A stretch of 64,000 nt of DNA, from positions 9 through 64,008 of the forward strand of contig JACOUC010000036.1 of NCBI GenBank assembly GCA_016178055.1, in the 5' to 3' direction. How positions within the stretch are numbered: the first letter of the stretch is position 1; each line of letters begins with the position of its first letter. A model generated the notes under the pieces. That model did no database searches. It saw only the letters and a list, made by a program, of their open reading frames with translations, and was not told the DNA's origin. The translations under genes and the position numbers were made by a program. Source of the DNA: Chlamydiota bacterium (GTDB lineage Bacteria; Auribacterota; JACPWU01). Below are positions 1 through 64,000 of the stretch, one piece after another.

Positions 1-57
1 CTGGCTTCACTCGGTTCGTTGCCTCTCCAAGTGCAGAGTTCAGTTCTGAGTCGGTGG

Positions 58-1224
58 TTAGCCTTTACTCAGGCTCCTTATTTCGGCTTGCTTTTGTTGG
101 CTTGCTTGGCGCACTGAACTTTCAACTTTAAACCTTAAACTTTCGTGATACATCGCATCTCTCTCAACCGGCTCACGTCCCGCATCAGAAATGAGTTTAA
201 TGAGCGTCTCTCGGGTGAGCGCATTTTGAGTTTTTGCTCCGGCATCATGATAAATTTTTTCCTCGATTACGGAGCCGTCAATATCATCGGCTCCATAAGA
301 AAGAGCCACTTGAGAGAGAGCGGGGGTGAGCATAACCCAATAAGCCTTGATATGATTAAAATTATCCAGAAGAAGACGAGAAATGGCCAATGTTTTTAAA
401 TCATCCATTCCCATCGTCCAACCGATCTTTCCCATCCGATTATTTTCAGGATGATAGGCCAAAGGAATAAAACATCGGAAGCCTCCTGTCTCATCTTGAG
501 CACTCCTCAACGCTAAAAGATGTTCAACACGCGACTCTAATTTTTCCAGATGTCCATAGAGCATGGTCGCATTGGTTGGGATCCCTAACCGATGAGCAGT
601 CTTTGCGACCTGGAGCCAGCGAGCCCCTGTCGCCTTCTCTCCACAAATTTTTTTGCGCAATTTTTCATCGAAAATTTCAGCTCCTCCCCCTGGAAGAGAA
701 TCCAAACCCGCTTCTTTGAATTCTGCCAAAACTTCATGAGCTGATTTTTTATAAATTTGAGAGAAAAAATCAATTTCAACACAAGTAAAAGCTTTAATAT
801 GAAGCGTCGGATATGCCTTTTTAATGGCCGATAAAAGATCCAAATAATAAGAATAAGATAACTCCGGATGAAGCCCACCGACCATGTGAAGTTCTGTTAA
901 ACCCTGATCCCAAACATTCTCAATTTTTTTTAGAATTTGATCAATGCTAAGTGTGTATCCTTCAGAATGGCCCAGGTCACGTCGAAAGGAACAAAAGAGG
1001 CAATCGACGGCACAGATATTGGTATAATCAATATGGAGATTAATAACAAAATAAGCCTTATTTCCATTTTTCTTCTCACGCACAAGATTGGCAAGAGCCC
1101 CAATTCCGTTCAAATCTCGAGAACGAAAAAGAGTCAAACCCTCTTCAAACGAAAGACGCTTGCCATGCTCAACTTTTTCGGCAATCAAAGACAATTCAGA
1201 TTTTTCTAATAAAAGATTCATCAT
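58..1224 (-). CDS. Radical SAM menaquinone (futalosine pathway) enzyme, MqnE/MqnC family
   Basis: ORF 58..1242. It has the YTNIC-AVDCLFC (CxxxCxxC) cluster motif plus GGGAEIF, TMLYGH and QDETGGF motifs typical of MqnE/MqnC-type radical SAM enzymes. Start placed at ATG 1224, which overlaps the upstream TGA (ATGA coupling). MqnE versus MqnC cannot be resolved by eye. Confidence 0.8.
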   Translation of the reverse strand: MMNLLLEKSELSLIAEKVEHGKRLSFEEGLTLFRSRDLNGIGALANLVREKKNGNKAYFVINLHIDYTNICAVDCLFCSFRRDLGHSEGYTLSIDQILKKIENVWDQGLTELHMVGGLHPELSYSYYLDLLSAIKKAYPTLHIKAFTCVEIDFFSQIYKKSAHEVLAEFKEAGLDSLPGGGAEIFDEKLRKKICGEKATGARWLQVAKTAHRLGIPTNATMLYGHLEKLESRVEHLLALRSAQDETGGFRCFIPLAYHPENNRMGKIGWTMGMDDLKTLAISRLLLDNFNHIKAYWVMLTPALSQVALSYGADDIDGSVIEEKIYHDAGAKTQNALTRETLIKLISDAGREPVERDAMYHESLRFKVESSVRQASQQKQAEIRSLSKG

Positions 1225-2666
1225 AATCCAAACTTGTTCCACATTTGAGTGACCCGCTCTTTTACTTGAGCATCCATCACAATTTCATCAGGCCAATCAC
1301 GAGTAAAACCTTCTTCCTTCCATTTACGCGTGGCATCAATCCCCACCTTACTTCCCAGACAGGGTAAGCGACTCGCATGATCCAGAACATCAACCGGTCC
1401 AGTTGTAAAAAGAAAATCCCGTTCAGGATCAATATGGTTCAAAGCCTTCCAAGCAACTTCTCTGAGATTGTGAACATCCACATCTTTATCCACCACTACA
1501 ACCACTTTTGCAAAGCACAATTGAGCTAAACCCCAAATCGCACTCATCACTTTCCGAGCCTGACCCGGATAGCGTTTATCAATCGAAACGATTAAAAGAT
1601 TATGGAAAATACCCTCTGCGGGCATATTCATATCAATGAGTTCAGGAAGCTGTTTCTTCAAAAGGGGAAGAAAAATACGCTCCGTCGCCTTCCCCATAAA
1701 AAAATCCTCCTGAAGAGGAGGACCCACAATGATTGTAGGATAAATAGGATTTTTTCTCATCGTGATCGCGGTCACGTGAAATACAGGATAAAGATCAGCC
1801 AAGGAATAATAGCCGGTGTGATCTCCAAAAGGGCCTTCCGTTTTTGATTCTGTTGGGTTCACATACCCTTCTAAAATAATTTGAGAATTGGCTGGAACTT
1901 CTGAATCGATTGTTTTACAAGAAACCATTTCCACGGGACGATTGCGAATAAAACCGGCCAACATCATTTCATCGACTCCTTCAGGAAGAGGTGCAGATGC
2001 CGAATAAATGACCGCAGGATCAGGCCCTAAAGAAACCGCAACCTCTAGACGTTTTCCTAAAGACTTCGCCTTATGAAAATGGGCTGCTCCCCCCTTATGA
2101 ATTTGCCAATGCATCCCGATCGATCGTTCATCAAAAATTTGGAGCCGGTATATTCCATAATTTTTTGTTCCCGTCTCAGGATCTTTTGTAATCACGACCG
2201 GTAACGTAATATAGCGTCCACCATCTTTGGGCCAACATTGTAACGCGGGTAAATCAAAAAGTGAAAACCCTTCTTTTTTTACAATTTCCTGACATGGGGC
2301 CTGTTTTATCAACTTTGGTTTTAACGCCCTTAACGTTTGGAGCATGGGCAACATCTGAACAGATTCTAGAAAACCTGAAGGAATTTTAGGTTCTAAAAAT
2401 GAGGAAATGCGCTCCGCTAGCTCCTCTAGATTCTGAGCCCCTAAAGAAAGGGACATCCGCTTCGCACTTCCAAAAGTATTAATCAAAAGAGGAATGCTAG
2501 ACCCTTTGACTTTTTCAAAGAGAAGCGCAGGCCCACCCTGCTTGGTCACACGATCCGTGATCTCTGTAATCTCAAGAACAGGATCCACCTCGTAGGAAAT
2601 ACGCTTCAGCTCTCCTATTTTTTCAAGAGCCTGAACAAAATCATTAAGACTGTCGTAGGTATACAT
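1221..2666 (-). CDS. UbiD-family decarboxylase (menaquinone biosynthesis decarboxylase, SCO4490-like)
   Basis: 481 aa, the usual UbiD length, with UbiD-like motifs (HWQIHKGG, GPFGDHTGYY). It is translationally coupled to the downstream mqn radical SAM gene. Confidence 0.85.
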   Translation of the reverse strand: MYTYDSLNDFVQALEKIGELKRISYEVDPVLEITEITDRVTKQGGPALLFEKVKGSSIPLLINTFGSAKRMSLSLGAQNLEELAERISSFLEPKIPSGFLESVQMLPMLQTLRALKPKLIKQAPCQEIVKKEGFSLFDLPALQCWPKDGGRYITLPVVITKDPETGTKNYGIYRLQIFDERSIGMHWQIHKGGAAHFHKAKSLGKRLEVAVSLGPDPAVIYSASAPLPEGVDEMMLAGFIRNRPVEMVSCKTIDSEVPANSQIILEGYVNPTESKTEGPFGDHTGYYSLADLYPVFHVTAITMRKNPIYPTIIVGPPLQEDFFMGKATERIFLPLLKKQLPELIDMNMPAEGIFHNLLIVSIDKRYPGQARKVMSAIWGLAQLCFAKVVVVVDKDVDVHNLREVAWKALNHIDPERDFLFTTGPVDVLDHASRLPCLGSKVGIDATRKWKEEGFTRDWPDEIVMDAQVKERVTQMWNKFGL

Positions 2667-2757
2667 ATTTTATGGAGGAAACGATACCAAAAGGCTCATA
2701 AAAAAGGAAGGATTACCTCTTAGATATTTCAAGGTTCATAAGAGGTTCATAAAAAAA

Positions 2758-2786
2758 TTGACGTAATACTGAATTACTGATATTCT
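2758..2786 (+). promoter_or_regulatory. Putative sigma70-type promoter of the AbrB/RelE pair
   Basis: TTGACG (2758..2763), a 17-nt spacer, then TATTCT (2781..2786). The spacer contains the direct repeat TACTGA-AT-TACTGA, a possible operator. Confidence 0.35.
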
Positions 2787-2819
2787 TACTTTCATCAGTC
2801 TAGAAAGGCGAGATACTAA

Positions 2820-3083
2820 ATGATCCTACAACTTAATAATCGCTCAACCATTACGATCCCTTTGGTAACACGAAGAGAATTGGGTATTGGGCCAGGTGAT
2901 CCCTTGGAGGTATGGATCGAGAATGGTCGTTTGGTTCTTGTACCGGTATCCCCTGTTCCAAGGATGGCCAAATTGACTCCCAAAGGCGAACGGAAGGAAC
3001 GCGTTGCCCAAAGAGAGATGCGGAAGGGTAAAATTCGTAAATATGCATCATCGCGGGATCTTTTGAAAGATTTGTTACCTTGA
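2820..3083 (+). CDS. AbrB/MazE/SpoVT-family antitoxin
   Basis: 87 aa with a swapped-hairpin type sequence (STITIPLVTRRELGIGPGDPLEVWIENGRLVLVP). Its end overlaps the next ORF by 4 nt. Confidence 0.7.
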   Translation: MILQLNNRSTITIPLVTRRELGIGPGDPLEVWIENGRLVLVPVSPVPRMAKLTPKGERKERVAQREMRKGKIRKYASSRDLLKDLLP

Positions 3084-3343
3084 CCATTGCTAGAACAGAT
3101 ATTTTTAAAAAAGACTTTTTGGCTTTGCCTCCTGAAGTCCAGAAGGCTACAGCCAAGCAGATTGCTCAACTCTTAATTGATCACTTCCACCCTTCTTTGA
3201 ATTTAGAAGGGATCAAAGGACATCAGGGTTTGTTTTCTGCCCGAGTTAATCAAAGATACCGGATTTCCTTGAGCTTTCAAGGAAGTGATACCCTCTTATT
3301 AAGACGCGTTTTTGATCATGATGATCTCTATTGGAGGCCGTAG
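3080..3343 (+). CDS. RelE/ParE-superfamily toxin-like protein
   Basis: 87 aa. The pattern F.KDF..LP.E...K......L.....HP.L....K......S.RV...YRI...F....L.L.RV..HDD.Y is typical of RelE/StbE-like toxins. It is coupled to the upstream AbrB-type gene. Confidence 0.6.
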   Translation: MTIARTDIFKKDFLALPPEVQKATAKQIAQLLIDHFHPSLNLEGIKGHQGLFSARVNQRYRISLSFQGSDTLLLRRVFDHDDLYWRP

Positions 3344-3364
3344 CTTGCATCTACTCAAACGGCA

Positions 3365-3613
3365 CTAGGAGCTCAATACCAACATGCGATCTCGCAAGAA
3401 TTCTGGAGCTAAGTCAGCTCCATTTTCCCAGACCAGAGTTTCTAGTTCCGGGTCTACTCGAAAAGATTTAAATCTTTTAATATTTTTTAATGGTTCAAAC
3501 ATCTCTCCATAGAGCTCGTCTTTTAAATCTACAATCCCTTCAGACCCATCATTGAGTCGCAACCAAATCATATATTTTTTTTTATATCTAGCTTTCACAA
3601 TGTGTAAAATCAT
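3365..3613 (-). CDS. DUF2442-family protein
   Basis: Sequence MILHIVKARYKKKYMIWLRLNDGSEGIVDL...VWENGADLAPEFL fits DUF2442. Start moved to the internal Met at 3613, directly after the DUF4160 gene. Confidence 0.7.
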   Translation of the reverse strand: MILHIVKARYKKKYMIWLRLNDGSEGIVDLKDELYGEMFEPLKNIKRFKSFRVDPELETLVWENGADLAPEFLRDRMLVLSS

Positions 3614-3617
3614 GCTT

Positions 3618-3878
3618 TTACTCCAAGGGTGGAATACAACGAAGAGGGCTCCTTTTTCTTGCCCGATCCCAATCATCCACCAACTCACTCACATGAATTT
3701 TTCTCCACGCATTCACCAATCCCAAAGCCCGCTTGGACAAAGATCCTTTAATAATTTTCCCGCTTTCGATCTCAATCACAGCCTCCTCACCACCATACTT
3801 GGCATGAAAATGAGGCGGAGCATGATCATTCCAATAAATCGCAATGAGAATTCCAAAAAACCTACTGATGATTGGCAT
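3618..3878 (-). CDS. DUF4160-family protein
   Basis: MPIISRFFGILIAIYWNDHAPPHFHAKYG is the hallmark N-terminus of DUF4160. It is paired with DUF2442, as is usual for this two-gene module. Confidence 0.75.
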   Translation of the reverse strand: MPIISRFFGILIAIYWNDHAPPHFHAKYGGEEAVIEIESGKIIKGSLSKRALGLVNAWRKIHVSELVDDWDRARKRSPLRCIPPLE

Positions 3879-3930
3879 GCGTTGATTTTACCATAAGAAG
3901 AGACAGACTTTTCAAAAAAAATTGAACTCT

Positions 3931-6900
3931 TCACATGCTTCGTTCCGTCATCTCCGTCGCTTCACGAAATTTTTCCATTTGATCATGCCAACGGCTTACA
4001 TTTGCGAAGGGCGTAACCTGATGCTCGTCCACATCCACAAGCAATCCTTCCAACTCATCAGGTTTAAAACCATGCTGAAGCAATGCTCGGGTAATCGCTT
4101 CGGCATCCCCATAACAAATGGCAGCCATCACGGACACCATCTCCTGACCGTACATGAATTTGTCAAAGAGCCCTTGAATGGGTTCATATAAGTTCCTATT
4201 TTCGCGATGCCCCAGCAGCCACTTTTCTGCCTCCTTCCCGCGAAAAAGTTCCCTCACTTTTGTATCGATTGCAGATCTCGCATCTTGTTCATTCAAATCT
4301 GTCAGGAAAAGAACTCTATCTTGAGGAATTTGATGTTCCCTGCAAAGGGTATCAAACTCTTCTCGAGATCTTTTTCGTTCCACAAAAACCATTTTACGAT
4401 TTCCTGTTTCGGATTCTTTAATAAATTCTGTCGGACTCAAACCTCCCAAACTTTGAACCGGTAAATCCATATCGGGGAATAGACAAACAGGTTTTTGATC
4501 TGCAGATGGTTTTAGAGCCGCTAAAAATTTTTTCTGAAAATGACGCAGCTTGGTTTTTAATCCAATCAGATAAGCGAGGGCCAAAGATAAATCTCTAGGC
4601 CGTGACATCTGAACGTGTGTGACACCCAGCGTCTGGGAATTCAGCTGAGCGGTCATTTCTCCTATTTCCATTTCGAATGACGCACCATTCATATCCTGTC
4701 TGATAGACCAAGTCACATCCCCACTAAAGTCGAGCGTAATCGAGCTTTGCTGAAATTCTCCTCTTTCTACCTTTCCTTCAAGCTCTTGCTCAATATTTTG
4801 AACTGTTTGACCCAACCCCTCCTCATCCAAAAGCCTCCTTGCCTCTAGCTCGAGAGAAAGTCTTTCAGTTTTTGCCTGATGAGCCTCTGCCTCTCTAATA
4901 AGATCCGGATGTTTGACTTGGATCATGAGTTCGACCAGTACAGCATCTAAAGTCTTAAGATCATTCTCTGAAAGCGATGTCTCTTTAGCAAATGAATGTG
5001 TCGCATCTCCCAAAGTCCAAAGAATGTCATAAACGGTATGGCTCTCCATCCATTCCCTTAAGGAAAGTCCCGCCGTTATGTTCTCCTGGGCCCAGGATTC
5101 AAAATTTTGAATTAAATTTTGTTTATGGAATTGAACAACGCCCTCTAAAATTCTAGACTTCAAAGGTTCATCTTCGGGCACCAAATGAAGATAAGCTGAA
5201 AAAATTTCTACTAAACCCTTTCGTTCATTGATGGCCCTAACAGCCGCCCGAACACTGGCCCAGGGGAAGGCGTCTCTTCCTTGATAATGACAAACCAAAA
5301 GGTCCGCTCGATACAACCATTTGTTTATCTCTGTAAAAAAGGCATTTGTCTCGTCAGGGTATAACGACCGAATCCCTGAAGTGTTATAGCCCGGGAAAGA
5401 CAAGCCCGTTATAAGAAATTCTACAGAGGAGTAAACTTCATACTCTGGTTGAAACGGGATGGCCTCTTGATAAAGGCAGTATTGATTCTCACCAACACGT
5501 TGAATCACCAAATAAAGATCTTCATTCTGATTTTCAAAATAAATTTCCCCCCTCGGTAAATTTAAAAAGCAAACGCCTTGATGGGAAAGACGCTTTAACA
5601 ATCTCTCCACCACCTCCTGTTGAGTCTGGGTCAATAAATAAAAAGGCTGAATGGCATTTCCAGATTCATCAACCCAATCGACCCCCTTCGCCAAAAACCT
5701 GCGTTCTACCCCTTCATCAGGTTTCTTTAAATGGTGTAAAGTCATGCTAAGCGAAATAAAATCAAAAGATTCTGCAGAACGATTCTGCATAAACGATTCA
5801 CTCATTACATCATTTTGAGGAATTCTGGCGTCAAGATATGTCACCCCTTCTACATCCGTTTGTCCTCTCTCCCTAAAATCCGCACTGTTAAAAGCACTCT
5901 CTCTGATCTCTCCACTCTCTAGCGAATAACTGGGGAAAAAGGCATCTGTTCCTTCATAGCTAAAATGGGTCCCGGGCAAAGCCTCTTCAAAAGTTTTTCT
6001 CAAAAGATTGAGCGTGGGAGCCCCATAAGCCTTCGGGGCAGATCCAATGTCCAGCCAACGATAATGGTCTTTATGAGGTATCGACAAATGAAGTGAAGGA
6101 AGGTGAGTGGGAATCCATTCCGCTTCAACACCAAAGGGATTTGCATAAAGATGATACATGTCCAGTAAATATCGAAACTGAGGATTGATTTGGATAAACC
6201 GGACAATCGGCTCTCTTGAAAAAATATCTCTTCCTTCAAACATATTCACCACTGCAAGTGCAAGAGGCATGAAACGATGTTCTCCACTGGCATGCCAGGT
6301 CATGAATTTTAGAAAACGCACTATATTTTCTAAGACCTCTTTTCGCCGAGTCTCTGGCAAAGCAGCAACGATTGATAAAATCTTTCCTGCCTCTCGATGT
6401 CGTTCATCGTCATTAGCAAAATCCAACCCGAAAATAGCTGCAATTCCTTCTAAAATATTTTTCTCTTCAATCGTTTGGTGATTAATCTCCGTATAAATTC
6501 GTTTAATCTCAGTTAAGATATTCGTCCGACGCATAACACCTAAAAACAACTTCAAATGTCTCTCCAAATTCGCCTCTCGGGAAAACCTCTTGCCAGCCAC
6601 TTGTCTCGCCCTTTGTCCCATCGTAACTCTTAAATTTGGATGACGGATTAATTCCTCAATTTTCCCTCTAAACGCTTCAACATTTCCAGACTCAACAATA
6701 CAGCCTGTTTCTCCATCCACAACTGTTTCAGGCAATCCTCCCGATCGAGAAACAATAACGGGTTTTCCCATACTTTGAGCCTCTAAAGACACGAGACCAA
6801 ATGTTTCCTCATTTTTTAATGGTTCATCTCGTCTGCTTGGCATGGCAACGATATCGGAAAGAAAATACCAATCTCTCATTTCTTCCGCACTCAAAGGGCC

Positions 6901-9900
6901 TAAAAGAACAATTAAAACACCCTCTTCACGCAAATGTTGAATTTTCTCATACAAAGACTCTCTGAACTGTCTATTGTAGTCGTCATCTCCGTCTCTCAGC
7001 ATATCCTCCGTGAAACCCGCAATGACAACAGCCGCATTCCTCTTTAAATCATTTGATAAGCCCAATATGGCATCGAGCACGACGTCATATCCTTTCCGTT
7101 CCACTGGACGGCCCGACATCAAAATAACTGTCTTACCGGACAAAGAATGATTTACTCTCAAGTCATCTGTTTTGGTAGTAGTCACATAACGAGGATCGTA
7201 AAAACTTAAATCAGCAACAGGATAAAGGCACTCCACTTCAACACCAAAGTCCTTCTGAAATCTTTTTTGAACAGACTCACTAACCGTCAGAGCTAAATCA
7301 GCTTTCTTAAGAATATTTACCGTATTCGGAGAGAAAAATCTTGAATCACCAACCAAATCTTCTGGGACTCGATCTAACAAACGCCAGGGCCCTGAGTGAA
7401 ATTCTTGGATCACAGGTATTTTATTTTGTTTTCCGAACGCATTAAAAGCATTCCCTGCATAGTGAAAAGAAGATTCACTCACAATGAGATCTACTTTACC
7501 CTCTTCTTGTAAAATTTTCCTTAACAAGCCATTGACTTCATCTGCAAGATCTTGCCCTGGCTCATTATTCTGACGAGTCATATGAATTTGAACAACGCCT
7601 TCCAATTCCGATGAAACGACGACTTTACCCCCATCCCGTTTCAATAATGGAGACACCCTTTGACCACCACCCAGAACAATCACATGGATTTTGAGTCCTT
7701 TAATCTCTTGAGCCAATAATAAAAGCAGATGATCCATATAGGTCGATACCCCATTCATCTCCAAATACCCAGGGGCATAAAAAACAAGCACTTTTCCCGA
7801 AAATGCCTCTTTGAGTTGAGATAAGTTCTCTGTTGTTGAAGCTTCCCCCTGTGTAACAGTAATCGAACCCTCTGGACTTGTTTGGGAACCTTGGTCATCG
7901 TTCGCATCATCCCCTAACACCCCCTTCTGATAAAGGGCCCCTGTGACCGTTACCCAATGATTAGAGACAATGTGGGCAATCAGGCCCATGGCCAAAACCG
8001 GCCAGAGGCGAAGTATATTTGAAAAAAGGTTTGATACAACACTCGTCGGTTGAATATCCGGAAGAAGACCAGCAAGGGCAATGTCAGGTTGAATTAACGA
8101 AGTTAATATCAGCAACCCCATGCCCACTACTAAAAAAATCGCTGCTCTTTGACTCTTTCCCTTGACTTGCCTAAGCATCTGTCCTACGATTCCTGCCATG
8201 GAAGAAAATAAATCTGAAAATGATTCCGTAATGAAATCAAGCCACGTGGCTGTCATTCTTGAAGACCTTCGAGGCCAATTTAAGGTTTTTGGAGAAGGGT
8301 TATCCGGACTTCGTGAAAAGACAGAGGAAGGCTTCGCAAGAATCGATAAAAAGTTCGACCGTATCGAAAATGAGCTTGCTAATTTTCGCGTTCGTGTGCG
8401 CGGAGTTGAAGACGGCAATGCACGTATAGAGACCAAAGTCGATAAGATCGAAACCCGACTAGAGAAGGTTGAGACCAAGGTTGATAAGATCGAAATCAGG
8501 CTAGGGAAGATCGAAACCCGACTAGAGAAGGGTGAAATCAAGGTAGAAAAGATTTCAGAAAGTAACGTCCGAATTGAGGCCGATCTTAGGATCATCAAAA
8601 ATCTTGTCAAAGTGAAGGTTGATTTGGAAGAATATAAAATTCTGGAAGATCGTGTTGCCCTTCTTGAATCAAAATTTGCTGCTCTAGCGAGATAACGCGC
8701 TCCATACAAATTCCACACCAAATAAAAAGTTATCCCAACCACCAAAATCATCTCCCACGATGAGAGCCCTGTACGGAAAAATCCAAGAAGTGAGACCAGA
8801 GAAATCAAGGTTGGAATGAAAATTCTTCTGAAGCTAGATGAAAAACCGCTCGAAGCTCGAGGCTCAAAGCTCGAGGTAAATACTTCTTCGGTTCTTTGCT
8901 TTTCCCTCGAGCTTCGAGCCTCCAGCTCATTTTTAGCTTCTAGCCGCCTTTCATGCCCCCACACAAACACCACTCTCAAGACGGCGTAGAGCACAGGACT
9001 TCCTAAAGATAAGGCCCAAATAAAAATTTCTTCGATAAAAGGAACAACAAAATCTTCTTTAAAATCTCGACTCAAAGACTTTCGTCCAAGAACATTTACC
9101 CAAAACCAGTCGAGAGGTCGAGTAACCTGAGACGCCAGCCAATAGGAAGGAAGAAGAACGCCTTTGCCAGAAGAGAAAGAACCTAAAGCAGGATCAACAT
9201 AGCGACTTATAAATGCTTTTAACTCTTGCACTTTAAACAGAGGTTTTTCAGAAAGTTTTCGGGCTTGAATCTCATTAATATAGTGATTGAGCCAAACTTT
9301 TGCTAATTCTAGTCCCTCCTTATTGCCATGTTTTTTCATCATCTCTAGCAAAAATCCTTGCATGACCCCTGTTCGAAGAATGGCATCATGCCCCTGGCCA
9401 AGACTTTCATGTCGATAGCCCTTCTCACCTTCCCTCAACGAGCCAAGCCAGTGTAAATTAAAATAGTAATCAAGAAAGTGAGATGGATCGATCCCTCTTT
9501 TAGTTCCCCGCCATGTGATGAGAGAGAATTTCATTTCCCGACCCGAAATAACAGAAGCTCTCCCTTGTGCCGCTGTCAAATCTCGAACATCCACTCCCAC
9601 ATCTCCTGCATTAATTCTAAAGCCATCAATCAGGGTTTGAGCCTCAGGATTATAGTAACGAACCAAAAACCGTCCCATGGCCGCAAGGGTATTGATCATA
9701 TCTCCAGGCTCAACAAAAGCGCCCCACTTTCCAGGCAAACTTGTATTAACGAGTAAATATCCAGGAGGGATTCGATTTGCCCAAGCATGATGAGGCGAAA
9801 TATACTGAATCTCATCCCGACCATTGATGAATCGACTCGTGTAGGCGCTCACTTTTCCTTCCTGAGTCTCGACCTCTCCATCACGCAAAACCTCGACCAA

Positions 9901-12900
9901 TTCTGCATCCCCGCGATGGCTTAAAAGGGCTTGATACTCACTCGATGTAACACGTGATTTTTCTTGTGCGTCTCTGGCCATGACCATCACCAAAGGAATC
10001 ACTTCCTTCGTTTGTTTTAAAGTTGTCAAAATAAAATAAATATTCTGATAAACCCCCTCTTGAAGGCGAATGACTTGAACAGGAAATTCAATATCATCTA
10101 AAGAAAGTTTACGCCCTCCCAATTCATCCTGAAGAGAATCGAGCAAAATATTTCCCTCTCCCGTTTCAAGATTCTTCATCAACAGAGCCTCAACCGCATT
10201 TCTTGATTGTGCCAATGTCAAATCATTGCGATCCCGAGGCACATCCCACTGATCTCCCTGCCGCCACTGACCCGCTCGATAGAGGTCATAATGGCAAATC
10301 CTACCCCCTTGAGCCATCGAGGCATTGTCCGGCATTTTCTCCATCGCTTGAGATAATCTTTGATAGATCTCAAGCGTCTGAGAGAAAGTGGAGGGCATTT
10401 TGGTTTTGAGTATATTCAGCTTTGATTGATAACGCTCAAGCAAAGTCCGATCCTGCAAAATCACAAAATTGACTGCTGTTAGAAATAAGAGTTGGTCTAC
10501 TTGACTCTGAATCGCCCCTTCAATAAGTTTTCCAAGTGTCCCGATCTCCTCGGAAAGCAAGGCCTGTCTCACTTCTTCTGTGATACGCTGATGCACATTT
10601 TCTCGTCGAACCACAAGAGGTTGAAGAGTAGAGGCTGCAGGCAAAGCAGTTTCACCAGACAAAATATGCGCCTCAATAAACCTCCTCAACGCCTTGCCCA
10701 GGGGATTTTTGCCTTCGCGATTGAAAATTTTATCTGTGAGCTGGATAATCTGAGGATGCGTAAGACGGGTTCTTTCCAAGGCCTCATGAAGGGTCGCTTC
10801 ATCCACCAGATCCGAAATGCCAGTGCTCTTTTCCTCCGCCTCAAGAAACTGCATCAGATTGACCGCCAAAGCGCTTTCAGAGCCCAAGAAATATTTTTCT
10901 CTGCTCAAGACCCGAGCCTCAAACCATTTGAAAGCCTCTCGAGGATTTTGAAGAGCCGCCAAGACCTTTACTATTTCATCGTTTTCAATTCCTTGCTGAA
11001 CCAATGTGCTCCAAATCTCACTTCCAAGGCGCCCAGCCAAAGCCCTCGAGCGTTCTTCCACAAGCGTTACAACAGGCTCATGGGAACTTCTCACCTTGTC
11101 ACTTTGCTCTTCAATTTCTCTTCGCCACTGGGCTTCTTCGTCAGGCGTAACCTCTGGGCCAATGATGTTGCCTGAAGATGGCTCTTCTTCACTTAAGGCG
11201 AGTGACGGAGATTGGGAAGTTTGAAGTTGCCACACAATTTTAGAAGATCCATCACCATTCGTCGTTAACACCTGACTCCCATCTTCAGAAAACTTAGCAG
11301 AGCGCACCCAATTTTTTCCTCCATAAAAAGTCTCAAGGAGCTCTCTTGTTTCAACATTCCATACTTGACCACTCCAATATCGAGTTCGCTCTAGGTAATA
11401 GTTATATTGATCACCCCCCCAGCTTGTTTCAGTTCTATCAAAACGCATTGTTAATACTGTACGTCCATCAGGGGAAACAAGAATATGAACAAGTTTTTTG
11501 CCCATGTATTCCCTATAACGCTTGATAATGCGTTCCTTTGCTTCTTCGGTTAATAGAGAATCAGGAGATCGAGGAGTCGTGGTACCTAAAGGAGCGTCTG
11601 ACGCTGTCGAAGTTACACTTCCTTTTTTCCCCCTCTTTCGAGAAGGACTTGACGGAGGTGTGACTGTTGCTCCAGCAGAGTCAGCTGTTATCGTTGTCGT
11701 GGTCGAATCAGCCCCTGAGCCCGTTTCATCTCGCACAGGTTCAGGGACTATGACTACTTTTGGAGCTTCCGTACATTCCATCCTCAACCAATATGTCACT
11801 TCATTCTCCCCTTCTGTAAAGCCCAACTGACACCCTGGAATAGATGCCATTTGTGCCTTGAGTTCGAGTAGTTTATTCCTGACATTGGATTCTCCTGATT
11901 CTCTGAGACGAAGGGCCTCCTGTCTTGCAGCTTCAATGTCTGGATATTCACCGGTGAGATGTGTTTTTAAGAATTTCTCTTCGTTGGCAGACATTCTTCC
12001 TTCTCTGACAATCTGAATATTAAAGTGGCCTTCTTTTAATTCACTTCCCAGTTCAATGAATCGGCCTGGGTTGTGGGTTTTGGCGATGCGGACAAATTCA
12101 TTGAGCCAGTCTTTTGCGATGGGTCTTTGTTCTTCTGGTAGAGGGAGAGCTTGTGTGAATGGGGTGATGGCTGCATCTTTTAGTTGGGGGTCGTTGTGGT
12201 TTGAACGCTGCCTTTGTTGAGGGGGTGCAGGTAAAGGGGTTCTGGCCCAGAAGCAGCCATATTGTCCATTCATCTGATCGGTTTTGGGAGCGGTTCTTTC
12301 AGAGTCGATGAGATTTGAAAGCACGGCTGGCTCCACCCCATCATTCTGAGAATCCACTGTTTGGCCGACGAGTCCCATGATCTTCTGAAAGATGGGAGCG
12401 ACAGCTTGAGAAGCTGATAATCGATTGTCTGAAGGGGGCGCAGGGTCGAAGGTGAATTGAAAGCCTCTTTCTGGGTTGATGTCTATGTGGAAGGTTCCGC
12501 CATTGAGAATGTGGCCTTGAGCCATTTCTTCGAGGATTCTGTTGCTTAAGGGGTCTCTGATCTCCTGTTCGATGAGTCGTCGTAAGGGCCGTGCCCCATT
12601 GATGATGTCATAGCCTCTTTGAGCGAGGGTTTCATAGACGTTATCCGCGACTTCGACTTTGAATTTGTTTTCTGTGAAGTCACTGAGTTCCCGTTTTAAG
12701 AGGATGCGAGCAATTTGTCTTATGTTTTCAGGGGTGATGACGTTGCAGGCGATGATGTGGTCGATGCGGTTGATGATTTCAGGTTTGTATTTGGCTCTGA
12801 TGCTGGTTTCTACGGTTTGGGCAATGAGGTCGTTCATTTGGGTAATAATAGCTTGTGTTGCCTCTTCTGTTTCTGCGGTTTTAAGTTCTTCAGCCAGGGT

Positions 12901-15900
12901 TCGTAATGGACCTTGTATTTTCTCCATGCCAATGTTGGAGGTCATGATGATGAGGGTGTTTTTGAAGTCGACGGTGTTCCCTTGGCCGTCGGTGAGTTTT
13001 CCTTCGTCGAAGACTTGCATGAGGGTGGTAAGGACGTCCGAATGGGCTTTTTCGATTTCATCAAAGAGGAGAACGGAATAAGGACGTTTGCGGACGGCTT
13101 CGGTGAGTTGGCCGCCTTCTTGGAATCCCACATAACCCGGTGGGGAGCCGATGAGTCTGGATTTTTGATGGGATTCTTGGTATTCACTCATATTGAAGAC
13201 CGTTAAGGCCTGGTCGCTGTCAAAGAGGAATTGAGCTAAGGCTTTAGCCAGTTCTGTTTTGCCTACGCCTGTGGGGCCGGCCATGAAGAAGACGCCCATG
13301 GGACGTTTGCGCTCACCGGGGATAGCCCGGGCACGACGAATGGCTTGAGCGACGGCTTTGATGGCGTCTTCTTGGCCTACGACTCTTTTATGGAGTTCTC
13401 CTTCGATGTTCAAATATTTGGCTGCGTCGTCTTGGTCTAAGGCACCGACGGCCATGCCGGTCATGTCGGCTAAATATTCCTGGACGTCGGCTTGGGTGAT
13501 GCGGATGTCTTTTCTTAAATTGGATAATCGGCTCAAAATAGTATGGTAAGCCTCGAGTATGCCGATCATTTGGTTATGGACTTCGATGACGGTGGGGTCG
13601 GTGTCTGGAACTCCTTCTTTTTTAAGGTCGATGTATTCGTTAATGACGCTGTGGAGACGGTTGAGGAAGTCTTCTTTAGTCATTTCTAGACTGTTCCTTC
13701 GGGCGTTGACTCGGCCCATGGTTCCTTCTAAGACGTCAATGGCTTTGCGGGGTTGGGATTTTTCAGAGAGATAGCGTTGGGCGCATTTGACAGCGGCTTT
13801 AATGGTAGCACGATCTATTTTGAGTGAGAATTTTCCTTCTAAGTAGGTTTTGGCGCCCGTAAGAATGGTTTCTGTTTCCTGGACACTGGGTTCAGGGACA
13901 GAAACTTTGGTAAACCTGTCTTCGAAGGGTTTGTCTTGTTCGATGTAGGCTTTGTATTCAGGGTCTGTCGTGGCCCCAATCACAGTGACTCGCCCTTTTT
14001 CCAGGATGGGCTTTAAGAGGTCTGCGATTCGGGTGTCAATGCTGTTGCTGGGCCCTTTCAATAGGAAATGGATTTCATCGATGAAGAGAATGACGTTGTT
14101 GTTGGTTTTTTCAAGGAGTGGGATCAGTGTTTTGAGGTTGTCTGACATCTCTGAGAGGGTGCTTCCTAAAGCACCCGCTTTAAGGGCAATGATTCTCCTA
14201 CCCTTTAAAGGGCCATCGAGGTTGTTTCGGGCAAGTTTCAAAGAGACGAGTTCGACGAGGGCTGTTTTACCGACTCCTCTGGGGCCGACAAGAACTAAGC
14301 TGTTTTTGATTCTTACTGGAGTGGCCAGACGAGCCATGATGCGGCCGATTTCTTCAGAGCGCCCCACCAATGGGCGAGCGCTGTCAGCTTCAAGAGCGAG
14401 GTCATAGGTATAGTCTTTTAATACCTGCCACTCTTTTTTCTTTTGACCATTGCCTAAATCGACATCTGCGTTCAGTCCTATTCTCTTCAAGTAATCATCC
14501 AGGGGCTCCATCGGAGACTCACCTACAGAGAGTCGAAGGAATGGGACACCGAGGAGATATCCTAAAAGACCTGCAACTACGGTAAACAATAAGGAAGCAA
14601 TCGAAGATCTCCCATTGATCATCGAAGCCCCCCATGGTACTATTTTGATAAAGGAGGCTTTAAAATGTCCGCGAAACTGCAAGAGCTGACGGAATTGATG
14701 GGAGAATTGGAGCCTAAAAGTCTTTCTCGACGAAGTAGAAATGTTGCCAAAGCGCTCTTGGGTAGCTGCCGCGGCCTCATCACGCCTCGAGGTAAGTCCT
14801 CTACCCGGTGGATCCGACAAGAACGTTCCTCCCTCCACAGCAAGGTGAGATAGTTCTGTGCCCTCATTACCAACACTCATTCTCGATACAGATGTCATTG
14901 TCAACTGGCTATCGGAAGAGCTTGAAACAGGAACAGGTCGAGAGTTATGGAAAGCCCCATTTGACATTATCTCTAAAGCAGAAGAAGGTCGCTCTAGTGT
15001 ACTCATTTGTCTTACAACTCTGTTAGAGCTTAGATTTCTCTTGAGGAGAAAGAAACGGCTGAGTGACGCTTCGATTCGGTCTATTATTAATCGAATGTTC
15101 CAAATTATTTCGGTCAATGTTCCTGACAAAACTGAATTGCTCAGGGCCAACCATCTCCAGAGCCTCCATCCTTTGGACCCGTTTGACGCAATACTGCTCG
15201 CTTGCGCCATGTCGTCTGAAGAAGCTATTCTTGTTTCTCGTGACAAGCCACTCCTTCGCATTGCATCTGAATTCCTTGAAGCACTTAACCCTGAAGATGC
15301 CCTCGCCAAAATTTCAAAGTCTTGAATAGCATCAATGCTAAGACGAAAAACCGGAGAGCCAAAAATCCATCCTAAGAGGCCTGTCCCTATGGCTAATAAC
15401 ACAGAACCAATTTTGAGGATGTGTTGAGCATGTGTATGCTCTCCTTTTCCATCGCCATGAGAATGGGTGTGAGCGGGTTTCATCACTATGCTTGAGGTAG
15501 GGCCTCCTTCATTTGAGGATTGAAGAAGTTCGAGGATTTTAAATTCATCGAGCCAATTCCCAATGGCTTCTACGACGCTTACTCCGTCAGGGAGCCTACA
15601 CTCTTCTATAAGTTTTCTTACAGTGGCTTCATCATCGGCCCCCATTTTTCCCATTTCACGCAGTTTTTCAATCAGCCTGGGCGTTAAGGCCTCACGAAAG
15701 CGCTCTTGAGTATAAGCACCGCTATTGATCATTTCATCCAGGGCCTCAGGGACGGCATGGGAAGCAGCATGTTCTGCGTCTTCTGAGTCTAAGTTGCTTT
15801 TGATGTCGGGATTCTTTTCGGCATCTTGAGCAAGTTGCCGCCCGATCCGGCCTAAGATCTGAGTCAATTTCTTCGCCGCTTCGTCTAGTTTTTTCTGAAT

Positions 15901-18900
15901 AAATTCTTCCTTCATGAGAATATTGGCTTGAATCTCTTTAAAAGGCTTACCGTAATGCTGTTCCAGCTCTTTTTGAAAAAGTTTAATAAAAAGGTCCCGC
16001 GTCTTAGGATCAGCCGTTTTTAATCGATCCGCCAGAAATTCACGTAAGGGTCTTTCCTCACACCAGCCCAGGGCACCAAAACCAAAGAATGCAGATATGG
16101 GAGACGTCATTGCGAGGAGCGAGAGCTCCGAAGCAATCCCAGCTTTGCGCAAAACAGAGATGGCTTCGTCGGCTTCACCTCCCTGCAATGACGGCCAAAC
16201 ATAGCTTCCATCCAAAGACGGAAGAGGCAAAAGATTCACCAACCCTAAAGCCAAATTAATTTTGACTCCCCAAATAAGCGGGCCCATTAAAAATCCAAAA
16301 GGCCCAACGGCATTAGCGGCAAGGGCCCCTACCGCAAAGACCACGGCCAAAATTAAATTACTCACCGGCCCCGCAAGCGCTACTTTCTTCATCGAAGATT
16401 CTGAGAGCCGCCAAGAAGAAATAGGAACGGGCTTTAACCACCCGATCGGAATCCCGATCAAAAGCGTAGACGCTAAAAAAGAAATCGTCCCCCAAAAATC
16501 TAAATGCCTCCAAAACCTGAGCAACGTCAATCGCCCCGCCTCCTCAGCCGTCCGATCCCCCAACCTCGCCGCCAGCCATCCATGGGCATATTCATGAAGA
16601 ATCGCGGAGAAGAGAATAATTGCTATCAATGGAACAGCACTTCCTAAAAGGCCAGGGTTGGCCACAAATACAGCGGCAAAAGGAATGCACAAAAAGACAT
16701 AAATATTCTTGACTTGCCCCGGACTTGATTCTATGATTTTTCTCATGAATGAGAAAAAGACTCCAAAACCTATTCCTACTCCAGAAGAAGCCCAGCGATA
16801 CAACTCCGTTATTATTGAGGAGATGAGAAGCCAATTTAAGGTTTTTGGCGAAGGATTAACCGGTTTTAGAAAAGAAACGAATGCACGATTTGACAGACTC
16901 GAAGAAGTCGTTATGGATACGCGTGAACGTGTCTCTAGGGTAGAGAATAGACTCACCAAAGTTGAAGAGAGCAACGCTCGCATTGAATCTGACATTCGCC
17001 TCATCAAAAACCAAATCAAAGTCAAGGTGGATTTAGAAGAATTTAAAGTACTTGAAAATCGGCTTGTGATCGTTGAAAAAAGACTGGCTGCCCTTCCCAT
17101 CTCCGCTTGATTAGCGCTATTTGAAACTCTTCTGGAACCCCCTATACTGCGTATCAAGCCATCCACATCCCCCACATATCCTCCTAATTCCAAGGCTCTT
17201 CTAAGGTAAATTTCTATTGAATGAGCCGTTTGTGCGTGACTCAGGAAAAATCGCATCTGATCTTGCGTGAGCGTAGTCACGCGTTCAAGCCAAAGAAGAG
17301 GGTTTTTCTGCAATTCATCGGAAACTTCCGAACGATTTTCCTTTCCCGCTTTCCTCTCTATTTCTCGAATAACCCCTTCTAAATCTCTCGCCACCTCCTC
17401 CCAATTTTCTAAATTAAGTTCTCGGGCCAAAACCTCTTGATCCCTTTGCCATTGATCAAATTGGAGAGCCGTAAGCCCCGCAGCAAAAGCAGCCTCTTCT
17501 CCCAACGAGCGTATTTCCTCAAGAAAATGAAGCCTCGCGATTTTCTGAAGGGTCGGAAGTGAGGCTTCTTTTAAAGCATCAGGAGCGCCCGAAATAAATC
17601 CAAATTGCTCTTTCATCTTCCTAAAATAGGCGCTGCGATCGTCATGACCCGTCATACGAGGGGCAATGACCCAATAACCGATCTTGGCCTCTTTCAATTT
17701 CTTCGTGATCCCCTCCGTATGAAACCCACCCACCACAAGCGCTGCACAGGGAAGTTTCTTTTCCTGAATTAATTTAAGAGATTTTTCGAACATGATTTTG
17801 TCTCGTTTTAGAACTTGAGTGTAGAATTTTTGGGAGAGGTTAAAGATTTCTCCAAAATCAGGAGATTCATAGTCTATTGCTTCCTTTTTAGCTAATTCGC
17901 CAAGTTGAATTAGAAAATCTCCGATAAAGTCGTTCGGGCCTGCTTGGCTCGAGGCTCGAGGATAATACTTTGCTCGAGGCTCGAAGCTCGAGGCTCGAAG
18001 TAAATGCTTCTCCAGTTTTTGCTTTTGCCTCGAGCCTCGAGCTTCGAGCCGTTTTATGTCTTCCCTACTTCCTTCCATCGCAATCACACGCCTGAGTAGG
18101 TCATAGTCTTTTTCTAACGCCAGCAGCTCTTTCGCCTGAGGCGTTGTCGCCAAATTTTCAACGAGTTCTCCTTCGAGGTTTTTAATTTCTTCATCCAACT
18201 TCTCCCAAGAGATTTGTTTTAGGAGAGACATTTGTTGAATAAGGAGTTGAAGATTGGGATATGGAGCTGATTTCTCGACAGGCTCGAAACGTTTATTAAT
18301 TCTGTTATTGGAGTGCTTCTCGACTGCGCCTCTCGCTCCACTATCGTTTCTCGACGCGTTTCGACTAATGTCGAAACTTGCTTGAAAACTAAATTTATTG
18401 TTCGAGCGTAGTCGAGAACCTTCCTTCGCGTCCTCTACCTCCTCCTGGCCCCTCCTTGTGGTTTGCGCCGTGTTAGGCTCCAACCACTTCCTCGTCCACC
18501 CGCTACGGCGGGTACCCGGACTTGGTCGCAAGGAAGGGAGATTATTTCCCTCTAGCTTCGAGCCTCGAGCCTCGAGCATTCCTAAGTACTTGCTTAGGAA
18601 CAAATAATGCTCTTCATCACTGGTTCTGCCCAGCCGATGCTCTAAGATATTTCTCAAAACTTCATTGAGTTCTTCTTTTGGAAGCTTCTTCTCTAGTTCA
18701 GATAAAAATAAGAGGTATTCAGACTCAATTTTTGATGCGTCCGTTTTCTTTTCGAGTGCTTGGAGTCGAAGGTAGAAATCAAGCTGGGGGTAGTTTTGGC
18801 TCGAAGCTCGAGGCTCAAGGCTCGAGGAGGAAAGAGGAAGAGATTTATTTTCTACATTTTCAGTTTTTCCTTTTGTCTTTGCTTTTGCCTCGAGCTTCGA

Positions 18901-19887
18901 GCCTCGAGCCTTCAGCCCGTTTTCCGCTTCTAGCTGCTTTACATATTCCCCCATCTCTATCTTATGCTCCCTATACTTCTCCCTTTCTTCAATGAGCTCT
19001 ATCAATTCCTTTGGATAAATTTTTTCGGACAAACCCCTAAATATATCATCTAAACCCTGCCAGACATGCTCTTGTAAATTCCTCTCCTTCAAAAGCTCCC
19101 CCATCGCCCTTAAATTCTCGACATAATCAGACAGTTCTTCCACCCCCACTCCCTTAACCTTTTTTGGCCCTTCCTTAACGAGAAAAGTCTCCACCCCATC
19201 GAGTTCATTTTTATCCAAGAATTTTTTGAGAAGAGAAGCTAAAACCCTCTGATCTGGGAAAGACCAGAAAAAGGACATGTCCATTTCACCATCAGCAGCC
19301 TCACAAAATATATGAAATGGTTTAAAATTCTCAGATACGGCTCTAACTTTGAGATTGTTTTGGCTCGAAGCTCGCCCGCCTCGCCTGACTCGTTCGTCAG
19401 ACGAGTCGCCGCCTTTGGCGAGCCTCGCCCTTTGGCGGGAGGTGGGAGGCTCAAGGCTCGAGGTAAATACTTCTGCTTTCTTTGCTTTTGCCTCGAGCTT
19501 CCAGCTTCGAGCCTCGAGCCCGTTTTTTTCTTCGAGCTTCGAGCCTCGAGCCTCTAGCTGCTTTTGTAAAATTTTCAACATCCTCTGAATATTCTCTTGC
19601 GCCTGAGAATTACAATGAATATCTTCAATAATGAAGAGATGAGGTGCTCCGGGGACATAGAATTGATCGGTCACTTCCCCTATTTCATGGGGAATACGCA
19701 TCTCCTCCAAAACTGAACTTAAATCGAGGGATTTGCGATCCACAGGATTAAACTCATTTACAGAAGTGACTGCTTTCAAATGAGTTGCGAATTGAGTATT
19801 CTGGCCAACAGAATAAGAAATGTCATAAAAGAGGAAGGAAAAACAAACGCACAAACTAATCAATGAACGCATAAACCTGACAAGCAT
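3931..19887 (-). CDS. Giant composite ORF1. Order: signal/TM, ChaN/TraB-like N-domain, M50 protease, Clp-type 2xAAA+, beta-propeller-like segment, large unknown region, GT4 glycosyltransferase, SAM-methyltransferase-like block, unknown C-terminus. It may be four fused cistrons.
   Basis: No stop from 19998 to 3931 (5355 codons). Likely start is ATG 19887 (MLVRFMRSLISLCVCFSF, signal-like), preceded by GAGAGGGG. The blocks are separated by stretches that are antisense to real plus-strand genes. In the ORF1 frame these stretches translate as S/T/L/R-rich low-complexity sequence. Confidence 0.55.
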   Translation of the reverse strand: MLVRFMRSLISLCVCFSFLFYDISYSVGQNTQFATHLKAVTSVNEFNPVDRKSLDLSSVLEEMRIPHEIGEVTDQFYVPGAPHLFIIEDIHCNSQAQENIQRMLKILQKQLEARGSKLEEKNGLEARSWKLEAKAKKAEVFTSSLEPPTSRQRARLAKGGDSSDERVRRGGRASSQNNLKVRAVSENFKPFHIFCEAADGEMDMSFFWSFPDQRVLASLLKKFLDKNELDGVETFLVKEGPKKVKGVGVEELSDYVENLRAMGELLKERNLQEHVWQGLDDIFRGLSEKIYPKELIELIEEREKYREHKIEMGEYVKQLEAENGLKARGSKLEAKAKTKGKTENVENKSLPLSSSSLEPRASSQNYPQLDFYLRLQALEKKTDASKIESEYLLFLSELEKKLPKEELNEVLRNILEHRLGRTSDEEHYLFLSKYLGMLEARGSKLEGNNLPSLRPSPGTRRSGWTRKWLEPNTAQTTRRGQEEVEDAKEGSRLRSNNKFSFQASFDISRNASRNDSGARGAVEKHSNNRINKRFEPVEKSAPYPNLQLLIQQMSLLKQISWEKLDEEIKNLEGELVENLATTPQAKELLALEKDYDLLRRVIAMEGSREDIKRLEARGSRQKQKLEKHLLRASSFEPRAKYYPRASSQAGPNDFIGDFLIQLGELAKKEAIDYESPDFGEIFNLSQKFYTQVLKRDKIMFEKSLKLIQEKKLPCAALVVGGFHTEGITKKLKEAKIGYWVIAPRMTGHDDRSAYFRKMKEQFGFISGAPDALKEASLPTLQKIARLHFLEEIRSLGEEAAFAAGLTALQFDQWQRDQEVLARELNLENWEEVARDLEGVIREIERKAGKENRSEVSDELQKNPLLWLERVTTLTQDQMRFFLSHAQTAHSIEIYLRRALELGGYVGDVDGLIRSIGGSRRVSNSANQAEMGRAASLFSTITSRFSSTLNSSKSTLTLIWFLMRRMSDSMRALLSSTLVSLFSTLETRSRVSITTSSSLSNRAFVSFLKPVNPSPKTLNWLLISSIITELYRWASSGVGIGFGVFFSFMRKIIESSPGQVKNIYVFLCIPFAAVFVANPGLLGSAVPLIAIILFSAILHEYAHGWLAARLGDRTAEEAGRLTLLRFWRHLDFWGTISFLASTLLIGIPIGWLKPVPISSWRLSESSMKKVALAGPVSNLILAVVFAVGALAANAVGPFGFLMGPLIWGVKINLALGLVNLLPLPSLDGSYVWPSLQGGEADEAISVLRKAGIASELSLLAMTSPISAFFGFGALGWCEERPLREFLADRLKTADPKTRDLFIKLFQKELEQHYGKPFKEIQANILMKEEFIQKKLDEAAKKLTQILGRIGRQLAQDAEKNPDIKSNLDSEDAEHAASHAVPEALDEMINSGAYTQERFREALTPRLIEKLREMGKMGADDEATVRKLIEECRLPDGVSVVEAIGNWLDEFKILELLQSSNEGGPTSSIVMKPAHTHSHGDGKGEHTHAQHILKIGSVLLAIGTGLLGWIFGSPVFRLSIDAIQDFEILARASSGLSASRNSDAMRRSGLSRETRIASSDDMAQASSIASNGSKGWRLWRWLALSNSVLSGTLTEIIWNIRLIIDRIEASLSRFFLLKRNLSSNRVVRQMSTLERPSSALEIMSNGAFHNSRPVPVSSSSDSQLTMTSVSRMSVGNEGTELSHLAVEGGTFLSDPPGRGLTSRRDEAAAATQERFGNISTSSRKTFRLQFSHQFRQLLQFRGHFKASFIKIVPWGASMINGRSSIASLLFTVVAGLLGYLLGVPFLRLSVGESPMEPLDDYLKRIGLNADVDLGNGQKKKEWQVLKDYTYDLALEADSARPLVGRSEEIGRIMARLATPVRIKNSLVLVGPRGVGKTALVELVSLKLARNNLDGPLKGRRIIALKAGALGSTLSEMSDNLKTLIPLLEKTNNNVILFIDEIHFLLKGPSNSIDTRIADLLKPILEKGRVTVIGATTDPEYKAYIEQDKPFEDRFTKVSVPEPSVQETETILTGAKTYLEGKFSLKIDRATIKAAVKCAQRYLSEKSQPRKAIDVLEGTMGRVNARRNSLEMTKEDFLNRLHSVINEYIDLKKEGVPDTDPTVIEVHNQMIGILEAYHTILSRLSNLRKDIRITQADVQEYLADMTGMAVGALDQDDAAKYLNIEGELHKRVVGQEDAIKAVAQAIRRARAIPGERKRPMGVFFMAGPTGVGKTELAKALAQFLFDSDQALTVFNMSEYQESHQKSRLIGSPPGYVGFQEGGQLTEAVRKRPYSVLLFDEIEKAHSDVLTTLMQVFDEGKLTDGQGNTVDFKNTLIIMTSNIGMEKIQGPLRTLAEELKTAETEEATQAIITQMNDLIAQTVETSIRAKYKPEIINRIDHIIACNVITPENIRQIARILLKRELSDFTENKFKVEVADNVYETLAQRGYDIINGARPLRRLIEQEIRDPLSNRILEEMAQGHILNGGTFHIDINPERGFQFTFDPAPPSDNRLSASQAVAPIFQKIMGLVGQTVDSQNDGVEPAVLSNLIDSERTAPKTDQMNGQYGCFWARTPLPAPPQQRQRSNHNDPQLKDAAITPFTQALPLPEEQRPIAKDWLNEFVRIAKTHNPGRFIELGSELKEGHFNIQIVREGRMSANEEKFLKTHLTGEYPDIEAARQEALRLRESGESNVRNKLLELKAQMASIPGCQLGFTEGENEVTYWLRMECTEAPKVVIVPEPVRDETGSGADSTTTTITADSAGATVTPPSSPSRKRGKKGSVTSTASDAPLGTTTPRSPDSLLTEEAKERIIKRYREYMGKKLVHILVSPDGRTVLTMRFDRTETSWGGDQYNYYLERTRYWSGQVWNVETRELLETFYGGKNWVRSAKFSEDGSQVLTTNGDGSSKIVWQLQTSQSPSLALSEEEPSSGNIIGPEVTPDEEAQWRREIEEQSDKVRSSHEPVVTLVEERSRALAGRLGSEIWSTLVQQGIENDEIVKVLAALQNPREAFKWFEARVLSREKYFLGSESALAVNLMQFLEAEEKSTGISDLVDEATLHEALERTRLTHPQIIQLTDKIFNREGKNPLGKALRRFIEAHILSGETALPAASTLQPLVVRRENVHQRITEEVRQALLSEEIGTLGKLIEGAIQSQVDQLLFLTAVNFVILQDRTLLERYQSKLNILKTKMPSTFSQTLEIYQRLSQAMEKMPDNASMAQGGRICHYDLYRAGQWRQGDQWDVPRDRNDLTLAQSRNAVEALLMKNLETGEGNILLDSLQDELGGRKLSLDDIEFPVQVIRLQEGVYQNIYFILTTLKQTKEVIPLVMVMARDAQEKSRVTSSEYQALLSHRGDAELVEVLRDGEVETQEGKVSAYTSRFINGRDEIQYISPHHAWANRIPPGYLLVNTSLPGKWGAFVEPGDMINTLAAMGRFLVRYYNPEAQTLIDGFRINAGDVGVDVRDLTAAQGRASVISGREMKFSLITWRGTKRGIDPSHFLDYYFNLHWLGSLREGEKGYRHESLGQGHDAILRTGVMQGFLLEMMKKHGNKEGLELAKVWLNHYINEIQARKLSEKPLFKVQELKAFISRYVDPALGSFSSGKGVLLPSYWLASQVTRPLDWFWVNVLGRKSLSRDFKEDFVVPFIEEIFIWALSLGSPVLYAVLRVVFVWGHERRLEAKNELEARSSREKQRTEEVFTSSFEPRASSGFSSSFRRIFIPTLISLVSLLGFFRTGLSSWEMILVVGITFYLVWNLYGARYLARAANFDSRRATRSSRILYSSKSTFTLTRFLMILRSASIRTLLSEIFSTLISPFSSRVSIFPSLISILSTLVSTFSSRVSILSTLVSIRALPSSTPRTRTRKLASSFSIRSNFLSILAKPSSVFSRSPDNPSPKTLNWPRRSSRMTATWLDFITESFSDLFSSMAGIVGQMLRQVKGKSQRAAIFLVVGMGLLILTSLIQPDIALAGLLPDIQPTSVVSNLFSNILRLWPVLAMGLIAHIVSNHWVTVTGALYQKGVLGDDANDDQGSQTSPEGSITVTQGEASTTENLSQLKEAFSGKVLVFYAPGYLEMNGVSTYMDHLLLLLAQEIKGLKIHVIVLGGGQRVSPLLKRDGGKVVVSSELEGVVQIHMTRQNNEPGQDLADEVNGLLRKILQEEGKVDLIVSESSFHYAGNAFNAFGKQNKIPVIQEFHSGPWRLLDRVPEDLVGDSRFFSPNTVNILKKADLALTVSESVQKRFQKDFGVEVECLYPVADLSFYDPRYVTTTKTDDLRVNHSLSGKTVILMSGRPVERKGYDVVLDAILGLSNDLKRNAAVVIAGFTEDMLRDGDDDYNRQFRESLYEKIQHLREEGVLIVLLGPLSAEEMRDWYFLSDIVAMPSRRDEPLKNEETFGLVSLEAQSMGKPVIVSRSGGLPETVVDGETGCIVESGNVEAFRGKIEELIRHPNLRVTMGQRARQVAGKRFSREANLERHLKLFLGVMRRTNILTEIKRIYTEINHQTIEEKNILEGIAAIFGLDFANDDERHREAGKILSIVAALPETRRKEVLENIVRFLKFMTWHASGEHRFMPLALAVVNMFEGRDIFSREPIVRFIQINPQFRYLLDMYHLYANPFGVEAEWIPTHLPSLHLSIPHKDHYRWLDIGSAPKAYGAPTLNLLRKTFEEALPGTHFSYEGTDAFFPSYSLESGEIRESAFNSADFRERGQTDVEGVTYLDARIPQNDVMSESFMQNRSAESFDFISLSMTLHHLKKPDEGVERRFLAKGVDWVDESGNAIQPFYLLTQTQQEVVERLLKRLSHQGVCFLNLPRGEIYFENQNEDLYLVIQRVGENQYCLYQEAIPFQPEYEVYSSVEFLITGLSFPGYNTSGIRSLYPDETNAFFTEINKWLYRADLLVCHYQGRDAFPWASVRAAVRAINERKGLVEIFSAYLHLVPEDEPLKSRILEGVVQFHKQNLIQNFESWAQENITAGLSLREWMESHTVYDILWTLGDATHSFAKETSLSENDLKTLDAVLVELMIQVKHPDLIREAEAHQAKTERLSLELEARRLLDEEGLGQTVQNIEQELEGKVERGEFQQSSITLDFSGDVTWSIRQDMNGASFEMEIGEMTAQLNSQTLGVTHVQMSRPRDLSLALAYLIGLKTKLRHFQKKFLAALKPSADQKPVCLFPDMDLPVQSLGGLSPTEFIKESETGNRKMVFVERKRSREEFDTLCREHQIPQDRVLFLTDLNEQDARSAIDTKVRELFRGKEAEKWLLGHRENRNLYEPIQGLFDKFMYGQEMVSVMAAICYGDAEAITRALLQHGFKPDELEGLLVDVDEHQVTPFANVSRWHDQMEKFREATEMTERSM
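5560..6070 (-). other. ORF1 block: class I SAM-methyltransferase-like region
   Basis: WLDIGSAPKAYGAPT (motif I-like) and FDFISLSMTLHHL (motif III/post-II-like). Weak call made by eye. Confidence 0.35.
6530..7800 (-). other. ORF1 block: GT4-type (GT-B) glycosyltransferase domain
   Basis: VLVFYAPGYLEMNGVSTYMDHL at the N-terminal end of the block. GRPVERKGYD and the EX7E-type ETFGLVSLEAQSMGKPVIVSRSGGLPETV motif lie toward its C-terminal end. Confidence 0.75.
8162..8190 (+). promoter_or_regulatory. Sigma70-type promoter giving a leaderless transcript of the nested coiled-coil gene (copy 1)
   Basis: TTGACT (8162..8167), 17-nt spacer, TACGAT (8185..8190), 7 nt, then ATG at 8198. The geometry is identical to 16709..16737. 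Confidence 0.6.
8198..8695 (+). CDS. Coiled-coil protein of unknown function (copy 1), nested antisense in ORF1
   Basis: MEENKSEN... with six near-perfect heptads (IETKVDK IETRLEK VETKVDK IEIRLGK IETRLEK GEIKVEK). It is a paralog of 16745..17110, sharing QFKVFGEGL and the conserved tail N.RIE.D.R.IKN..KVKVDLEE.K.LE.R. The TTG at 8162 used by the ORF track is the -35 box. Confidence 0.7.
   Translation: MEENKSENDSVMKSSHVAVILEDLRGQFKVFGEGLSGLREKTEEGFARIDKKFDRIENELANFRVRVRGVEDGNARIETKVDKIETRLEKVETKVDKIEIRLGKIETRLEKGEIKVEKISESNVRIEADLRIIKNLVKVKVDLEEYKILEDRVALLESKFAALAR
8848..8945. repeat. In-frame palindromic (GCTCGAG)n hairpin element
   Basis: Left arm 8848..8876, loop TAAATACTTCTTCGGTTCTTTGCTTTTC, right arm 8905..8928. 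In ORF1 it translates as LEAKNELEARSSREKQRTEEVFTSSFEPRASS. Confidence 0.85.
12480..14420 (-). other. ORF1 block: Clp/Hsp100-type double AAA+ ATPase
   Basis: Walker A motifs GPRGVGKT (~14264..14290) and GPTGVGKT (~13255..13280). Also ILFIDEIH, VVGQEDAI, LLFDEIEKAH and GARPLRRLIE motifs. A single TM helix precedes the block (MINGRSSIASLLFTVVAGLLGYLLG). Confidence 0.85.
14615..14643 (+). promoter_or_regulatory. Sigma70-type promoter of the nested PIN module
   Basis: TTGATC (14615..14620), 17-nt spacer, TACTAT (14638..14643). It is followed by the SD AAGGAGG (14651..14657) and ATG 14665. Confidence 0.5.
14665..14853 (+). CDS. Small protein upstream of the PIN gene, putative cognate antitoxin
   Basis: Perfect SD AAGGAGG 7 nt before the ATG. 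The ORF ends 4 nt before the PIN start. No recognisable antitoxin fold by eye. Confidence 0.45.
   Translation: MSAKLQELTELMGELEPKSLSRRSRNVAKALLGSCRGLITPRGKSSTRWIRQERSSLHSKVR
14858..15325 (+). CDS. PIN-domain (VapC-like) ribonuclease, nested antisense in ORF1
   Basis: LILDTDVIVNWL at the N-terminus, LLEL, DPFDAILLACA and SRD acidic-residue motifs of PIN domains. GTG start, with AAGGTGAG upstream. Confidence 0.8.
   Translation: MPSLPTLILDTDVIVNWLSEELETGTGRELWKAPFDIISKAEEGRSSVLICLTTLLELRFLLRRKKRLSDASIRSIINRMFQIISVNVPDKTELLRANHLQSLHPLDPFDAILLACAMSSEEAILVSRDKPLLRIASEFLEALNPEDALAKISKS
16150..16746 (-). other. ORF1 block: M50 (site-2 protease) family metalloprotease
   Basis: HEYAHGW at 16582..16596 (HExxH within a TM helix) and the NLLPLPSLDG motif. 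The block begins at an in-frame Met at 16746 (MRKIIESSPGQVKNIYVFLCIPF). Confidence 0.8.
16709..16737 (+). promoter_or_regulatory. Sigma70-type promoter giving a leaderless transcript of the nested coiled-coil gene (copy 2)
   Basis: TTGACT (16709..16714), 17-nt spacer, TATGAT (16732..16737), 7 nt, then ATG at 16745. Confidence 0.6.
16745..17110 (+). CDS. Coiled-coil protein of unknown function (copy 2), nested antisense in ORF1
   Basis: MNEKKTPKPIP...IIEEMRSQFKVFGEGLTGFRKE...KVKVDLEEFKVLENRL. Paralog of 8198..8695. Confidence 0.7.
   Translation: MNEKKTPKPIPTPEEAQRYNSVIIEEMRSQFKVFGEGLTGFRKETNARFDRLEEVVMDTRERVSRVENRLTKVEESNARIESDIRLIKNQIKVKVDLEEFKVLENRLVIVEKRLAALPISA
17946..18050. repeat. In-frame palindromic (GCTCGAG)n hairpin element
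   Basis: Arms 17972..18000 and 18028..18050, loop TAAATGCTTCTCCAGTTTTTGCTTTTG. Translated as LEARGSRQKQKLEKHLLRASSFEPRA. Confidence 0.85.
18290..18577. repeat. Composite GC-richer insertion ending in a (CCTCGAG)n arm
   Basis: Contains the 20-mer GTTCGAGCGTAGTCGAGAAC (18400..18419), an internal IR CCTTCCTTCGCG/CGCAAGGAAGG, and the arm 18550..18577. ORF2 and ORF3 have no counterpart in their N-domains. Confidence 0.6.
18798..18917. repeat. In-frame palindromic (GCTCGAG)n hairpin element, long-loop variant
   Basis: Arms 18798..18827 and 18888..18917, with a ~60-nt loop similar to that of 54885..55004. Confidence 0.85.
19362..19556. repeat. In-frame (GCTCGAG)n element with a nested GC-rich hairpin insertion
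   Basis: GGCTCGAAGCTCG ... [GACTCGT-TCGTCAG-ACGAGTC hairpin] ... GGCTCAAGGCTCGAGG TAAATACTTCTGCTTTCTTTGCTTTTG CCTCGAGCTTCCAGCTTCGAGCCTCGAGCC. Confidence 0.8.
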
Positions 19888-20069
19888 GACAACCCCTCTC
19901 GATCTTGAAAAAATCAATAATGACTGCAAGCTTACATAAGTAAAGACACTTTGGGGACTAGAAATGTAAAAATAAAAATTTAGAAATTTCCATCTCACAA
20001 TTGATAAAGGAAGGTTTCTTATAGAATAACCAGCTATTCCTTCAAGCCCTTACATAATGATTTCCTCTA

Positions 20070-20232
20070 CTTTATGGAACTGTTGCAAAATGTAAGCTTT
20101 ACCGTTCGAGCGCAGTCGAGAACAAATGTTTTGAGCTCGAACTTCTCGATTCGGCTCGAAATCTTCGACTTCTCGAGACTCGGCTCGAAGAATAACGGGT
20201 GATGCACATTTTGCAACAGAGCCTTTATGAAC
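20070..20232. mobile_element. MITE-like element in the intergenic region upstream of ORF1
   Basis: 13-bp perfect terminal IR, TGTTGCAAAATGT (20081..20093) and ACATTTTGCAACA (20206..20218). Flanking direct repeats CTTTATGGAAC and CTTTATGAAC. The interior is rich in TCGAG/CTCGAA motifs and carries the 20-mer GTTCGAGCGCAGTCGAGAAC (20104..20123). Confidence 0.55.
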
Positions 20233-20286
20233 TAAAAGTAACTGTTTTTATATACCTTTAGTTCACATTGTTTTCCAATCTCCCTT

Positions 20287-21978
20287 TCACCCCACCTTAA
20301 CAAGCCCCAACGTCACATCATCGGTTTGGGGCTGATCTTGGATGAATTCTGTTACTTGCTTTAAAAGTTTTTGGAGAATCACTTTCGCCTTCTCGTGTGA
20401 GGCCTCTTTGAGGACATTTTCGATGGCAGGTATAAAATAATGCTCGAAAGTTTGATGAAAAGCATTTCGAGCATGAAGGGCTCCATCCGTGTAAAAGAAA
20501 ATTTTATCTCCTTTTTTTAATTCTATATTTTTTTCTTCAATCATATTTTCAGAATCCCAATCAGAGACCCCTAATGCAACACCCTTGGTAGTTAATTGAA
20601 TCTTTTCCTTTCCTTCATCCCTCATGATTAAAAGAGGTAAATGCCCAGCTCTCGCAAAAGAAAGAACATCATTCTTAACATCTAAAAAAACAATATTGCA
20701 ACTGATCAACATATCTTTTTTCAAGTTCTTCAAAAGCCATTGATTAAGTGTGTTAAGTAATTCCTTCGGCGATAAAGCCCCTTTTATTTTGGTCTTAAGC
20801 ATTAAACGAAACATCGCCATCGCAAGCGCTCCCGAAATACCCTTGCCGCTCACATCCGCCAAGACCAAGGCCAATCGATAATCATCGACCCAATACCAGT
20901 CATAATAATCATTCCCGACTTCTTTTGCAGCCCAGCGGCAAAATGAAAAATCAAATCCTGGAATTTCTGGAAATTCTTTTGGAAGTAAAGCCTGATGAAT
21001 TTGATCAATGGCTTCAGATTCATATTTCACATTCTGCCCTTCTCCATAAATCTTTTGATACTGCCGCACTTGAGAAAGACTCACCGCCACTTGTGCCGCA
21101 AATCCGCTCAAAAAACGCAAATCATCTTCTTCAAATTGACCCATTTTAAAAAGCGTATCGCAATAGATCATCCCTAGAACATTTTTCTTTAAAATAATCG
21201 GAACACAAATCGCTGATTTGATCCCATGAATCTGTACGGTTTGCGATTTTCGAAATCTTTCATCCTGACCTGCATGCACACAAAGAACGCCCACCCCTTC
21301 ACGAAGAACGGTATCCAAAATTTCCTTACTGATCTCCAAAGGATAATATCCAGCCCGATCCGTTCCACGTCGAATGCTCCGGGGAACAAATTCTTGAGTC
21401 TTTTCATCACAGCAAAGAATGACATAGCGGTCTGCAGAAATAACTTCTCCTATCAAGTCCAAAATTTTATAAATCAAAAAATCCTCTTCTAAAATAGAAT
21501 TTAAAATAGAGCTTGCCCGATAAAAAAGTGAAAGATTTTTTTCTGTTTTTTTGATGAGTTCTAAATCTGAAAAAGAAGGTTCAAATTCAAGATAAGAAGA
21601 AAGATCCTGACTCGGAAAGATTTGAGCAATCGGCGGAGAAATTAATTTTTTGGTAACGACTTCCAAAGGGTTTTCTCTTTCTTCATGAGATAACGCAAGG
21701 GCACTCGAAAATTTTAGAAGCGTCCCTCCCAAAAGAATTTCATCCCCCTCTTTGAGCACATACCGATTAATAAATATGCCATTGACATATGTCCCATTAA
21801 CGGCATCTAGATTTCGAAGAATGTAGGAGCCTTCATCCTTGCTAATTTGGGCATGAAACTCTGAGACGCGCAGATCATGAAGAACCCATTGATTGCTCTT
21901 ATCTCGCCCAATGGAAACCCCCTCATGAATAGGATAGACCTGTCCTTCTTCAACACCATGAATAACAATGAGATTCAT
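20287..21978 (-). CDS. FHA - GAF - PP2C/SpoIIE-type phosphatase regulator
   Basis: N-terminal FHA (VSIGRDKSNQWVLHDLRVSEFHAQI...NGTYVNG), a central GAF-like region, and a C-terminal SpoIIE-like PP2C (GNDYYDW...ADVSGKGISGALAM...TDDVTL). Confidence 0.85.
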   Translation of the reverse strand: MNLIVIHGVEEGQVYPIHEGVSIGRDKSNQWVLHDLRVSEFHAQISKDEGSYILRNLDAVNGTYVNGIFINRYVLKEGDEILLGGTLLKFSSALALSHEERENPLEVVTKKLISPPIAQIFPSQDLSSYLEFEPSFSDLELIKKTEKNLSLFYRASSILNSILEEDFLIYKILDLIGEVISADRYVILCCDEKTQEFVPRSIRRGTDRAGYYPLEISKEILDTVLREGVGVLCVHAGQDERFRKSQTVQIHGIKSAICVPIILKKNVLGMIYCDTLFKMGQFEEDDLRFLSGFAAQVAVSLSQVRQYQKIYGEGQNVKYESEAIDQIHQALLPKEFPEIPGFDFSFCRWAAKEVGNDYYDWYWVDDYRLALVLADVSGKGISGALAMAMFRLMLKTKIKGALSPKELLNTLNQWLLKNLKKDMLISCNIVFLDVKNDVLSFARAGHLPLLIMRDEGKEKIQLTTKGVALGVSDWDSENMIEEKNIELKKGDKIFFYTDGALHARNAFHQTFEHYFIPAIENVLKEASHEKAKVILQKLLKQVTEFIQDQPQTDDVTLGLVKVG

Positions 21979-22070
21979 GAGTTATCCATTTTCAATTTTA
22001 AATTATCAATTTGTTTTAGATAGCCAATCGCCACAACTTATTCTACAATCTTTTTCCAAAATCTAATGTA

Positions 22071-22236
22071 ACCCAAGAACAGAGATAGGAAAATGGAATT
22101 CGACGCAAGATCTTGGCCATCTTGTCCTTCAGAAAGCCTCGACAGACACCTCTCAGTGTATGCCTACGTTTTCTTCAGGCCAATCTAGCTCAAGCTTTTG
22201 CGTCTCGGTTCTCATTTCCTATCTCTGTCCTTGGGT
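22071..22236. repeat. 166-bp element with ~48-nt imperfect terminal inverted repeats (MITE-like, or a structured 5' leader)
   Basis: ACCCAAGAACAGAGATAGGAAAATG (22071..22095) pairs with CATTTCCTATCTCTGTCCTTGGGT (22213..22236). Complementarity continues inward (GACGCAA/TTGCGTC). The element ends 12 nt before the debranching-enzyme ATG. Confidence 0.6.
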
Positions 22237-22247
22237 ACGAATGAATC

Positions 22248-24209
22248 ATGATCGCATTTCATAAAGAAATTCTAAAGAACTATGATCGGGCCTCTAAACG
22301 AGAATGGGTCGTCACCAATGGCCTGGGCGGTTACGCCTCTTCGACCATCTGTGGCGCCAATACTCGCCGATATCACGGCCTCCTGGTTGCAAGTATAGAG
22401 CCCCCCACCAACCGCATGGTCATTCTCTCTAAAGTAGAGGAAACCATTCACATCGATGGAAAATCCTATGATCTTTCTTGCAACAAATTTCCTGAAACCA
22501 TTCATCCGATGGGTCATCAACATTTAGAACTTTTTTCTTTTGAATTCTACCCCAAATTCATTTACTCCGTTGATGGGGTTCGACTCGAAAAAAATGTTTA
22601 TATGATTTTTGAAAAGAATGCGACAATTATTTTTTATCGCCTGCTTGAGAGTCCTAAACCGATTAAACTCAGTCTCATGAGTTTTGTGGCTTGTCGAAGA
22701 TTCCATGAACTCACCCATGAGAATCCTTTCTTTAATCCCAAAGTCGAATGTCAAGAGGGCCTACTCAGACTGAAGCCCTACAAAAATGCCCCGATGATTC
22801 ATTTCTTTTTTAGCCCTGCGCAATTTGCCGATAACCCATTATGGTATCAAAATTTTGAATATGAAAAGGAATACCGTCGAGGCCTGGATTATCGTGAAGA
22901 TTTATTTACCCCTGGCGACTTAACGTTTGACATCGCTCCGGGAGGCTCCTGTTTCCTGATTGTTTCAACCGACGAGCTTTCATCCTCAGATCTTCTTCAG
23001 GCAGAATTTAAAGAAACAGAACGAAAAAAACTGATTCTAAAAAATTGCAATAAAGACGATAAGCTTGCCTTTTCCCTCTTCTTGGCGGCAGATACTTTTC
23101 TTGTCCAAAGAGGAGAAAAAGGTTCTGCCTCTGTCATTGGGGGATATCACTGGTTTAGTGATTGGGGGCGTGACACCATGATCAGCCTTCCCGGACTTAC
23201 CTTAGCGACAGGTCGATTTGACCTTGCAAAAAGCATTCTCACCACCTATTCAAAATATTGTTCACAGGGAATGCTCCCGAACCGATTTCCTGATGAAGGA
23301 AAAGAGCCTGACTACAACACCGTCGATGCAACCCTGTGGTTTTTTAATGCGATCTACCAATATTTTCTTTATACCGGCGATGAAATTTTTATTCGCTCGA
23401 CGCTTTTTCCTGTTCTTAAAGATATGATTCACTGGCATGAACAGGGAACCCGCTATCAAATTCACGTGGAAGAGGACGGTCTTCTTTTTGCAGGAGAAAA
23501 AGGCAGCCAATTGACTTGGATGGATGCAAAAATTGGTGACAATGTCATCACTCCCCGTGTAGGGAAAGCCGTTGAAGTGAACGCCCTTTGGTATAACGCC
23601 CTCAAAATCATGGAATTTTTTTCCGATCGATTTGGTTTTCTCCCACTCAGAGACCATTATAGCTCAATGGCCGACCTGGCAAAAAAAAGTTTTAACCACC
23701 TCTTTTGGAATCCCGAACTCGAATGCCTCTATGATGTTATTCAAGAAAATCAGGGAGATCCGTCGATTCGCCCCAATCAAATTTTTTCAATCAGCCTTCC
23801 CTTCCCTATTCTTAAAACAGAGCACCATCGTCCCGTTTTAAAAATCATTGAACAAGAACTCCTCACCCCTTATGGGCTTCGAAGTCTCTCCCCTCAAAAT
23901 CCAAAATACACAGGAAAATATTCCGGTAACGCCATTGTCCGTGACAAATCTTATCATCAAGGAACCGTTTGGCCCTGGCTCTTGGGGCCCTATGTTACTT
24001 CTTTTTTAAAAGTCCATGGTCGTACGGGCCGCACCCTTGATAAAGTCAAAGAAATGCTTGAACCTTTTCGGGATCATCTTTATGAAAATGGCATTGGAAC
24101 CATCTCCGAACTCTTTGATGGAGACGCACCCCATGAGCCCAATGGATGCATTTCTCAGGCCTGGAGTGTTGCAGAAATTTTGAGAGTCGTTGTGGAAGAA
24201 CTGAAATAA
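22248..24209 (+). CDS. Glycogen debranching enzyme (amylo-alpha-1,6-glucosidase family)
   Basis: 653 aa. It has GGYASSTICGANTRRYHGLL, GYHWFSDWGRDTMISLPGL and the C-terminal QAWS motif typical of the archaeal/bacterial GDE family. Confidence 0.85.
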   Translation: MIAFHKEILKNYDRASKREWVVTNGLGGYASSTICGANTRRYHGLLVASIEPPTNRMVILSKVEETIHIDGKSYDLSCNKFPETIHPMGHQHLELFSFEFYPKFIYSVDGVRLEKNVYMIFEKNATIIFYRLLESPKPIKLSLMSFVACRRFHELTHENPFFNPKVECQEGLLRLKPYKNAPMIHFFFSPAQFADNPLWYQNFEYEKEYRRGLDYREDLFTPGDLTFDIAPGGSCFLIVSTDELSSSDLLQAEFKETERKKLILKNCNKDDKLAFSLFLAADTFLVQRGEKGSASVIGGYHWFSDWGRDTMISLPGLTLATGRFDLAKSILTTYSKYCSQGMLPNRFPDEGKEPDYNTVDATLWFFNAIYQYFLYTGDEIFIRSTLFPVLKDMIHWHEQGTRYQIHVEEDGLLFAGEKGSQLTWMDAKIGDNVITPRVGKAVEVNALWYNALKIMEFFSDRFGFLPLRDHYSSMADLAKKSFNHLFWNPELECLYDVIQENQGDPSIRPNQIFSISLPFPILKTEHHRPVLKIIEQELLTPYGLRSLSPQNPKYTGKYSGNAIVRDKSYHQGTVWPWLLGPYVTSFLKVHGRTGRTLDKVKEMLEPFRDHLYENGIGTISELFDGDAPHEPNGCISQAWSVAEILRVVVEELK

Positions 24210-24214
24210 AGCCT

Positions 24215-24245
24215 ATTTCGAATCTCGGATTTCGAATTTCGAATT
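24215..24245. repeat. Left heptamer-repeat arm of the four-helix-bundle cassette
   Basis: ATTTCGA ATCTCGG ATTTCGA ATTTCGA ATT. Its reverse complement shares an 18-19 nt perfect core with 24617..24649. Confidence 0.8.
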
Positions 24246-24255
24246 GAAAAACAAA

Positions 24256-24618
24256 ATGAATTCTCAAGAGTTAAAAACGAGGACTAAACTGTTTGGACTT
24301 AAAATCATTCTTTTGGTTGAAAAATTGCCACGTTCAAAAACATTGGATATTATAAATCGTCAACTTCTACGCTCTGCAACATCCATCGGGGCAAATTATA
24401 GAGCTGCATGTCGTGCAAGATCCAAAGCGGATTTTGTGTCAAAAATTGGCATTGTCGAAGAAGAATCCGATGAATCAGTTTATTGGCTTGAATTGCTTAT
24501 AGAAACTAAGCTGGTTACTGATACCCAAATACATGTCTTGCTTAAAGAAGCAAACGAGTTAACAGCGATCTTTACCGCAACAGGAAGAACTACAAAAGAA
24601 AAACAGAAAAATGAATAA
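24256..24618 (+). CDS. Four-helix-bundle protein (23S rRNA intervening-sequence protein family)
   Basis: LPRSKTLDIINRQLLRSATSIGANYRAACRARSKADFVSKIGIVEEESDESVYWLELL fits the family pattern. ATG at 24256; the track start 24244 is a TTG inside the repeat arm. Confidence 0.8.
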   Translation: MNSQELKTRTKLFGLKIILLVEKLPRSKTLDIINRQLLRSATSIGANYRAACRARSKADFVSKIGIVEEESDESVYWLELLIETKLVTDTQIHVLLKEANELTAIFTATGRTTKEKQKNE

Positions 24619-26113
24619 ATCCGAGATTCGAAATCCGAAATCCGAAATCAAGAGGCTTTCCCTCGAATCCCTTGCCCAAAATGCCCTCGATGAGGCTATT
24701 TCGCTTGGAGCTTCCTACGCCGATGTCCGATTAATTGAATCCACCAGCCGAAATCTGGCCACCAAAAATGGAGTTCCAACCAGTTTGGATATTGAAGAAT
24801 CGCAAGGCCTAGGAATCAGGCTTCTTTATCATGGGGCCTGGGGATTTGCGGCTACGCATGATCTTTCAAATGAAAATGTATTACGGACAGCCTTTAAAGC
24901 CATTAAAATTGCTAAGGCCAGCGCCCTCACAAAAAAAGAGCCTGTTCGACTGGCCGAAGAAAAACCGATTCAAACAGAATGGTCCAGCCCCTTCTCCATC
25001 GATCCTTTTTCAGTTCCTATTGAAGAGCAACTTAATTTTTTATTACAAATCGATGAAGAAATCAGAAAAACCAAAGGGATCAGCATCTCTGAAACATCCA
25101 TGCATTTTCATAAAGAACACAAACTTTTTCTCTCGAGCGAAGGAAGCCGTATTCTCCAGCACTTTATCACCAGTGGAGCAGGGTTTGTTGCGATGGCTTT
25201 TCGAGATGGAGAATTGCAAAAACGTTCTTACCCTAATTCCTTTGGGGGACAATACCAAAAAAAGGGTTATGAGCTCATTCAAGAGCTAGAACTTCTCAAA
25301 AACGTTCCAAGAATCGCTGAAGAAACCGTTCGCCTTTTAGATGCCCCCAGTTGCCCTGTTGGAGAAAAGGATCTCATTTTAGACAGCTCTCAACTCGGTC
25401 TTCAAATCCATGAATCGGTTGGACACCCTATTGAGCTCGATCGAGTGCTCGGAAGTGAGGCCAATTACGCCGGAAAAAGTTTTCTTACGCTAGATCAATT
25501 AAAAACCCTTCAGTACGGATCCCCTATTGTTCACGTCGTCGCTGACGCTAGACTTTCACATGGTCCAGGTCTCGGCACGTTTGGCTATGATGATGAGGGC
25601 GTCCCTGCACAAGGAACGGATATTATTCGAGAGGGACAATTTGTAGGCTATCTCTCCTCTCGCGAGACCGCTCAAGATATCGGCGAAACACGCAGCAATG
25701 GAACCATGCGAGCTGAAAGCTGGAATCGGATTCCATTAATCCGCATGACCAATATTAGCCTCATGCCAAAAAATTGGGACTTTGAAAACTTAATTGCAGA
25801 CACAAAAGATGGAATTTATTTAGAAACAAATCGAAGCTGGAGCATTGATGATCGTAGGCTCAATTTTCAATTTGGAACTGAAATAGGATGGGAAATTAAA
25901 AATGGCAAGAAGATGAATAGGGTCAAAAACCCAATTTATTGGGGAATCACACCCGAATTCTGGAACGCCTGCGATGCCATTTGTAGTGATCGATATTGGA
26001 CGCTCTGGGGAACTCCCAATTGTGGCAAAGGACAACCCTGCCAAACCATGGGAACAGGTCACGGTTCTAGTCCAGCTAGGTTTCGCGGGATAAAGGTTGG
26101 AGCCAGTCATTGA
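24611..26113 (+). CDS. tldD: TldD-family metalloprotease
   Basis: 500 aa. The HESVGHPIELD (HExxxH) motif and overall TldD/PmbA architecture are present, and it pairs with the PmbA-like gene downstream. The only in-frame start lies inside the cassette arm. Confidence 0.8.
   Translation: MNKSEIRNPKSEIKRLSLESLAQNALDEAISLGASYADVRLIESTSRNLATKNGVPTSLDIEESQGLGIRLLYHGAWGFAATHDLSNENVLRTAFKAIKIAKASALTKKEPVRLAEEKPIQTEWSSPFSIDPFSVPIEEQLNFLLQIDEEIRKTKGISISETSMHFHKEHKLFLSSEGSRILQHFITSGAGFVAMAFRDGELQKRSYPNSFGGQYQKKGYELIQELELLKNVPRIAEETVRLLDAPSCPVGEKDLILDSSQLGLQIHESVGHPIELDRVLGSEANYAGKSFLTLDQLKTLQYGSPIVHVVADARLSHGPGLGTFGYDDEGVPAQGTDIIREGQFVGYLSSRETAQDIGETRSNGTMRAESWNRIPLIRMTNISLMPKNWDFENLIADTKDGIYLETNRSWSIDDRRLNFQFGTEIGWEIKNGKKMNRVKNPIYWGITPEFWNACDAICSDRYWTLWGTPNCGKGQPCQTMGTGHGSSPARFRGIKVGASH
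24617..24649. repeat. Right heptamer-repeat arm of the four-helix-bundle cassette
   Basis: AAATCCG AGATTCG AAATCCG AAATCCG AAATC. Translated as the first residues of TldD (KSEIRNPKSEI). Confidence 0.8.
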
Positions 26114-26119
26114 CAAGAA

Positions 26120-26178
26120 GATCTATAAACGCGGATCTAACGCAGATCTATAAACGCAGATCAAATGCGGATCTATTT
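26120..26178. repeat. Left repeat arm of the GxxExxY cassette
   Basis: Tandem GATCTATAAACGCG / GATCTAACGCA / GATCTATAAACGCA / GATCAAATGCG units, complementary to the right-arm units GATCCGCGTTT. Confidence 0.75.
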
Positions 26179-26655
26179 ATGGCTATAGAAGAAAAATTGC
26201 TGTATCAGGAGATTACATATGAGATTAGAGGAGCGTGTTTCTGGATATGGAAGGAATTCGCAAGTGCATTCAAAGAATCTATCATTGATAAAGCCCTCAC
26301 GGAGGAACTCAAGAAAAGGGGACTTAAGGTTGATAACCAAAAACACATAGACATTTTCTACAACAAAAAGAAAGTAGGAACTTATATTCCTGATAAAGTT
26401 ATCAATGATTGTGTGCTCGTTGAACTCAAAAGAAAACCTTTTTTACTACGGCAAGATAAAGAACAATTGTGGCATTATTTAAAAGGATCCGAATACAAAT
26501 TGGGTTTGCTAATCAACTTTGGAGAAAACGAACTAGAGTTTGAACGCATCGCCTACGACACTAAAAGAAGATCAAAGAGAGATCAGCGCCAGATCCGCGT
26601 TGCAGATCCGCGTTTGATCCGCGTAGTAGATCCGCGTTTGATCCGCGAACAATGA
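26179..26655 (+). CDS. GxxExxY protein (PD-(D/E)XK-like family)
   Basis: MAIEEKLLYQEITYEIRGACF... and LGLLINFG are typical of the GxxExxY family. The C-terminal 25-30 aa (IRVADPRLIRVVDPRLIREQ) are read from the right repeat arm. The track start 26110 is a TTG. Confidence 0.75.
   Translation: MAIEEKLLYQEITYEIRGACFWIWKEFASAFKESIIDKALTEELKKRGLKVDNQKHIDIFYNKKKVGTYIPDKVINDCVLVELKRKPFLLRQDKEQLWHYLKGSEYKLGLLINFGENELEFERIAYDTKRRSKRDQRQIRVADPRLIRVVDPRLIREQ
26581..26650. repeat. Right repeat arm of the GxxExxY cassette
   Basis: Five units of (CA)GATCCGCGTTTG type. The arm ends at the ATGA stop/start overlap with pmbA. Confidence 0.75.
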
Positions 26656-27992
26656 AAATACTCAAAGAGAAATCTGAACAAGTTTTTGATACGGTTTTCA
26701 AAACCAGTCAGGCTGATGAAACTGAAATTCATTTTAACTGGATCACCCATGCCCTCACCCGGTTTGCCAATAACGAGATTCATCAAAATATGGGGGACGA
26801 AGATATTGAAGTTTCGATTCGTTCATCCTTTGGAAAAAAAACGGCTCGGGTCACTACGAATAAAACGGACATGGAATATCTCAAAAAAATGACCCAGTTG
26901 TCAAATCATCTGGCTTCCCTAACCCCTGAGGATCCCGACCTTCTTCCCATGCCAGGGCCCCAAACTTATCCCACAGTGAAACACGCTTATGAAAGAACAG
27001 ATCACATCAAAGCTGAAACCAGAGCTCGTGCGGTTTCAGTCCCCATCAAAATCGCACAACTAAAAAATCTGACTTGCGCAGGTATTTTCGCAAATGATCT
27101 CACACGTCATGCCCTTGGAAATTCCAAAGGACTTCGAGCCTATTCTGAGGAAACCTACGCTGTTTTTTCAACCACCATGATGGATAACAAACTAGGTTCA
27201 GGTTGGGCAAAAATGGGTCACCCCGATTCTACTCAAATCCCCGTCGAAACCTTGGCCTTACAGGCTTCTGAAAAAGCTATTTTAAGTAAGAATCCGATTG
27301 ATATTTCTGCAGGTGCTTACACCGTGATTCTCGAACCCTCTGCTGTGCTTGATCTCCTTGAATTCATGCTTCTTGATTTTGGAGGACTTTCCGTTTTAGA
27401 ACAAAGGAGTGCCTTTACAGAAAAATTGGATAAAAAAATTTTTGGTTCAAATATTACTTTTAAGGATGATATTTATCACCCCTTACAATCAGGAGCCCCC
27501 TTTGACGGTGAAGGATTTCCAAAAAAGCAAATTGAGTTGGTCCAAAATGGCATTTTAAAAAATTTGGTCTATAGCCAATCAAGCGCTCTTCGCTCTCAAA
27601 AAAAGCCTACAGGCCATGGATTTCCGGTTCCCAACGCTTATGGAGAAGCACCCATGAATTTCGTCATGAACGGGGGAAACTCCTCCCTCAAGCAAATGAT
27701 TGAAGGAACGGATCGAGGGCTTCTCATGACTCGTTTCTGGTATATCCGTGAAGTCGATCCCATGCAAAAAATCTTGACGGGAATGACAAGAGATGGGACT
27801 TTTTTAATTGAAAATGGCGTTTTAAAATCGGCCGTTAAAAATTTAAGATTCAACGAAAGCTTATTTCATCTATTAAATAATGTGGTTGAATTAGGACCCA
27901 GTGTCCGTGCCTCTGGAGAGGAAGGAATGGATATGATTGTCCCTGCTTTAAAAGCGAACGATTTTCACTTTACAAGCAGTACTAAATATTAA
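26652..27992 (+). CDS. pmbA: PmbA/TldE-family protein (TldD partner)
   Basis: 446 aa with the TldD/PmbA-family fold pattern but no HExxxH motif. It lies downstream of tldD. Confidence 0.75.
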   Translation: MKILKEKSEQVFDTVFKTSQADETEIHFNWITHALTRFANNEIHQNMGDEDIEVSIRSSFGKKTARVTTNKTDMEYLKKMTQLSNHLASLTPEDPDLLPMPGPQTYPTVKHAYERTDHIKAETRARAVSVPIKIAQLKNLTCAGIFANDLTRHALGNSKGLRAYSEETYAVFSTTMMDNKLGSGWAKMGHPDSTQIPVETLALQASEKAILSKNPIDISAGAYTVILEPSAVLDLLEFMLLDFGGLSVLEQRSAFTEKLDKKIFGSNITFKDDIYHPLQSGAPFDGEGFPKKQIELVQNGILKNLVYSQSSALRSQKKPTGHGFPVPNAYGEAPMNFVMNGGNSSLKQMIEGTDRGLLMTRFWYIREVDPMQKILTGMTRDGTFLIENGVLKSAVKNLRFNESLFHLLNNVVELGPSVRASGEEGMDMIVPALKANDFHFTSSTKY

Positions 27993-27994
27993 TA

Positions 27995-28226
27995 AAATCC
28001 AAAATTTAAACATCAAAAATCAAAATGACATCTCAAAATCCAAAATATATCTATGTCATAGATCATGAAATCATTTTAAATTTTAATATGTCATTTTGAT
28101 TTTTGTCATCATGAACTTTCAGTCCACCCAAGTGGATGAAAATTGAGTTCCTCCCCTTTGGGGTACAAAGGAGGGAAATAGCCAGTAACAACGTCTCATT
28201 TTCATGACTGAATTTTGATTTTTGGA
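27995..28226. repeat. Intergenic inverted-repeat element with AAAATCA-type heptamer arms
   Basis: CATCAAAAATCAAAATGAC (28010..28028) pairs with GTCATTTTGATTTTTG (28091..28106). A further copy GAATTTTGATTTTTGG lies at ~28210..28225. There is an internal hairpin CCTCCCCTTTG-GGGTA-CAAAGGAGGG. Confidence 0.55.
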
Positions 28227-28242
28227 ATATCGAAAGGATACT

Positions 28243-29085
28243 ATGTTTTACTCTAAAACTAAAATGTCTCTTAAACTCGCCCACAGTCCCGACGCCGATG
28301 ACGCATTCATGTTTTACGGTCTAGCCAAAGGTTTTGTTCCGTCTGAAGAAATTGAATTCACACATATCTTAAGCGATATCGAAACCCTTAATCAAAAAGC
28401 CAAAGAAGGGATTTATGAAGTCACCGCCCTTTCAGTCCATGCCTATCCTTATGTCAGCGACCGCTATAACATTTTAAAATCTGGCGCAAGCATTGGAGAT
28501 AACTATGGCCCCCTTTTAGTCGCTCGAGAAAAAATGAGCATTGAAGATCTTAAATGGAAAATCATTGCGGTTCCCGGAACCCTGACCACAGCTTATCTTG
28601 CTCTTAAACTTTTTGACCGAAATATTCGAACCAAAATCATTCCTTTCAATCAAATTATTGCAGCCGTGGAAAAAAAAGAAGTGGATGTTGGCCTGATCAT
28701 TCATGAAGGACAGCTTACATTTTCAAAAAATGGCCTTCATAAAATTTTAGATTTAGGAGTTTGGTGGAACGAAACAACCGGACTTCCTCTTCCCCTCGGA
28801 GTGAACGGAATTCGAAAAGATTTAGAACCCTCTCTTCAGAAAAAAATCGCCCGTCTTATTAAAGAAAGTATTTGTTATTCACTTTCCCATCGAAAAGAAG
28901 CGGTAGAGTACGCCCTTCAATTTGCTCGTGGAATGGATCCCGTCCTTGCGGATAAATTTATTGGCATGTATGTGAACGACGACACCATTGAAATGAGCGA
29001 GCAAAGCCAAAAAGCCATTGACGTCCTTCTCACTAGAGCCTTTGAGGAAGGATTAATCCTCCAAAAAAAATTAGAATATATCTAA
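28243..29085 (+). CDS. MqnA/MqnD-family menaquinone (futalosine pathway) protein
   Basis: LKLAHSPDADDAFMFYGL and a periplasmic-binding-like architecture typical of the MqnA/MqnD family. Start set at ATG 28243 (AAAGGA upstream); the track start 28222 is a TTG. Confidence 0.65.
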   Translation: MFYSKTKMSLKLAHSPDADDAFMFYGLAKGFVPSEEIEFTHILSDIETLNQKAKEGIYEVTALSVHAYPYVSDRYNILKSGASIGDNYGPLLVAREKMSIEDLKWKIIAVPGTLTTAYLALKLFDRNIRTKIIPFNQIIAAVEKKEVDVGLIIHEGQLTFSKNGLHKILDLGVWWNETTGLPLPLGVNGIRKDLEPSLQKKIARLIKESICYSLSHRKEAVEYALQFARGMDPVLADKFIGMYVNDDTIEMSEQSQKAIDVLLTRAFEEGLILQKKLEYI

Positions 29086-29244
29086 TATAACTCCCTTTTT
29101 AGCAATGAGTTATCGATGTTCAAAACTGTTTAATGTCAGGATTCATTTTCCCTTGACATCGCCCACTCAGCAGCGTGAGAATGGGGGTAAGAGGTCTTAT
29201 AAAGAGACCTTGTGGTGTTAGTAAAAGCAGAATAAAGCAAGGTT

Positions 29245-29345
29245 ATAGCCCGATAAAGGCAAACTATTCGAAAGAATGGGGCGCAAAGTTACAGATCCGA
29301 AGATTTTGAGTTCGTGAATCGTATAACATTCCACGAGTCAGGAAC
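29245..29345 (+). promoter_or_regulatory. c-di-GMP-I (GEMM-I) riboswitch aptamer
   Basis: 29258..29288 reads GGCAAACTATTCGAAAGAATGGGGCGCAAAG. This matches the core of the V. cholerae Vc2 aptamer as I recall it (GGCAAACCAUUCGAAAGAGUGGGACGCAAAG) at 28 of 31 positions. Two of the three differences keep the GAAA-capped stem paired. A second hairpin follows. Confidence 0.7.
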
Positions 29346-29403
29346 CCAGAGTCAGGGTGGCTGAACTGCCAAAGGCTGTGAACTTAGAGTTCCTTTGTGC
29401 ACA

Positions 29404-29435
29404 CCTGTTCTTCGAATAGAAGAACAGGTTTTTTT
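29404..29435 (+). terminator. Intrinsic terminator (riboswitch expression platform)
   Basis: CCTGTTCTTC-GAATA-GAAGAACAGG followed by TTTTTTT, 22 nt upstream of the pseudopilin ATG. Confidence 0.8.
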
Positions 29436-29456
29436 ATGGGCACGAAGAGGAACTCT

Positions 29457-30494
29457 ATGAAAAAGCGACGGGTCAAAGAATTTAGTCTGGGATTCAGTCT
29501 GATCGAAGTTGTTTCAGGCATTGCGATTATTCTAAGCATTGCAGGACTTCTCTTATCTGCAATTACATCCGCACGAGAAAAAGGACTCCAAGCAAAATGC
29601 ATCAGCAACCAGAAGAATTTAACCGCAGCGCTCATCATGTATGCTGTCGACCATGAAAATTTTCCGACAGAACTTGCCCAACTAAAATTATCCCCTCTCC
29701 AAAAAGAACGTCTATCTGGAGCATGGGTTTACGCTGATTCTTCCGTACCATTTTACTACGACTTACAATTTGGAGTCACTCAATGTCCTAAGGTACAAGG
29801 TAAAATTACAGATCCAACACCCACTTACTCCTATGGAATTAATGAATGGGTTCAAGGAAAAAGTCTAAGCCTTATTACGAACCCTTCCGAAACCATCGTC
29901 ACCTCTGACAGTCTTAACAAGGCCGCTATCTCAAGCGTCCAGGATGTCGACCCTCGCCACATGGGAGGAGCCTTTGCCGGCTTTGCGGACGGCCATGTAG
30001 AGTTAGTCAAATTCTCTCAACTTGAAACCTTTTTCACTTCAAGTGACACATCCTCTTCTTTAAACACGACTGACACTTTCCCCTCTCTTCCTGAAGGGGA
30101 TACAACAGGCGGCATTCTTTTTTACCGTGGCGGGGTCCCCACTGAGGAACCAGTAGCCGATGAGAATGAAGATGTTGAAGACAATGATGACTCTGCTGAA
30201 AGTGAAGACAGCCCTCCTTCAGACGAAGATGAAACAGAAGGGAAAAATTCTGAAGATGAAAATGAAGATGAAAATATTGAAGAACCCATCGAAGAAAATG
30301 ACGAAGAAGATCTTGAGGATCCTACTAAAGACGAAGAAGACCTTGAGGATACCGAAAATGATGATGATTCGGGAGAGGCTCACGATAATAACGGACATGG
30401 CAATAATGAGGACCACGATGACGAAGACAATCCTGGTCAAGGTAATGGAGATCACGGACATGACCACGACGAAGATACCGAGGACCTCCCATGA
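29457..30494 (+). CDS. Prepilin-type N-terminal cleavage/methylation protein (H-X9-DG / DUF1559-like pseudopilin) with an acidic His-rich tail
   Basis: MKKRRVKEFSLGFSLIEVVSGIAIILSIAGLL is a class III signal. H-MGGAFAGFA-DG is the H-X9-DG motif. The last ~120 aa are a D/E/H/N low-complexity tail. Confidence 0.8.
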   Translation: MKKRRVKEFSLGFSLIEVVSGIAIILSIAGLLLSAITSAREKGLQAKCISNQKNLTAALIMYAVDHENFPTELAQLKLSPLQKERLSGAWVYADSSVPFYYDLQFGVTQCPKVQGKITDPTPTYSYGINEWVQGKSLSLITNPSETIVTSDSLNKAAISSVQDVDPRHMGGAFAGFADGHVELVKFSQLETFFTSSDTSSSLNTTDTFPSLPEGDTTGGILFYRGGVPTEEPVADENEDVEDNDDSAESEDSPPSDEDETEGKNSEDENEDENIEEPIEENDEEDLEDPTKDEEDLEDTENDDDSGEAHDNNGHGNNEDHDDEDNPGQGNGDHGHDHDEDTEDLP

Positions 30495-30579
30495 TGGCAT
30501 CGATGATGACGAGATGGGAGGAGGAAACAAAAGTGGAGATGATGAGGATACTACTTCTAAAGGAAAGAAAAAATGAGTG

Positions 30580-31797
30580 TTACCGATCCCGCCCAGGTCT
30601 ACCTACTCCTGAGTCTCCCCCAGACATTCCAGGGTCATGAACATCAGTTCCAGAATGATCCCCTATCCCTCTACCCTCAGGTGCGTGAGATTCAATAGGC
30701 CCTATACCTCCATCCCCACCATGGGAAGGGCCTGGACTTTCAACAGCATTGGAAATGGTTTCCCTCAAAGATGAAGCAACACTCTCTCTTACATGACCTG
30801 ATGGAGCTCCAGAACCTAAATTTGAAGATGAAGGAAGATTAAGATTCAAATGAGCAGCTCCTTGATTTCTATCAAAATCCGGCCTCGAAAAATCCATTCT
30901 TCCCAACCCATTTTTAAAATCATTTCCTAATGTCTTAAAGTCATTCCCCTGAAGTTTCAGTGCATCCTTAAATTCTTGAAGGTCTTTGAAATCAAATTTT
31001 CCTCTGAGATCTTCTTTGATATTCTCCGCCCAATTTACATTTTGATGATTCTCTTGATATTCTTCATGAAGCTCTTTTAATTTCTTTTTAATTTTATGCC
31101 TTACCTTGCCATACCCTGGCCTTCCCTCTTCCATATTTTGACTGCCAGAATTAATAGTATCTGTCAGTCCTCCCGTTGAAGAACCTCCTCCAAACGAAGT
31201 CGGAGAACTCCAAAAATTACTACCTCCCACAAATCCTTCGTAATAATAATTATTTGAGGAATCACCCCCTTGAGCACTATCCTGGGTTGTATTTAAAGAT
31301 GAAGAATCACCCCCTGAACTCCCTGAACTACTCGTTCCTGAACTGCTCGTTCCGCCACTGCTTTCATTACTTGTATCCGTATTTGTATTTGAGTTTTCTT
31401 GATGATGTTTAATCAATTTTTTAATGACCTTTCGCCTACGTTGACGACGTTCTTTGGGAGATAATTTGCCATGGCCTAAAAGAGTTCCTTCCTTCAAATT
31501 TTTTAAATTTGGATTTTTCGGATTTCCTTTATTTCCATCTCCCTTTTTTCCTTTTCCTCCCGGCTGATCGCTATGAACCTCGCCCTCGCCCTTCTGACCA
31601 TGATGGTCTTGAACAGTTTCCGAACGCTTTTCTTCATGAGATCCCTCTCCTCCAGAAGACGGGTTATTACTCTGATTCACCTGTTCTCCAGGAGAGGAGG
31701 CCAGAGGGTCTCCTTCTCCAGAAGGCCCAGCGTCTGAAGAGAATCCACTGATGACAAACAAGGTGAGAAAAACAATTAGAGAAACCTTTCGTCCCAT
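30580..31797 (-). CDS. Secreted low-complexity G/S/N/H-rich protein, unknown function
   Basis: Start chosen at MGRKVSLIVFLTLFVISGFSS (signal-like), with GGGAGA 7 nt upstream and TATAAT further upstream. The remainder is compositionally biased. Confidence 0.45.
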   Translation of the reverse strand: MGRKVSLIVFLTLFVISGFSSDAGPSGEGDPLASSPGEQVNQSNNPSSGGEGSHEEKRSETVQDHHGQKGEGEVHSDQPGGKGKKGDGNKGNPKNPNLKNLKEGTLLGHGKLSPKERRQRRRKVIKKLIKHHQENSNTNTDTSNESSGGTSSSGTSSSGSSGGDSSSLNTTQDSAQGGDSSNNYYYEGFVGGSNFWSSPTSFGGGSSTGGLTDTINSGSQNMEEGRPGYGKVRHKIKKKLKELHEEYQENHQNVNWAENIKEDLRGKFDFKDLQEFKDALKLQGNDFKTLGNDFKNGLGRMDFSRPDFDRNQGAAHLNLNLPSSSNLGSGAPSGHVRESVASSLRETISNAVESPGPSHGGDGGIGPIESHAPEGRGIGDHSGTDVHDPGMSGGDSGVGRPGRDR

Positions 31798-31885
31798 AAA
31801 AGAATCTCCCATTACATTATAGCATGTAAAAGGAAAGGCGGTAGGGTAGCGGTAAATTTTACATAATATACTAGAGAGCAATAAG

Positions 31886-32230
31886 TTAAATATAAAAAGA
31901 GGCTTGCATTTGTGTTGATTTATTACTTGATGATTTGTCTTTTAGGAGGGGATCAAACTGACTTTCAATCACTTCCTTCAAATCTTTCATCTCGACATGG
32001 CGATACCAGATATTATCAGGGAAAATCATCACATTAGGCCCTTGAGCACAAAGATCAAAACACCCCGACCGACTCACACGGACTTTCCCTTTTAGACCAT
32101 GATCTTTCACATAAGACTTTAAATATTCGCAAATCTCTTCCCCTGCTTGAGCGCAAGACACTTCACCATTTTTACGATGGTTCGTGCAGATAAAGATATG
32201 CTTTTGATAAGGATTTTTAGAGGCTTTCAT
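31886..32230 (-). CDS. Thioredoxin-like [2Fe-2S] ferredoxin
   Basis: HIFICTNHR...C and GCFDLCAQGPNVMIFPDNIWY give the four-Cys pattern of (2Fe-2S) ferredoxin-domain proteins. Confidence 0.7.
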   Translation of the reverse strand: MKASKNPYQKHIFICTNHRKNGEVSCAQAGEEICEYLKSYVKDHGLKGKVRVSRSGCFDLCAQGPNVMIFPDNIWYRHVEMKDLKEVIESQFDPLLKDKSSSNKSTQMQASFYI

Positions 32231-32300
32231 TGTTGACCTTCTTTTAGCACAATCATTTTACCATGAATATTTTGTATTTACTCACTCTAAGAGAAAGAAT

Positions 32301-33170
32301 ATGATATCTCCACTTATGCAAAAATTATCGATTAAAGAACTTGAAAATTTAGCCCATGAGATGAGAAAAGACATCATTATCATGATTGGAAAAGCCGCCT
32401 CGGGTCATCCAGGAAGTTCGCTTTCCGCCATTGATATAATCACAGCCCTTTTCTTCAATATCATGCGGCATGACTCTAAAAATCCGCACTGGCAGGATCG
32501 AGACCGCTTTGTTCTCAGCAAAGGCCATGCAGCCCCTGCCCTTTACGCCGCTTATGAAAGATCCGGCTATTTTCCCTATGAGTGGATTTATAATTTGCGA
32601 AAATTAGGCTCTCCCCTGCAGGGACATCCCGATCGTAGAAAAATGGATTTTGTCGAAGCCTCCACGGGTTCGCTTGGCCAAGGCCTTTCAGTCGCTTTAG
32701 GAATTGGGCTTGCAGCCAAGCTCGACAAAAAAGACTACTGGACTTACTGCATGATTGGCGATGGAGAATCCAATGAGGGGCAAATATGGGAAGCTGCGAT
32801 GTTTGCCTCCCATCAGAAAATAGACAATGTCACTGTCATTTTAGATTACAACAAATTTCAACTGGATGGGGCCGTCAAAGACATTTTAAACATGGAGCCC
32901 ATGAAACATAAGTGGGAATCCTTTGGCTGGCATGTTCAGGAAATTGATGGTCACAACATGAAACAAATTATTGATTCTTTAGAACAAGCTAAAAAAATCA
33001 AAAATCAACCTACGATGATCATTGCCCATACGGTCAAAGGGAAAGGAGTCTCTTTCATGGAAAATAACAATCACTTTCATGGGGTTGCTCCTACGCCTGA
33101 TGAAATGAGAAAAGCGCTCTCAGAATTAGGTGAAAAATCAGAACGAATTGAAGAAATTTTAAAAAGATAG
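32301..33170 (+). CDS. Transketolase, N-terminal (TPP-binding) subunit
   Basis: GHPGSSLSAIDI, LSKGHAAPALYA and GDGESNEGQIWEA motifs. Confidence 0.9.
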   Translation: MISPLMQKLSIKELENLAHEMRKDIIIMIGKAASGHPGSSLSAIDIITALFFNIMRHDSKNPHWQDRDRFVLSKGHAAPALYAAYERSGYFPYEWIYNLRKLGSPLQGHPDRRKMDFVEASTGSLGQGLSVALGIGLAAKLDKKDYWTYCMIGDGESNEGQIWEAAMFASHQKIDNVTVILDYNKFQLDGAVKDILNMEPMKHKWESFGWHVQEIDGHNMKQIIDSLEQAKKIKNQPTMIIAHTVKGKGVSFMENNNHFHGVAPTPDEMRKALSELGEKSERIEEILKR

Positions 33171-33183
33171 CGATGAACAACGA

Positions 33184-33262
33184 GTCCACGGTCAACGGTC
33201 TACAGTCCATAGAAAAAAATAATTCCTTTAAAGCTGTGAACCGTTGACTGTGGACTGTGGAC
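33184..33262. repeat. Empty hairpin with heptamer-repeat arms between the transketolase subunit genes
   Basis: GTCCACG GTCAACG GTCTACA GTCCAT (33184..33210), a 23-nt A/T loop, then CTGTGAA CCGTTGA CTGTGGA CTGTGGA C (33234..33262). The arms are complementary arrays of GTCNACR. Confidence 0.75.
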
Positions 33263-33327
33263 CATTTTCCTCTAGATGGGTGGACGAAAGTTGGATGAAT
33301 TAAAATTACAATGACTAGGAAACATCT

Positions 33328-34287
33328 ATGCCTCTCGAAAAAAAATTAGGTGCAGCAACGCGTGATGCTTATGGGAAAGCCCTCATAGAGCTTGGGAAGA
33401 AAAACCAAAACATTGTCGTCTTGGATGCGGATCTCTCCAAATCAACTAAAACCGAACTTTTTGGAAAAGAATTCCCGGATCGATTTATTAACTGCGGCAT
33501 CATTGAAGCAAACATGGTGGGTGTTGCATCGGGACTCGCCCTTTCAGGAAAAATTGTCTTTGTTTCAAGCTTTGCCTGCTTTGTCATCTGCAAATCCTAC
33601 GATCAACTGCGCATGTCTATCGCCAATCCCATGGCCAATGTCAAAATCGTCGCCTCTCATGGTGGAATCAGTGTCGGTGAGGACGGAGCCTCTCAACAGG
33701 CGATCGAAGACATTGCTCTTGCAGCTTCTCTTCCAGGATTCACCGTCATCCTCCCTTCGGATGAACATTGCACGCGAGAGCTCGTCATTCAAGCAGCCCA
33801 AACTCCTGGCCCCTTTTATATTCGCACCGGACGCCCGAAAGCCCCACTTGTTCACACTGAAAAAACGAAATTTAAAATTGGAAAAGGGGTCCTCCTCCGG
33901 GAAGGACAGGATGTCACACTCATTGCAAATGGCCTTCTTGTCTTTGAAGCCTTAATGGCTGCAGAAAAACTTCAAAATGAAGGAATGAGCGCTTCTGTCA
34001 TTGACATGCACACCATTAAGCCTCTGGATTTGGAGCTCTTAAAATCCGAGTGCAAAAAAACGGGAGCCATTGTAACCGCCGAAGAGCATCTTTTAATTGG
34101 AGGCTTAGGAAGTGCAGTAGCCCAAGCAACGGCTCAAATCCATCCTGTTCCCATCGAATATGTTGCCATCAACGACACCTACGCAGAATCTGGAAAAGGT
34201 GACGAGCTTCTTGTAAAATATGGCCTCACCTCCCGCCATATTGTCGAATCTGTCCGAAAAGTGTTTAAGAGAAAATCTCTACGCTAA
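33328..34287 (+). CDS. Transketolase, C-terminal (pyrimidine-binding) subunit
   Basis: FINCGIIEANMVGVASGLA, HGGISVGEDGASQQ and the C-terminal domain pattern. Confidence 0.9.
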   Translation: MPLEKKLGAATRDAYGKALIELGKKNQNIVVLDADLSKSTKTELFGKEFPDRFINCGIIEANMVGVASGLALSGKIVFVSSFACFVICKSYDQLRMSIANPMANVKIVASHGGISVGEDGASQQAIEDIALAASLPGFTVILPSDEHCTRELVIQAAQTPGPFYIRTGRPKAPLVHTEKTKFKIGKGVLLREGQDVTLIANGLLVFEALMAAEKLQNEGMSASVIDMHTIKPLDLELLKSECKKTGAIVTAEEHLLIGGLGSAVAQATAQIHPVPIEYVAINDTYAESGKGDELLVKYGLTSRHIVESVRKVFKRKSLR

Positions 34288-34502
34288 TTAATCTTTTTTT
34301 AAATCTTTTTACACAATAACACTAGAACCTTCGTAGGCAACCTTGATATGAAACTTACTCACCTTAGAAATCAAGCCACCAAAGCCATATCAAAATCTGG
34401 AAATAAAATAACGGCTGGATGAACCTTAAGGGCTTTTGCTAGAACCAAAGCCCTTTCTCTACCCATATAATGTGCATCTGTTTCCATGGCAAGAGAGAAC
34501 TA

Positions 34503-34679
34503 TCAAATGTTTTCTAAATGAGAACTGGGAAATTCTTGGAGATAAAGTTCCGTGGCTTCTTTTAAGTTCGAAATGGCCTCTTCCAATGCAGAACCTTGAC
34601 TGACAGTTCCAACCTCTGGACATTCCGCAACGTAAAGATGATCTTCTTTATGAATAACTGCGCAAAAGGACTGAAACAT
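34503..34679 (-). CDS. HicB-like (UPF0150) antitoxin-family protein, 58 aa
   Basis: My own translation, since the ORF is below the track cutoff: MFQSFCAVIHKEDHLYVAECPEVGTVSQGSALEEAISNLKEATELYLQEFPSSHLENI. AGGAG lies upstream. No hicA partner was seen. Confidence 0.65.
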   Translation of the reverse strand: MFQSFCAVIHKEDHLYVAECPEVGTVSQGSALEEAISNLKEATELYLQEFPSSHLENI

Positions 34680-34714
34680 TTTACTATAGCTCCTATATAT
34701 CTTTAATTTAAGTA

Positions 34715-34740
34715 TTGCGGAAATCTATTACGCTGCGGCG
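34715..34740. repeat. Duplicated copy of the ORF2 3' end and downstream sequence
   Basis: TTGCGGAAATCTATTACGCTGCGGCG compared with TGCGGGAATCTGTTACGCGGCGGCGG at 35551..35577. On the minus strand both read GCNGCNGCG-TAA-YAGATTYCCGCA. Confidence 0.7.
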
Positions 34741-34768
34741 TCAGAGAGTGTTAAGAGTTATAAGGTGA

Positions 34769-35215
34769 TTAAATAAACTTTTTTTTGAGTTTTTTTAAGA
34801 AATCTTCGATTTCACCCTGTTGCATTCTTTGATGATCAATCAAGGCACAATCAATGGCCTCAATTAAACTATTTTTTTCAGAGTAGTTTAGAACTAATTC
34901 ATGAACTACCTTGTCAAGCAGTGGAAGCTCTTCTCTTAAGACAGACCAAACAATATCGATATCAATCCCAAAATATTCATGCGTAATTTTATTTCTAAAG
35001 TCTACTATTGGGCGATATTGTTCATTCAAAATTTTATATCGAATCAAATTACCAATCGCTTCCCCTATCACTTGTAGTTCTCTCAAAACTGCATCGTATG
35101 ACCTAAAATCTCGCAAGAGCTCTTGCTTGGAGAAAAAACTGCGAACAAGGTGATTTACCTTATAAATAGCCACTAAAACATCAACAATATAATGTTCCAC
35201 ATCACGCTTAGGCAT
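34769..35215 (-). CDS. HepT/DUF86-family toxin (nucleotidyltransferase substrate-binding protein-like)
   Basis: The RNKITHEYFGIDIDIVW (RxxxHxY) motif. It overlaps the upstream MNT gene by 8 nt. Confidence 0.8.
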   Translation of the reverse strand: MPKRDVEHYIVDVLVAIYKVNHLVRSFFSKQELLRDFRSYDAVLRELQVIGEAIGNLIRYKILNEQYRPIVDFRNKITHEYFGIDIDIVWSVLREELPLLDKVVHELVLNYSEKNSLIEAIDCALIDHQRMQQGEIEDFLKKLKKKFI

Positions 35216-35498
35216 AAATCACATCTTTTTGAATACGACGGCGAATAAATTCTTTTAAGGAAGACTCAAGTCCAAGATCGACCTTTTTTTTGAAAGAAGA
35301 TTCAAGAAAATGGTTCAAATTAAAAAAACTCCTGAATTTATTTGGACTTACAATATCGACAAGAATATCAATATCACTCTCCTCACGAGCCTCATTTCGT
35401 GCGTAGCTCCCAAACAAACCGATGCTGACGACCCCAAAGTTTGTCTTAAGCTCTGCTTTATGTCTTTGAAGAAAATGGAGAATTTCGTCACGTGTCAT
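35208..35498 (-). CDS. MNT-type nucleotidyltransferase antitoxin
   Basis: The GLFGSYARNEAREESDIDILVD (GSxxRGx...DxD) motif. Confidence 0.85.
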   Translation of the reverse strand: MTRDEILHFLQRHKAELKTNFGVVSIGLFGSYARNEAREESDIDILVDIVSPNKFRSFFNLNHFLESSFKKKVDLGLESSLKEFIRRRIQKDVIYA

Positions 35499-35550
35499 AA
35501 ATATATTTATTTAAGTATAGCGTATTTTTAAAGTTGATGGTCACAAAAAA

Positions 35551-35577
35551 TGCGGGAATCTGTTACGCGGCGGCGGC
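35551..35577. repeat. Original copy of the repeat at the ORF2 stop codon
   Basis: See 34715..34740. The two copies bracket the MNT-HepT pair. Confidence 0.7.
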
Positions 35578-38500
35578 GGCGAGTTCTGAGATGGCTTTGA
35601 GGTTGTTGCGAGTGATTTCGTCAGAAAGGTTTTTGCGTTCGATATGAATAGTTTTATTTTCTCTAAATTGTTGTGCAAGATTCGGGTCAATTTTCCCAAT
35701 CATTTCTAACACCTCGGGACTGACAGAATCTACCTGAATATTGATTTCATCATTGCTTAAGAGAATGATGTTAAGATCTTTCGAAATCAAACCTTCATAG
35801 AGACTACGATGTTCCATATGAACGATAAATTGAAAGTCTTTTTTCTCCAGTGCTTCTAATCCATATCCAGGTTTGGCAAGTTCAGCCTTAATAAAGTTGA
35901 ACAGTGCCTCACCCGCTAGGTCCTTACTTTCAGGAGTAAGTAATAAGACACTTCTATTGTTTTCCTCTCCTGTTATGCTAAGCAAGCTGTCAAACTCTGG
36001 CCCCAATGCACTCTTTAAAGAATCCTTTTTAATCTGATCATGATTCATGAGCACAATTTTAAATCCCTTATTATTTTTCATCTTCTGAGCAGCTTCTTTC
36101 AAAATCTCAATATAAAAATCCGCCTCAGGTCGCTTGACTCCCTTTGCATCGACCAAATTAGCTAAATCAAAATCAACGACGCCTTTTCCTTTACCAAACG
36201 ACTCGCGGCTGTTCACAAAGAGATTTAAGAAAGCTTTTGTTGCAACACGAAGATGATTGGGTAGCACTCGTATGTTTTTCAGCTCCTCGTCCTTCCATCG
36301 ATCAATCTGTTCAGATTTGGTTTTTAAACTTAGCTTTTCAGCATCCGTCATTTCATATTGATCAATTTTGGATTTGAAAGTGCTCGAAGGCTCTAATCCA
36401 TTCAGCTCTTCTCCACTGGCAAGTTTCATCTCAAGCTGCAATCTCCAACCAGCCTCGGCTGCAACGCCCGAGCGATGGGCATTAAGGCTCGAGGCTCGAG
36501 GCTCGAGGCTCGAGGTAGAAGACTTTTTCAGGCCAAACTCCCTATCTTCATGATTAAAAATATCATCAACAACATCTTTAAAGTGAATCCGCCCATCAAA
36601 AAGGGTTACCGTCGCGGCTTCAATCAAATATTCAATGGGGATGACTGACCAGCGAACGCCATCCACATCTACCGTGACAGAAGAAGCAGTAGAGACGACT
36701 CCATCTGCATCCGTCGTTGTGAAATAATAGGGATGCCGCCCCCTATCTGGCGAGTCGTTGCGACTTGCAAAAATAATGTTGCGGTCTGTAAACCATTCTT
36801 TGATCTGAGCATCGGTCAACGCCATTCCCCTAACGCTTAAACTATTCTTTAAACGCTCCACATATCCATCAGGTCCCGATTGACGATGTTTAACCTGCTC
36901 ATAAATATCTTGGGCATTTTCTTCAGAAAAATGACCGGACCCAATGGTGCGGGAGGTGATAGAAGAGGGCATCGCTGGAGCTATCGCAAGTGGATCCATA
37001 AGGCTCTGAACCTGAACAGTCTTATCATCCGAACCCTTGCTTCGAATGTTTAAGTTTGGTTGGGTCCTGTCGTCTAAGATATCTATCCCTTCTGCCTGCT
37101 CAACCAGGACGCGTGGAACATCTCTCACAGGAACCCTTGAAATCACTCTTCCCATCTGCGAGTCACTGAGGGGATCAGAGATTCCATCCGTCATTTCAAG
37201 TAGCCAAGACCCTGATGGAACCTCTTCTGCTACAACGACTATTGGAAAATATAGATGATTGGCAATCAGGCTATTCACCACCCTGTTTCTTCTCTGCCAC
37301 AGTTGCTCAGGAGTATATCGATTGAAGTCACTTGGAATGAGATGTTCCCACTTCTCAAAATCACCCTCCTGCTCCACAGTAGAATAAAAGGGCTGCAAGG
37401 TCCATATCAAACGTATTTTTTTTGCCCTTCGGGCATCGTAAATAAGAAGTGACGAAGAGGTTGTCACTGGATAATTGTCTATCGTTAAAGGTAAAAGTTT
37501 TGTCTTAGGCCTTCGTAAATAGACCCGAGAATCGCCCGCATTAATGGTATAGACCATATAGGTTCCGTCTTTTTTTGGGATCACAAGAGACACGGCTGCT
37601 GTTGTCCCCATTCTATTGATCGGAAAAAGTTTTAAAAAAATATTCCAATCCTTTCCGTAGAAGAAAGATTCCAACTCATTAATCCGCGCCTCAGATCGAG
37701 ATACTGCATCAAAAGCCTCTAATATACCCCTTTGATTATCGCGAAAATGTTTCCTTAAAGATTCGACATCACCCTGGGTCGTTGACCCTCTCTTCATCTC
37801 CTCGACCCATTCGGGTGTAAAAATTGACGGCTCAGAAGAAAAGGATTTTCTCAAAACTCTTTTGATCTGATTGCGATCATGGGCGCTTAAGGGGATGCGC
37901 AACACACGAGAGATGATGTTATCTAAGTAGGACTCGATCATCGATTCCGGCACTTCTTCTAAGATCATATAAGGATTTGGAACTTGGCTCATCTTCTCTA
38001 TGACAGAGTGGGCCCTTTTAAAAGAGCGAGCAAGGATTGTATAAACCTGATCTTCATCCGAGGCCTCCTCTAATTCCTCGGAAAGGATAGAGGAAATCAC
38101 AATCTTGGCAAGGGTACTGGCGACCTGCCCTCCAGGACGACCTCCCACGCCATCCAAAACGCCCGATACCCTCCAGCCATTCCTTAAAACCATCGCAAAT
38201 CGATTGTCCTCATTTCGATCCGGATGCGCACTGGAAGCCTTTGTCAGATGTGAAAACACAGTGGCTTCAACCCTCCATCGGTCGACATCCTGTGCTAAAC
38301 TCTCAAGGGAAGCTTGATCATTATGAGAAATGTTTGGATCATTGCGGATTTCGAGAATCAATTTTTCAGAGGGCGCTAAACCTTGTAAATATTTCTGGTC
38401 GCTTCTCTTCCTAGCCAGCAAAAGATCATGATGGATGCGCTCACCCTTTGAGGCACGGTATTCAGCGGCGACACCCACACGATGGGCTTGTTGACGAAGG

Positions 38501-41500
38501 TCAATAGACAACTGGTCGATTCGACTGACTCCCACTTTCTTCATTAGCTCAAGCAATCTTTGATATTCACTTCCTTCATGGGTCACAATGCCACTCACCA
38601 CTCTATCAATGTCTGTATCAAGCTCGCCAGAGGGTTCAAGATAATCGACGGTGATGAGGGTGTAAAGCTGGTTATTCGCCACAAAACTGATGGATGGACT
38701 GCGGGCTCCGATGATATTGGTAAGATAGTGAGAATCTCTTTGACGATCACCTCCCGGCATTTCTCGTAAGTCGCTTAACCGAACATAAAGAACTTGCACG
38801 TTTTGGGCCAATGCCGTTTGATCTATCTCTTCGAGATCGAGGCCCCACTGGGCACACTGATCACGCGTGTTTGTTTGAGTCGTTTTAATTCGATTTACAA
38901 AATCCGTCACACTCAAACTCGTCACATCCGAAAGCTGAATATCCGGGTGATTTCCAACGACATGGGAGTTAAAGCTTCCAGAACCTCCTGAAGTTTCAGT
39001 GTCCCATCCTTCCATACCCATTAGACCCCACTCACCCTGTCCAGTAAAGCTCATATCTCCTCCTGCCGATAAGAAGCTGGCCATGCTGGATTCTTCCGCC
39101 TTCAGCTTTTCACCAAGGCTAATAATCTCGAGCAACTTTTCTCTCGCTTCCTCAAAATCCATTCTGTTTTTTGCTGGATTCAAAACTTTTTGAGTTTCTC
39201 CATCAACAACCACCGAGGAACGATTTGCCGCAAGCTCGTTATGTAATCCCTTCTTTACCCACTCGATCCACAATTTCCACATTTCTCCCTCTCCTCGACC
39301 CAGAGGCCTGTTATCTTCCAAAATATTCAGATTAGGCTGTGCAAACAATTTTCTTAAAAACACATTCACTGTTTTTCTAAATGCTGGATATTGTTGAACA
39401 AGTACTCTCAAACCTCCATGAACTCCTTTTAAAAATTGGTTTGCATTTATCCACGAAATTTCTTCTTCTTGAATATCTTGATCAGAAAAAGGATCTTTTC
39501 CATGACTCAAAACATGAAAAATCATAACAGCCATGCCATATAAATCAGAACGTCTTAAAGGATCTGGATCACTGACATCAACCGGTTCTAAATGTTGCTG
39601 AAACATCTGTGTTAATAACTTTTCCGGTGATAAATAAGAGGAACTGCCTGATACTTGTCCTCCATCTTTAGAAAGGTCATCTGTTTTAGACCTTGCAAGT
39701 CCAAAATCGATCAATTGGGTCTGAAGCGTTATCGGATCTACGATCACATTATCTTCTTTAACATCATGATGATTGACATCACCGTCTTGAACTCCTTGTA
39801 AGGAGTTCAGAAAATTCAGCGATACGCGAGCCAGTTTGATCATGTCGTCCACCGAAAAAGCCCCAGATGATGGAAAATCCTTCACCCAATCATCGAAGGT
39901 CACCCCTTCTACCCATTCCATCGCAATAAAAAAGGACTTTTTCTCTTTTTTCTCTACACCTGAAACGAAAGTTCCTTCTCCAAAATCATAAATTGCTGCA
40001 ACATCTTTACGATGAATTTTGGCTTGAAGTTCAGCCTCCCTCTTAAAGAAAGGTAATTTGTCTTGATCCAATGCCTCTTTAATCAGAACGCGTCTGCCAT
40101 TCTCATCCTCTGCAATCCAAATCCTTCCCATTCCGCCTTGGGCAAGGTAGCCAACAATGTCATAACGATTTTCGAGCCTTGACCCCATATAGGGATATTC
40201 TGATAATTGCTTGCCTTCTAATTTACGAATAGCATCTTGGGCTTCTCCAATCGATAAATCTATACTTGCAATTATATTCTTATGATCAGTGATACGACTT
40301 TTATAGATATTCTTATCTAATCCATTTAAGAAACTCTCAGAAAAAGAAGCAATTCGTTTTATATCTTTAGTAATCTCCCATTTTTCCAACCTTGTAAGCA
40401 TAGTATTCAAGGAGCCTGTGAATGCGGCAGTAAAGGCATCAAAATTTAAAATGACGGTTTTTGGAGAAGTTGTAAGTGTCTGTAAAATAAACTCACAAGA
40501 TTGCTCAAAGGAATCCAATGTTCTTGGAGTTTGAACACTGTTTAAGTTTTCAAGACCTGCAATTAGAGCAATATAGGCATTGGCTAAATGAAGCTGGCTT
40601 TCAAGAGAGGCACCTCCTCTTTGAAGGGATTCAAGATTATTTCTGACCTCTGGTAAAAGAGGAGAAACAAGAGGATTCGTCGAATGATAACTCAAAAGGG
40701 CTTCGATCTTCCACTCATCTACTTGATTGGCTAAGCCCTCAAGATCTTTTGCACCTGTTGGAAGCTTAAGTTGAGAAGCAGGTTTCAGAGATTGAAGATA
40801 TTGAATATTTCCTGTCTTGGCAGCAAGGAGGATGTCCCAATGAATTCTTTCGCCATGAGTCTGAGCAAATTCTGTTCTGACACCCGTCTGATGGGCTTCT
40901 CTTCTAAGCGATTCAGGAAGAGCAGCTATCGTGTCTACCTGAGCTTCACCCATCCTCTCTATCAGCTCTTGATATTCCGACCTCTCATGAACGACAATAC
41001 CTCGGGCAGTTTTTTGAACATCTAAGCTTTCATCAGGCTTATCTTTTAAATAATCCACACTGATCACCGTGTAAAGCTGACCATTCACCACAAAACTGAT
41101 GGAGGAGCTTCTGCTCTTACCCGTTGAATCCGTGAAATAATGAAGATCTTGAGAACTGATCCGGCCAGGAAGGCCATTTAGAGTTGTGAAGAGAATATGA
41201 TGGGTTGGGTCCCCTGCTGTGACTGTCTCTAAAGACTGAGCATCAAGACCAAACTTGCTACATGCTTTTCGCATCTCCTCTTGCATACCTTCTAGCTGCT
41301 CAACAAATTGAGTATCTGTAAGGGTAGTTAAATCAGAAAGTTGAATGTCCTTATTTTCTCCAATGGTGTGGGATTGGAAAATTGGAGTAACTCCAGAAGC
41401 AGAAACAAGTGCTTCCCAACGGTATTGGGTGGGGAATGTCTGCCCTATTTGAGTGATGATAAGGGTTTGTCCATCTTGGCTTAAATTTAAGGAAAACTGA

Positions 41501-44500
41501 GGTGTTGAAATCTTTCTAGCGTTAGTATCATCTGGCAAGAGAAGATCCGATTCAGCAGTTTTTTTAGCGCGGCTTCCAACTGTGACGACTTTACCTTGTT
41601 CTAAGATAAAGTTTTCAACACCCGGCTGCCGGCCAGGGGCAAAAATCTTATCCCCCTTTTTAGGAAGAGAAAGGACAAACTGTCCTGAACGGTAATCTAT
41701 ATGTAATATCTCTTTATCAAAGCTTTCGGGTGCGCCAAGTTTTTTAACTAACCCTTTCACTCCTAAAACTAAGGTTCGGTTTGAGAAGTTGCCGGGTCCT
41801 ACCGGAAGACTGTCTCCGCTTTTCAATTCATTTATCCATTTTTCTGCTTCTACTTTGACAGCAGATTCAACGAATGGCGTGGGTGGTTTTTCTTCACCCC
41901 TAAATGAGGTTCGAGAACCCAAATGTTCTACTTCCAAGTCATCTTCAACTCTTTGGATTCTGACATGTTTTTCTGAAAGAGCTTGAAACAGACGGAGTAA
42001 AGTCTTATCATCCCTTCCTAAAATTTGGCCAGCAGTAAGATGATCCTTATTCCATTTACAAAGACTCGTAGAAGAAATTCCTTTCCCTTCAAAAGACAAA
42101 GCAACCCCTCCATCCAGTTGGAGTGAAACTCTGACTTCAATCGACTCCTCACTGCGTGCTCCAGGCACTCTAAGAATCAAATCTTTCTTTTCCAAAACAC
42201 TCATCGGAAAACGCAATAAAGGCCCCGGTTGATCCTTTGCAGTCTTTACTTCACCTAAGGGGGTATTTTCTAGAGGCAAATCTTTCAGTTCTAAAACTTT
42301 TCTTTGAGCTGAAGGCTGGACTGCAAGAGGAGCAAATTTTGAAGGCTGAATCACCTCTTCATAACCGGTCATGTCATCATCTTTTGCACGACCTCGTAAA
42401 GGATGTGTAGAACCTTTATTGGCAGATGTATCTCTAACTTCACGACTCTTTTGAATCAGAAGAAGAGGGGCCTCTCCAGGGGCTGTTTCATCCATGATTT
42501 TATCAATTGAATCGTGGATCGAACCGCCTGGAGTCTCGTCGGGTAAATTATCTCTCAGTCCATCGCACACCCCTATTAAGCGAGTGCCAGCCTTCACTCC
42601 CTCAGCTTTTACGATAACAGGAATACATTTCATACCCGGTGTTAGAGAAGTTCCGAGGGCGTTCCTGTTTTCAAAAACTTCTTTAGGGTTTCCTTGAAGA
42701 TTGCTAGGAAGCAAGTTCTCACAACGATCACAATCACGAAGACTTAGAACGGAGGCCAAGAAAAGTTGAGGGGTGTTTTTTCTAGCCTTATCAGCCTCAT
42801 CCAAAGAGATAGACCTGTTTCTTTGTTCTTCTGAAGGAATATAATTATCAATGGTCATCACACGTAATTTTTTACCGGGTTCCTTCAAATAAAAACCGGT
42901 ATCCCCTACATTAATCACGTAAATATTGGAAGTCCCATCAGATTGGGGAACAATGATCGAAGTTCCTCCCGCTGTTCCCATATTTGAAAGGGGGAAAAAC
43001 GCCTTCCAAAATGCTTCTATAGATTGATTCTCATTGATTGCCCGATCCATTTTCCTATTCATTTCCTTTACAAAATTTCCTATCAATTTTTTAGCATCAT
43101 CTTGTTTCAAATTAAGAAAAGTATTTGAAAACTGTTTTCCTACCTCTATAGTAAAGAATCTCTTCCAATCATTTAAAACAGAATCTTTTAAAGTAAGAAA
43201 ATTATATTGTTTATCTACATCCTGACCATATACAGATTTCAGATAACCCAGAACGGCGTTAGATAAAAGATTTTCAATTGAATAAGCAGCAAAATGACTC
43301 TTCATCACCCCACGAATTTCCGAGACATCAAATGAAAACTTCAAACGCCCCGGAAGCAAATTCAAAACTTTTTCTAAAAATGAATCCAAAAACTCATCCT
43401 CAAAAAGAGGACGGGGAAGACTTGCAACTAATTCAATCGCAAGTTGAGCTTTTTGATAAGCCTCACCCAAAATCGAAGGGATTTGCTCTTCTGAAGCATT
43501 TGAAATTTTTTGTTTAAGATATTCGCTCACGACAACTCTGGCAATGGTGCTGGCCACTTCTCCTCCTGCCGCCCCTCCCATTCCATCAAAGACGCCTCCT
43601 ACAATCATCTCATCCTTCAAAACAATTCTAAAATAACTGTCTTCATTTCGCCCCATGTGTGCATTTGCAGCGAGAGTCGCCATGCTATAGACTCCAGGTT
43701 CTCTCTTGACTTCAATCCCTATCTCCTCCTCTTCAAGTGAAAGTTGGCCCGGCTTATCCTCATAAGAAATCGTTAGACCTTCTCTATAGCCAATGAAAAG
43801 CTTCCCATCGCTAACACGAAGCGAAACACGACCGATCGGTGTGCCTCCGTTAACCGAAGGAAGGCGAATATTTCTAGTATTGGTATGAGGTCCTAAACTG
43901 CCCAAAAGAATTTTTTCTTCTAAAATATCAGTGGCTCTTGATCCCAAACTTACTTCCTCATCATTAGATCCGATCCGAGAAAAATTAAAATTCCCATCTT
44001 CGAGACTAACTTTCACAACAACCGAATTTCCTAAATCTGGCGAAGAACCCGTCCATGTCAGAAGAATATCCTGAGACTCTAGATCTGTCAGATTGATCTC
44101 TTCAAGTCCGGTAGAAGCTATAACATCAAAGTCATCAATGGCTTGATCTATGGTTTGAGTTCGTTGCTGTGGGTCTTTCTCAAGAAGTTTTCTCAACCAA
44201 TCGACCCATGGAGAAGGTAAATTCAGCAAGCGGGGATGATGAGGATTTTTCTCGAAAAAATCTACCGCAACAGTATTCGTTAAAACTTGCCGTTTTTGAC
44301 CTTCGTCAAGAAATGCCTCTGCCCCAAAAGGATTTTTGCCAGTCAAGGCCTCTAAAAAAAGAGTTCCCAGTGAAAATAAATCTGAAGAGAATCGAACGCG
44401 ATAGCCAGGGGCACTTTCAGAAATTTGATCTATATCTACAATCTCAGGGGCCATATAACCAAGCGTTCCAACTATGCGATGAATCTCTTCATTGACCGAA

Positions 44501-47500
44501 ACTGAGATTCCAAAATCTAAAAGGGTTATCCTTCCCGTCTCCTCATCATAAATGATATTTTCCGGCTTAAGATCAAGATGAACAATATTTGCCTGATGCA
44601 CCTTTTGAACAGCCAAGAGAATCCTCCTAAAACATAGCAGCATTCTCTGAATATCGGCCTCTTCCAGAGTCTCCTTAGCCCTAAACCTCTGAATGAAATC
44701 TTTCAGTTGTTTTCCAGATCCATACTCCATCGCAAAATAGTGACGTGTCCCCCCTGTCGTCGGATCTCGATAGGAACTCTTTTCTAACACCCTTGGGACA
44801 ATATTTTCACCTTCCGAAATTTTAACTACAGCCTCTTGCATCTCCATTTCACGATTTCTTGCCTGACCCTGACTCATAGCGGGTTCTTGATCTAATGGGA
44901 CTTTGACAACACACCGTGTTCCTGCGGAATAAGAGCCTTTTGGTTCATCTGATTCAAGAGGTTTAACTAATTCAACCTCGAAGACCTTGGCGATACTTGA
45001 ACTCACCAATAATCCAAGAATTTTGTACTTTTCTCCAAGCGGTGGCAAATTTTGTTCAGGAAAAGAAGCCATCCAATTTTCCGGGGCTGAATCTTTTAAA
45101 AATGGGAATAATTTTTGTTTCATCTGACGAGTTCGTTCAGGCCCCACAATAGAAACAACTCGATCGTAATCAAAATGATTTCTTCGCTCATAGGCTCTTT
45201 GAGCAACATTCTCAAAACCCTTCATGATATCGTTAAATGTCTTTTCGAAAATAGGTCTTAATGTTGAATCTAATGTGGCATTAGGACTTAACCGTCCTTG
45301 GGTTATATTAAATGCCCGTTGAAATTTAGCAATGGCAAAACCCGTTTGATTAAGCTCAAATTCCCTTAACCCTTCAAGAAAACTAACACTCGCTCGGGTA
45401 TAATCAAGCATGCACTCGTGTAATAAATCTAAGCTTTTATCTCGATCAGAGGATTTCTGTTTAATCGTAATCCCTGGAGTTTTTTCCCAAAATTTCTTTA
45501 GGCTTTCCGATAACTGCATCGCACTAGATTTATCACCCCTTTCAAGAGCTTCGCGAACGACCTGATCGTGCCTCTGAACAAGCCCTATCAATCGCGTGTA
45601 TGTACTCTGAAATTGAGTCGGATCTTTAAGAAGGTTATTCCACAAAAGTTCACAGGCTTTCGCATCATCTTGCGTTTGAAGAGCGGCTTCAACCGAATCT
45701 TGTCCCCTTGCTGAGGGGGAATTACGCGGCGGCGCAAGGGCCGCCATCGAAGCCAGAGGAAGGATCTTAAGAAAATCACTGACCCCTCGTGGCACCCATG
45801 AAGGGAGTCTTCCCTCTCGAGCCCGTAAAATAAGACGGTTATATATCGAGTGAATCAACGCAAGACCGATAGAAGCACTGACTAAAGGTGCCACAGGTGC
45901 ACTAAAAATAAATATAGCTACATCATAAATTCCAAGATAAAAAATGGAAAAGTAGACATAGACGACAAAATAGTTTAAAAATTCTCTTTTAAACGCATCC
46001 CCAAAATTTCGATAGCGCTGATCGCTGGGCAAGCGATAGCGATCGATCATCCACAGCACAATCACATGTCCAGCCGAAAAAAGAAACCCGCTCACGAAAA
46101 ATGCAGTCAAAGCCAAAGGCGCCTGCAAAGAGAAATAATCCACACTTCCATGCACTAAAGACCAAAAGAGACCCGTTTCAAGAATGGGTGCTACCCACGT
46201 GATCAGGATCCTTCCCCAGAAGGTCTTTGATGGCTTGATCAGAAATCGCTCACGAAGACTAAGAGCTGCCTCGCTCACTTCTTGACCGTTACGAATATAA
46301 GTTCTGCCAGACTCATGCGCGGACATCCAGGCTGTATCTTCAATAAAAACTGGAATCTCTTTAAACTCCCTTTTATAGAACTCTTTCAATAGTTCTAGAG
46401 CAATCTCACGAATTTTTTTAGAATCACGGCCTGCTGCCTCCCAAATTTGACCTGAAACTGCAAGTAGTTTTTCCTTTTGTTTCTCTCTATCCAGGTTTCT
46501 CATTGCTTCAGGCTCTGGTATGATGATCTGTGTTCCTGTCGGCGAAGAAAGTTTTTTTGCAAACTCCTTGAACAAGTGATGAATGGCCTGGGCATGTCCC
46601 TTTTCAATTTGGGGTATGGCCATAGTACCAGTGTCTAAACCGCCTTGCTGACGAACTTGCTCTTTTACCTCTTCAACCTTTTTCCAATATTCAAAAAGCT
46701 CTGTTTCAAAAAATCTCATAACGTTGATTTCATCCGGGATGGCCGCTAAAGAACCCAGGTAAGCCGTGTATTCATCGTTAGGGCGTGAAAGCCCCTTGTT
46801 CAACAAGTCTGCCAACTCATTCAATTTATGAATCGCTTCATGATAAACGGTGGATAATGTCAAGCGCTCGTCTCTCCCCTCTTTAAGAAGAACATAAACC
46901 TCATCCTGCTTGCTCGGAGCAAAACATCTGTAATTATCCTTATTCGTATAATCTGGTCTGACAAAGGCAACCCGAAATTCTGAATAGGGCTCAAGATGAA
47001 TCGGGATATAAGAGTCTAGGCGGCCCAAAAGAACGATGTCGGACGGGTGGGCATAAAAGACAAGATGATAGGGCTTGAAGAATTGTCTTAAGAATTCAGC
47101 GGCTTGTGTATAATTCCAGCTCTTTTGAAGAACGGCTCCCACAGATTCCACAAGTTTGGGATTTTTCCTTTTCATGTCACTGATCCAGGTCTGATATTCA
47201 CCACCATCCGCCTGAAGCTTGCCTTGAAAGAATTTCAATAACATTGAATAAATCCCTTCTGCTTGAGGCTGGGTATAGGTTGGTCTGAAAGATTCACCCT
47301 TTAGAAGAACCTCCCCATAAACCTTCAGGCTTGTCTCAAACCAATCAAATACAAATATTTCACCATCCTTTCCGTCAAAGAACAATTTCCTCAACTGGCT
47401 GTGAGCACTTCGATCTTGGCTAAAAAAAGCGCTTTTATCTTGAGAAGAAACCTCAACATTCGAAACGTACTCATTCACCTGACGTGTGAGAAAGGTTGAA

Positions 47501-50500
47501 TTGTCAACGATGCTCCAACTATTTTCTTTAATCAAAGAGCCCCAGGCCAGCACATGAGCCATTCGAATAATATTGGGGCGGCCTTTCTCCATAAAGGATG
47601 GAGGAATTTTTGCTTGTAACTCCAAATCTTGCGGCAATGTCCAACGCAGCTTGTGATACCAAGCGGCTTTCAGCTTTTCAAACTGAAGCGCCTCGGCACG
47701 TTCGGACTCATTAAGACTCTGATCCATAAAGATGTAATAAACAGGATTTTGTCCATCACTACTTTCAACAGGCAAGAGATAGGCCCCTGTAAAAGATTTT
47801 AGATGCTGGCCGATGACATCACTTTCATTCTGACTGTCATAATTAAAAATACGACAAGTGATGGCTTCATTATTAATGGTTTCCGTTGTCACCTCTCCCT
47901 GTGTGGAAATAGGCAATTCAACTGTTTTCTCTAGGTTAATGGTTTTCCCAAGACGGAGCGCTACCCTTTGCCCCTGAATCTGTTGCGCTTTGATTAGAAT
48001 CACTCCATCACCCTCTTTCCCCAAACTATCTCCCTCGCTCCAAATATTCTTACGAGCGCCGCCACCGGTGATATTGGGCGGATTAATCGAGGGAACTCGC
48101 AGAAGAGCGGGGGCTAAACTTCCACTGCTTAAGAGGCTTAGGCTCAAAATGACACCGCTCATTCTTCGGGCAAGAATTCCATGCTGCCTCAACCAATTCC
48201 AAACGGGATAGAGCCAATTCATCCTTCCTTTAAGTTCTCTTCTCGCCTCATCTCTAAACCTTTCTTCATAGGTATGAATAGAATCTATCGAAAGAATCGG
48301 ATAGCGATATTTTTGCAAAAGAGGATTGATGAGCCCAGACAATTGATTTTGATAATTAATTCTTGCTTGAATATTTTCGGCCTTAAATGCACTTTCAACA
48401 AATCCTGCCAATTCAGTCCCATTCATCTCTAATATTTTCAAACGGCTTAATTGAGTCAATCCTTCAGGTGTTTGACCCGCTTCAAGGTAGGATTGAACTT
48501 GATGGGCAATGATTGTGGCTAGAATAAGAGCTTTATCAGTATTGGGATGATCCCGCTCATCAGCATCAAAACGCTCCTCTACACCCGGAAGAGCAAGTAG
48601 CTGTGTTTTTAATTGAGAGTCCCTTTCACCCAAAGCAGCTAAAATAATCTGAATGATTTGCCATTCTCCACTTTCATGTCTCAAAACTTCGTCAAATGCT
48701 TGACTTGGCTTCCCCTGACTGCAAAGATCTTGCCTTACCTGAATAGCAAGGGCTGTAGCAGTGCCCTCATGCCCTCCATGATGGCCTCTTGGAAAATTTT
48801 TCAGAGAAAGAGAAGGTTCTACTGCTTGATCCGTTACAGGATTTAAAATGGGCTGACCTGACCATACAAGAGAAGGCGAAACTTTATCAGTCACAGATCC
48901 AGATGCAGCCAAGGAAAGTGGAAGAGCTGAGTCATCACCCGGATAGCCCACAAATGGTTCCCGTCTCATAGATCCGACTAGAGGTATTTCACCTAAAGAT
49001 GGAGCAACAACCGCAGGCACACTCGCAAGTCTAGGCAAGAGCCCAAGCCGAGATTGAGTCGGAGGTTGAAGCTCACGCATGGCCGTGGGTAAAAGGCCTT
49101 GATAAATATTTAGAATGATTTCTCTAGAAAGATCTACCATTGCTTGAGCAATTTGTTCAGCTGAAATTTGTTGTTCTCGTCCTGGAGGGCCACGAACACC
49201 TGCAAGTTTATTTAACAAAACAGGAGGAGCTCTTCCCGAAGAGGGTTCTACCCATTTTTGAAGTTCTAGAGCAACAGCCTCACGTGATTTAAGAATACCC
49301 TTTACATATAACGCCTTCTTTGCGAGTGCATGAAGTGTTTCCATTCCTGGGCCTGAGAGACCTGCCTTCAATCCTGCATCACGAATTCGAGCCATATATT
49401 TGGCAGTCTTCATTAAAGTTTGGATCGGATCCCCCTGATACGACTCTCTCTGGTGCTCAAATTTACCTAAGAGCTCAGTCATGGAATGAAGGTAACGCAA
49501 GGGCGTCATATCGATGAATTCAATTCTCTCACCCTCTTTCTGCATTTGATTGACCACATGGAAAATAGCCCCTGTAGAATAGTGAGGATCTTTCTCGAAA
49601 AGACGGACTTCCATGGAGAGGCTTAACAACTGAACTCTCTGGGACATACTCAGCGGTATAATATTTTCTTGAGTGACGACATTATTTTCTTCCTTGAAAC
49701 GAGCTAATCTCTCAAGCTTCCTTCGTAAAATTCGACGTCTGGCTTCTTCTTCCCGCAATCCCTCTGGAATTGTTGGATCCAAATTTGAGATTTCAGCGGC
49801 AAGCTGCCCTTGTACTTTTCCATAGTAGGCCTCGGCTTGTGCCAAAAAATCTTGCAAGGAAGGAATTTCCTTTAAAGACTTCCACATTTCATGGGAAGGA
49901 CCCCCCCCATCGATCAAAAAAGCAGTATAGGCGACCTGAGTCTCCAATAGCAATGCCTGTTGACGACGAAGAGAATCTTCTTGGCGAGAGATATCGATGA
50001 TCAAGGGGTCTCCATAAGAATTTGCATCGAAAACCTGATAAGAAGAATCTTGAAAGCCCGCCTCTTTCCAAACATCATCAAAGGCCATCAAAATCCGCTC
50101 GGACCCTTCATTGAGAATGCTGAGGTCATAATCACTCCCCATTCCAACTGAACCTGTAGAGTTTAAACGGACTTCTCGGAAATTTTTGATTTTTGAATGA
50201 ACTTTAATCCAAGAATAATTCTGATGAGCCCTTTCTTCCGCCTTCATTAAAAGGGTATCCACAACCGCCTTTCTCTGTCGTTCAAAAGCCTTTTGAAGTT
50301 CTTCAGAAAGATTAAATTCTTTCACCCATGCACGAATCTGATCCCAATCTTGCACCTCTTTAAAAAAGGCAAGAAAACGCTCATCCACCCCCTCATCGGT
50401 GACTTGGGAAAGTCCATTTCCAACAGAAGATAAAAGCTTTTGAAGAGGAAGAGGAAGCGGCTGATGAATCCTCTGGATAATATTTCCTTTATAAAAATCA

Positions 50501-53500
50501 AAGTCATAGGTCAAAAGATTTCCCTTTCGATCGGTAGAAGTAAAAAAAGTTTCTTTCAAAACGCCCAGGGCATCGCGAAAATAAGTTTCTGCCTCTACTC
50601 CAAACTTCTGAAGTAATTCTGAGCTCCGCGAAAGATTTTTTAAGAGATATTCCAACTCCTTTGAATTCATCATGTACCATGAACCCGCAATGGCGACCAC
50701 CTCATGGGGATTTTGTTTCCAATGAGACCGGTCTCCCTCTTTATCTTCTCTAAGTTGGCTGAAAGAAATACCTGCCTGACGAAGTTGAATCGCTCGAGCC
50801 TCAAGAAAACCAAATAGATCATCCCCTTTTGTCTCTTTAAATTGAGCGATTTCCTCATCTATTTGGAAAACATCGCCTGTTAGCTGGATCATATCTTTTT
50901 TGTTCAACAAATTCATATATTCATAAAGATCCGAACTCACATAAACCACCTCTTCTCCTCGTTCCTGACGAACCCAACCGTCTGGTTGCAATGATCTAAA
51001 GCCCTCAATACTGAGGGAAGCAAGCTGATCCATTGTAAACCTGCTCCCTGCATCATCAATATAAGCGGTAAACCCCGAAGCCTTACTCATACGAATCCAA
51101 CGATCAACAGAGAAGAGAGGCGTTTTTTCACGATTTGAGCCCGTCGAGAGTTTGTGACACAGCTCATGAAAAAATGTGACCGCCATCGGCTCACTTGTTC
51201 TTTGTTGCTCTAACAGTTGAAAATTAAGTGAAAGGGAAAGAACCGTTTGAGCAAGCCGAGCTACCCCCAGTGAAGACATTCCTCTTTCCGCACCTGAAAA
51301 AGCAATAAAGGTACGATAGGCATCCGTCATGGGGCGGGGAAGAAAACTGACGGCCTCTTCCATTTCTTTTATGAAAGACTCTGGAATGGGTGCCTCAATC
51401 GCAATGTTACGTGCTCGAGCCTCAAGGTGGAGCAAAACTAGATGATATAAAATAGATGATTTCCACTCTGCTTCTCTTCCCAGGACAAAATTTCTTTGGA
51501 GATATGAAAGCAAATTTTGTCCTTCCCGATCTATGCCTCTTTCCTCTTTTTTATATTTTTGAAAGAGAAAATCATTAAAAAGATGGCTAACCATATGATT
51601 GAGAATTGCATCCCCAACATCCGGAATGTAGGATAGTGCGATCATCAAAGCCCCTATCTCATCTTGGGTCAGCTCAAGTCCGCCAAGAGGATTTTGGAAA
51701 GTGCGGTCAAACACGGAAAGATGAACCGTCCTGGTTTCAAGACAATTTGATACAAATAGGACCAGTTGATCCTTAAGCTCAGGTCGTATAGGTAAAGGCC
51801 TCAGCTTTTGTTTGAAGCTCTCTAATTCAGGCCTTTCTACAACCGTTTGTCCCCCCAAAACTTCCAGTTTCACCGTTTCAGCTATATCAAGTCTGCGAGG
51901 CTCAACCGAAGGAACCAATATCGCTGAATCCCCTTCCACAGAACGGGCCGGCATAGATGTAAAAATACCGCTGGGTTTAAAAGCAATGGAAACTGGAACA
52001 ACCTCGCGTACAGTAGAATCATGTTTTCCATTAATACCCTCAACAATTGTGGCTGTACTCGTAAGAGCTTGCTTCAAAGCACTTATTTTATCCTTTATGT
52101 TTAAATATGAACCATTTAAAAAATTAATCACTTCCTTCAAAGCAGGGGTCACCACAGCAACATTTGCTTGGTAAAAACGAAGAGCGGCCTCTAAATCAGA
52201 ATAGCTATAATGTACCGCCAAATAAGCAGCAACTTTCTTTACAGAATCAAGGTCCCCTTCTTCGAGAAGAGGAAGCTGTTTATTTAACCCAACTTCTTTG
52301 CCGTCTCTAACATAGACACGAGACAATTCATGAGCCCTCATCCAGCTTGTATCCTCTACAAAATCTGGGACATACCCAAGTCCTTTTTCATCCCTGTAAA
52401 ACTCTTTCATGAGTTCCAAAGCAATATCATGAATCTTGTTGGAATCCTGGCCTAAATCTAGCCAAATTTTTTGCGAGATAGCCTTTAATTTTTCCTTTTG
52501 TTCACTCCTAGACAACCCCTGCAAATCAATAAACTTAGGAATAACAATTGGAATTGCGGTCCTTGCAGAAACTTTTTTGGCAAATTCTTTGAATAAATGA
52601 TGAATGGCCTTGGAATGCCCCCCTTTATCGTCGCTTTCAACAGCCAAAGTGTTTGAAGTTGATTCACCTCGTCCACGCGCTTGGGCTTTAGCTAATTCGG
52701 CCTCTTCCCAATAGCCAAAAAGCTCTGTCTCAAAAAAACGCTTCACATTGACTTCATCAGGAATGGCAATCAAGGAGGCAACGTAAGCCGTATATTCATC
52801 ATCAGCAAAACTCAATTTAAAATGTGGATTTATCTTTTTTAATAAAGCATTAAAATTATGCAAAGCTTCATGATAACCTGTGGAAAGTCTTAAGCGCTCA
52901 AGTTCTTCACTAGAAAGTTCCCGCCGACTCTCGCTATCCTGCAATAGAACATAAACTTCATCATTTATTCCCGGAATTTTAAAACCTCGGGCATTTCCTC
53001 GATTATCGTAATCTGGATGAACAAAAAGGATACGAAATGGGGGATGAAGACCTAAACTGATCGGAATGTATGAATCTAGGCGACCGAGCAAGATCGAACC
53101 ATAAGCTCTTCTACTCTGGAAAACAAAATGGTAGGGTTTAAAAAATTCCCTTAAAAATTCTGCGGCGGCAGCATAGCCCTGTCCTTTTTTGAGGATAATT
53201 TCAATATTTTTAAAAAGCTCTGTATCTCTATTTTTGGGGGAAAAGCTTACTTCTATTGAAGGATTTCCACTTTGAAGAGATACTCGAAAGCGGTTGTAAA
53301 TTTCTTCAACCTCTGCCTGTGTGTAGGACAACGGTTTTTCTACAGAGGATAGTGAATAAGGGCTCTTATTCTTTCCAAGATGCCTTACAATCAAATGACC
53401 CTGACTATCCTTCTTTAATGAAAGATGAAAACGAGATATCAGACTTTCAGAATCCTTAATAACTAAATTGAGACTCTTCGGAGAGCTTCCAGCAAATGGC

Positions 53501-56500
53501 GAACTTCCAACCCGTAATTCTTGATCACCAACCTGAATGACGCTCTCACCAGAAACCACAATGAATTGACCCTTTGCTGAATCATATGTAATAGTAATAG
53601 GCGCCTCTGAATAACCTGCGAGTTTGACCTGTAAAATTTTTCCAGATAAGAGATCAGGTGAAATGCGGTAGAATTCTCCTTTCTTCCAAACTCCTTCTTC
53701 CAGCGATATAGATTGTGAAAATCTGATTAAGGCTTCTTCCTTCCATTGATCTATTTTTTGGGCCAGCTCACCAAGGACATCCGCATATTTAACAGGCAAA
53801 CCTTGCTGGACATATTCTTTAATCTTTGATTTATATTCACGAGCACTTTTGAGATTGTCTAAATAAGCCCAATCGCCTCGTTGAGTTGCACTGAAAATTT
53901 CATAACGAATTCTTTCTCCTTGAGAAGCTCTATATTCTGCAACCACCCCAACTCGATGCGCATGAAGTTGAACTTTAGAATCCTTAGATTGTTTGGCCAA
54001 ATTTTCTTTTGTCTCATGGAGAGCGACACCTCTGATCATTTTCATGATATCAAAATCAAGGGCTCTCGCTTCTTTCAAAGACTCTAGGCTCATCACCGTA
54101 TAAAGTTTTCCATCCACTTCAAAACTGAGGGTCGAACTCTTGCCGCGCGAGCCTTCAAAGAAAACAGAAGTCGAATCTGTCCCCGAACGCAAAGCCCCCG
54201 GTAAATCTTTTAGAGAGGTAATAAAAATATTATTCTCTTTAAGCCAATCAGATTCATCTTTTTTCAAACCTAGTCCAGGGGAACTTCCATTCACCAAACC
54301 AATCTGTAAACGTTGAAGAACCATTACAAAATCTATCGAACTCAATGAAGTTAAATCCCCTAATGCCAATTCCTGATGCTCGCCCACCGGCTGAGCGGTG
54401 GAAAGAGGAATTATTTCCGCTACCGGAGGGCCACTGGCTTCGAGAGCAGCTATATTAACTTCTACCTCAGACAGCTGTAACCCCATAACCTGACTGGTTT
54501 TTCCATCGATTAAAAAAGTAGCGAGATTAATTATTAAATTTTTTCCGGGCAAACCTTCAAGAGGAATCGCACATAAAAGCTCGCTTCCTTGTAAAATGAA
54601 TTTTAAATTTTGAAGATCTAGAGAGAAATCTCGAAGAATAGCCCCTGGCGACGACCGATCTTGTTCGAGCGCAGTCGAGAACCCGCTCTTTCCCATAGCC
54701 TGAAGCCTTGCCCCAACAAAATCACCAAAAGATTGTGGACTGACAGCCGCATCAGTTGCTTTAAATTCAGCATAAAGACTTTTTAAAATGGTCGAAATCA
54801 ACTGAAGTTCATAGGCAATAATCGGAGCTCGGTCTTCGGGAAGGCCTTCAGCATTGGTCATGAGCCAATGCATGAGACTCTTCTGGCTCGAGGCTCGAGG
54901 CTGGAGGCTAGAGGAGGAAATAGGAAGAGATTCATTTTCTGCTTCTTCGGTTTGTTTTTTTTCTTTTGTTTCTGCCTCGAGCTTCGAGCCTCGAGCTTCG
55001 AGCCTAAGATTTTCCCCCACCCATTTCTCAAAAGGGGTCAGCTCCCCCATCATTACAGATTCATAGCGGTCCGCAGAAGATGCATTAAAATGAGGGATGA
55101 AGACAACATACGAGTAGCCCGCCTGTTTCAAGGCTTCCTTTAGAGCTGGAGTATGGAACCCCCCGGTCATCACGGCCCCGAAAGACTCATCAGACTCTTT
55201 CAAGCGATTTAACGCCCGAAGCGTCATTTCATGATCCCGTTCAAGCGTTGCTTCATAATAAGGTTCGATCTGGCTAAGCCGATCGGCCAAGGGATAATGG
55301 ATATCTTCAGCATGCTCTTCTACAGTGTAAGCCCCCGATTCATGCTGAATGAATTTTAAAATTTTTGGAATGAGCTTATCTTTTTTAGAAACGTATTCCT
55401 GATATTCAGATTTCTCAATGGAGAGATCTGTAAGGCGATCCAGAAGATTAATAAAGGATGAATAGAGGCATAAAGATTTTTCTTCCTCGGTCACACATTC
55501 AGCAAATAAGGTTTCAAAGGCAAGTTTTTGGATTTGTTCAAAGAGGAGGGCATCACTGACTTTTTGCACCGCTTCGAGATAGTTCATGTAGTTTTGGATA
55601 TTTGGATAAGAATTTGAAATGCTCGAGGCTCGAGGCTCGAGGATCGAAGCAGGCATAGAAAGCTCCATAAACCTCTTCACTGTCTGATAAAATTCTAAGG
55701 GGGCAATCTCATTCAAACGATACGATAAAGTCTGCTCTAAAAATTTGGCCATTTCCTCATCACTGGCCTTTCCGTTGACGGCGATGAGAAGCTTTCCCAT
55801 TTCATTGTGAATTTTCTTTAGATCAATATTTTTCTTGAAGGGAAGCGTTGCAAGATAAGGCTTAATCTCTGAAAAATTTTCAAGATTGATTTTTGCCTTT
55901 TCGCTCTCCCTCATGAGACTTCCCATAAAATGCTCTAAATCTATTTTGTAGGTAAGATAGTCATTCAATTCCCTTACAAAACTCTGAACTTCACCTGTAT
56001 AGACATAATCCGAAAACTGAGCCATTAAAATTTTTAATTTAGCAATATGCTCTTTCAATTCTTTGCGAAGAGAGACCGTATCCCGGTAGGCATGATAATT
56101 TTTTAAGTAGAGATGGATATCCTCAATCCCATAAAGTTGAAGAGGCTTTTCTCCATTGATCGCTTCAAACTCAGCACCCGTGAGCTGACCCAAATTGAGA
56201 TATTCCTCGGACACCTCTTTTAATATTTTTTTATCGGGGAAAGATCGAAAGCGTTGGGTCGAGAGCTCACCCGAGGCGGCTTCGATGTTGATCCTTTTAA
56301 GATTATATTTTTGAGCGAGATATTCTAAGAGGTCCACCGTATTTTTCTGAGCTTGAGGATGGGCATGAATATCCTGAAAGAGGAAAACGGTATGGCTTGA
56401 GTTCGGCGCTTGATACGTCTCGATCACCCGTCCCAGCTCTGTCGGAATAAAAATAGAGGAAGAATTTTCAAGAGAAGAAATGGACGCCGCTTCTTTAGCC

Positions 56501-56601
56501 CCTAAAGAGGCGTAAAGGGAGAGGTTGTCCTGAGCCAGAAAGGCCAGAACAACCGTTGAGCTGATAATTTTTTTGAAAAATTTAAAATTAAAAATCCCCA
56601 T
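35563..56601 (-). CDS. Giant multidomain ORF2 (7012 aa). Order: signal/TM, ChaN/TraB-like N-domain, repeated unknown modules, FHA-like segments, three HExxH sites, CPBP-like membrane block, 2x Ser/Thr kinase, 2x PP2C, shared C-terminal domain.
   Basis: Uninterrupted ORF with recognisable catalytic motifs along its whole length. No convincing ORFs on the opposite strand. N-terminus MGIFNFKFFKKIISSTVVLAFLA. Confidence 0.8.
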   Translation of the reverse strand: MGIFNFKFFKKIISSTVVLAFLAQDNLSLYASLGAKEAASISSLENSSSIFIPTELGRVIETYQAPNSSHTVFLFQDIHAHPQAQKNTVDLLEYLAQKYNLKRINIEAASGELSTQRFRSFPDKKILKEVSEEYLNLGQLTGAEFEAINGEKPLQLYGIEDIHLYLKNYHAYRDTVSLRKELKEHIAKLKILMAQFSDYVYTGEVQSFVRELNDYLTYKIDLEHFMGSLMRESEKAKINLENFSEIKPYLATLPFKKNIDLKKIHNEMGKLLIAVNGKASDEEMAKFLEQTLSYRLNEIAPLEFYQTVKRFMELSMPASILEPRASSISNSYPNIQNYMNYLEAVQKVSDALLFEQIQKLAFETLFAECVTEEEKSLCLYSSFINLLDRLTDLSIEKSEYQEYVSKKDKLIPKILKFIQHESGAYTVEEHAEDIHYPLADRLSQIEPYYEATLERDHEMTLRALNRLKESDESFGAVMTGGFHTPALKEALKQAGYSYVVFIPHFNASSADRYESVMMGELTPFEKWVGENLRLEARGSKLEAETKEKKQTEEAENESLPISSSSLQPRASSQKSLMHWLMTNAEGLPEDRAPIIAYELQLISTILKSLYAEFKATDAAVSPQSFGDFVGARLQAMGKSGFSTALEQDRSSPGAILRDFSLDLQNLKFILQGSELLCAIPLEGLPGKNLIINLATFLIDGKTSQVMGLQLSEVEVNIAALEASGPPVAEIIPLSTAQPVGEHQELALGDLTSLSSIDFVMVLQRLQIGLVNGSSPGLGLKKDESDWLKENNIFITSLKDLPGALRSGTDSTSVFFEGSRGKSSTLSFEVDGKLYTVMSLESLKEARALDFDIMKMIRGVALHETKENLAKQSKDSKVQLHAHRVGVVAEYRASQGERIRYEIFSATQRGDWAYLDNLKSAREYKSKIKEYVQQGLPVKYADVLGELAQKIDQWKEEALIRFSQSISLEEGVWKKGEFYRISPDLLSGKILQVKLAGYSEAPITITYDSAKGQFIVVSGESVIQVGDQELRVGSSPFAGSSPKSLNLVIKDSESLISRFHLSLKKDSQGHLIVRHLGKNKSPYSLSSVEKPLSYTQAEVEEIYNRFRVSLQSGNPSIEVSFSPKNRDTELFKNIEIILKKGQGYAAAAEFLREFFKPYHFVFQSRRAYGSILLGRLDSYIPISLGLHPPFRILFVHPDYDNRGNARGFKIPGINDEVYVLLQDSESRRELSSEELERLRLSTGYHEALHNFNALLKKINPHFKLSFADDEYTAYVASLIAIPDEVNVKRFFETELFGYWEEAELAKAQARGRGESTSNTLAVESDDKGGHSKAIHHLFKEFAKKVSARTAIPIVIPKFIDLQGLSRSEQKEKLKAISQKIWLDLGQDSNKIHDIALELMKEFYRDEKGLGYVPDFVEDTSWMRAHELSRVYVRDGKEVGLNKQLPLLEEGDLDSVKKVAAYLAVHYSYSDLEAALRFYQANVAVVTPALKEVINFLNGSYLNIKDKISALKQALTSTATIVEGINGKHDSTVREVVPVSIAFKPSGIFTSMPARSVEGDSAILVPSVEPRRLDIAETVKLEVLGGQTVVERPELESFKQKLRPLPIRPELKDQLVLFVSNCLETRTVHLSVFDRTFQNPLGGLELTQDEIGALMIALSYIPDVGDAILNHMVSHLFNDFLFQKYKKEERGIDREGQNLLSYLQRNFVLGREAEWKSSILYHLVLLHLEARARNIAIEAPIPESFIKEMEEAVSFLPRPMTDAYRTFIAFSGAERGMSSLGVARLAQTVLSLSLNFQLLEQQRTSEPMAVTFFHELCHKLSTGSNREKTPLFSVDRWIRMSKASGFTAYIDDAGSRFTMDQLASLSIEGFRSLQPDGWVRQERGEEVVYVSSDLYEYMNLLNKKDMIQLTGDVFQIDEEIAQFKETKGDDLFGFLEARAIQLRQAGISFSQLREDKEGDRSHWKQNPHEVVAIAGSWYMMNSKELEYLLKNLSRSSELLQKFGVEAETYFRDALGVLKETFFTSTDRKGNLLTYDFDFYKGNIIQRIHQPLPLPLQKLLSSVGNGLSQVTDEGVDERFLAFFKEVQDWDQIRAWVKEFNLSEELQKAFERQRKAVVDTLLMKAEERAHQNYSWIKVHSKIKNFREVRLNSTGSVGMGSDYDLSILNEGSERILMAFDDVWKEAGFQDSSYQVFDANSYGDPLIIDISRQEDSLRRQQALLLETQVAYTAFLIDGGGPSHEMWKSLKEIPSLQDFLAQAEAYYGKVQGQLAAEISNLDPTIPEGLREEEARRRILRRKLERLARFKEENNVVTQENIIPLSMSQRVQLLSLSMEVRLFEKDPHYSTGAIFHVVNQMQKEGERIEFIDMTPLRYLHSMTELLGKFEHQRESYQGDPIQTLMKTAKYMARIRDAGLKAGLSGPGMETLHALAKKALYVKGILKSREAVALELQKWVEPSSGRAPPVLLNKLAGVRGPPGREQQISAEQIAQAMVDLSREIILNIYQGLLPTAMRELQPPTQSRLGLLPRLASVPAVVAPSLGEIPLVGSMRREPFVGYPGDDSALPLSLAASGSVTDKVSPSLVWSGQPILNPVTDQAVEPSLSLKNFPRGHHGGHEGTATALAIQVRQDLCSQGKPSQAFDEVLRHESGEWQIIQIILAALGERDSQLKTQLLALPGVEERFDADERDHPNTDKALILATIIAHQVQSYLEAGQTPEGLTQLSRLKILEMNGTELAGFVESAFKAENIQARINYQNQLSGLINPLLQKYRYPILSIDSIHTYEERFRDEARRELKGRMNWLYPVWNWLRQHGILARRMSGVILSLSLLSSGSLAPALLRVPSINPPNITGGGARKNIWSEGDSLGKEGDGVILIKAQQIQGQRVALRLGKTINLEKTVELPISTQGEVTTETINNEAITCRIFNYDSQNESDVIGQHLKSFTGAYLLPVESSDGQNPVYYIFMDQSLNESERAEALQFEKLKAAWYHKLRWTLPQDLELQAKIPPSFMEKGRPNIIRMAHVLAWGSLIKENSWSIVDNSTFLTRQVNEYVSNVEVSSQDKSAFFSQDRSAHSQLRKLFFDGKDGEIFVFDWFETSLKVYGEVLLKGESFRPTYTQPQAEGIYSMLLKFFQGKLQADGGEYQTWISDMKRKNPKLVESVGAVLQKSWNYTQAAEFLRQFFKPYHLVFYAHPSDIVLLGRLDSYIPIHLEPYSEFRVAFVRPDYTNKDNYRCFAPSKQDEVYVLLKEGRDERLTLSTVYHEAIHKLNELADLLNKGLSRPNDEYTAYLGSLAAIPDEINVMRFFETELFEYWKKVEEVKEQVRQQGGLDTGTMAIPQIEKGHAQAIHHLFKEFAKKLSSPTGTQIIIPEPEAMRNLDREKQKEKLLAVSGQIWEAAGRDSKKIREIALELLKEFYKREFKEIPVFIEDTAWMSAHESGRTYIRNGQEVSEAALSLRERFLIKPSKTFWGRILITWVAPILETGLFWSLVHGSVDYFSLQAPLALTAFFVSGFLFSAGHVIVLWMIDRYRLPSDQRYRNFGDAFKREFLNYFVVYVYFSIFYLGIYDVAIFIFSAPVAPLVSASIGLALIHSIYNRLILRAREGRLPSWVPRGVSDFLKILPLASMAALAPPRNSPSARGQDSVEAALQTQDDAKACELLWNNLLKDPTQFQSTYTRLIGLVQRHDQVVREALERGDKSSAMQLSESLKKFWEKTPGITIKQKSSDRDKSLDLLHECMLDYTRASVSFLEGLREFELNQTGFAIAKFQRAFNITQGRLSPNATLDSTLRPIFEKTFNDIMKGFENVAQRAYERRNHFDYDRVVSIVGPERTRQMKQKLFPFLKDSAPENWMASFPEQNLPPLGEKYKILGLLVSSSIAKVFEVELVKPLESDEPKGSYSAGTRCVVKVPLDQEPAMSQGQARNREMEMQEAVVKISEGENIVPRVLEKSSYRDPTTGGTRHYFAMEYGSGKQLKDFIQRFRAKETLEEADIQRMLLCFRRILLAVQKVHQANIVHLDLKPENIIYDEETGRITLLDFGISVSVNEEIHRIVGTLGYMAPEIVDIDQISESAPGYRVRFSSDLFSLGTLFLEALTGKNPFGAEAFLDEGQKRQVLTNTVAVDFFEKNPHHPRLLNLPSPWVDWLRKLLEKDPQQRTQTIDQAIDDFDVIASTGLEEINLTDLESQDILLTWTGSSPDLGNSVVVKVSLEDGNFNFSRIGSNDEEVSLGSRATDILEEKILLGSLGPHTNTRNIRLPSVNGGTPIGRVSLRVSDGKLFIGYREGLTISYEDKPGQLSLEEEEIGIEVKREPGVYSMATLAANAHMGRNEDSYFRIVLKDEMIVGGVFDGMGGAAGGEVASTIARVVVSEYLKQKISNASEEQIPSILGEAYQKAQLAIELVASLPRPLFEDEFLDSFLEKVLNLLPGRLKFSFDVSEIRGVMKSHFAAYSIENLLSNAVLGYLKSVYGQDVDKQYNFLTLKDSVLNDWKRFFTIEVGKQFSNTFLNLKQDDAKKLIGNFVKEMNRKMDRAINENQSIEAFWKAFFPLSNMGTAGGTSIIVPQSDGTSNIYVINVGDTGFYLKEPGKKLRVMTIDNYIPSEEQRNRSISLDEADKARKNTPQLFLASVLSLRDCDRCENLLPSNLQGNPKEVFENRNALGTSLTPGMKCIPVIVKAEGVKAGTRLIGVCDGLRDNLPDETPGGSIHDSIDKIMDETAPGEAPLLLIQKSREVRDTSANKGSTHPLRGRAKDDDMTGYEEVIQPSKFAPLAVQPSAQRKVLELKDLPLENTPLGEVKTAKDQPGPLLRFPMSVLEKKDLILRVPGARSEESIEVRVSLQLDGGVALSFEGKGISSTSLCKWNKDHLTAGQILGRDDKTLLRLFQALSEKHVRIQRVEDDLEVEHLGSRTSFRGEEKPPTPFVESAVKVEAEKWINELKSGDSLPVGPGNFSNRTLVLGVKGLVKKLGAPESFDKEILHIDYRSGQFVLSLPKKGDKIFAPGRQPGVENFILEQGKVVTVGSRAKKTAESDLLLPDDTNARKISTPQFSLNLSQDGQTLIITQIGQTFPTQYRWEALVSASGVTPIFQSHTIGENKDIQLSDLTTLTDTQFVEQLEGMQEEMRKACSKFGLDAQSLETVTAGDPTHHILFTTLNGLPGRISSQDLHYFTDSTGKSRSSSISFVVNGQLYTVISVDYLKDKPDESLDVQKTARGIVVHERSEYQELIERMGEAQVDTIAALPESLRREAHQTGVRTEFAQTHGERIHWDILLAAKTGNIQYLQSLKPASQLKLPTGAKDLEGLANQVDEWKIEALLSYHSTNPLVSPLLPEVRNNLESLQRGGASLESQLHLANAYIALIAGLENLNSVQTPRTLDSFEQSCEFILQTLTTSPKTVILNFDAFTAAFTGSLNTMLTRLEKWEITKDIKRIASFSESFLNGLDKNIYKSRITDHKNIIASIDLSIGEAQDAIRKLEGKQLSEYPYMGSRLENRYDIVGYLAQGGMGRIWIAEDENGRRVLIKEALDQDKLPFFKREAELQAKIHRKDVAAIYDFGEGTFVSGVEKKEKKSFFIAMEWVEGVTFDDWVKDFPSSGAFSVDDMIKLARVSLNFLNSLQGVQDGDVNHHDVKEDNVIVDPITLQTQLIDFGLARSKTDDLSKDGGQVSGSSSYLSPEKLLTQMFQQHLEPVDVSDPDPLRRSDLYGMAVMIFHVLSHGKDPFSDQDIQEEEISWINANQFLKGVHGGLRVLVQQYPAFRKTVNVFLRKLFAQPNLNILEDNRPLGRGEGEMWKLWIEWVKKGLHNELAANRSSVVVDGETQKVLNPAKNRMDFEEAREKLLEIISLGEKLKAEESSMASFLSAGGDMSFTGQGEWGLMGMEGWDTETSGGSGSFNSHVVGNHPDIQLSDVTSLSVTDFVNRIKTTQTNTRDQCAQWGLDLEEIDQTALAQNVQVLYVRLSDLREMPGGDRQRDSHYLTNIIGARSPSISFVANNQLYTLITVDYLEPSGELDTDIDRVVSGIVTHEGSEYQRLLELMKKVGVSRIDQLSIDLRQQAHRVGVAAEYRASKGERIHHDLLLARKRSDQKYLQGLAPSEKLILEIRNDPNISHNDQASLESLAQDVDRWRVEATVFSHLTKASSAHPDRNEDNRFAMVLRNGWRVSGVLDGVGGRPGGQVASTLAKIVISSILSEELEEASDEDQVYTILARSFKRAHSVIEKMSQVPNPYMILEEVPESMIESYLDNIISRVLRIPLSAHDRNQIKRVLRKSFSSEPSIFTPEWVEEMKRGSTTQGDVESLRKHFRDNQRGILEAFDAVSRSEARINELESFFYGKDWNIFLKLFPINRMGTTAAVSLVIPKKDGTYMVYTINAGDSRVYLRRPKTKLLPLTIDNYPVTTSSSLLIYDARRAKKIRLIWTLQPFYSTVEQEGDFEKWEHLIPSDFNRYTPEQLWQRRNRVVNSLIANHLYFPIVVVAEEVPSGSWLLEMTDGISDPLSDSQMGRVISRVPVRDVPRVLVEQAEGIDILDDRTQPNLNIRSKGSDDKTVQVQSLMDPLAIAPAMPSSITSRTIGSGHFSEENAQDIYEQVKHRQSGPDGYVERLKNSLSVRGMALTDAQIKEWFTDRNIIFASRNDSPDRGRHPYYFTTTDADGVVSTASSVTVDVDGVRWSVIPIEYLIEAATVTLFDGRIHFKDVVDDIFNHEDREFGLKKSSTSSLEPRASSLNAHRSGVAAEAGWRLQLEMKLASGEELNGLEPSSTFKSKIDQYEMTDAEKLSLKTKSEQIDRWKDEELKNIRVLPNHLRVATKAFLNLFVNSRESFGKGKGVVDFDLANLVDAKGVKRPEADFYIEILKEAAQKMKNNKGFKIVLMNHDQIKKDSLKSALGPEFDSLLSITGEENNRSVLLLTPESKDLAGEALFNFIKAELAKPGYGLEALEKKDFQFIVHMEHRSLYEGLISKDLNIILLSNDEINIQVDSVSPEVLEMIGKIDPNLAQQFRENKTIHIERKNLSDEITRNNLKAISELAAAAA
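35566..36210 (-). other. ORF2 block: C-terminal domain shared with ORF3
   Basis: VVDFDLANLVDAKGVKRPEADFYIEILKEAAQKMKNNKGFKIVLMNHD aligns with LLLIDLSTLVDGNNIARPGAEASIAVLVKAAAQMRQSQGQMKIVLVDHE of ORF3 (56705..57337). Confidence 0.6.
36486..36515. repeat. In-frame (GCTCGAG)x4 tract
   Basis: GGCTCGAGGCTCGAGGCTCGAGGCTCGAGG, translated as SSLEPRASSL. Confidence 0.85.
37130..38255 (-). other. ORF2 block: PP2C phosphatase domain B
   Basis: HPDRNEDNRF...VLDGVGGRPGGQVAS...INAGDSRVYL...TDGISD. Confidence 0.75.
39340..40165 (-). other. ORF2 block: Ser/Thr protein kinase domain B
   Basis: LAQGGMGRIW, VLIKE, HHDVKEDNVIV, IDFGLA. Confidence 0.8.
42490..43695 (-). other. ORF2 block: PP2C phosphatase domain A (with a large internal insertion)
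   Basis: GRNEDSYF...VFDGMGGAAGGEVAS...INVGDTGFYL...CDGLRDN. Confidence 0.7.
44125..45030 (-). other. ORF2 block: Ser/Thr protein kinase domain A
   Basis: CVVKVP, HLDLKPENIIY (~44560..44583), LLDFGIS, GTLGYMAPE. The Gly-rich loop is degenerate (LVSSSIAKVF). Confidence 0.8.
45820..46235 (-). other. ORF2 block: CPBP/CAAX-protease-like membrane region
   Basis: Several TM helices with APILETGLFW, FSAGHV and LIHSIYN. These resemble the CPBP motifs EExxxR, FxxxH and HxxxN, though the first is degenerate. Confidence 0.4.
46545..47105 (-). other. ORF2 block: HExxH module, copy 2
   Basis: HEAIH at 46828..46842. Paralogous to 52565..53175 over ~190 aa (AEFLRQFFKPYH...GRLDSYIPI...DEYTAY...RFFETELF.YW...AIHHLFKEFAKK). 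Confidence 0.55.
52565..53175 (-). other. ORF2 block: HExxH module, copy 1
   Basis: HEALH at 52858..52872. A third site, HELCH, lies at 51154..51168 in a different context. Confidence 0.55.
54885..55004. repeat. In-frame palindromic (GCTCGAG)n hairpin element, long-loop variant
   Basis: Arms 54885..54914 and 54974..55004. Translated as LEARGSKLEAETKEKKQTEEAENESLPISSSSLQPRASS. Confidence 0.85.
55085..56460 (-). other. ORF2 block: N-terminal ChaN/TraB/Tiki-like domain
   Basis: LFQDIHAHPQAQ ... MTGGFHTPAL. Homologous to ORF1 and ORF3. Confidence 0.4.
55621..55650. repeat. In-frame (GCTCGAG)x3 tract
   Basis: GCTCGAGGCTCGAGGCTCGAGGATCGAAGC, translated as ILEPRASSI. Confidence 0.85.
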
Positions 56602-56701
56602 AATCCTTCTCTTGAGAAAAGCATAACTTTTCTCTCCGTTTGATAAAGTAAACTTCTCGACTCTCTCTCGATAAACTCAAGATCACTCGAAGAATAAAAG
56701 A

Positions 56702-59700
56702 CTACGCCTTTACCGCAGCCAAGTCATACATCTGACGCGTTGCTTTATATTTTTCCTCGTCTAATTCTTCTTTCTTAAGATGCACGCTATAGGTCTTCAC
56801 TCCTTGTCCCACCTCTTTTGCCTTAAACCGTTTTGCAAGCTCTGCATTCATTGCGCTCAATTTATCAAACATCGTTTGATCAAGCTGGATATCAATCGCA
56901 TCGCCCAGTATGAGTTGATTCAAAATTTTCGAGTAAATAGATTGATGGCTGGGGTCGATCACAACCTGAATATTTTGAACTTGTAATCCCATTAAACCCT
57001 TCGCCTCAGCCGCTTTTATAATATAATTTTCCATATTTTCAGGGCTTGCCTCTTCTCGAGTGGGTGCCTGCTCAAAAATAATTCCTTCATTTCTAAATCT
57101 CAACAAAACTTCGGCTCCAGGAATTTTCTTATCAACCAATGCCTGAAGGCCACCGATCTTACCTTCATGGTCAACCAATACTATTTTCATTTGGCCTTGA
57201 CTCTGACGCATCTGGGCCGCTGCTTTTACTAAAACTGCAATTGAAGCCTCAGCCCCAGGACGAGCGATATTATTACCATCCACAAGAGTCGAAAGATCGA
57301 TCAGCAAAAGCGCCGGAGCTCTATCCAGTGCCTCTGGTCTGTCCATAAAAAGTCCACGAACAACTCCCTCAAGCGCTTCAGCCTTAGACGCTTCAAAACG
57401 ATTCGCAGATGTTTTCCGGATTGACTTCTGAAGCAATGCAAATTGTTTAACCGAGGTCTCAAATTTTTCAATTTGGAATATGACATTATCCGGAGACTTT
57501 CCTAAGGCTGTTAATATCAAGGGTAAATATTGCTTAATAAATTCTCTCTGCTCAGCACGATCATCTCCAATCACAGCTTGAAGGGCATCTAGATCCATTT
57601 CTCGAATTTCATTCCAGAGAAATTCTACTTGAGTAATATCAGTCCAACCATTTTCAATGATTTGAAGGGCCCAGGCCAATATATGACTGACACGAGCAAG
57701 ATCTGGTAACTCCCCCAACCCCTCTTGAACCAAGAGGGGAGTCCCTCCTACTGAAGTCTCTCCCCTTTCTTTTAAGGGGGAGCTGGAGAGGTTACTCTCC
57801 ATCCAATTTTTAATAAATATTTCCATCTTTTCATGCTGAAGAGCAATTTTTTTATCTTGGGCATTCCTAGAAATAAATATATAGAGCTTGCCATCATTCC
57901 CATAGCAGTGATAGGCCCCGCCGACCGTCTTTAAAATATCTTTTAAACCTGGAAACAATTTTTCCAGATGAGGATCATTTTCATCATAGTTCACTTCCTG
58001 ATACGTTGTAACCCCTCTAACTCCCCTTAAACTAAGGGGAGAGCCCGTCTCCCTTCCCGATTCAAGAGTAGCCATCTCCCCTCTTGGTTCAAGAGGGGTT
58101 GGGCGAGTTACGTTCTTTAACTTACTTAAATAAGGGTCGCCATCATCAATTGTCACCGTCCGACTCTTACTAATTTTTTTTAGATTTACTGCAAATTCAA
58201 TCATCTTTAATTCCTTATCACGACTCAAACTCACTTGATGATGCACCAATTTCTTACGAGCTCCGCCGCTTCCTGGCGTACCAGAGCCCGGAGGTGTTTT
58301 GGAGCCTGAAATTCGGGCGAGCCATCGGACGAAGGGAGATTGCGCAAACGCTTCAACCTTAAGCCAAGAAATTCCTGCCAATGTTGTATAAATTAGACTT
58401 TTTCGAAAGGTTAATTCCTCTAATGCCCTTTCCCTGAACCTTGATTCATAAGCGTTTAACTCGTCCATATTAATCTGCATAGTTCGCATAGGTTCTGGCA
58501 TGCGCCTATTTAAAGTTTCTATGACCCGATGCTGAAGAGATGCCCGCATTTCAGACGTTTCTGCTTCAACTCTTTCGAGAAATGCAGTGTCTTTCTCCCT
58601 CATTTTTCTTTCATGAAGTAGTGTCAACCCTTGTTTTCCATATTTGATGACCTCTAAAGCCGCCGCCCCTATGTGAGCTGCAAGGACAGCGATGCTATAT
58701 TCACGAGTTTCTCCACTATATCTTGCTCTACGCTGGACAAGTCTCTCTTCTAAAATAGGCTCTAGTTCATCTATCAAATCTGGATTGCTTATAATCCACT
58801 GCATCAAGTGCCATTCTGAAATTTCATGAACACCCACTTCGTCACGTTCTTCCATTTTAAGGTTTCGACTCATCCAAATTTCAACACGATTCCTTTCAGC
58901 AACTTTAATCACCGCATCATTTCCTTGAAGTTTATCAGCAGGCACCAAATAACAGCTTAGTTCGGCATCTTCACCCAAAAAGTTTTTAATCTGTTTATAA
59001 GGAAAAGATGGAATTAAAAATGACTCGTACTTATTTGACTCTGCCGGCTCATGAAGTGAGGGAAGACCCATCTCACCCTGAGAAGAACGGCTTTGATCGG
59101 CCCTTTGACCCGTAGAAGTAGTTGTAGAAACTGCATGAGCAAGCGTACCAAAAGCACCCGCCACCTCTGGAGCCAAAACATCATCAACGATTTCGATGTC
59201 AGGTGAAATTTCCTCTGGTAAAACAATGTCTAATTGATCTAGGGCCTCTGAAGTCGACATTCTCTGTGTAACGTCCTTCGCGAGAAGTCCTCTGAAAAAA
59301 GTTTGAAGATCGGAATTCAATTTTGAAAAAGCTGCTTCATATTGTCCATCAAAGGGATCGACATTTGTCACCTTTTCACGCCCTTTTACTGCACGACCTT
59401 GCCCCGTGGGCACTTCTCTATCCATGACTCGAAAGGGACTTGTGTTTAAAAGGGACATATATAAAATAACCCCCAGTGCAAAAAGATCACTTTTAAAACT
59501 GAAATTGCCATCATAAGTTTCTGGAGACATATAGGTAAGAGAGCCAATAATGAATCCGGATCGAACCTTTATTTCAGGAGAACCCGCAGCCCCAAAATCG
59601 ATCAGGGTCATTTTGTTTGTTTTAGGATTATAAAAGAAGTTTGCAGGCTTAAGGTCTCGATGGACTAAATTTAGGCCATGAACTTCTTCCAAGGTTTTCA

Positions 59701-62700
59701 GCAGCTCTTTAAAAGCCGTCAAAATATTATTCTGAAATGTTTCATATGTTAACTCTCCACTCACCAGTTGAGTTCGAAGGTTATGAACATATTGATCCCA
59801 TCTGATTGTCCCTTCTTCTTGAGTTACATCATCCATTGCAATGAATGAATCCCCATTTTCTAGAACACCAAACTCACGAACCGCAGGGTCTGGATTGTTT
59901 GGAAGGTCATGTACTTGTTTCTGAATTTGAGCTTCTCTTTCAGGGGTTGGGAGATAATGATAATCATCCTCTGGGCGAGGCGAAATAATTTTTAAAGCTA
60001 CGTGCTCGTTAGCATTTGTATCCAGAGCTCTAAAAACAGAACCTTGACCTCCTTCACCTAACTTCTCCAAAATCTGATAGTGACCCATGACTGTTCCAAT
60101 CTCATAAACATGTCTAGGTGTAGAAGGTGAAGCAGAGGGCGACAATCCACTCTCCCCTTCAGGAGCAGGTTCTTCTAGCAAGGCTTCGACTGGGACTTCA
60201 GGTCTAGCTAAAAAAGAGGAAGCCTCTGCCTCAGCCAAAATAACCGGTGTTATTCTCTCTAACTCATTCAAAGCCTGAGCGGCATTTTTGAATCTTTGAC
60301 TCACATGCTGATCTAGAATTTGTCTTATATAAGACATCAAGGGAGGAGAAATAGAAGCAATATCTTGTCCCTGAAACGCATCATTACCCAATTTCTTCGT
60401 TGCAATCACAACTTCTACATCTCCTGGAGCAATGCCAAAGGGAAAAGAAGCAGCGATCATATTAAAAAAGATTACGCCAGCAGAATACAAATCTGATTGA
60501 ACCGTTCGTCTTGTCTCAGGAGCTGCGTATAAGAAAGAAAGCTGCTGAAGGGCTTGTTCTTCTTCCGTCTCACTTGTTGAAGAACCAAAATCAAGGAAGG
60601 TGATTTGATGCTTAGAGGCATTGTAGCGTATATTTTCAGGTTTAAGGTCATTGTGTAATATCCCCCGAGCATGAAGTTCACCCAAAGCAGTCAGTAAAGC
60701 TTTAAAAAACGTTAGCATCTCTTGCATGTATACATCTCTTGAAAGAGTTCCTTCATCCATCCCATCTTGTAAGCGTACAATATAATCCTGAAGATCTTCA
60801 TCTTGATTAAAGTCCATCACAAGAAAATGACGTTGGCTCCCCTGATCATAACCATATCCATAAACTGAGGGGGCAGGTCCTCCATCGCGGGATGCAGATA
60901 ACTGACGTTGATATTCTTGCTCAATTTTTCTTTCGGCATCCTCAGCTCCCTCTTTCATCCACTTAATAGCACGTACATTGCCATCAACATCCTTAGCCTC
61001 CCAGGTTTCTGCAGTCGTTCCTTCACCTAATTTATTTACTAAGCGATAGCGACCATCAATAATCGTTGCCCCCTGACGATTCCATTGACTTAACACTTCA
61101 AAAGCTTGGACTTCAGCATTCAAAGCTTCTAAGGCATCATTGATATTCCAATAAAGCTCATCCAGTTGTTTTCTATCTTCCGCCGAAAGTTGAGCCAAAG
61201 CATCTCTTGCACTAACAAAATCATTCACTAAATTTGCTTCGCTCAGATTTAACGACGTCACCTCATCAGGTGAGGCAGAAGATAAATCTTCCCTCCATCC
61301 CTCAACTTGATTCATTGCCTCAGCAATACGATTCCGTAGAGAAAGCATTTGAGACCGAAGCGTCTCTTCTCCTTCAGACCCAGCCAATTCAGGAGACGGA
61401 GCTTCTTCTCCTCCACCAGCCAATTGAAATTCATCTAAAGAAGCGCTGTTAAAATCAATTCTCAAAACGGGCAGAAGATGATCATAAGTATGCTGATCTG
61501 GCGAAGACAAAACCTGCTTCAAAATTGCCTTTCGTTGCTGGTGAATTCCTGTTTCTAATACAGGATCATTTAATTGGTTTAAAATAGATCTCAAGTCCTG
61601 ATCACTTTCAAGAAGTCCTAAAAATTCGACATATCGCTCATCGATTCTTTTCAAGGAGGCCCCGCTCCCTTTCGGAAGTTTCCGAGCTCGATCAAGGAGA
61701 CAATCCATCCAAAAGGCTGAAACAGCATGAGGAGTAAGCGTCTCCACAAAAGTATTCCCTAAAACGCCACGAGCAAGAACCTGTAAGGGTGCTTTAAAAG
61801 GTTTCATTCCCTTTTCACTGTAAGGTCTAAATCGAAAAATGAGGGGCTCCCCTTTTATTAATCCAAATACAAGCCGGGCCCCTTCTTCATCCAAAGCACT
61901 ATATAAAATTTTAATCCCTTCACGATCTCTATCTTTTAACCACTGCGCTAATTCAGGATTTTTCTCTCTCCGCTTACGCGCATAAGCAAGCGTTGCTGCC
62001 GTCAGAGCAAATTCAGCCTTAAAATCATCTCCCACTTGCGTTTTTCTTCTGGGATCCGTGCTGATAAATCCAATGCCATCCTCTAGAGCAAGCATTTCTC
62101 CAATCCCCTTTAGATCTTCAGCCGTCAACGCATATTCTGGATCGCCCATTCTCTTCAGATAAAGCTGATAAGCCTCTTCAATAGAGTCCCTCGGAATCAC
62201 AGGAGAAATCACATGATAGGAAATATTTTTTTGTTGAAAGAATTTTTCCAAACCAGGGGTATGATAACCCCCAACCATCAGAACAGCACTCTTAACATTT
62301 TTTTCAGAAAACGAAGCCATGAAATTTTTGGCGATTTCTCCATCGCGAGATTTAATAGTTTTGTAATATTGCTCATACAATGGAAAATATTTTTTCAATG
62401 GAGCACTATCTTCGCCCATAAACTGCTGAATTTTATCCCAGCCCAAACGCTCAATCGTTTCCTCAACAAGCGTTAAGTCATCTTCACGACCTCTTAATTC
62501 CGCCATTCTTTTAAGGGCATAGAGCCATTCAAAAATAATTGCGGATTTATCAGAAATAAAACTCAGTTTAAGATTCTCTTCAATCTCACGAATTTCTTCC
62601 ATCAATTGATTGTCATTAATTTCAGTTCTAAACTGATAGGCCTGAATCGAACGGTCAATATTAGGGTAATCTTTTAGATTAATTTCTGAGCGCTTAGAGA

Positions 62701-63754
62701 AATCAATCAGAGCCAGATAATATTCATTAATTGAAAGCTCATTCATTCGATATTGAAGCGTCAGTTCAAGTAATTGAATGAGATCCTTTCGGGATAATTC
62801 ATCACCTAAAACATCCAGAAGCTTTCTCTCCTCATCTCCCAAGAGACTTGGATGAATTTCTTTTTCCATTTCAAAGTAATGAAGAACGTTTACATAATTT
62901 CGGATTTTGGATTTTGGATTTTGGATTTTTAAGGAGATCTGTAAATCGCTTAAAGCCTGGCAATAATCAAAAAGGCTTAATTCGTGACGAACATATTGAT
63001 CATGAAATTTAATCAATGAAATAAGTTGAGAGTTTTTTGCCTCGAGCCTCGAGCCTCGAGCCTCGAGCTGCTTTATTAATTCCTCTAAAACGGGCAGGAC
63101 TTCATCCTTCACCTTTAAAACATCTAAAAAGAGTTTCTTATTTTTTAAATAGTAAAGAGGCGTTTCAATTCCATAGAGAAGTGGATTGGACTCACTTGTA
63201 ATGGCATAAAACTCAGGCCCATTGAGCTTGGCATTTTTCATCAAAAATTCTGCAGTATCTCGGCGGATTTCTGGATCTGGAAGATTCTTAAAATAAGAAT
63301 AATCAAGGGCGCCACTGGCGCCTTCAAGGGCGATGAGAAAGCTGGAGCTTCGAGCTTCGAGGCTACTTTGGCTCGAGGCTCGAAGCTCGAGGCTCGAGGT
63401 AAATACTTTCTCAGTTTTTGCTTTTGTTTCTGCTTCGAGCTGATTTTCAATAATTTCCAAGATCCTGGCCATTCGCCATTGGACTTCAAAGTTCCCGTGG
63501 GCGTCTTGAAGGAGATAAATGGTTTTTGCATCTTTATCGGGAGAAATCCAGCTTCGCTCAATCCATCCTAATTTTTGAGGAATATAAAAATCTATATTTT
63601 TACCGAGAGAAGAAACGGAAGCAGGATTAAAGGGCAGCGTTTGCGCAAAAAGACTCTGGGAAGAGAAAATCATATCTTTCTCTATCAAAGAGAATGCGAA
63701 GGCAACCGTCACCCCAATACGGATCAATTTTATAAATAATGTTTCTCTTTTCAT
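56702..63754 (-). CDS. Giant multidomain ORF3 (2350 aa). Order: signal/TM, ChaN/TraB-like N-domain, 2x Ser/Thr kinase, unknown modules, shared C-terminal domain.
   Basis: Uninterrupted ORF. N-terminus MKRETLFIKLIRIGVTVAFAFSL. It lies 100 nt upstream of ORF2 on the same strand. Confidence 0.8.
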   Translation of the reverse strand: MKRETLFIKLIRIGVTVAFAFSLIEKDMIFSSQSLFAQTLPFNPASVSSLGKNIDFYIPQKLGWIERSWISPDKDAKTIYLLQDAHGNFEVQWRMARILEIIENQLEAETKAKTEKVFTSSLELRASSQSSLEARSSSFLIALEGASGALDYSYFKNLPDPEIRRDTAEFLMKNAKLNGPEFYAITSESNPLLYGIETPLYYLKNKKLFLDVLKVKDEVLPVLEELIKQLEARGSRLEAKNSQLISLIKFHDQYVRHELSLFDYCQALSDLQISLKIQNPKSKIRNYVNVLHYFEMEKEIHPSLLGDEERKLLDVLGDELSRKDLIQLLELTLQYRMNELSINEYYLALIDFSKRSEINLKDYPNIDRSIQAYQFRTEINDNQLMEEIREIEENLKLSFISDKSAIIFEWLYALKRMAELRGREDDLTLVEETIERLGWDKIQQFMGEDSAPLKKYFPLYEQYYKTIKSRDGEIAKNFMASFSEKNVKSAVLMVGGYHTPGLEKFFQQKNISYHVISPVIPRDSIEEAYQLYLKRMGDPEYALTAEDLKGIGEMLALEDGIGFISTDPRRKTQVGDDFKAEFALTAATLAYARKRREKNPELAQWLKDRDREGIKILYSALDEEGARLVFGLIKGEPLIFRFRPYSEKGMKPFKAPLQVLARGVLGNTFVETLTPHAVSAFWMDCLLDRARKLPKGSGASLKRIDERYVEFLGLLESDQDLRSILNQLNDPVLETGIHQQRKAILKQVLSSPDQHTYDHLLPVLRIDFNSASLDEFQLAGGGEEAPSPELAGSEGEETLRSQMLSLRNRIAEAMNQVEGWREDLSSASPDEVTSLNLSEANLVNDFVSARDALAQLSAEDRKQLDELYWNINDALEALNAEVQAFEVLSQWNRQGATIIDGRYRLVNKLGEGTTAETWEAKDVDGNVRAIKWMKEGAEDAERKIEQEYQRQLSASRDGGPAPSVYGYGYDQGSQRHFLVMDFNQDEDLQDYIVRLQDGMDEGTLSRDVYMQEMLTFFKALLTALGELHARGILHNDLKPENIRYNASKHQITFLDFGSSTSETEEEQALQQLSFLYAAPETRRTVQSDLYSAGVIFFNMIAASFPFGIAPGDVEVVIATKKLGNDAFQGQDIASISPPLMSYIRQILDQHVSQRFKNAAQALNELERITPVILAEAEASSFLARPEVPVEALLEEPAPEGESGLSPSASPSTPRHVYEIGTVMGHYQILEKLGEGGQGSVFRALDTNANEHVALKIISPRPEDDYHYLPTPEREAQIQKQVHDLPNNPDPAVREFGVLENGDSFIAMDDVTQEEGTIRWDQYVHNLRTQLVSGELTYETFQNNILTAFKELLKTLEEVHGLNLVHRDLKPANFFYNPKTNKMTLIDFGAAGSPEIKVRSGFIIGSLTYMSPETYDGNFSFKSDLFALGVILYMSLLNTSPFRVMDREVPTGQGRAVKGREKVTNVDPFDGQYEAAFSKLNSDLQTFFRGLLAKDVTQRMSTSEALDQLDIVLPEEISPDIEIVDDVLAPEVAGAFGTLAHAVSTTTSTGQRADQSRSSQGEMGLPSLHEPAESNKYESFLIPSFPYKQIKNFLGEDAELSCYLVPADKLQGNDAVIKVAERNRVEIWMSRNLKMEERDEVGVHEISEWHLMQWIISNPDLIDELEPILEERLVQRRARYSGETREYSIAVLAAHIGAAALEVIKYGKQGLTLLHERKMREKDTAFLERVEAETSEMRASLQHRVIETLNRRMPEPMRTMQINMDELNAYESRFRERALEELTFRKSLIYTTLAGISWLKVEAFAQSPFVRWLARISGSKTPPGSGTPGSGGARKKLVHHQVSLSRDKELKMIEFAVNLKKISKSRTVTIDDGDPYLSKLKNVTRPTPLEPRGEMATLESGRETGSPLSLRGVRGVTTYQEVNYDENDPHLEKLFPGLKDILKTVGGAYHCYGNDGKLYIFISRNAQDKKIALQHEKMEIFIKNWMESNLSSSPLKERGETSVGGTPLLVQEGLGELPDLARVSHILAWALQIIENGWTDITQVEFLWNEIREMDLDALQAVIGDDRAEQREFIKQYLPLILTALGKSPDNVIFQIEKFETSVKQFALLQKSIRKTSANRFEASKAEALEGVVRGLFMDRPEALDRAPALLLIDLSTLVDGNNIARPGAEASIAVLVKAAAQMRQSQGQMKIVLVDHEGKIGGLQALVDKKIPGAEVLLRFRNEGIIFEQAPTREEASPENMENYIIKAAEAKGLMGLQVQNIQVVIDPSHQSIYSKILNQLILGDAIDIQLDQTMFDKLSAMNAELAKRFKAKEVGQGVKTYSVHLKKEELDEEKYKATRQMYDLAAVKA
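57719..58106. repeat. Two inverted pairs of perfect short hairpins inside ORF3
   Basis: CCCCTCTTG-AAC-CAAGAGGGG (57719..57739) with CTCCCCTT..AAGGGGGAG (~57759..57782). In reverse-complement order, CTCCCCTTA-AAC-TAAGGGGAG (58029..58049) with CCCCTCTTG-GTT-CAAGAGGGG (58086..58106). Confidence 0.75.
59225..60082 (-). other. ORF3 block: Ser/Thr protein kinase domain 2
   Basis: LGEGGQGSVF, VALKII, HRDLKPANF, IDFGAA, SLTYMSPE. Confidence 0.8.
60260..61051 (-). other. ORF3 block: Ser/Thr protein kinase domain 1
   Basis: LGEGTTAETW, RAIKWM, HNDLKPENI, LDFGSS. Confidence 0.75.
62902..62929. repeat. In-frame (GGATTTT)x4 heptamer tract
   Basis: Translated as KIQNPKSKI in ORF3. Confidence 0.85.
63039..63068. 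repeat. In-frame (CCTCGAG)x4 tract
   Basis: GCCTCGAGCCTCGAGCCTCGAGCCTCGAGC, translated as LEARGSRLEA. Confidence 0.85.
63341..63441. repeat. In-frame palindromic (GCTCGAG)n hairpin element
   Basis: Arm 63371..63398, loop TAAATACTTTCTCAGTTTTTGCTTTTGTTTCTG. Translated as LEAETKAKTEKVFTSSLELRASSQSSLEARSSS. Confidence 0.85.
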
Positions 63755-63844
63755 ACTCCTTCTCTAACTCCCCCATCTCCAAACTCCCAATTTAAAGATA
63801 CGATCGAGATGGACATTTCCAACATAAAAAAACCTCTTTTTTGT

Positions 63845-64000
63845 TTACGCTGCTTCTTGGGCCATCGGATGCACCCTTCTTCTTTCATCTAATCTTTGAG
63901 AAGGACTTGAATTCGTAGATGGATCATTCGATAATCCTGCAAGCAAGAGATCCACAGCCCCAATAAAATCCGCTTCAGTTGCAATATCTCTAAAATGGGC
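63845..64000 (-). CDS. 3' end of a further minus-strand ORF, truncated by the window edge
   Basis: My own translation of the open frame running from the window edge: AHFRDIATEADFIGAVDLLLAGLSNDPSTNSSPSQRLDERRRVHPMAQEAA, then a stop. The Ala-rich C-terminus resembles the ends of ORF2 and ORF3. Confidence 0.4.
   Translation of the reverse strand, partial: AHFRDIATEADFIGAVDLLLAGLSNDPSTNSSPSQRLDERRRVHPMAQEAA

Follow-up and report, generated by a model that had tools for sequence, protein, structure and literature searches.

Heptamer arrays and array-armed hairpins at shared loops of a giant-protein N-terminal domain family in a groundwater bacterium

Described repeat families and the heptamer arrays of the window

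Palindromic elements lodged in frame have been described from Rickettsia and Opitutus (PMC10969869, PMC3733652), and heptamer simple repeats are over-represented in bacteria (PMC4692102, PMC4679880). The Rickettsia palindromic elements (RPEs) and the intragenic REPs of Rickettsia conorii and Opitutus terrae are short, multi-copy palindromes that lie in frame and leave their genes intact (PMC10969869, PMC3733652), add 20-40 residues at fold-compatible positions, and belong to families that occur between genes as well. Elements from a groundwater MAG, entered at NCBI as 'Chlamydiae bacterium', in which arrays of 7-base units and hairpins with inverted-array arms are abundant, resemble them in each of these respects, fold compatibility here being predicted from a structural model. 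They form a dispersed multi-copy family with a conserved loop and a stable hairpin, and they lie in frame in intact ORFs of 2,350-7,012 residues; the ortholog P0015 lacks the loop N element of ORF3, and distant homologs have plain linkers. AF2 prediction places them at surface-loop positions, one array (63039..63068) being an exception. Unlike the unique palindrome of an RPE, the arms here are tandem 7-base arrays; GTAG/CGTC tags are absent; the copies are concentrated in one paralogous giant-protein domain rather than in unrelated genes; and the elements are hosted by a PVC-type bacterium from groundwater, either free-living or episymbiotic. The arms, GGCTCGA/TCGAGCC with no GTAG/CGTC tag in aligned copies, set the elements apart from RAYT-mobilised REPs, which PMC3733652 defines as short stem-loops bearing such a tetranucleotide at one end. 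They also differ from a MITE, having inverted arms but no consistent target-site duplication among six copies and no transposase within the window.

The window, meaning the whole 64,000-nucleotide stretch of DNA that was analysed, contains 13 period-7 arrays against 0-2 for each of periods 4-6 and 8-12, and the period-7 excess is repeated in two sister-MAG loci, L124 and L125. The arrays have the form of heptanucleotide simple repeats, with three or more head-to-tail copies (4.7 in ORF3, 3.9 in ORF2). Unit families in the window are GCTCGAG, AAAATCC, ATTTCGA and GTCCACG; the sister MAG has ACTCACG, AAGTCAG and others. Cyanobacterial STRR, Xanthomonas GGGAATC and Beggiatoaceae TAACTGA arrays are similar in having several 7-base unit families per genome (PMC4692102, PMC4679880), a preference for about four units, and a frequent location just past stop codons with translatability one way. 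Those arrays are mostly intergenic and under-represented in coding sequence, whereas the GCTCGAG family in the window is exclusively intragenic, often as inverted pairs forming hairpins; G-quadruplex formation, moreover, offers no explanation for the four-unit preference here. Array length is nearly uniform at about 27-34 nt, intergenic arrays included.

Heptamer units as a whole occur both inside and between genes. An intergenic hairpin with GTCCACG/GTCAACG heptamer arms (33178..33262; 33180..33266 in the match) matches the insert in one loop (loop A, below) of the paralog P0007 with an E value of 0.004, and the intergenic copy contains stop codons. An intergenic A-rich AAAATCC/AAAATCA element (27994..28047) has a translation, NIKNQNDISKSKI, that resembles what P0011 and P0057 carry in loop A (E 0.005), a likeness that is weak evidence because the sequence is of low complexity.

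According to PMC4692102 (citing Lin and Kussell) and PMC8262952, pathogens can show phase variation at heptamer arrays close to the start of a gene. Such contingency loci share with the present arrays a unit length that is not a multiple of three and a position in the 5' part of coding sequence. The arrays here differ in being short (3-5 units), many of them imperfect, several to a gene and of the same length in two MAGs, in proteins of 2,350-7,012 residues that a frameshift would eliminate altogether; none is a long, perfect, frame-switching tract.

Three repeats in two matching loops

At the start of three giant proteins in the window stands a paralogous domain, about 500 residues long, that has a putative Ere/ChaN/TraB-like core with a helical insertion. 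All features of ORF1, ORF2 and ORF3 described here lie on the minus strand. The N-domain of ORF3 spans residues 1-640 (61835..63754), its large helical insertion holding loops A and B; those of ORF2 and ORF1 lie at 54802..56601 and 17599..19887, the latter enlarged because loops N, A, B and C all carry inserts. Pfam has no match for any of the three, and we regard the domain as a candidate member of the Ere/ChaN/TraB/Tiki-like superfamily, whose members have an alpha/beta core fold in common. Homologs were gathered by exhaustive profile search and a consensus query; the family comprises 8,518 cluster representatives and stands at the head of many giant Omnitrophota-type proteins. The majority of the family, including stand-alone domains of about 520 residues, has no insert at all, and about 45 distant homologs have plain linkers of 15 residues at loop A and 14 at loop B. 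In the AF2 model (pLDDT 81.5, pTM 0.76), loops A and B fall between helices and loop N is a low-confidence loop. DNA was compared for the window and for L124 and L125; other paralogs were compared as protein, so that the inserts of P0057, P0265, P0016 and P0266 are read from protein only.

Three repeats that a sequence-only reading had reported in these domains are all present where it placed them. In ORF3, loop A holds a solo (AAAATCC)x4.7 array encoding KIQNPKSKI (62897..62929, 96% matches; the plus strand reads GGATTTT, exact for four copies at 62902..62929), flanked by predicted helices 261-274 and 285-298 in the AF2 model and without RNA structure (folding z -0.96). ORF2 carries a solo GCTCGAG-family array of about four copies encoding ILEPRASSI (55620..55647), which contains three exact copies, or four at one mismatch each (3.9 copies with 95% matches by TRF and our own scan); it likewise lacks structure (folding z -1.4). 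In ORF1 there is a 120-nt long-loop GCTCGAG hairpin element (18798..18917) encoding LKARGSKLEAKAKTKGKTENVENKSLPLSSSSLEPRASS, whose arms (18798..18827 and 18888..18917) are inverted GCTCGAG arrays, 83% complementary, around a 60-nt loop, with a folding energy of -55.9 kcal/mol (z = -6.2).

The same reading assigned all three repeats to one homologous site, and alignment refutes this. Every repeat is placed alike whether the three paralogs are aligned by MAFFT, 61 family members by L-INS-i, or the domains by hmmalign to a profile derived solely from 39 insert-free homologs: the three occupy two equivalent loops, not equivalent positions. By hmmalign, the ORF3 array corresponds to profile positions 237-243 and the ORF1 hairpin to 230-240, both in loop A, which is bounded by 'DYVKYL' and 'NFFKLVSVL'. 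The ORF2 array corresponds to positions 314-319, about 80 profile positions downstream in loop B, bounded by 'EYYxYL' and 'YPNLFNYIIY'. Loop A of ORF2 is a native, unoccupied 15-residue linker, MRESEKAKINLENFS (55870..55914, profile positions 234-244), and loop B of ORF3 a native, unoccupied 13-residue linker, IDFSKRSEINLKD (62669..62707, profile positions 313-322). Both loops are occupied in ORF1, where loop B (18286..18577) has a GCTCGAG array at 18551..18577 followed by an insert of about 100 residues. A helical unit is present twice in tandem (48% identity, E 3e-8), and the two loops are matching linkers in its two copies. Because of this internal duplication the flanking motif used to define the supposed single site is found twice per protein, which explains how the two loops were mistaken for each other.

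Occupants of five loops and the GCTCGAG hairpin

Among some 20 close relatives, including many paralogs encoded by this genome, repeat inserts are concentrated in five loops, designated N, A, B, C and D; core inserts of seven or more residues fall at consensus positions 98, 237, 313, 402 and 526. At least 17 distinct occupant-by-site combinations are found in 5 of about 24 loops, a pattern with a probability of at most 1e-7 if placement were uniform. Besides (AAAATCC)n in ORF3, occupants of loop A are the GCTCGAG hairpin (long-loop in ORF1 and P0016, short-loop in P0005), an A-rich element (P0006, P0011 and P0057), the GTCCACG/GTCAACG hairpin (P0007), and other palindromes (P0003 and P0012). 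An (AGTTAGA)x4.3 match at loop A of P0010, weak by TRF and in a linker no longer than normal, was excluded as an occupant. Loop B holds GCTCGAG arrays in ORF2, ORF1 and P0003, (ACTCACG)n in P0008, and two palindrome families, one in P0004 and the other in P0007, P0010, P0011 and P0059. A single loop may hold different element families even in orthologs: ORF2 and its syntenic ortholog P0004 have loops B and D filled in both, by different elements. The ortholog P0015 has neither the loop N element of ORF3 nor its loop A array. This wider survey bears out the expectation of varied repeat content at shared loops, and the idea that one site is taken by different heptamers holds for loops A and B across the larger sample, but not for the three repeats on which it was based, since that of ORF2 lies in loop B.

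What defines the GCTCGAG hairpin lies in the DNA, where the element has a conserved loop; it is no motif of the protein. Short-loop copies are present at loop N of ORF1 (19440..19565; -50 kcal/mol, z -3.9), at loop C of ORF1 (17940..18058; -56.4 kcal/mol, z -7.2), where the hairpin loop is translated in another frame (RQKQKLEKHLLRASS), and in the middle of ORF1 (8840..8932; z -5.9). A long-loop copy occupies loop D of ORF2 (54878..55012; -53 kcal/mol, z -6.6), and ORF3 has a short hairpin at loop N (63335..63405; -31.6 kcal/mol, z -5.4). Six hairpin copies, aligned as DNA, share one layout in which inverted heptamer arms enclose an AAAAGCAAA..GAAGTATTTAC loop. Three ORF1 copies have an exact junction between the GGCTCGA-type arm and GGCAAAAGCAAA; it has diverged in the ORF2 loop D and mid-ORF1 copies and is lost from the ORF3 loop N copy. 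Arms are 83-91% complementary, and the five full copies fold at -46 to -56 kcal/mol, with z from -3.9 to -7.2 when the short ORF3 copy is included. Reading takes place in two frames and both orientations: the same hairpin DNA encodes AKAKKAEVFTSS in one copy and QKQKLEKHLLRA in a second, and solo arrays occur either way round, encoding LEARGSR or LEPRASS. Three to four of the six frames are open in coding hairpin copies, against stops in most or all frames of intergenic relatives; GCTCGAG and GGATTTT arrays are stop-free in every frame on both strands. Protein footprints of the hairpin loop appear in the paralogs P0003, P0005, P0006, P0016 and P0057.

Two solo arrays lie outside the five loops. 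One, (GCTCGAG)x4.9 encoding SSLEPRASS (36482..36515), is near the C-terminus of ORF2; with the mid-ORF1 hairpin at 8840..8932 it makes up the only two genuine GCTCGAG-family loci seen outside N-domains. The other (63039..63068) is in ORF3, where (GCCTCGA)x4.3, a perfect array, encodes LEARGSRLEAK. It falls within a predicted helix and stands in place of native sequence, with a gain of only about three residues there over the ortholog. Across eight paralogous giant proteins, GCTCGAG-derived peptides are 24-fold denser in N-domains, at 16 loci in 5,560 residues versus 3 in 24,943 elsewhere.

Rfam has no family matching any of the hairpins. A metagenome scan for the arm-loop junction GARGCTCGAGGCAAAAGCAAAR returned two chance matches only, both without arrays, so in that scan the GCTCGAG hairpin element was not found outside these MAGs. 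Exact (GCTCGAG)n arrays, of the one heptamer scanned, occur in at least 120 stretches, with more than 10 phyla among the matches listed; these cross-phylum arrays are often inverted pairs with unrelated loops.

Probable retention in permissive loops and competing explanations

We favor, with a probability of roughly 60%, the explanation that selfish or slippage-born repeats are retained only in permissive loops, as with the Rickettsia palindromic elements. Arrays would be born in place by slippage from proto-repeats, or by copy-and-paste of hairpin elements. The AAAATCC array of ORF3 would be a case of slippage, its excess over one seed copy being three units, or 21 nt, which keeps the frame. 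This array is continuous with the Lys-Ile codons AAA ATC of the native linker, and removal of three AAAATCC units leaves L-K-I-R-N-Y, which aligns with A-K-I-N-L-E-N-F of ORF2 at the shared AAAATC. The copy-and-paste route is supported by the occurrence of one arm-plus-loop variant at non-homologous loops. Since 7 is not divisible by 3, translation of an array passes through all three frames by turns, and only units that are stop-free in the reading orientation would survive inside genes. Retention would be limited to frame-keeping insertions in structurally tolerant loops, and loops A and B, being corresponding long linkers in a tandem pair of helical repeats, would both serve as sinks. Given an unusually high supply of elements together with loop tolerance, the co-occurrence that drew attention to these domains would mainly reflect a selection filter. 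Of the two origins proposed by the sequence-only reading, a hot spot that tolerates linkers is accordingly the better supported, by the predicted surface loops, the plain linkers of distant homologs, and the continuity of the ORF3 array with AAA ATC.

Several observations count against retention in permissive loops as a full account. Long giant proteins must hold other tolerant linkers, so pure tolerance does not obviously predict the 24-fold GCTCGAG enrichment in N-domains, which hints at spread by paralogy, recombination or targeting. The helix-borne array at 63039..63068, with almost no change in length, does not fit simple loop insertion, and array lengths are oddly uniform. Slippage would lead one to expect copy-number change, but nearly identical MAG contigs show none; this is a weak test, as the contigs differ by 17 SNPs and an unrelated 27-nt indel per 64 kb (0.03% divergence), and at the ORF3 loop A array the twin MAG has one SNP, at 62908, with length unchanged.

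The other proposed origin, targeted insertion or replacement, found no direct support, neither a target-site duplication nor a target motif being seen, and we consider it unlikely. Mobile hairpins would home to a DNA feature shared by the linkers, or nest in resident elements, with sites re-used and occupants replaced. Palindromes are targeted by known elements such as IS1397 and the cyanobacterial small dispersed repeats. Confinement of recurrent inserts to five sites and the concentration of GCTCGAG loci in N-domains are consistent with targeting, as is the filling of loops B and D by different families in the orthologs ORF2 and P0004. So is the state of ORF1, which has GCTCGAG elements where its nearest relatives have other families: at loops B and C, where P0007, P0010 and P0059 carry PLKIRG/GVGGVM, and at loop N, where P0010 and P0016 carry KLGSWEAK. 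One long-loop variant, found at loop N (P0006, with P0005 related), loop A (ORF1 and P0016) and loop D (ORF2), has moved between sites. However, the six copies inspected share no flanking motif and lack target-site duplications, the window encodes neither a transposase nor a RAYT-like gene, the ORF3 array has apparently grown locally from native codons, and a selection filter alone can yield recurrent sites. The pentamer AAAAC, considered as a target-site duplication, flanks the loop A copy of ORF1 and none of the others, and was treated as chance.

A broader conjecture, decidedly improbable in our view, is that hairpins with tandem 7-base-array arms form a distinct and widespread class of mobile stem-loops, whose cargo could be as little as a few bases or as large as a small gene (the IVP and PDDEXK_3 cassettes described below). 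Such hairpins would home to, or exchange at, existing arrays, and in this lineage would provide shared microhomology at equivalent loops of paralogous giant-protein N-domains for cassette replacement or domain shuffling. The presence of (GCTCGAG)n in more than 10 phyla among the matches listed, often as inverted pairs with unrelated loops, is as expected of such a class.

Selection for a function, whether as mRNA hairpins that pause translation or protect transcripts, as flexible or cleavable linkers, or as frame-shifting switches, is very doubtful. The hairpins are unusually stable for coding sequence and concentrated in the 5' domain of very long genes, and passages in PMC4692102 and PMC8262952 give pathogen precedent for phase-variable heptamer arrays near gene starts. 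Yet occupants are not kept between orthologs or paralogs, most family members are insert-free, and the solo arrays of ORF3 and ORF2 are unstructured. Phase variation in particular was rejected: the arrays are imperfect, several per gene and all in frame, and their lengths are equal in both MAGs. Hardly credible is a selected peptide motif (LEARGSK/LEPRASS) or a misassembly, suggested by the recurrence of the peptides at many sites and by the metagenomic source of the assembly, given that the common unit is DNA read in different frames and both orientations (on which ground the protein-motif reading was rejected), that two independently deposited MAG contigs agree at every array, that very long reading frames are preserved through all arrays, and that the heptamer array is known in at least 120 stretches from many phyla.

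If retention in permissive loops is correct, these proteins would provide a second independent case, outside Rickettsia, of selfish palindromic DNA absorbed at permissive protein loops, with the added features of heptamer-microsatellite arms and of repeated, datable gain, loss and turnover at five loops of one domain family. The occupied loops would also form a natural insertion-tolerance map for a large, uncharacterised domain family. For annotation there is a hazard: where predicted proteins contain peptides such as LEARGSK, LEPRASS or KIQNPKS, these are traces left by repeats in the DNA and should not be taken for motifs of the protein. That (GCTCGAG)n recurs across phyla among the matches listed, and that arrays have a uniform size of about 30 nt, could indicate a common generating mechanism.

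Separately, an IVP-family gene (PF05635) lies in a 435-nt cassette (24215..24649) bracketed by inverted (ATTTCGA)x4.4 repeats. The 428-nt 23S rRNA IVS of Coxiella burnetii with its S23p/IVP gene is similar in size and layout (PMC4990558), but the cassette here lies between protein-coding genes rather than in rRNA, and its inverted repeats are heptamer arrays. We infer that the cassette may be linked to the gene-less hairpins. The window also holds a PDDEXK_3 cassette.

Two loops of the N-terminal domain

Three giant minus-strand genes, ORF1 (3931..19998, annotated start 19887; 5,318 residues), ORF2 (35563..56601; 7,012 residues) and ORF3 (56702..63754; 2,350 residues), encode products headed by a paralogous N-terminal domain (N-domain). 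They fall into three deep clades in a neighbour-joining tree. With an E cutoff of 0.001 (<=), a profile of the three N-domains matched 8,518 cluster representatives, many of which run to thousands of residues. The shorter matches mostly carry the NCBI label "Candidatus Omnitrophota hypothetical protein", and those of the window itself were deposited as MAG proteins under the name "Chlamydiae bacterium". For residues 1-640 of ORF3, the AlphaFold model (109-sequence alignment; pLDDT 81.5, pTM 0.76) starts with an N-terminal helix and has an alpha/beta core interrupted by a large helical insertion, residues ~199-484. Within the insertion, loop A (275-284) lies between helices 261-274 and 285-298, and loop B (356-363) between helices 342-355 and 364-376. 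The family consensus at loop A reads DYVKYL, a 15-residue linker (ESLGQKHKINLRQYE), then NFFKLVSVL; at loop B it reads EYYxYL, a 14-residue linker, then YPNLFNYIIY. The consensus segments around the two loops are 48% identical across 42 residues (E 3e-8), and Pfam reports two weak PAH-like stretches in this region. A helical unit is present here as two tandem copies, and loops A and B occupy matching positions in them.

The sequence-only reading had placed three different heptamer repeats at one homologous site in the three paralogs, and suggested targeted insertion or replacement, or a tolerant hot spot. All three repeats are present, each in a minus-strand gene. ORF3 has an array of 4.7 copies at 62897..62929, including four exact GGATTTT units at 62902..62929, with (AAAATCC)n on the coding strand giving KIQNPKSKI. 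The ORF2 repeat (55620..55647) is a GCTCGAG-family array translated as ILEPRASSI, and ORF1 has an inverted pair of GCTCGAG arrays (18798..18827 and 18888..18917) around a 60-nt loop. Their positions, however, are not equivalent. Three independent alignments, by MAFFT for the three N-domains, by L-INS-i for 61 family members and by hmmalign to a profile built from 39 insert-free homologs only, concur that the ORF3 and ORF1 repeats are in loop A (hmmalign profile positions 237-243 and 230-240) and the ORF2 repeat in loop B (314-319). Ordinary linkers occupy loop A of ORF2 (55870..55914, minus strand; MRESEKAKINLENFS) and loop B of ORF3 (62669..62707, minus strand), and both loops are filled in ORF1. 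The flanking pattern used to define the single site fits both loops because they correspond to each other in the tandem helical copies. The repeats therefore stand and the single site does not, while the interpretation is partly supported.

Heptamer elements in the window and in related proteins

Thirteen period-7 arrays occur in the window, against 0-2 for each other period from 4 to 12, and period-7 arrays are far above chance frequency. Solo arrays occur in ORF3 loop A, in ORF2 loop B, at 63039..63068 and at 36482..36515; the first two show no notable structure when folded (z -0.96 and -1.4). Hairpin elements, present in six copies, share a plan of inverted heptamer arms around a AAAAGCAAA..GAAGTATTTAC loop and come in a short-loop form and a 120-nt long-loop form. 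Three ORF1 copies have the exact junction of a GGCTCGA arm with GGCAAAAGCAAA; it has diverged in two others, and the ORF3 loop N copy has lost it. The five full copies fold at -46 to -56 kcal/mol and the short ORF3 loop N copy at -31.6, with z from -3.9 to -7.2. Translation of the same loop DNA gives AKAKKAEVFTSS in loop N of ORF1 and QKQKLEKHLLRA in its loop C, and solo arrays are present in both orientations, as LEARGSR and LEPRASS; the comparison places repeat homology in DNA, not protein. Arrays of GCTCGAG and of GGATTTT have zero stop codons across six frames, so a 7-base repeat, cycling through three frames, can sit within a gene. Within the window the GCTCGAG family is confined to the three giant genes. 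Other heptamer families are intergenic, often directly 3' of a stop codon; inverted pairs are likewise frequent among them, as at 33178..33262.

The closest profile matches include same-MAG paralogs (P0003, P0005, P0006, P0007, P0016, P0057, P0265 and P0266; locus tags HYS07_), and others come from sister MAGs (HYS08_, HYZ66_, HYZ67_; the sister assemblies include GCA_016178005.1 and GCA_016196885.1). In the 61-sequence alignment, inserts of at least 7 residues in the conserved core occur almost only at consensus positions 98 (loop N), 237 (A), 313 (B), 402 (C) and 526 (D), all within the ~20 closest relatives. This wider survey does find different element families at each of the two loops. 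Loop A holds the AAAATCC array in ORF3, a GCTCGAG hairpin with a long loop (ORF1, P0016) or a short loop (P0005), an A-rich element (P0006, P0011, P0057), a GTCCACG/GTCAACG hairpin (P0007) or other palindromes (P0003, P0012). Loop B holds GCTCGAG in ORF2, ORF1 and P0003, (ACTCACG)n in P0008 (SRLTTHDSQL; ACTCACG is also an array in a sister MAG), and two palindrome families, one in P0004 and the other in P0007, P0010, P0011 and P0059. Five of ~24 loops account for at least 17 occupant-by-site combinations; if placement were uniform, the probability of this would be at most 1e-7, only a rough guide given shared ancestry. The P0007 loop A insert matches an intergenic hairpin in the window (33180..33266, E 0.004) in which stop codons are present. 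P0015 and P0004, neighbouring genes in a sister MAG, are syntenic orthologs of ORF3 (44%) and ORF2 (53% N-domain identity). Neither the loop N element nor the loop A array of ORF3 is present in P0015, and loops B and D are filled in both ORF2 and P0004, by different elements in each. The P0004 loop D peptide KSEVRSQ fits (AAGTCAG)n, judged from protein only; near-identical GAAGACA/GAAGTCA units form the valS-like array of a sister MAG.

That array, (GAAGACA/GAAGTCA)x5.4, lies in frame in a valyl-tRNA synthetase-like gene (…WYCQNCRKTEDRSQKSEDRKNK…; 2048..2089 of sister-MAG locus L124, GCA_016178005.1), so heptamer arrays enter housekeeping genes too. Other L124 arrays, also perfect, overlap the 3'-terminal codons of two genes, one for a glycosyltransferase (20289..20318) and the other uvrB (6191..6221). 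The hairpin in P0010 loop N (L124 10163..10238) has arms built from a tandemly repeated 8-base unit (GCTGGGAA / CTCCCAGC; peptide KLGSWEAK…SLLASQL), which extends repeat-armed hairpins beyond 7-base units. At L124 ~11797..11878 the 625-residue P0010 frame runs into the beginning of another, of 1,570 residues; the break, near an eight-A run and not at a heptamer array, reflects either a frameshift in a giant gene or an error in sequencing. A further palindromic element family, with the peptide footprints PLKLRG.. and ..GVGGV, has copies at 57706..58117 inside ORF3, distant from the N-domain, and also occupies loops B and C in P0007, P0010, P0011 and P0059.

Origin and persistence of the repeats

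Removal of three units (21 nt, frame kept) from the ORF3 array leaves TTA AAA ATC CGA AAT TAT (L K I R N Y), which aligns with ORF2 GCA AAA ATC AAT CTT GAA AAT TTT at a common AAAATC encoding the linker's conserved Lys-Ile. For this array the alignment favours local growth. Copy-and-paste is favoured for the hairpins, whose long-loop variant occurs in loops A (ORF1, P0016), D (ORF2) and N (P0006, with a related long loop in P0005), and whose short-loop variant occurs in loops N, A, B and C and in mid-ORF1. Selection would then retain only in-frame, stop-free copies in tolerant loops.

Three observations do not fit neatly with such a selection filter. The density of GCTCGAG footprints in N-domains is 24 times that in the other 24,943 residues of the eight paralogs; a predicted helix contains the array at 63039..63068, with almost zero net length change relative to the ortholog; and arrays of all unit families, coding and intergenic, are markedly uniform in size at ~27-34 nt (4-4.7 copies), including those at L124 18327..18359 and 20289..20318 and in sister-MAG locus L125. 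Targeting or replacement is possible on these grounds, although the inspected hairpin copies show neither target-site duplication nor a common target motif, and no transposase was found within the window. The G-quadruplexes to which the four-unit preference of G-rich heptamers has been ascribed (PMC4692102) cannot explain the size of AAAATCC or GCTCGAG arrays. Phase variation is unlikely because two near-identical MAG contigs (the pair includes JACPWT010000011.1; the twin MAG is GCA_016196915.1), compared over 64 kb, show no length change at any array, differing by 17 SNPs and one 27-nt indel unrelated to arrays.

One SNP, 62908 (K283E), is inside the GGATTTT array. In the interval 57853..63903, 15 of the 17 lie in ORF3 and 11 of these change the protein; ORF1 and ORF2 (12,330 residues) are identical. 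Possible causes of the concentration are diversifying selection, recombination and a mixture of strains. The indel (30483..30509, missing from the twin) is not a heptamer array and sits at the 3' end of a gene (29397..30494) with a weak DUF1559 (SBP_bac_10) match at its N-terminus and a c-di-GMP-I riboswitch directly upstream (29248..29373, plus strand; Rfam RF01051, 56.9 bits, E 1.8e-8).

Repeats in other genomes and in neighbouring cassettes

A species-representative genome collection, scanned for this one heptamer, contains exact (GCTCGAG)x3 in at least 120 stretches, against an estimated chance expectation of ~0.3. The matches listed span more than 10 phyla and include Acidobacteriota, Planctomycetota, Gemmatimonadota, Wallbacteria, several Omnitrophota, Dehalococcoidia, Bacteroidota and haloarchaea; among them, one Planctomycetota, one Acidobacteriota and one Wallbacteria MAG have many copies per genome. 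Several listed matches are inverted pairs with loops unrelated to the window's hairpins, as in a Balneolaceae MAG (L022; 3133/3228, 4586/4674, 5565/5660), and a metagenome collection scan did not find the window hairpin's specific arm-loop junction. Bacterial heptanucleotide repeats are over-represented, with several unit families per genome, about four units preferred and arrays reported chiefly as intergenic (PMC4692102, PMC4679880). In-frame palindromic insertions are known as Rickettsia RPEs and intragenic REPs (PMC10969869, PMC3733652). The present case unites the two phenomena. The searched literature yielded no description of heptamer-array-armed hairpins embedded in frame, of repeat concentration within one paralogous domain or of five loops re-used with occupant turnover, and two recent papers on giant Omnitrophota genes leave heptamer repeats unmentioned.

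A 435-nt cassette (24215..24649) opens with (ATTTCGA)x4.4 (24215..24245) and closes with the reverse complement of that array (24619..24649); these inverted heptamer arrays exactly bracket a 120-residue plus-strand gene (~24256..24618) of PF05635, the 23S-rRNA-intervening-sequence protein family. It is similar in size and layout to the 428-nt Coxiella IVS element (PMC4990558) but sits between the protein genes GDE and TldD, and its second array makes up codons 1-13 of TldD as annotated. Between two TldD/PmbA genes, a 158-residue PDDEXK_3 (GxxExxY-type) gene (~26179..26655) is flanked by inverted tandem arrays (26119..26176 and 26580..26647) of an 11-13-nt, AACGCGGATCT-like unit, and appears to be another small-gene cassette with repeat arrays at its ends. 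A small-gene cluster (2700..3900) between ORF1 and a UbiD gene encodes DUF4160, DUF2442 and a MazE-like antitoxin pair, and the twin-contig annotation has HEPN/nucleotidyltransferase pairs on both sides of ORF2.
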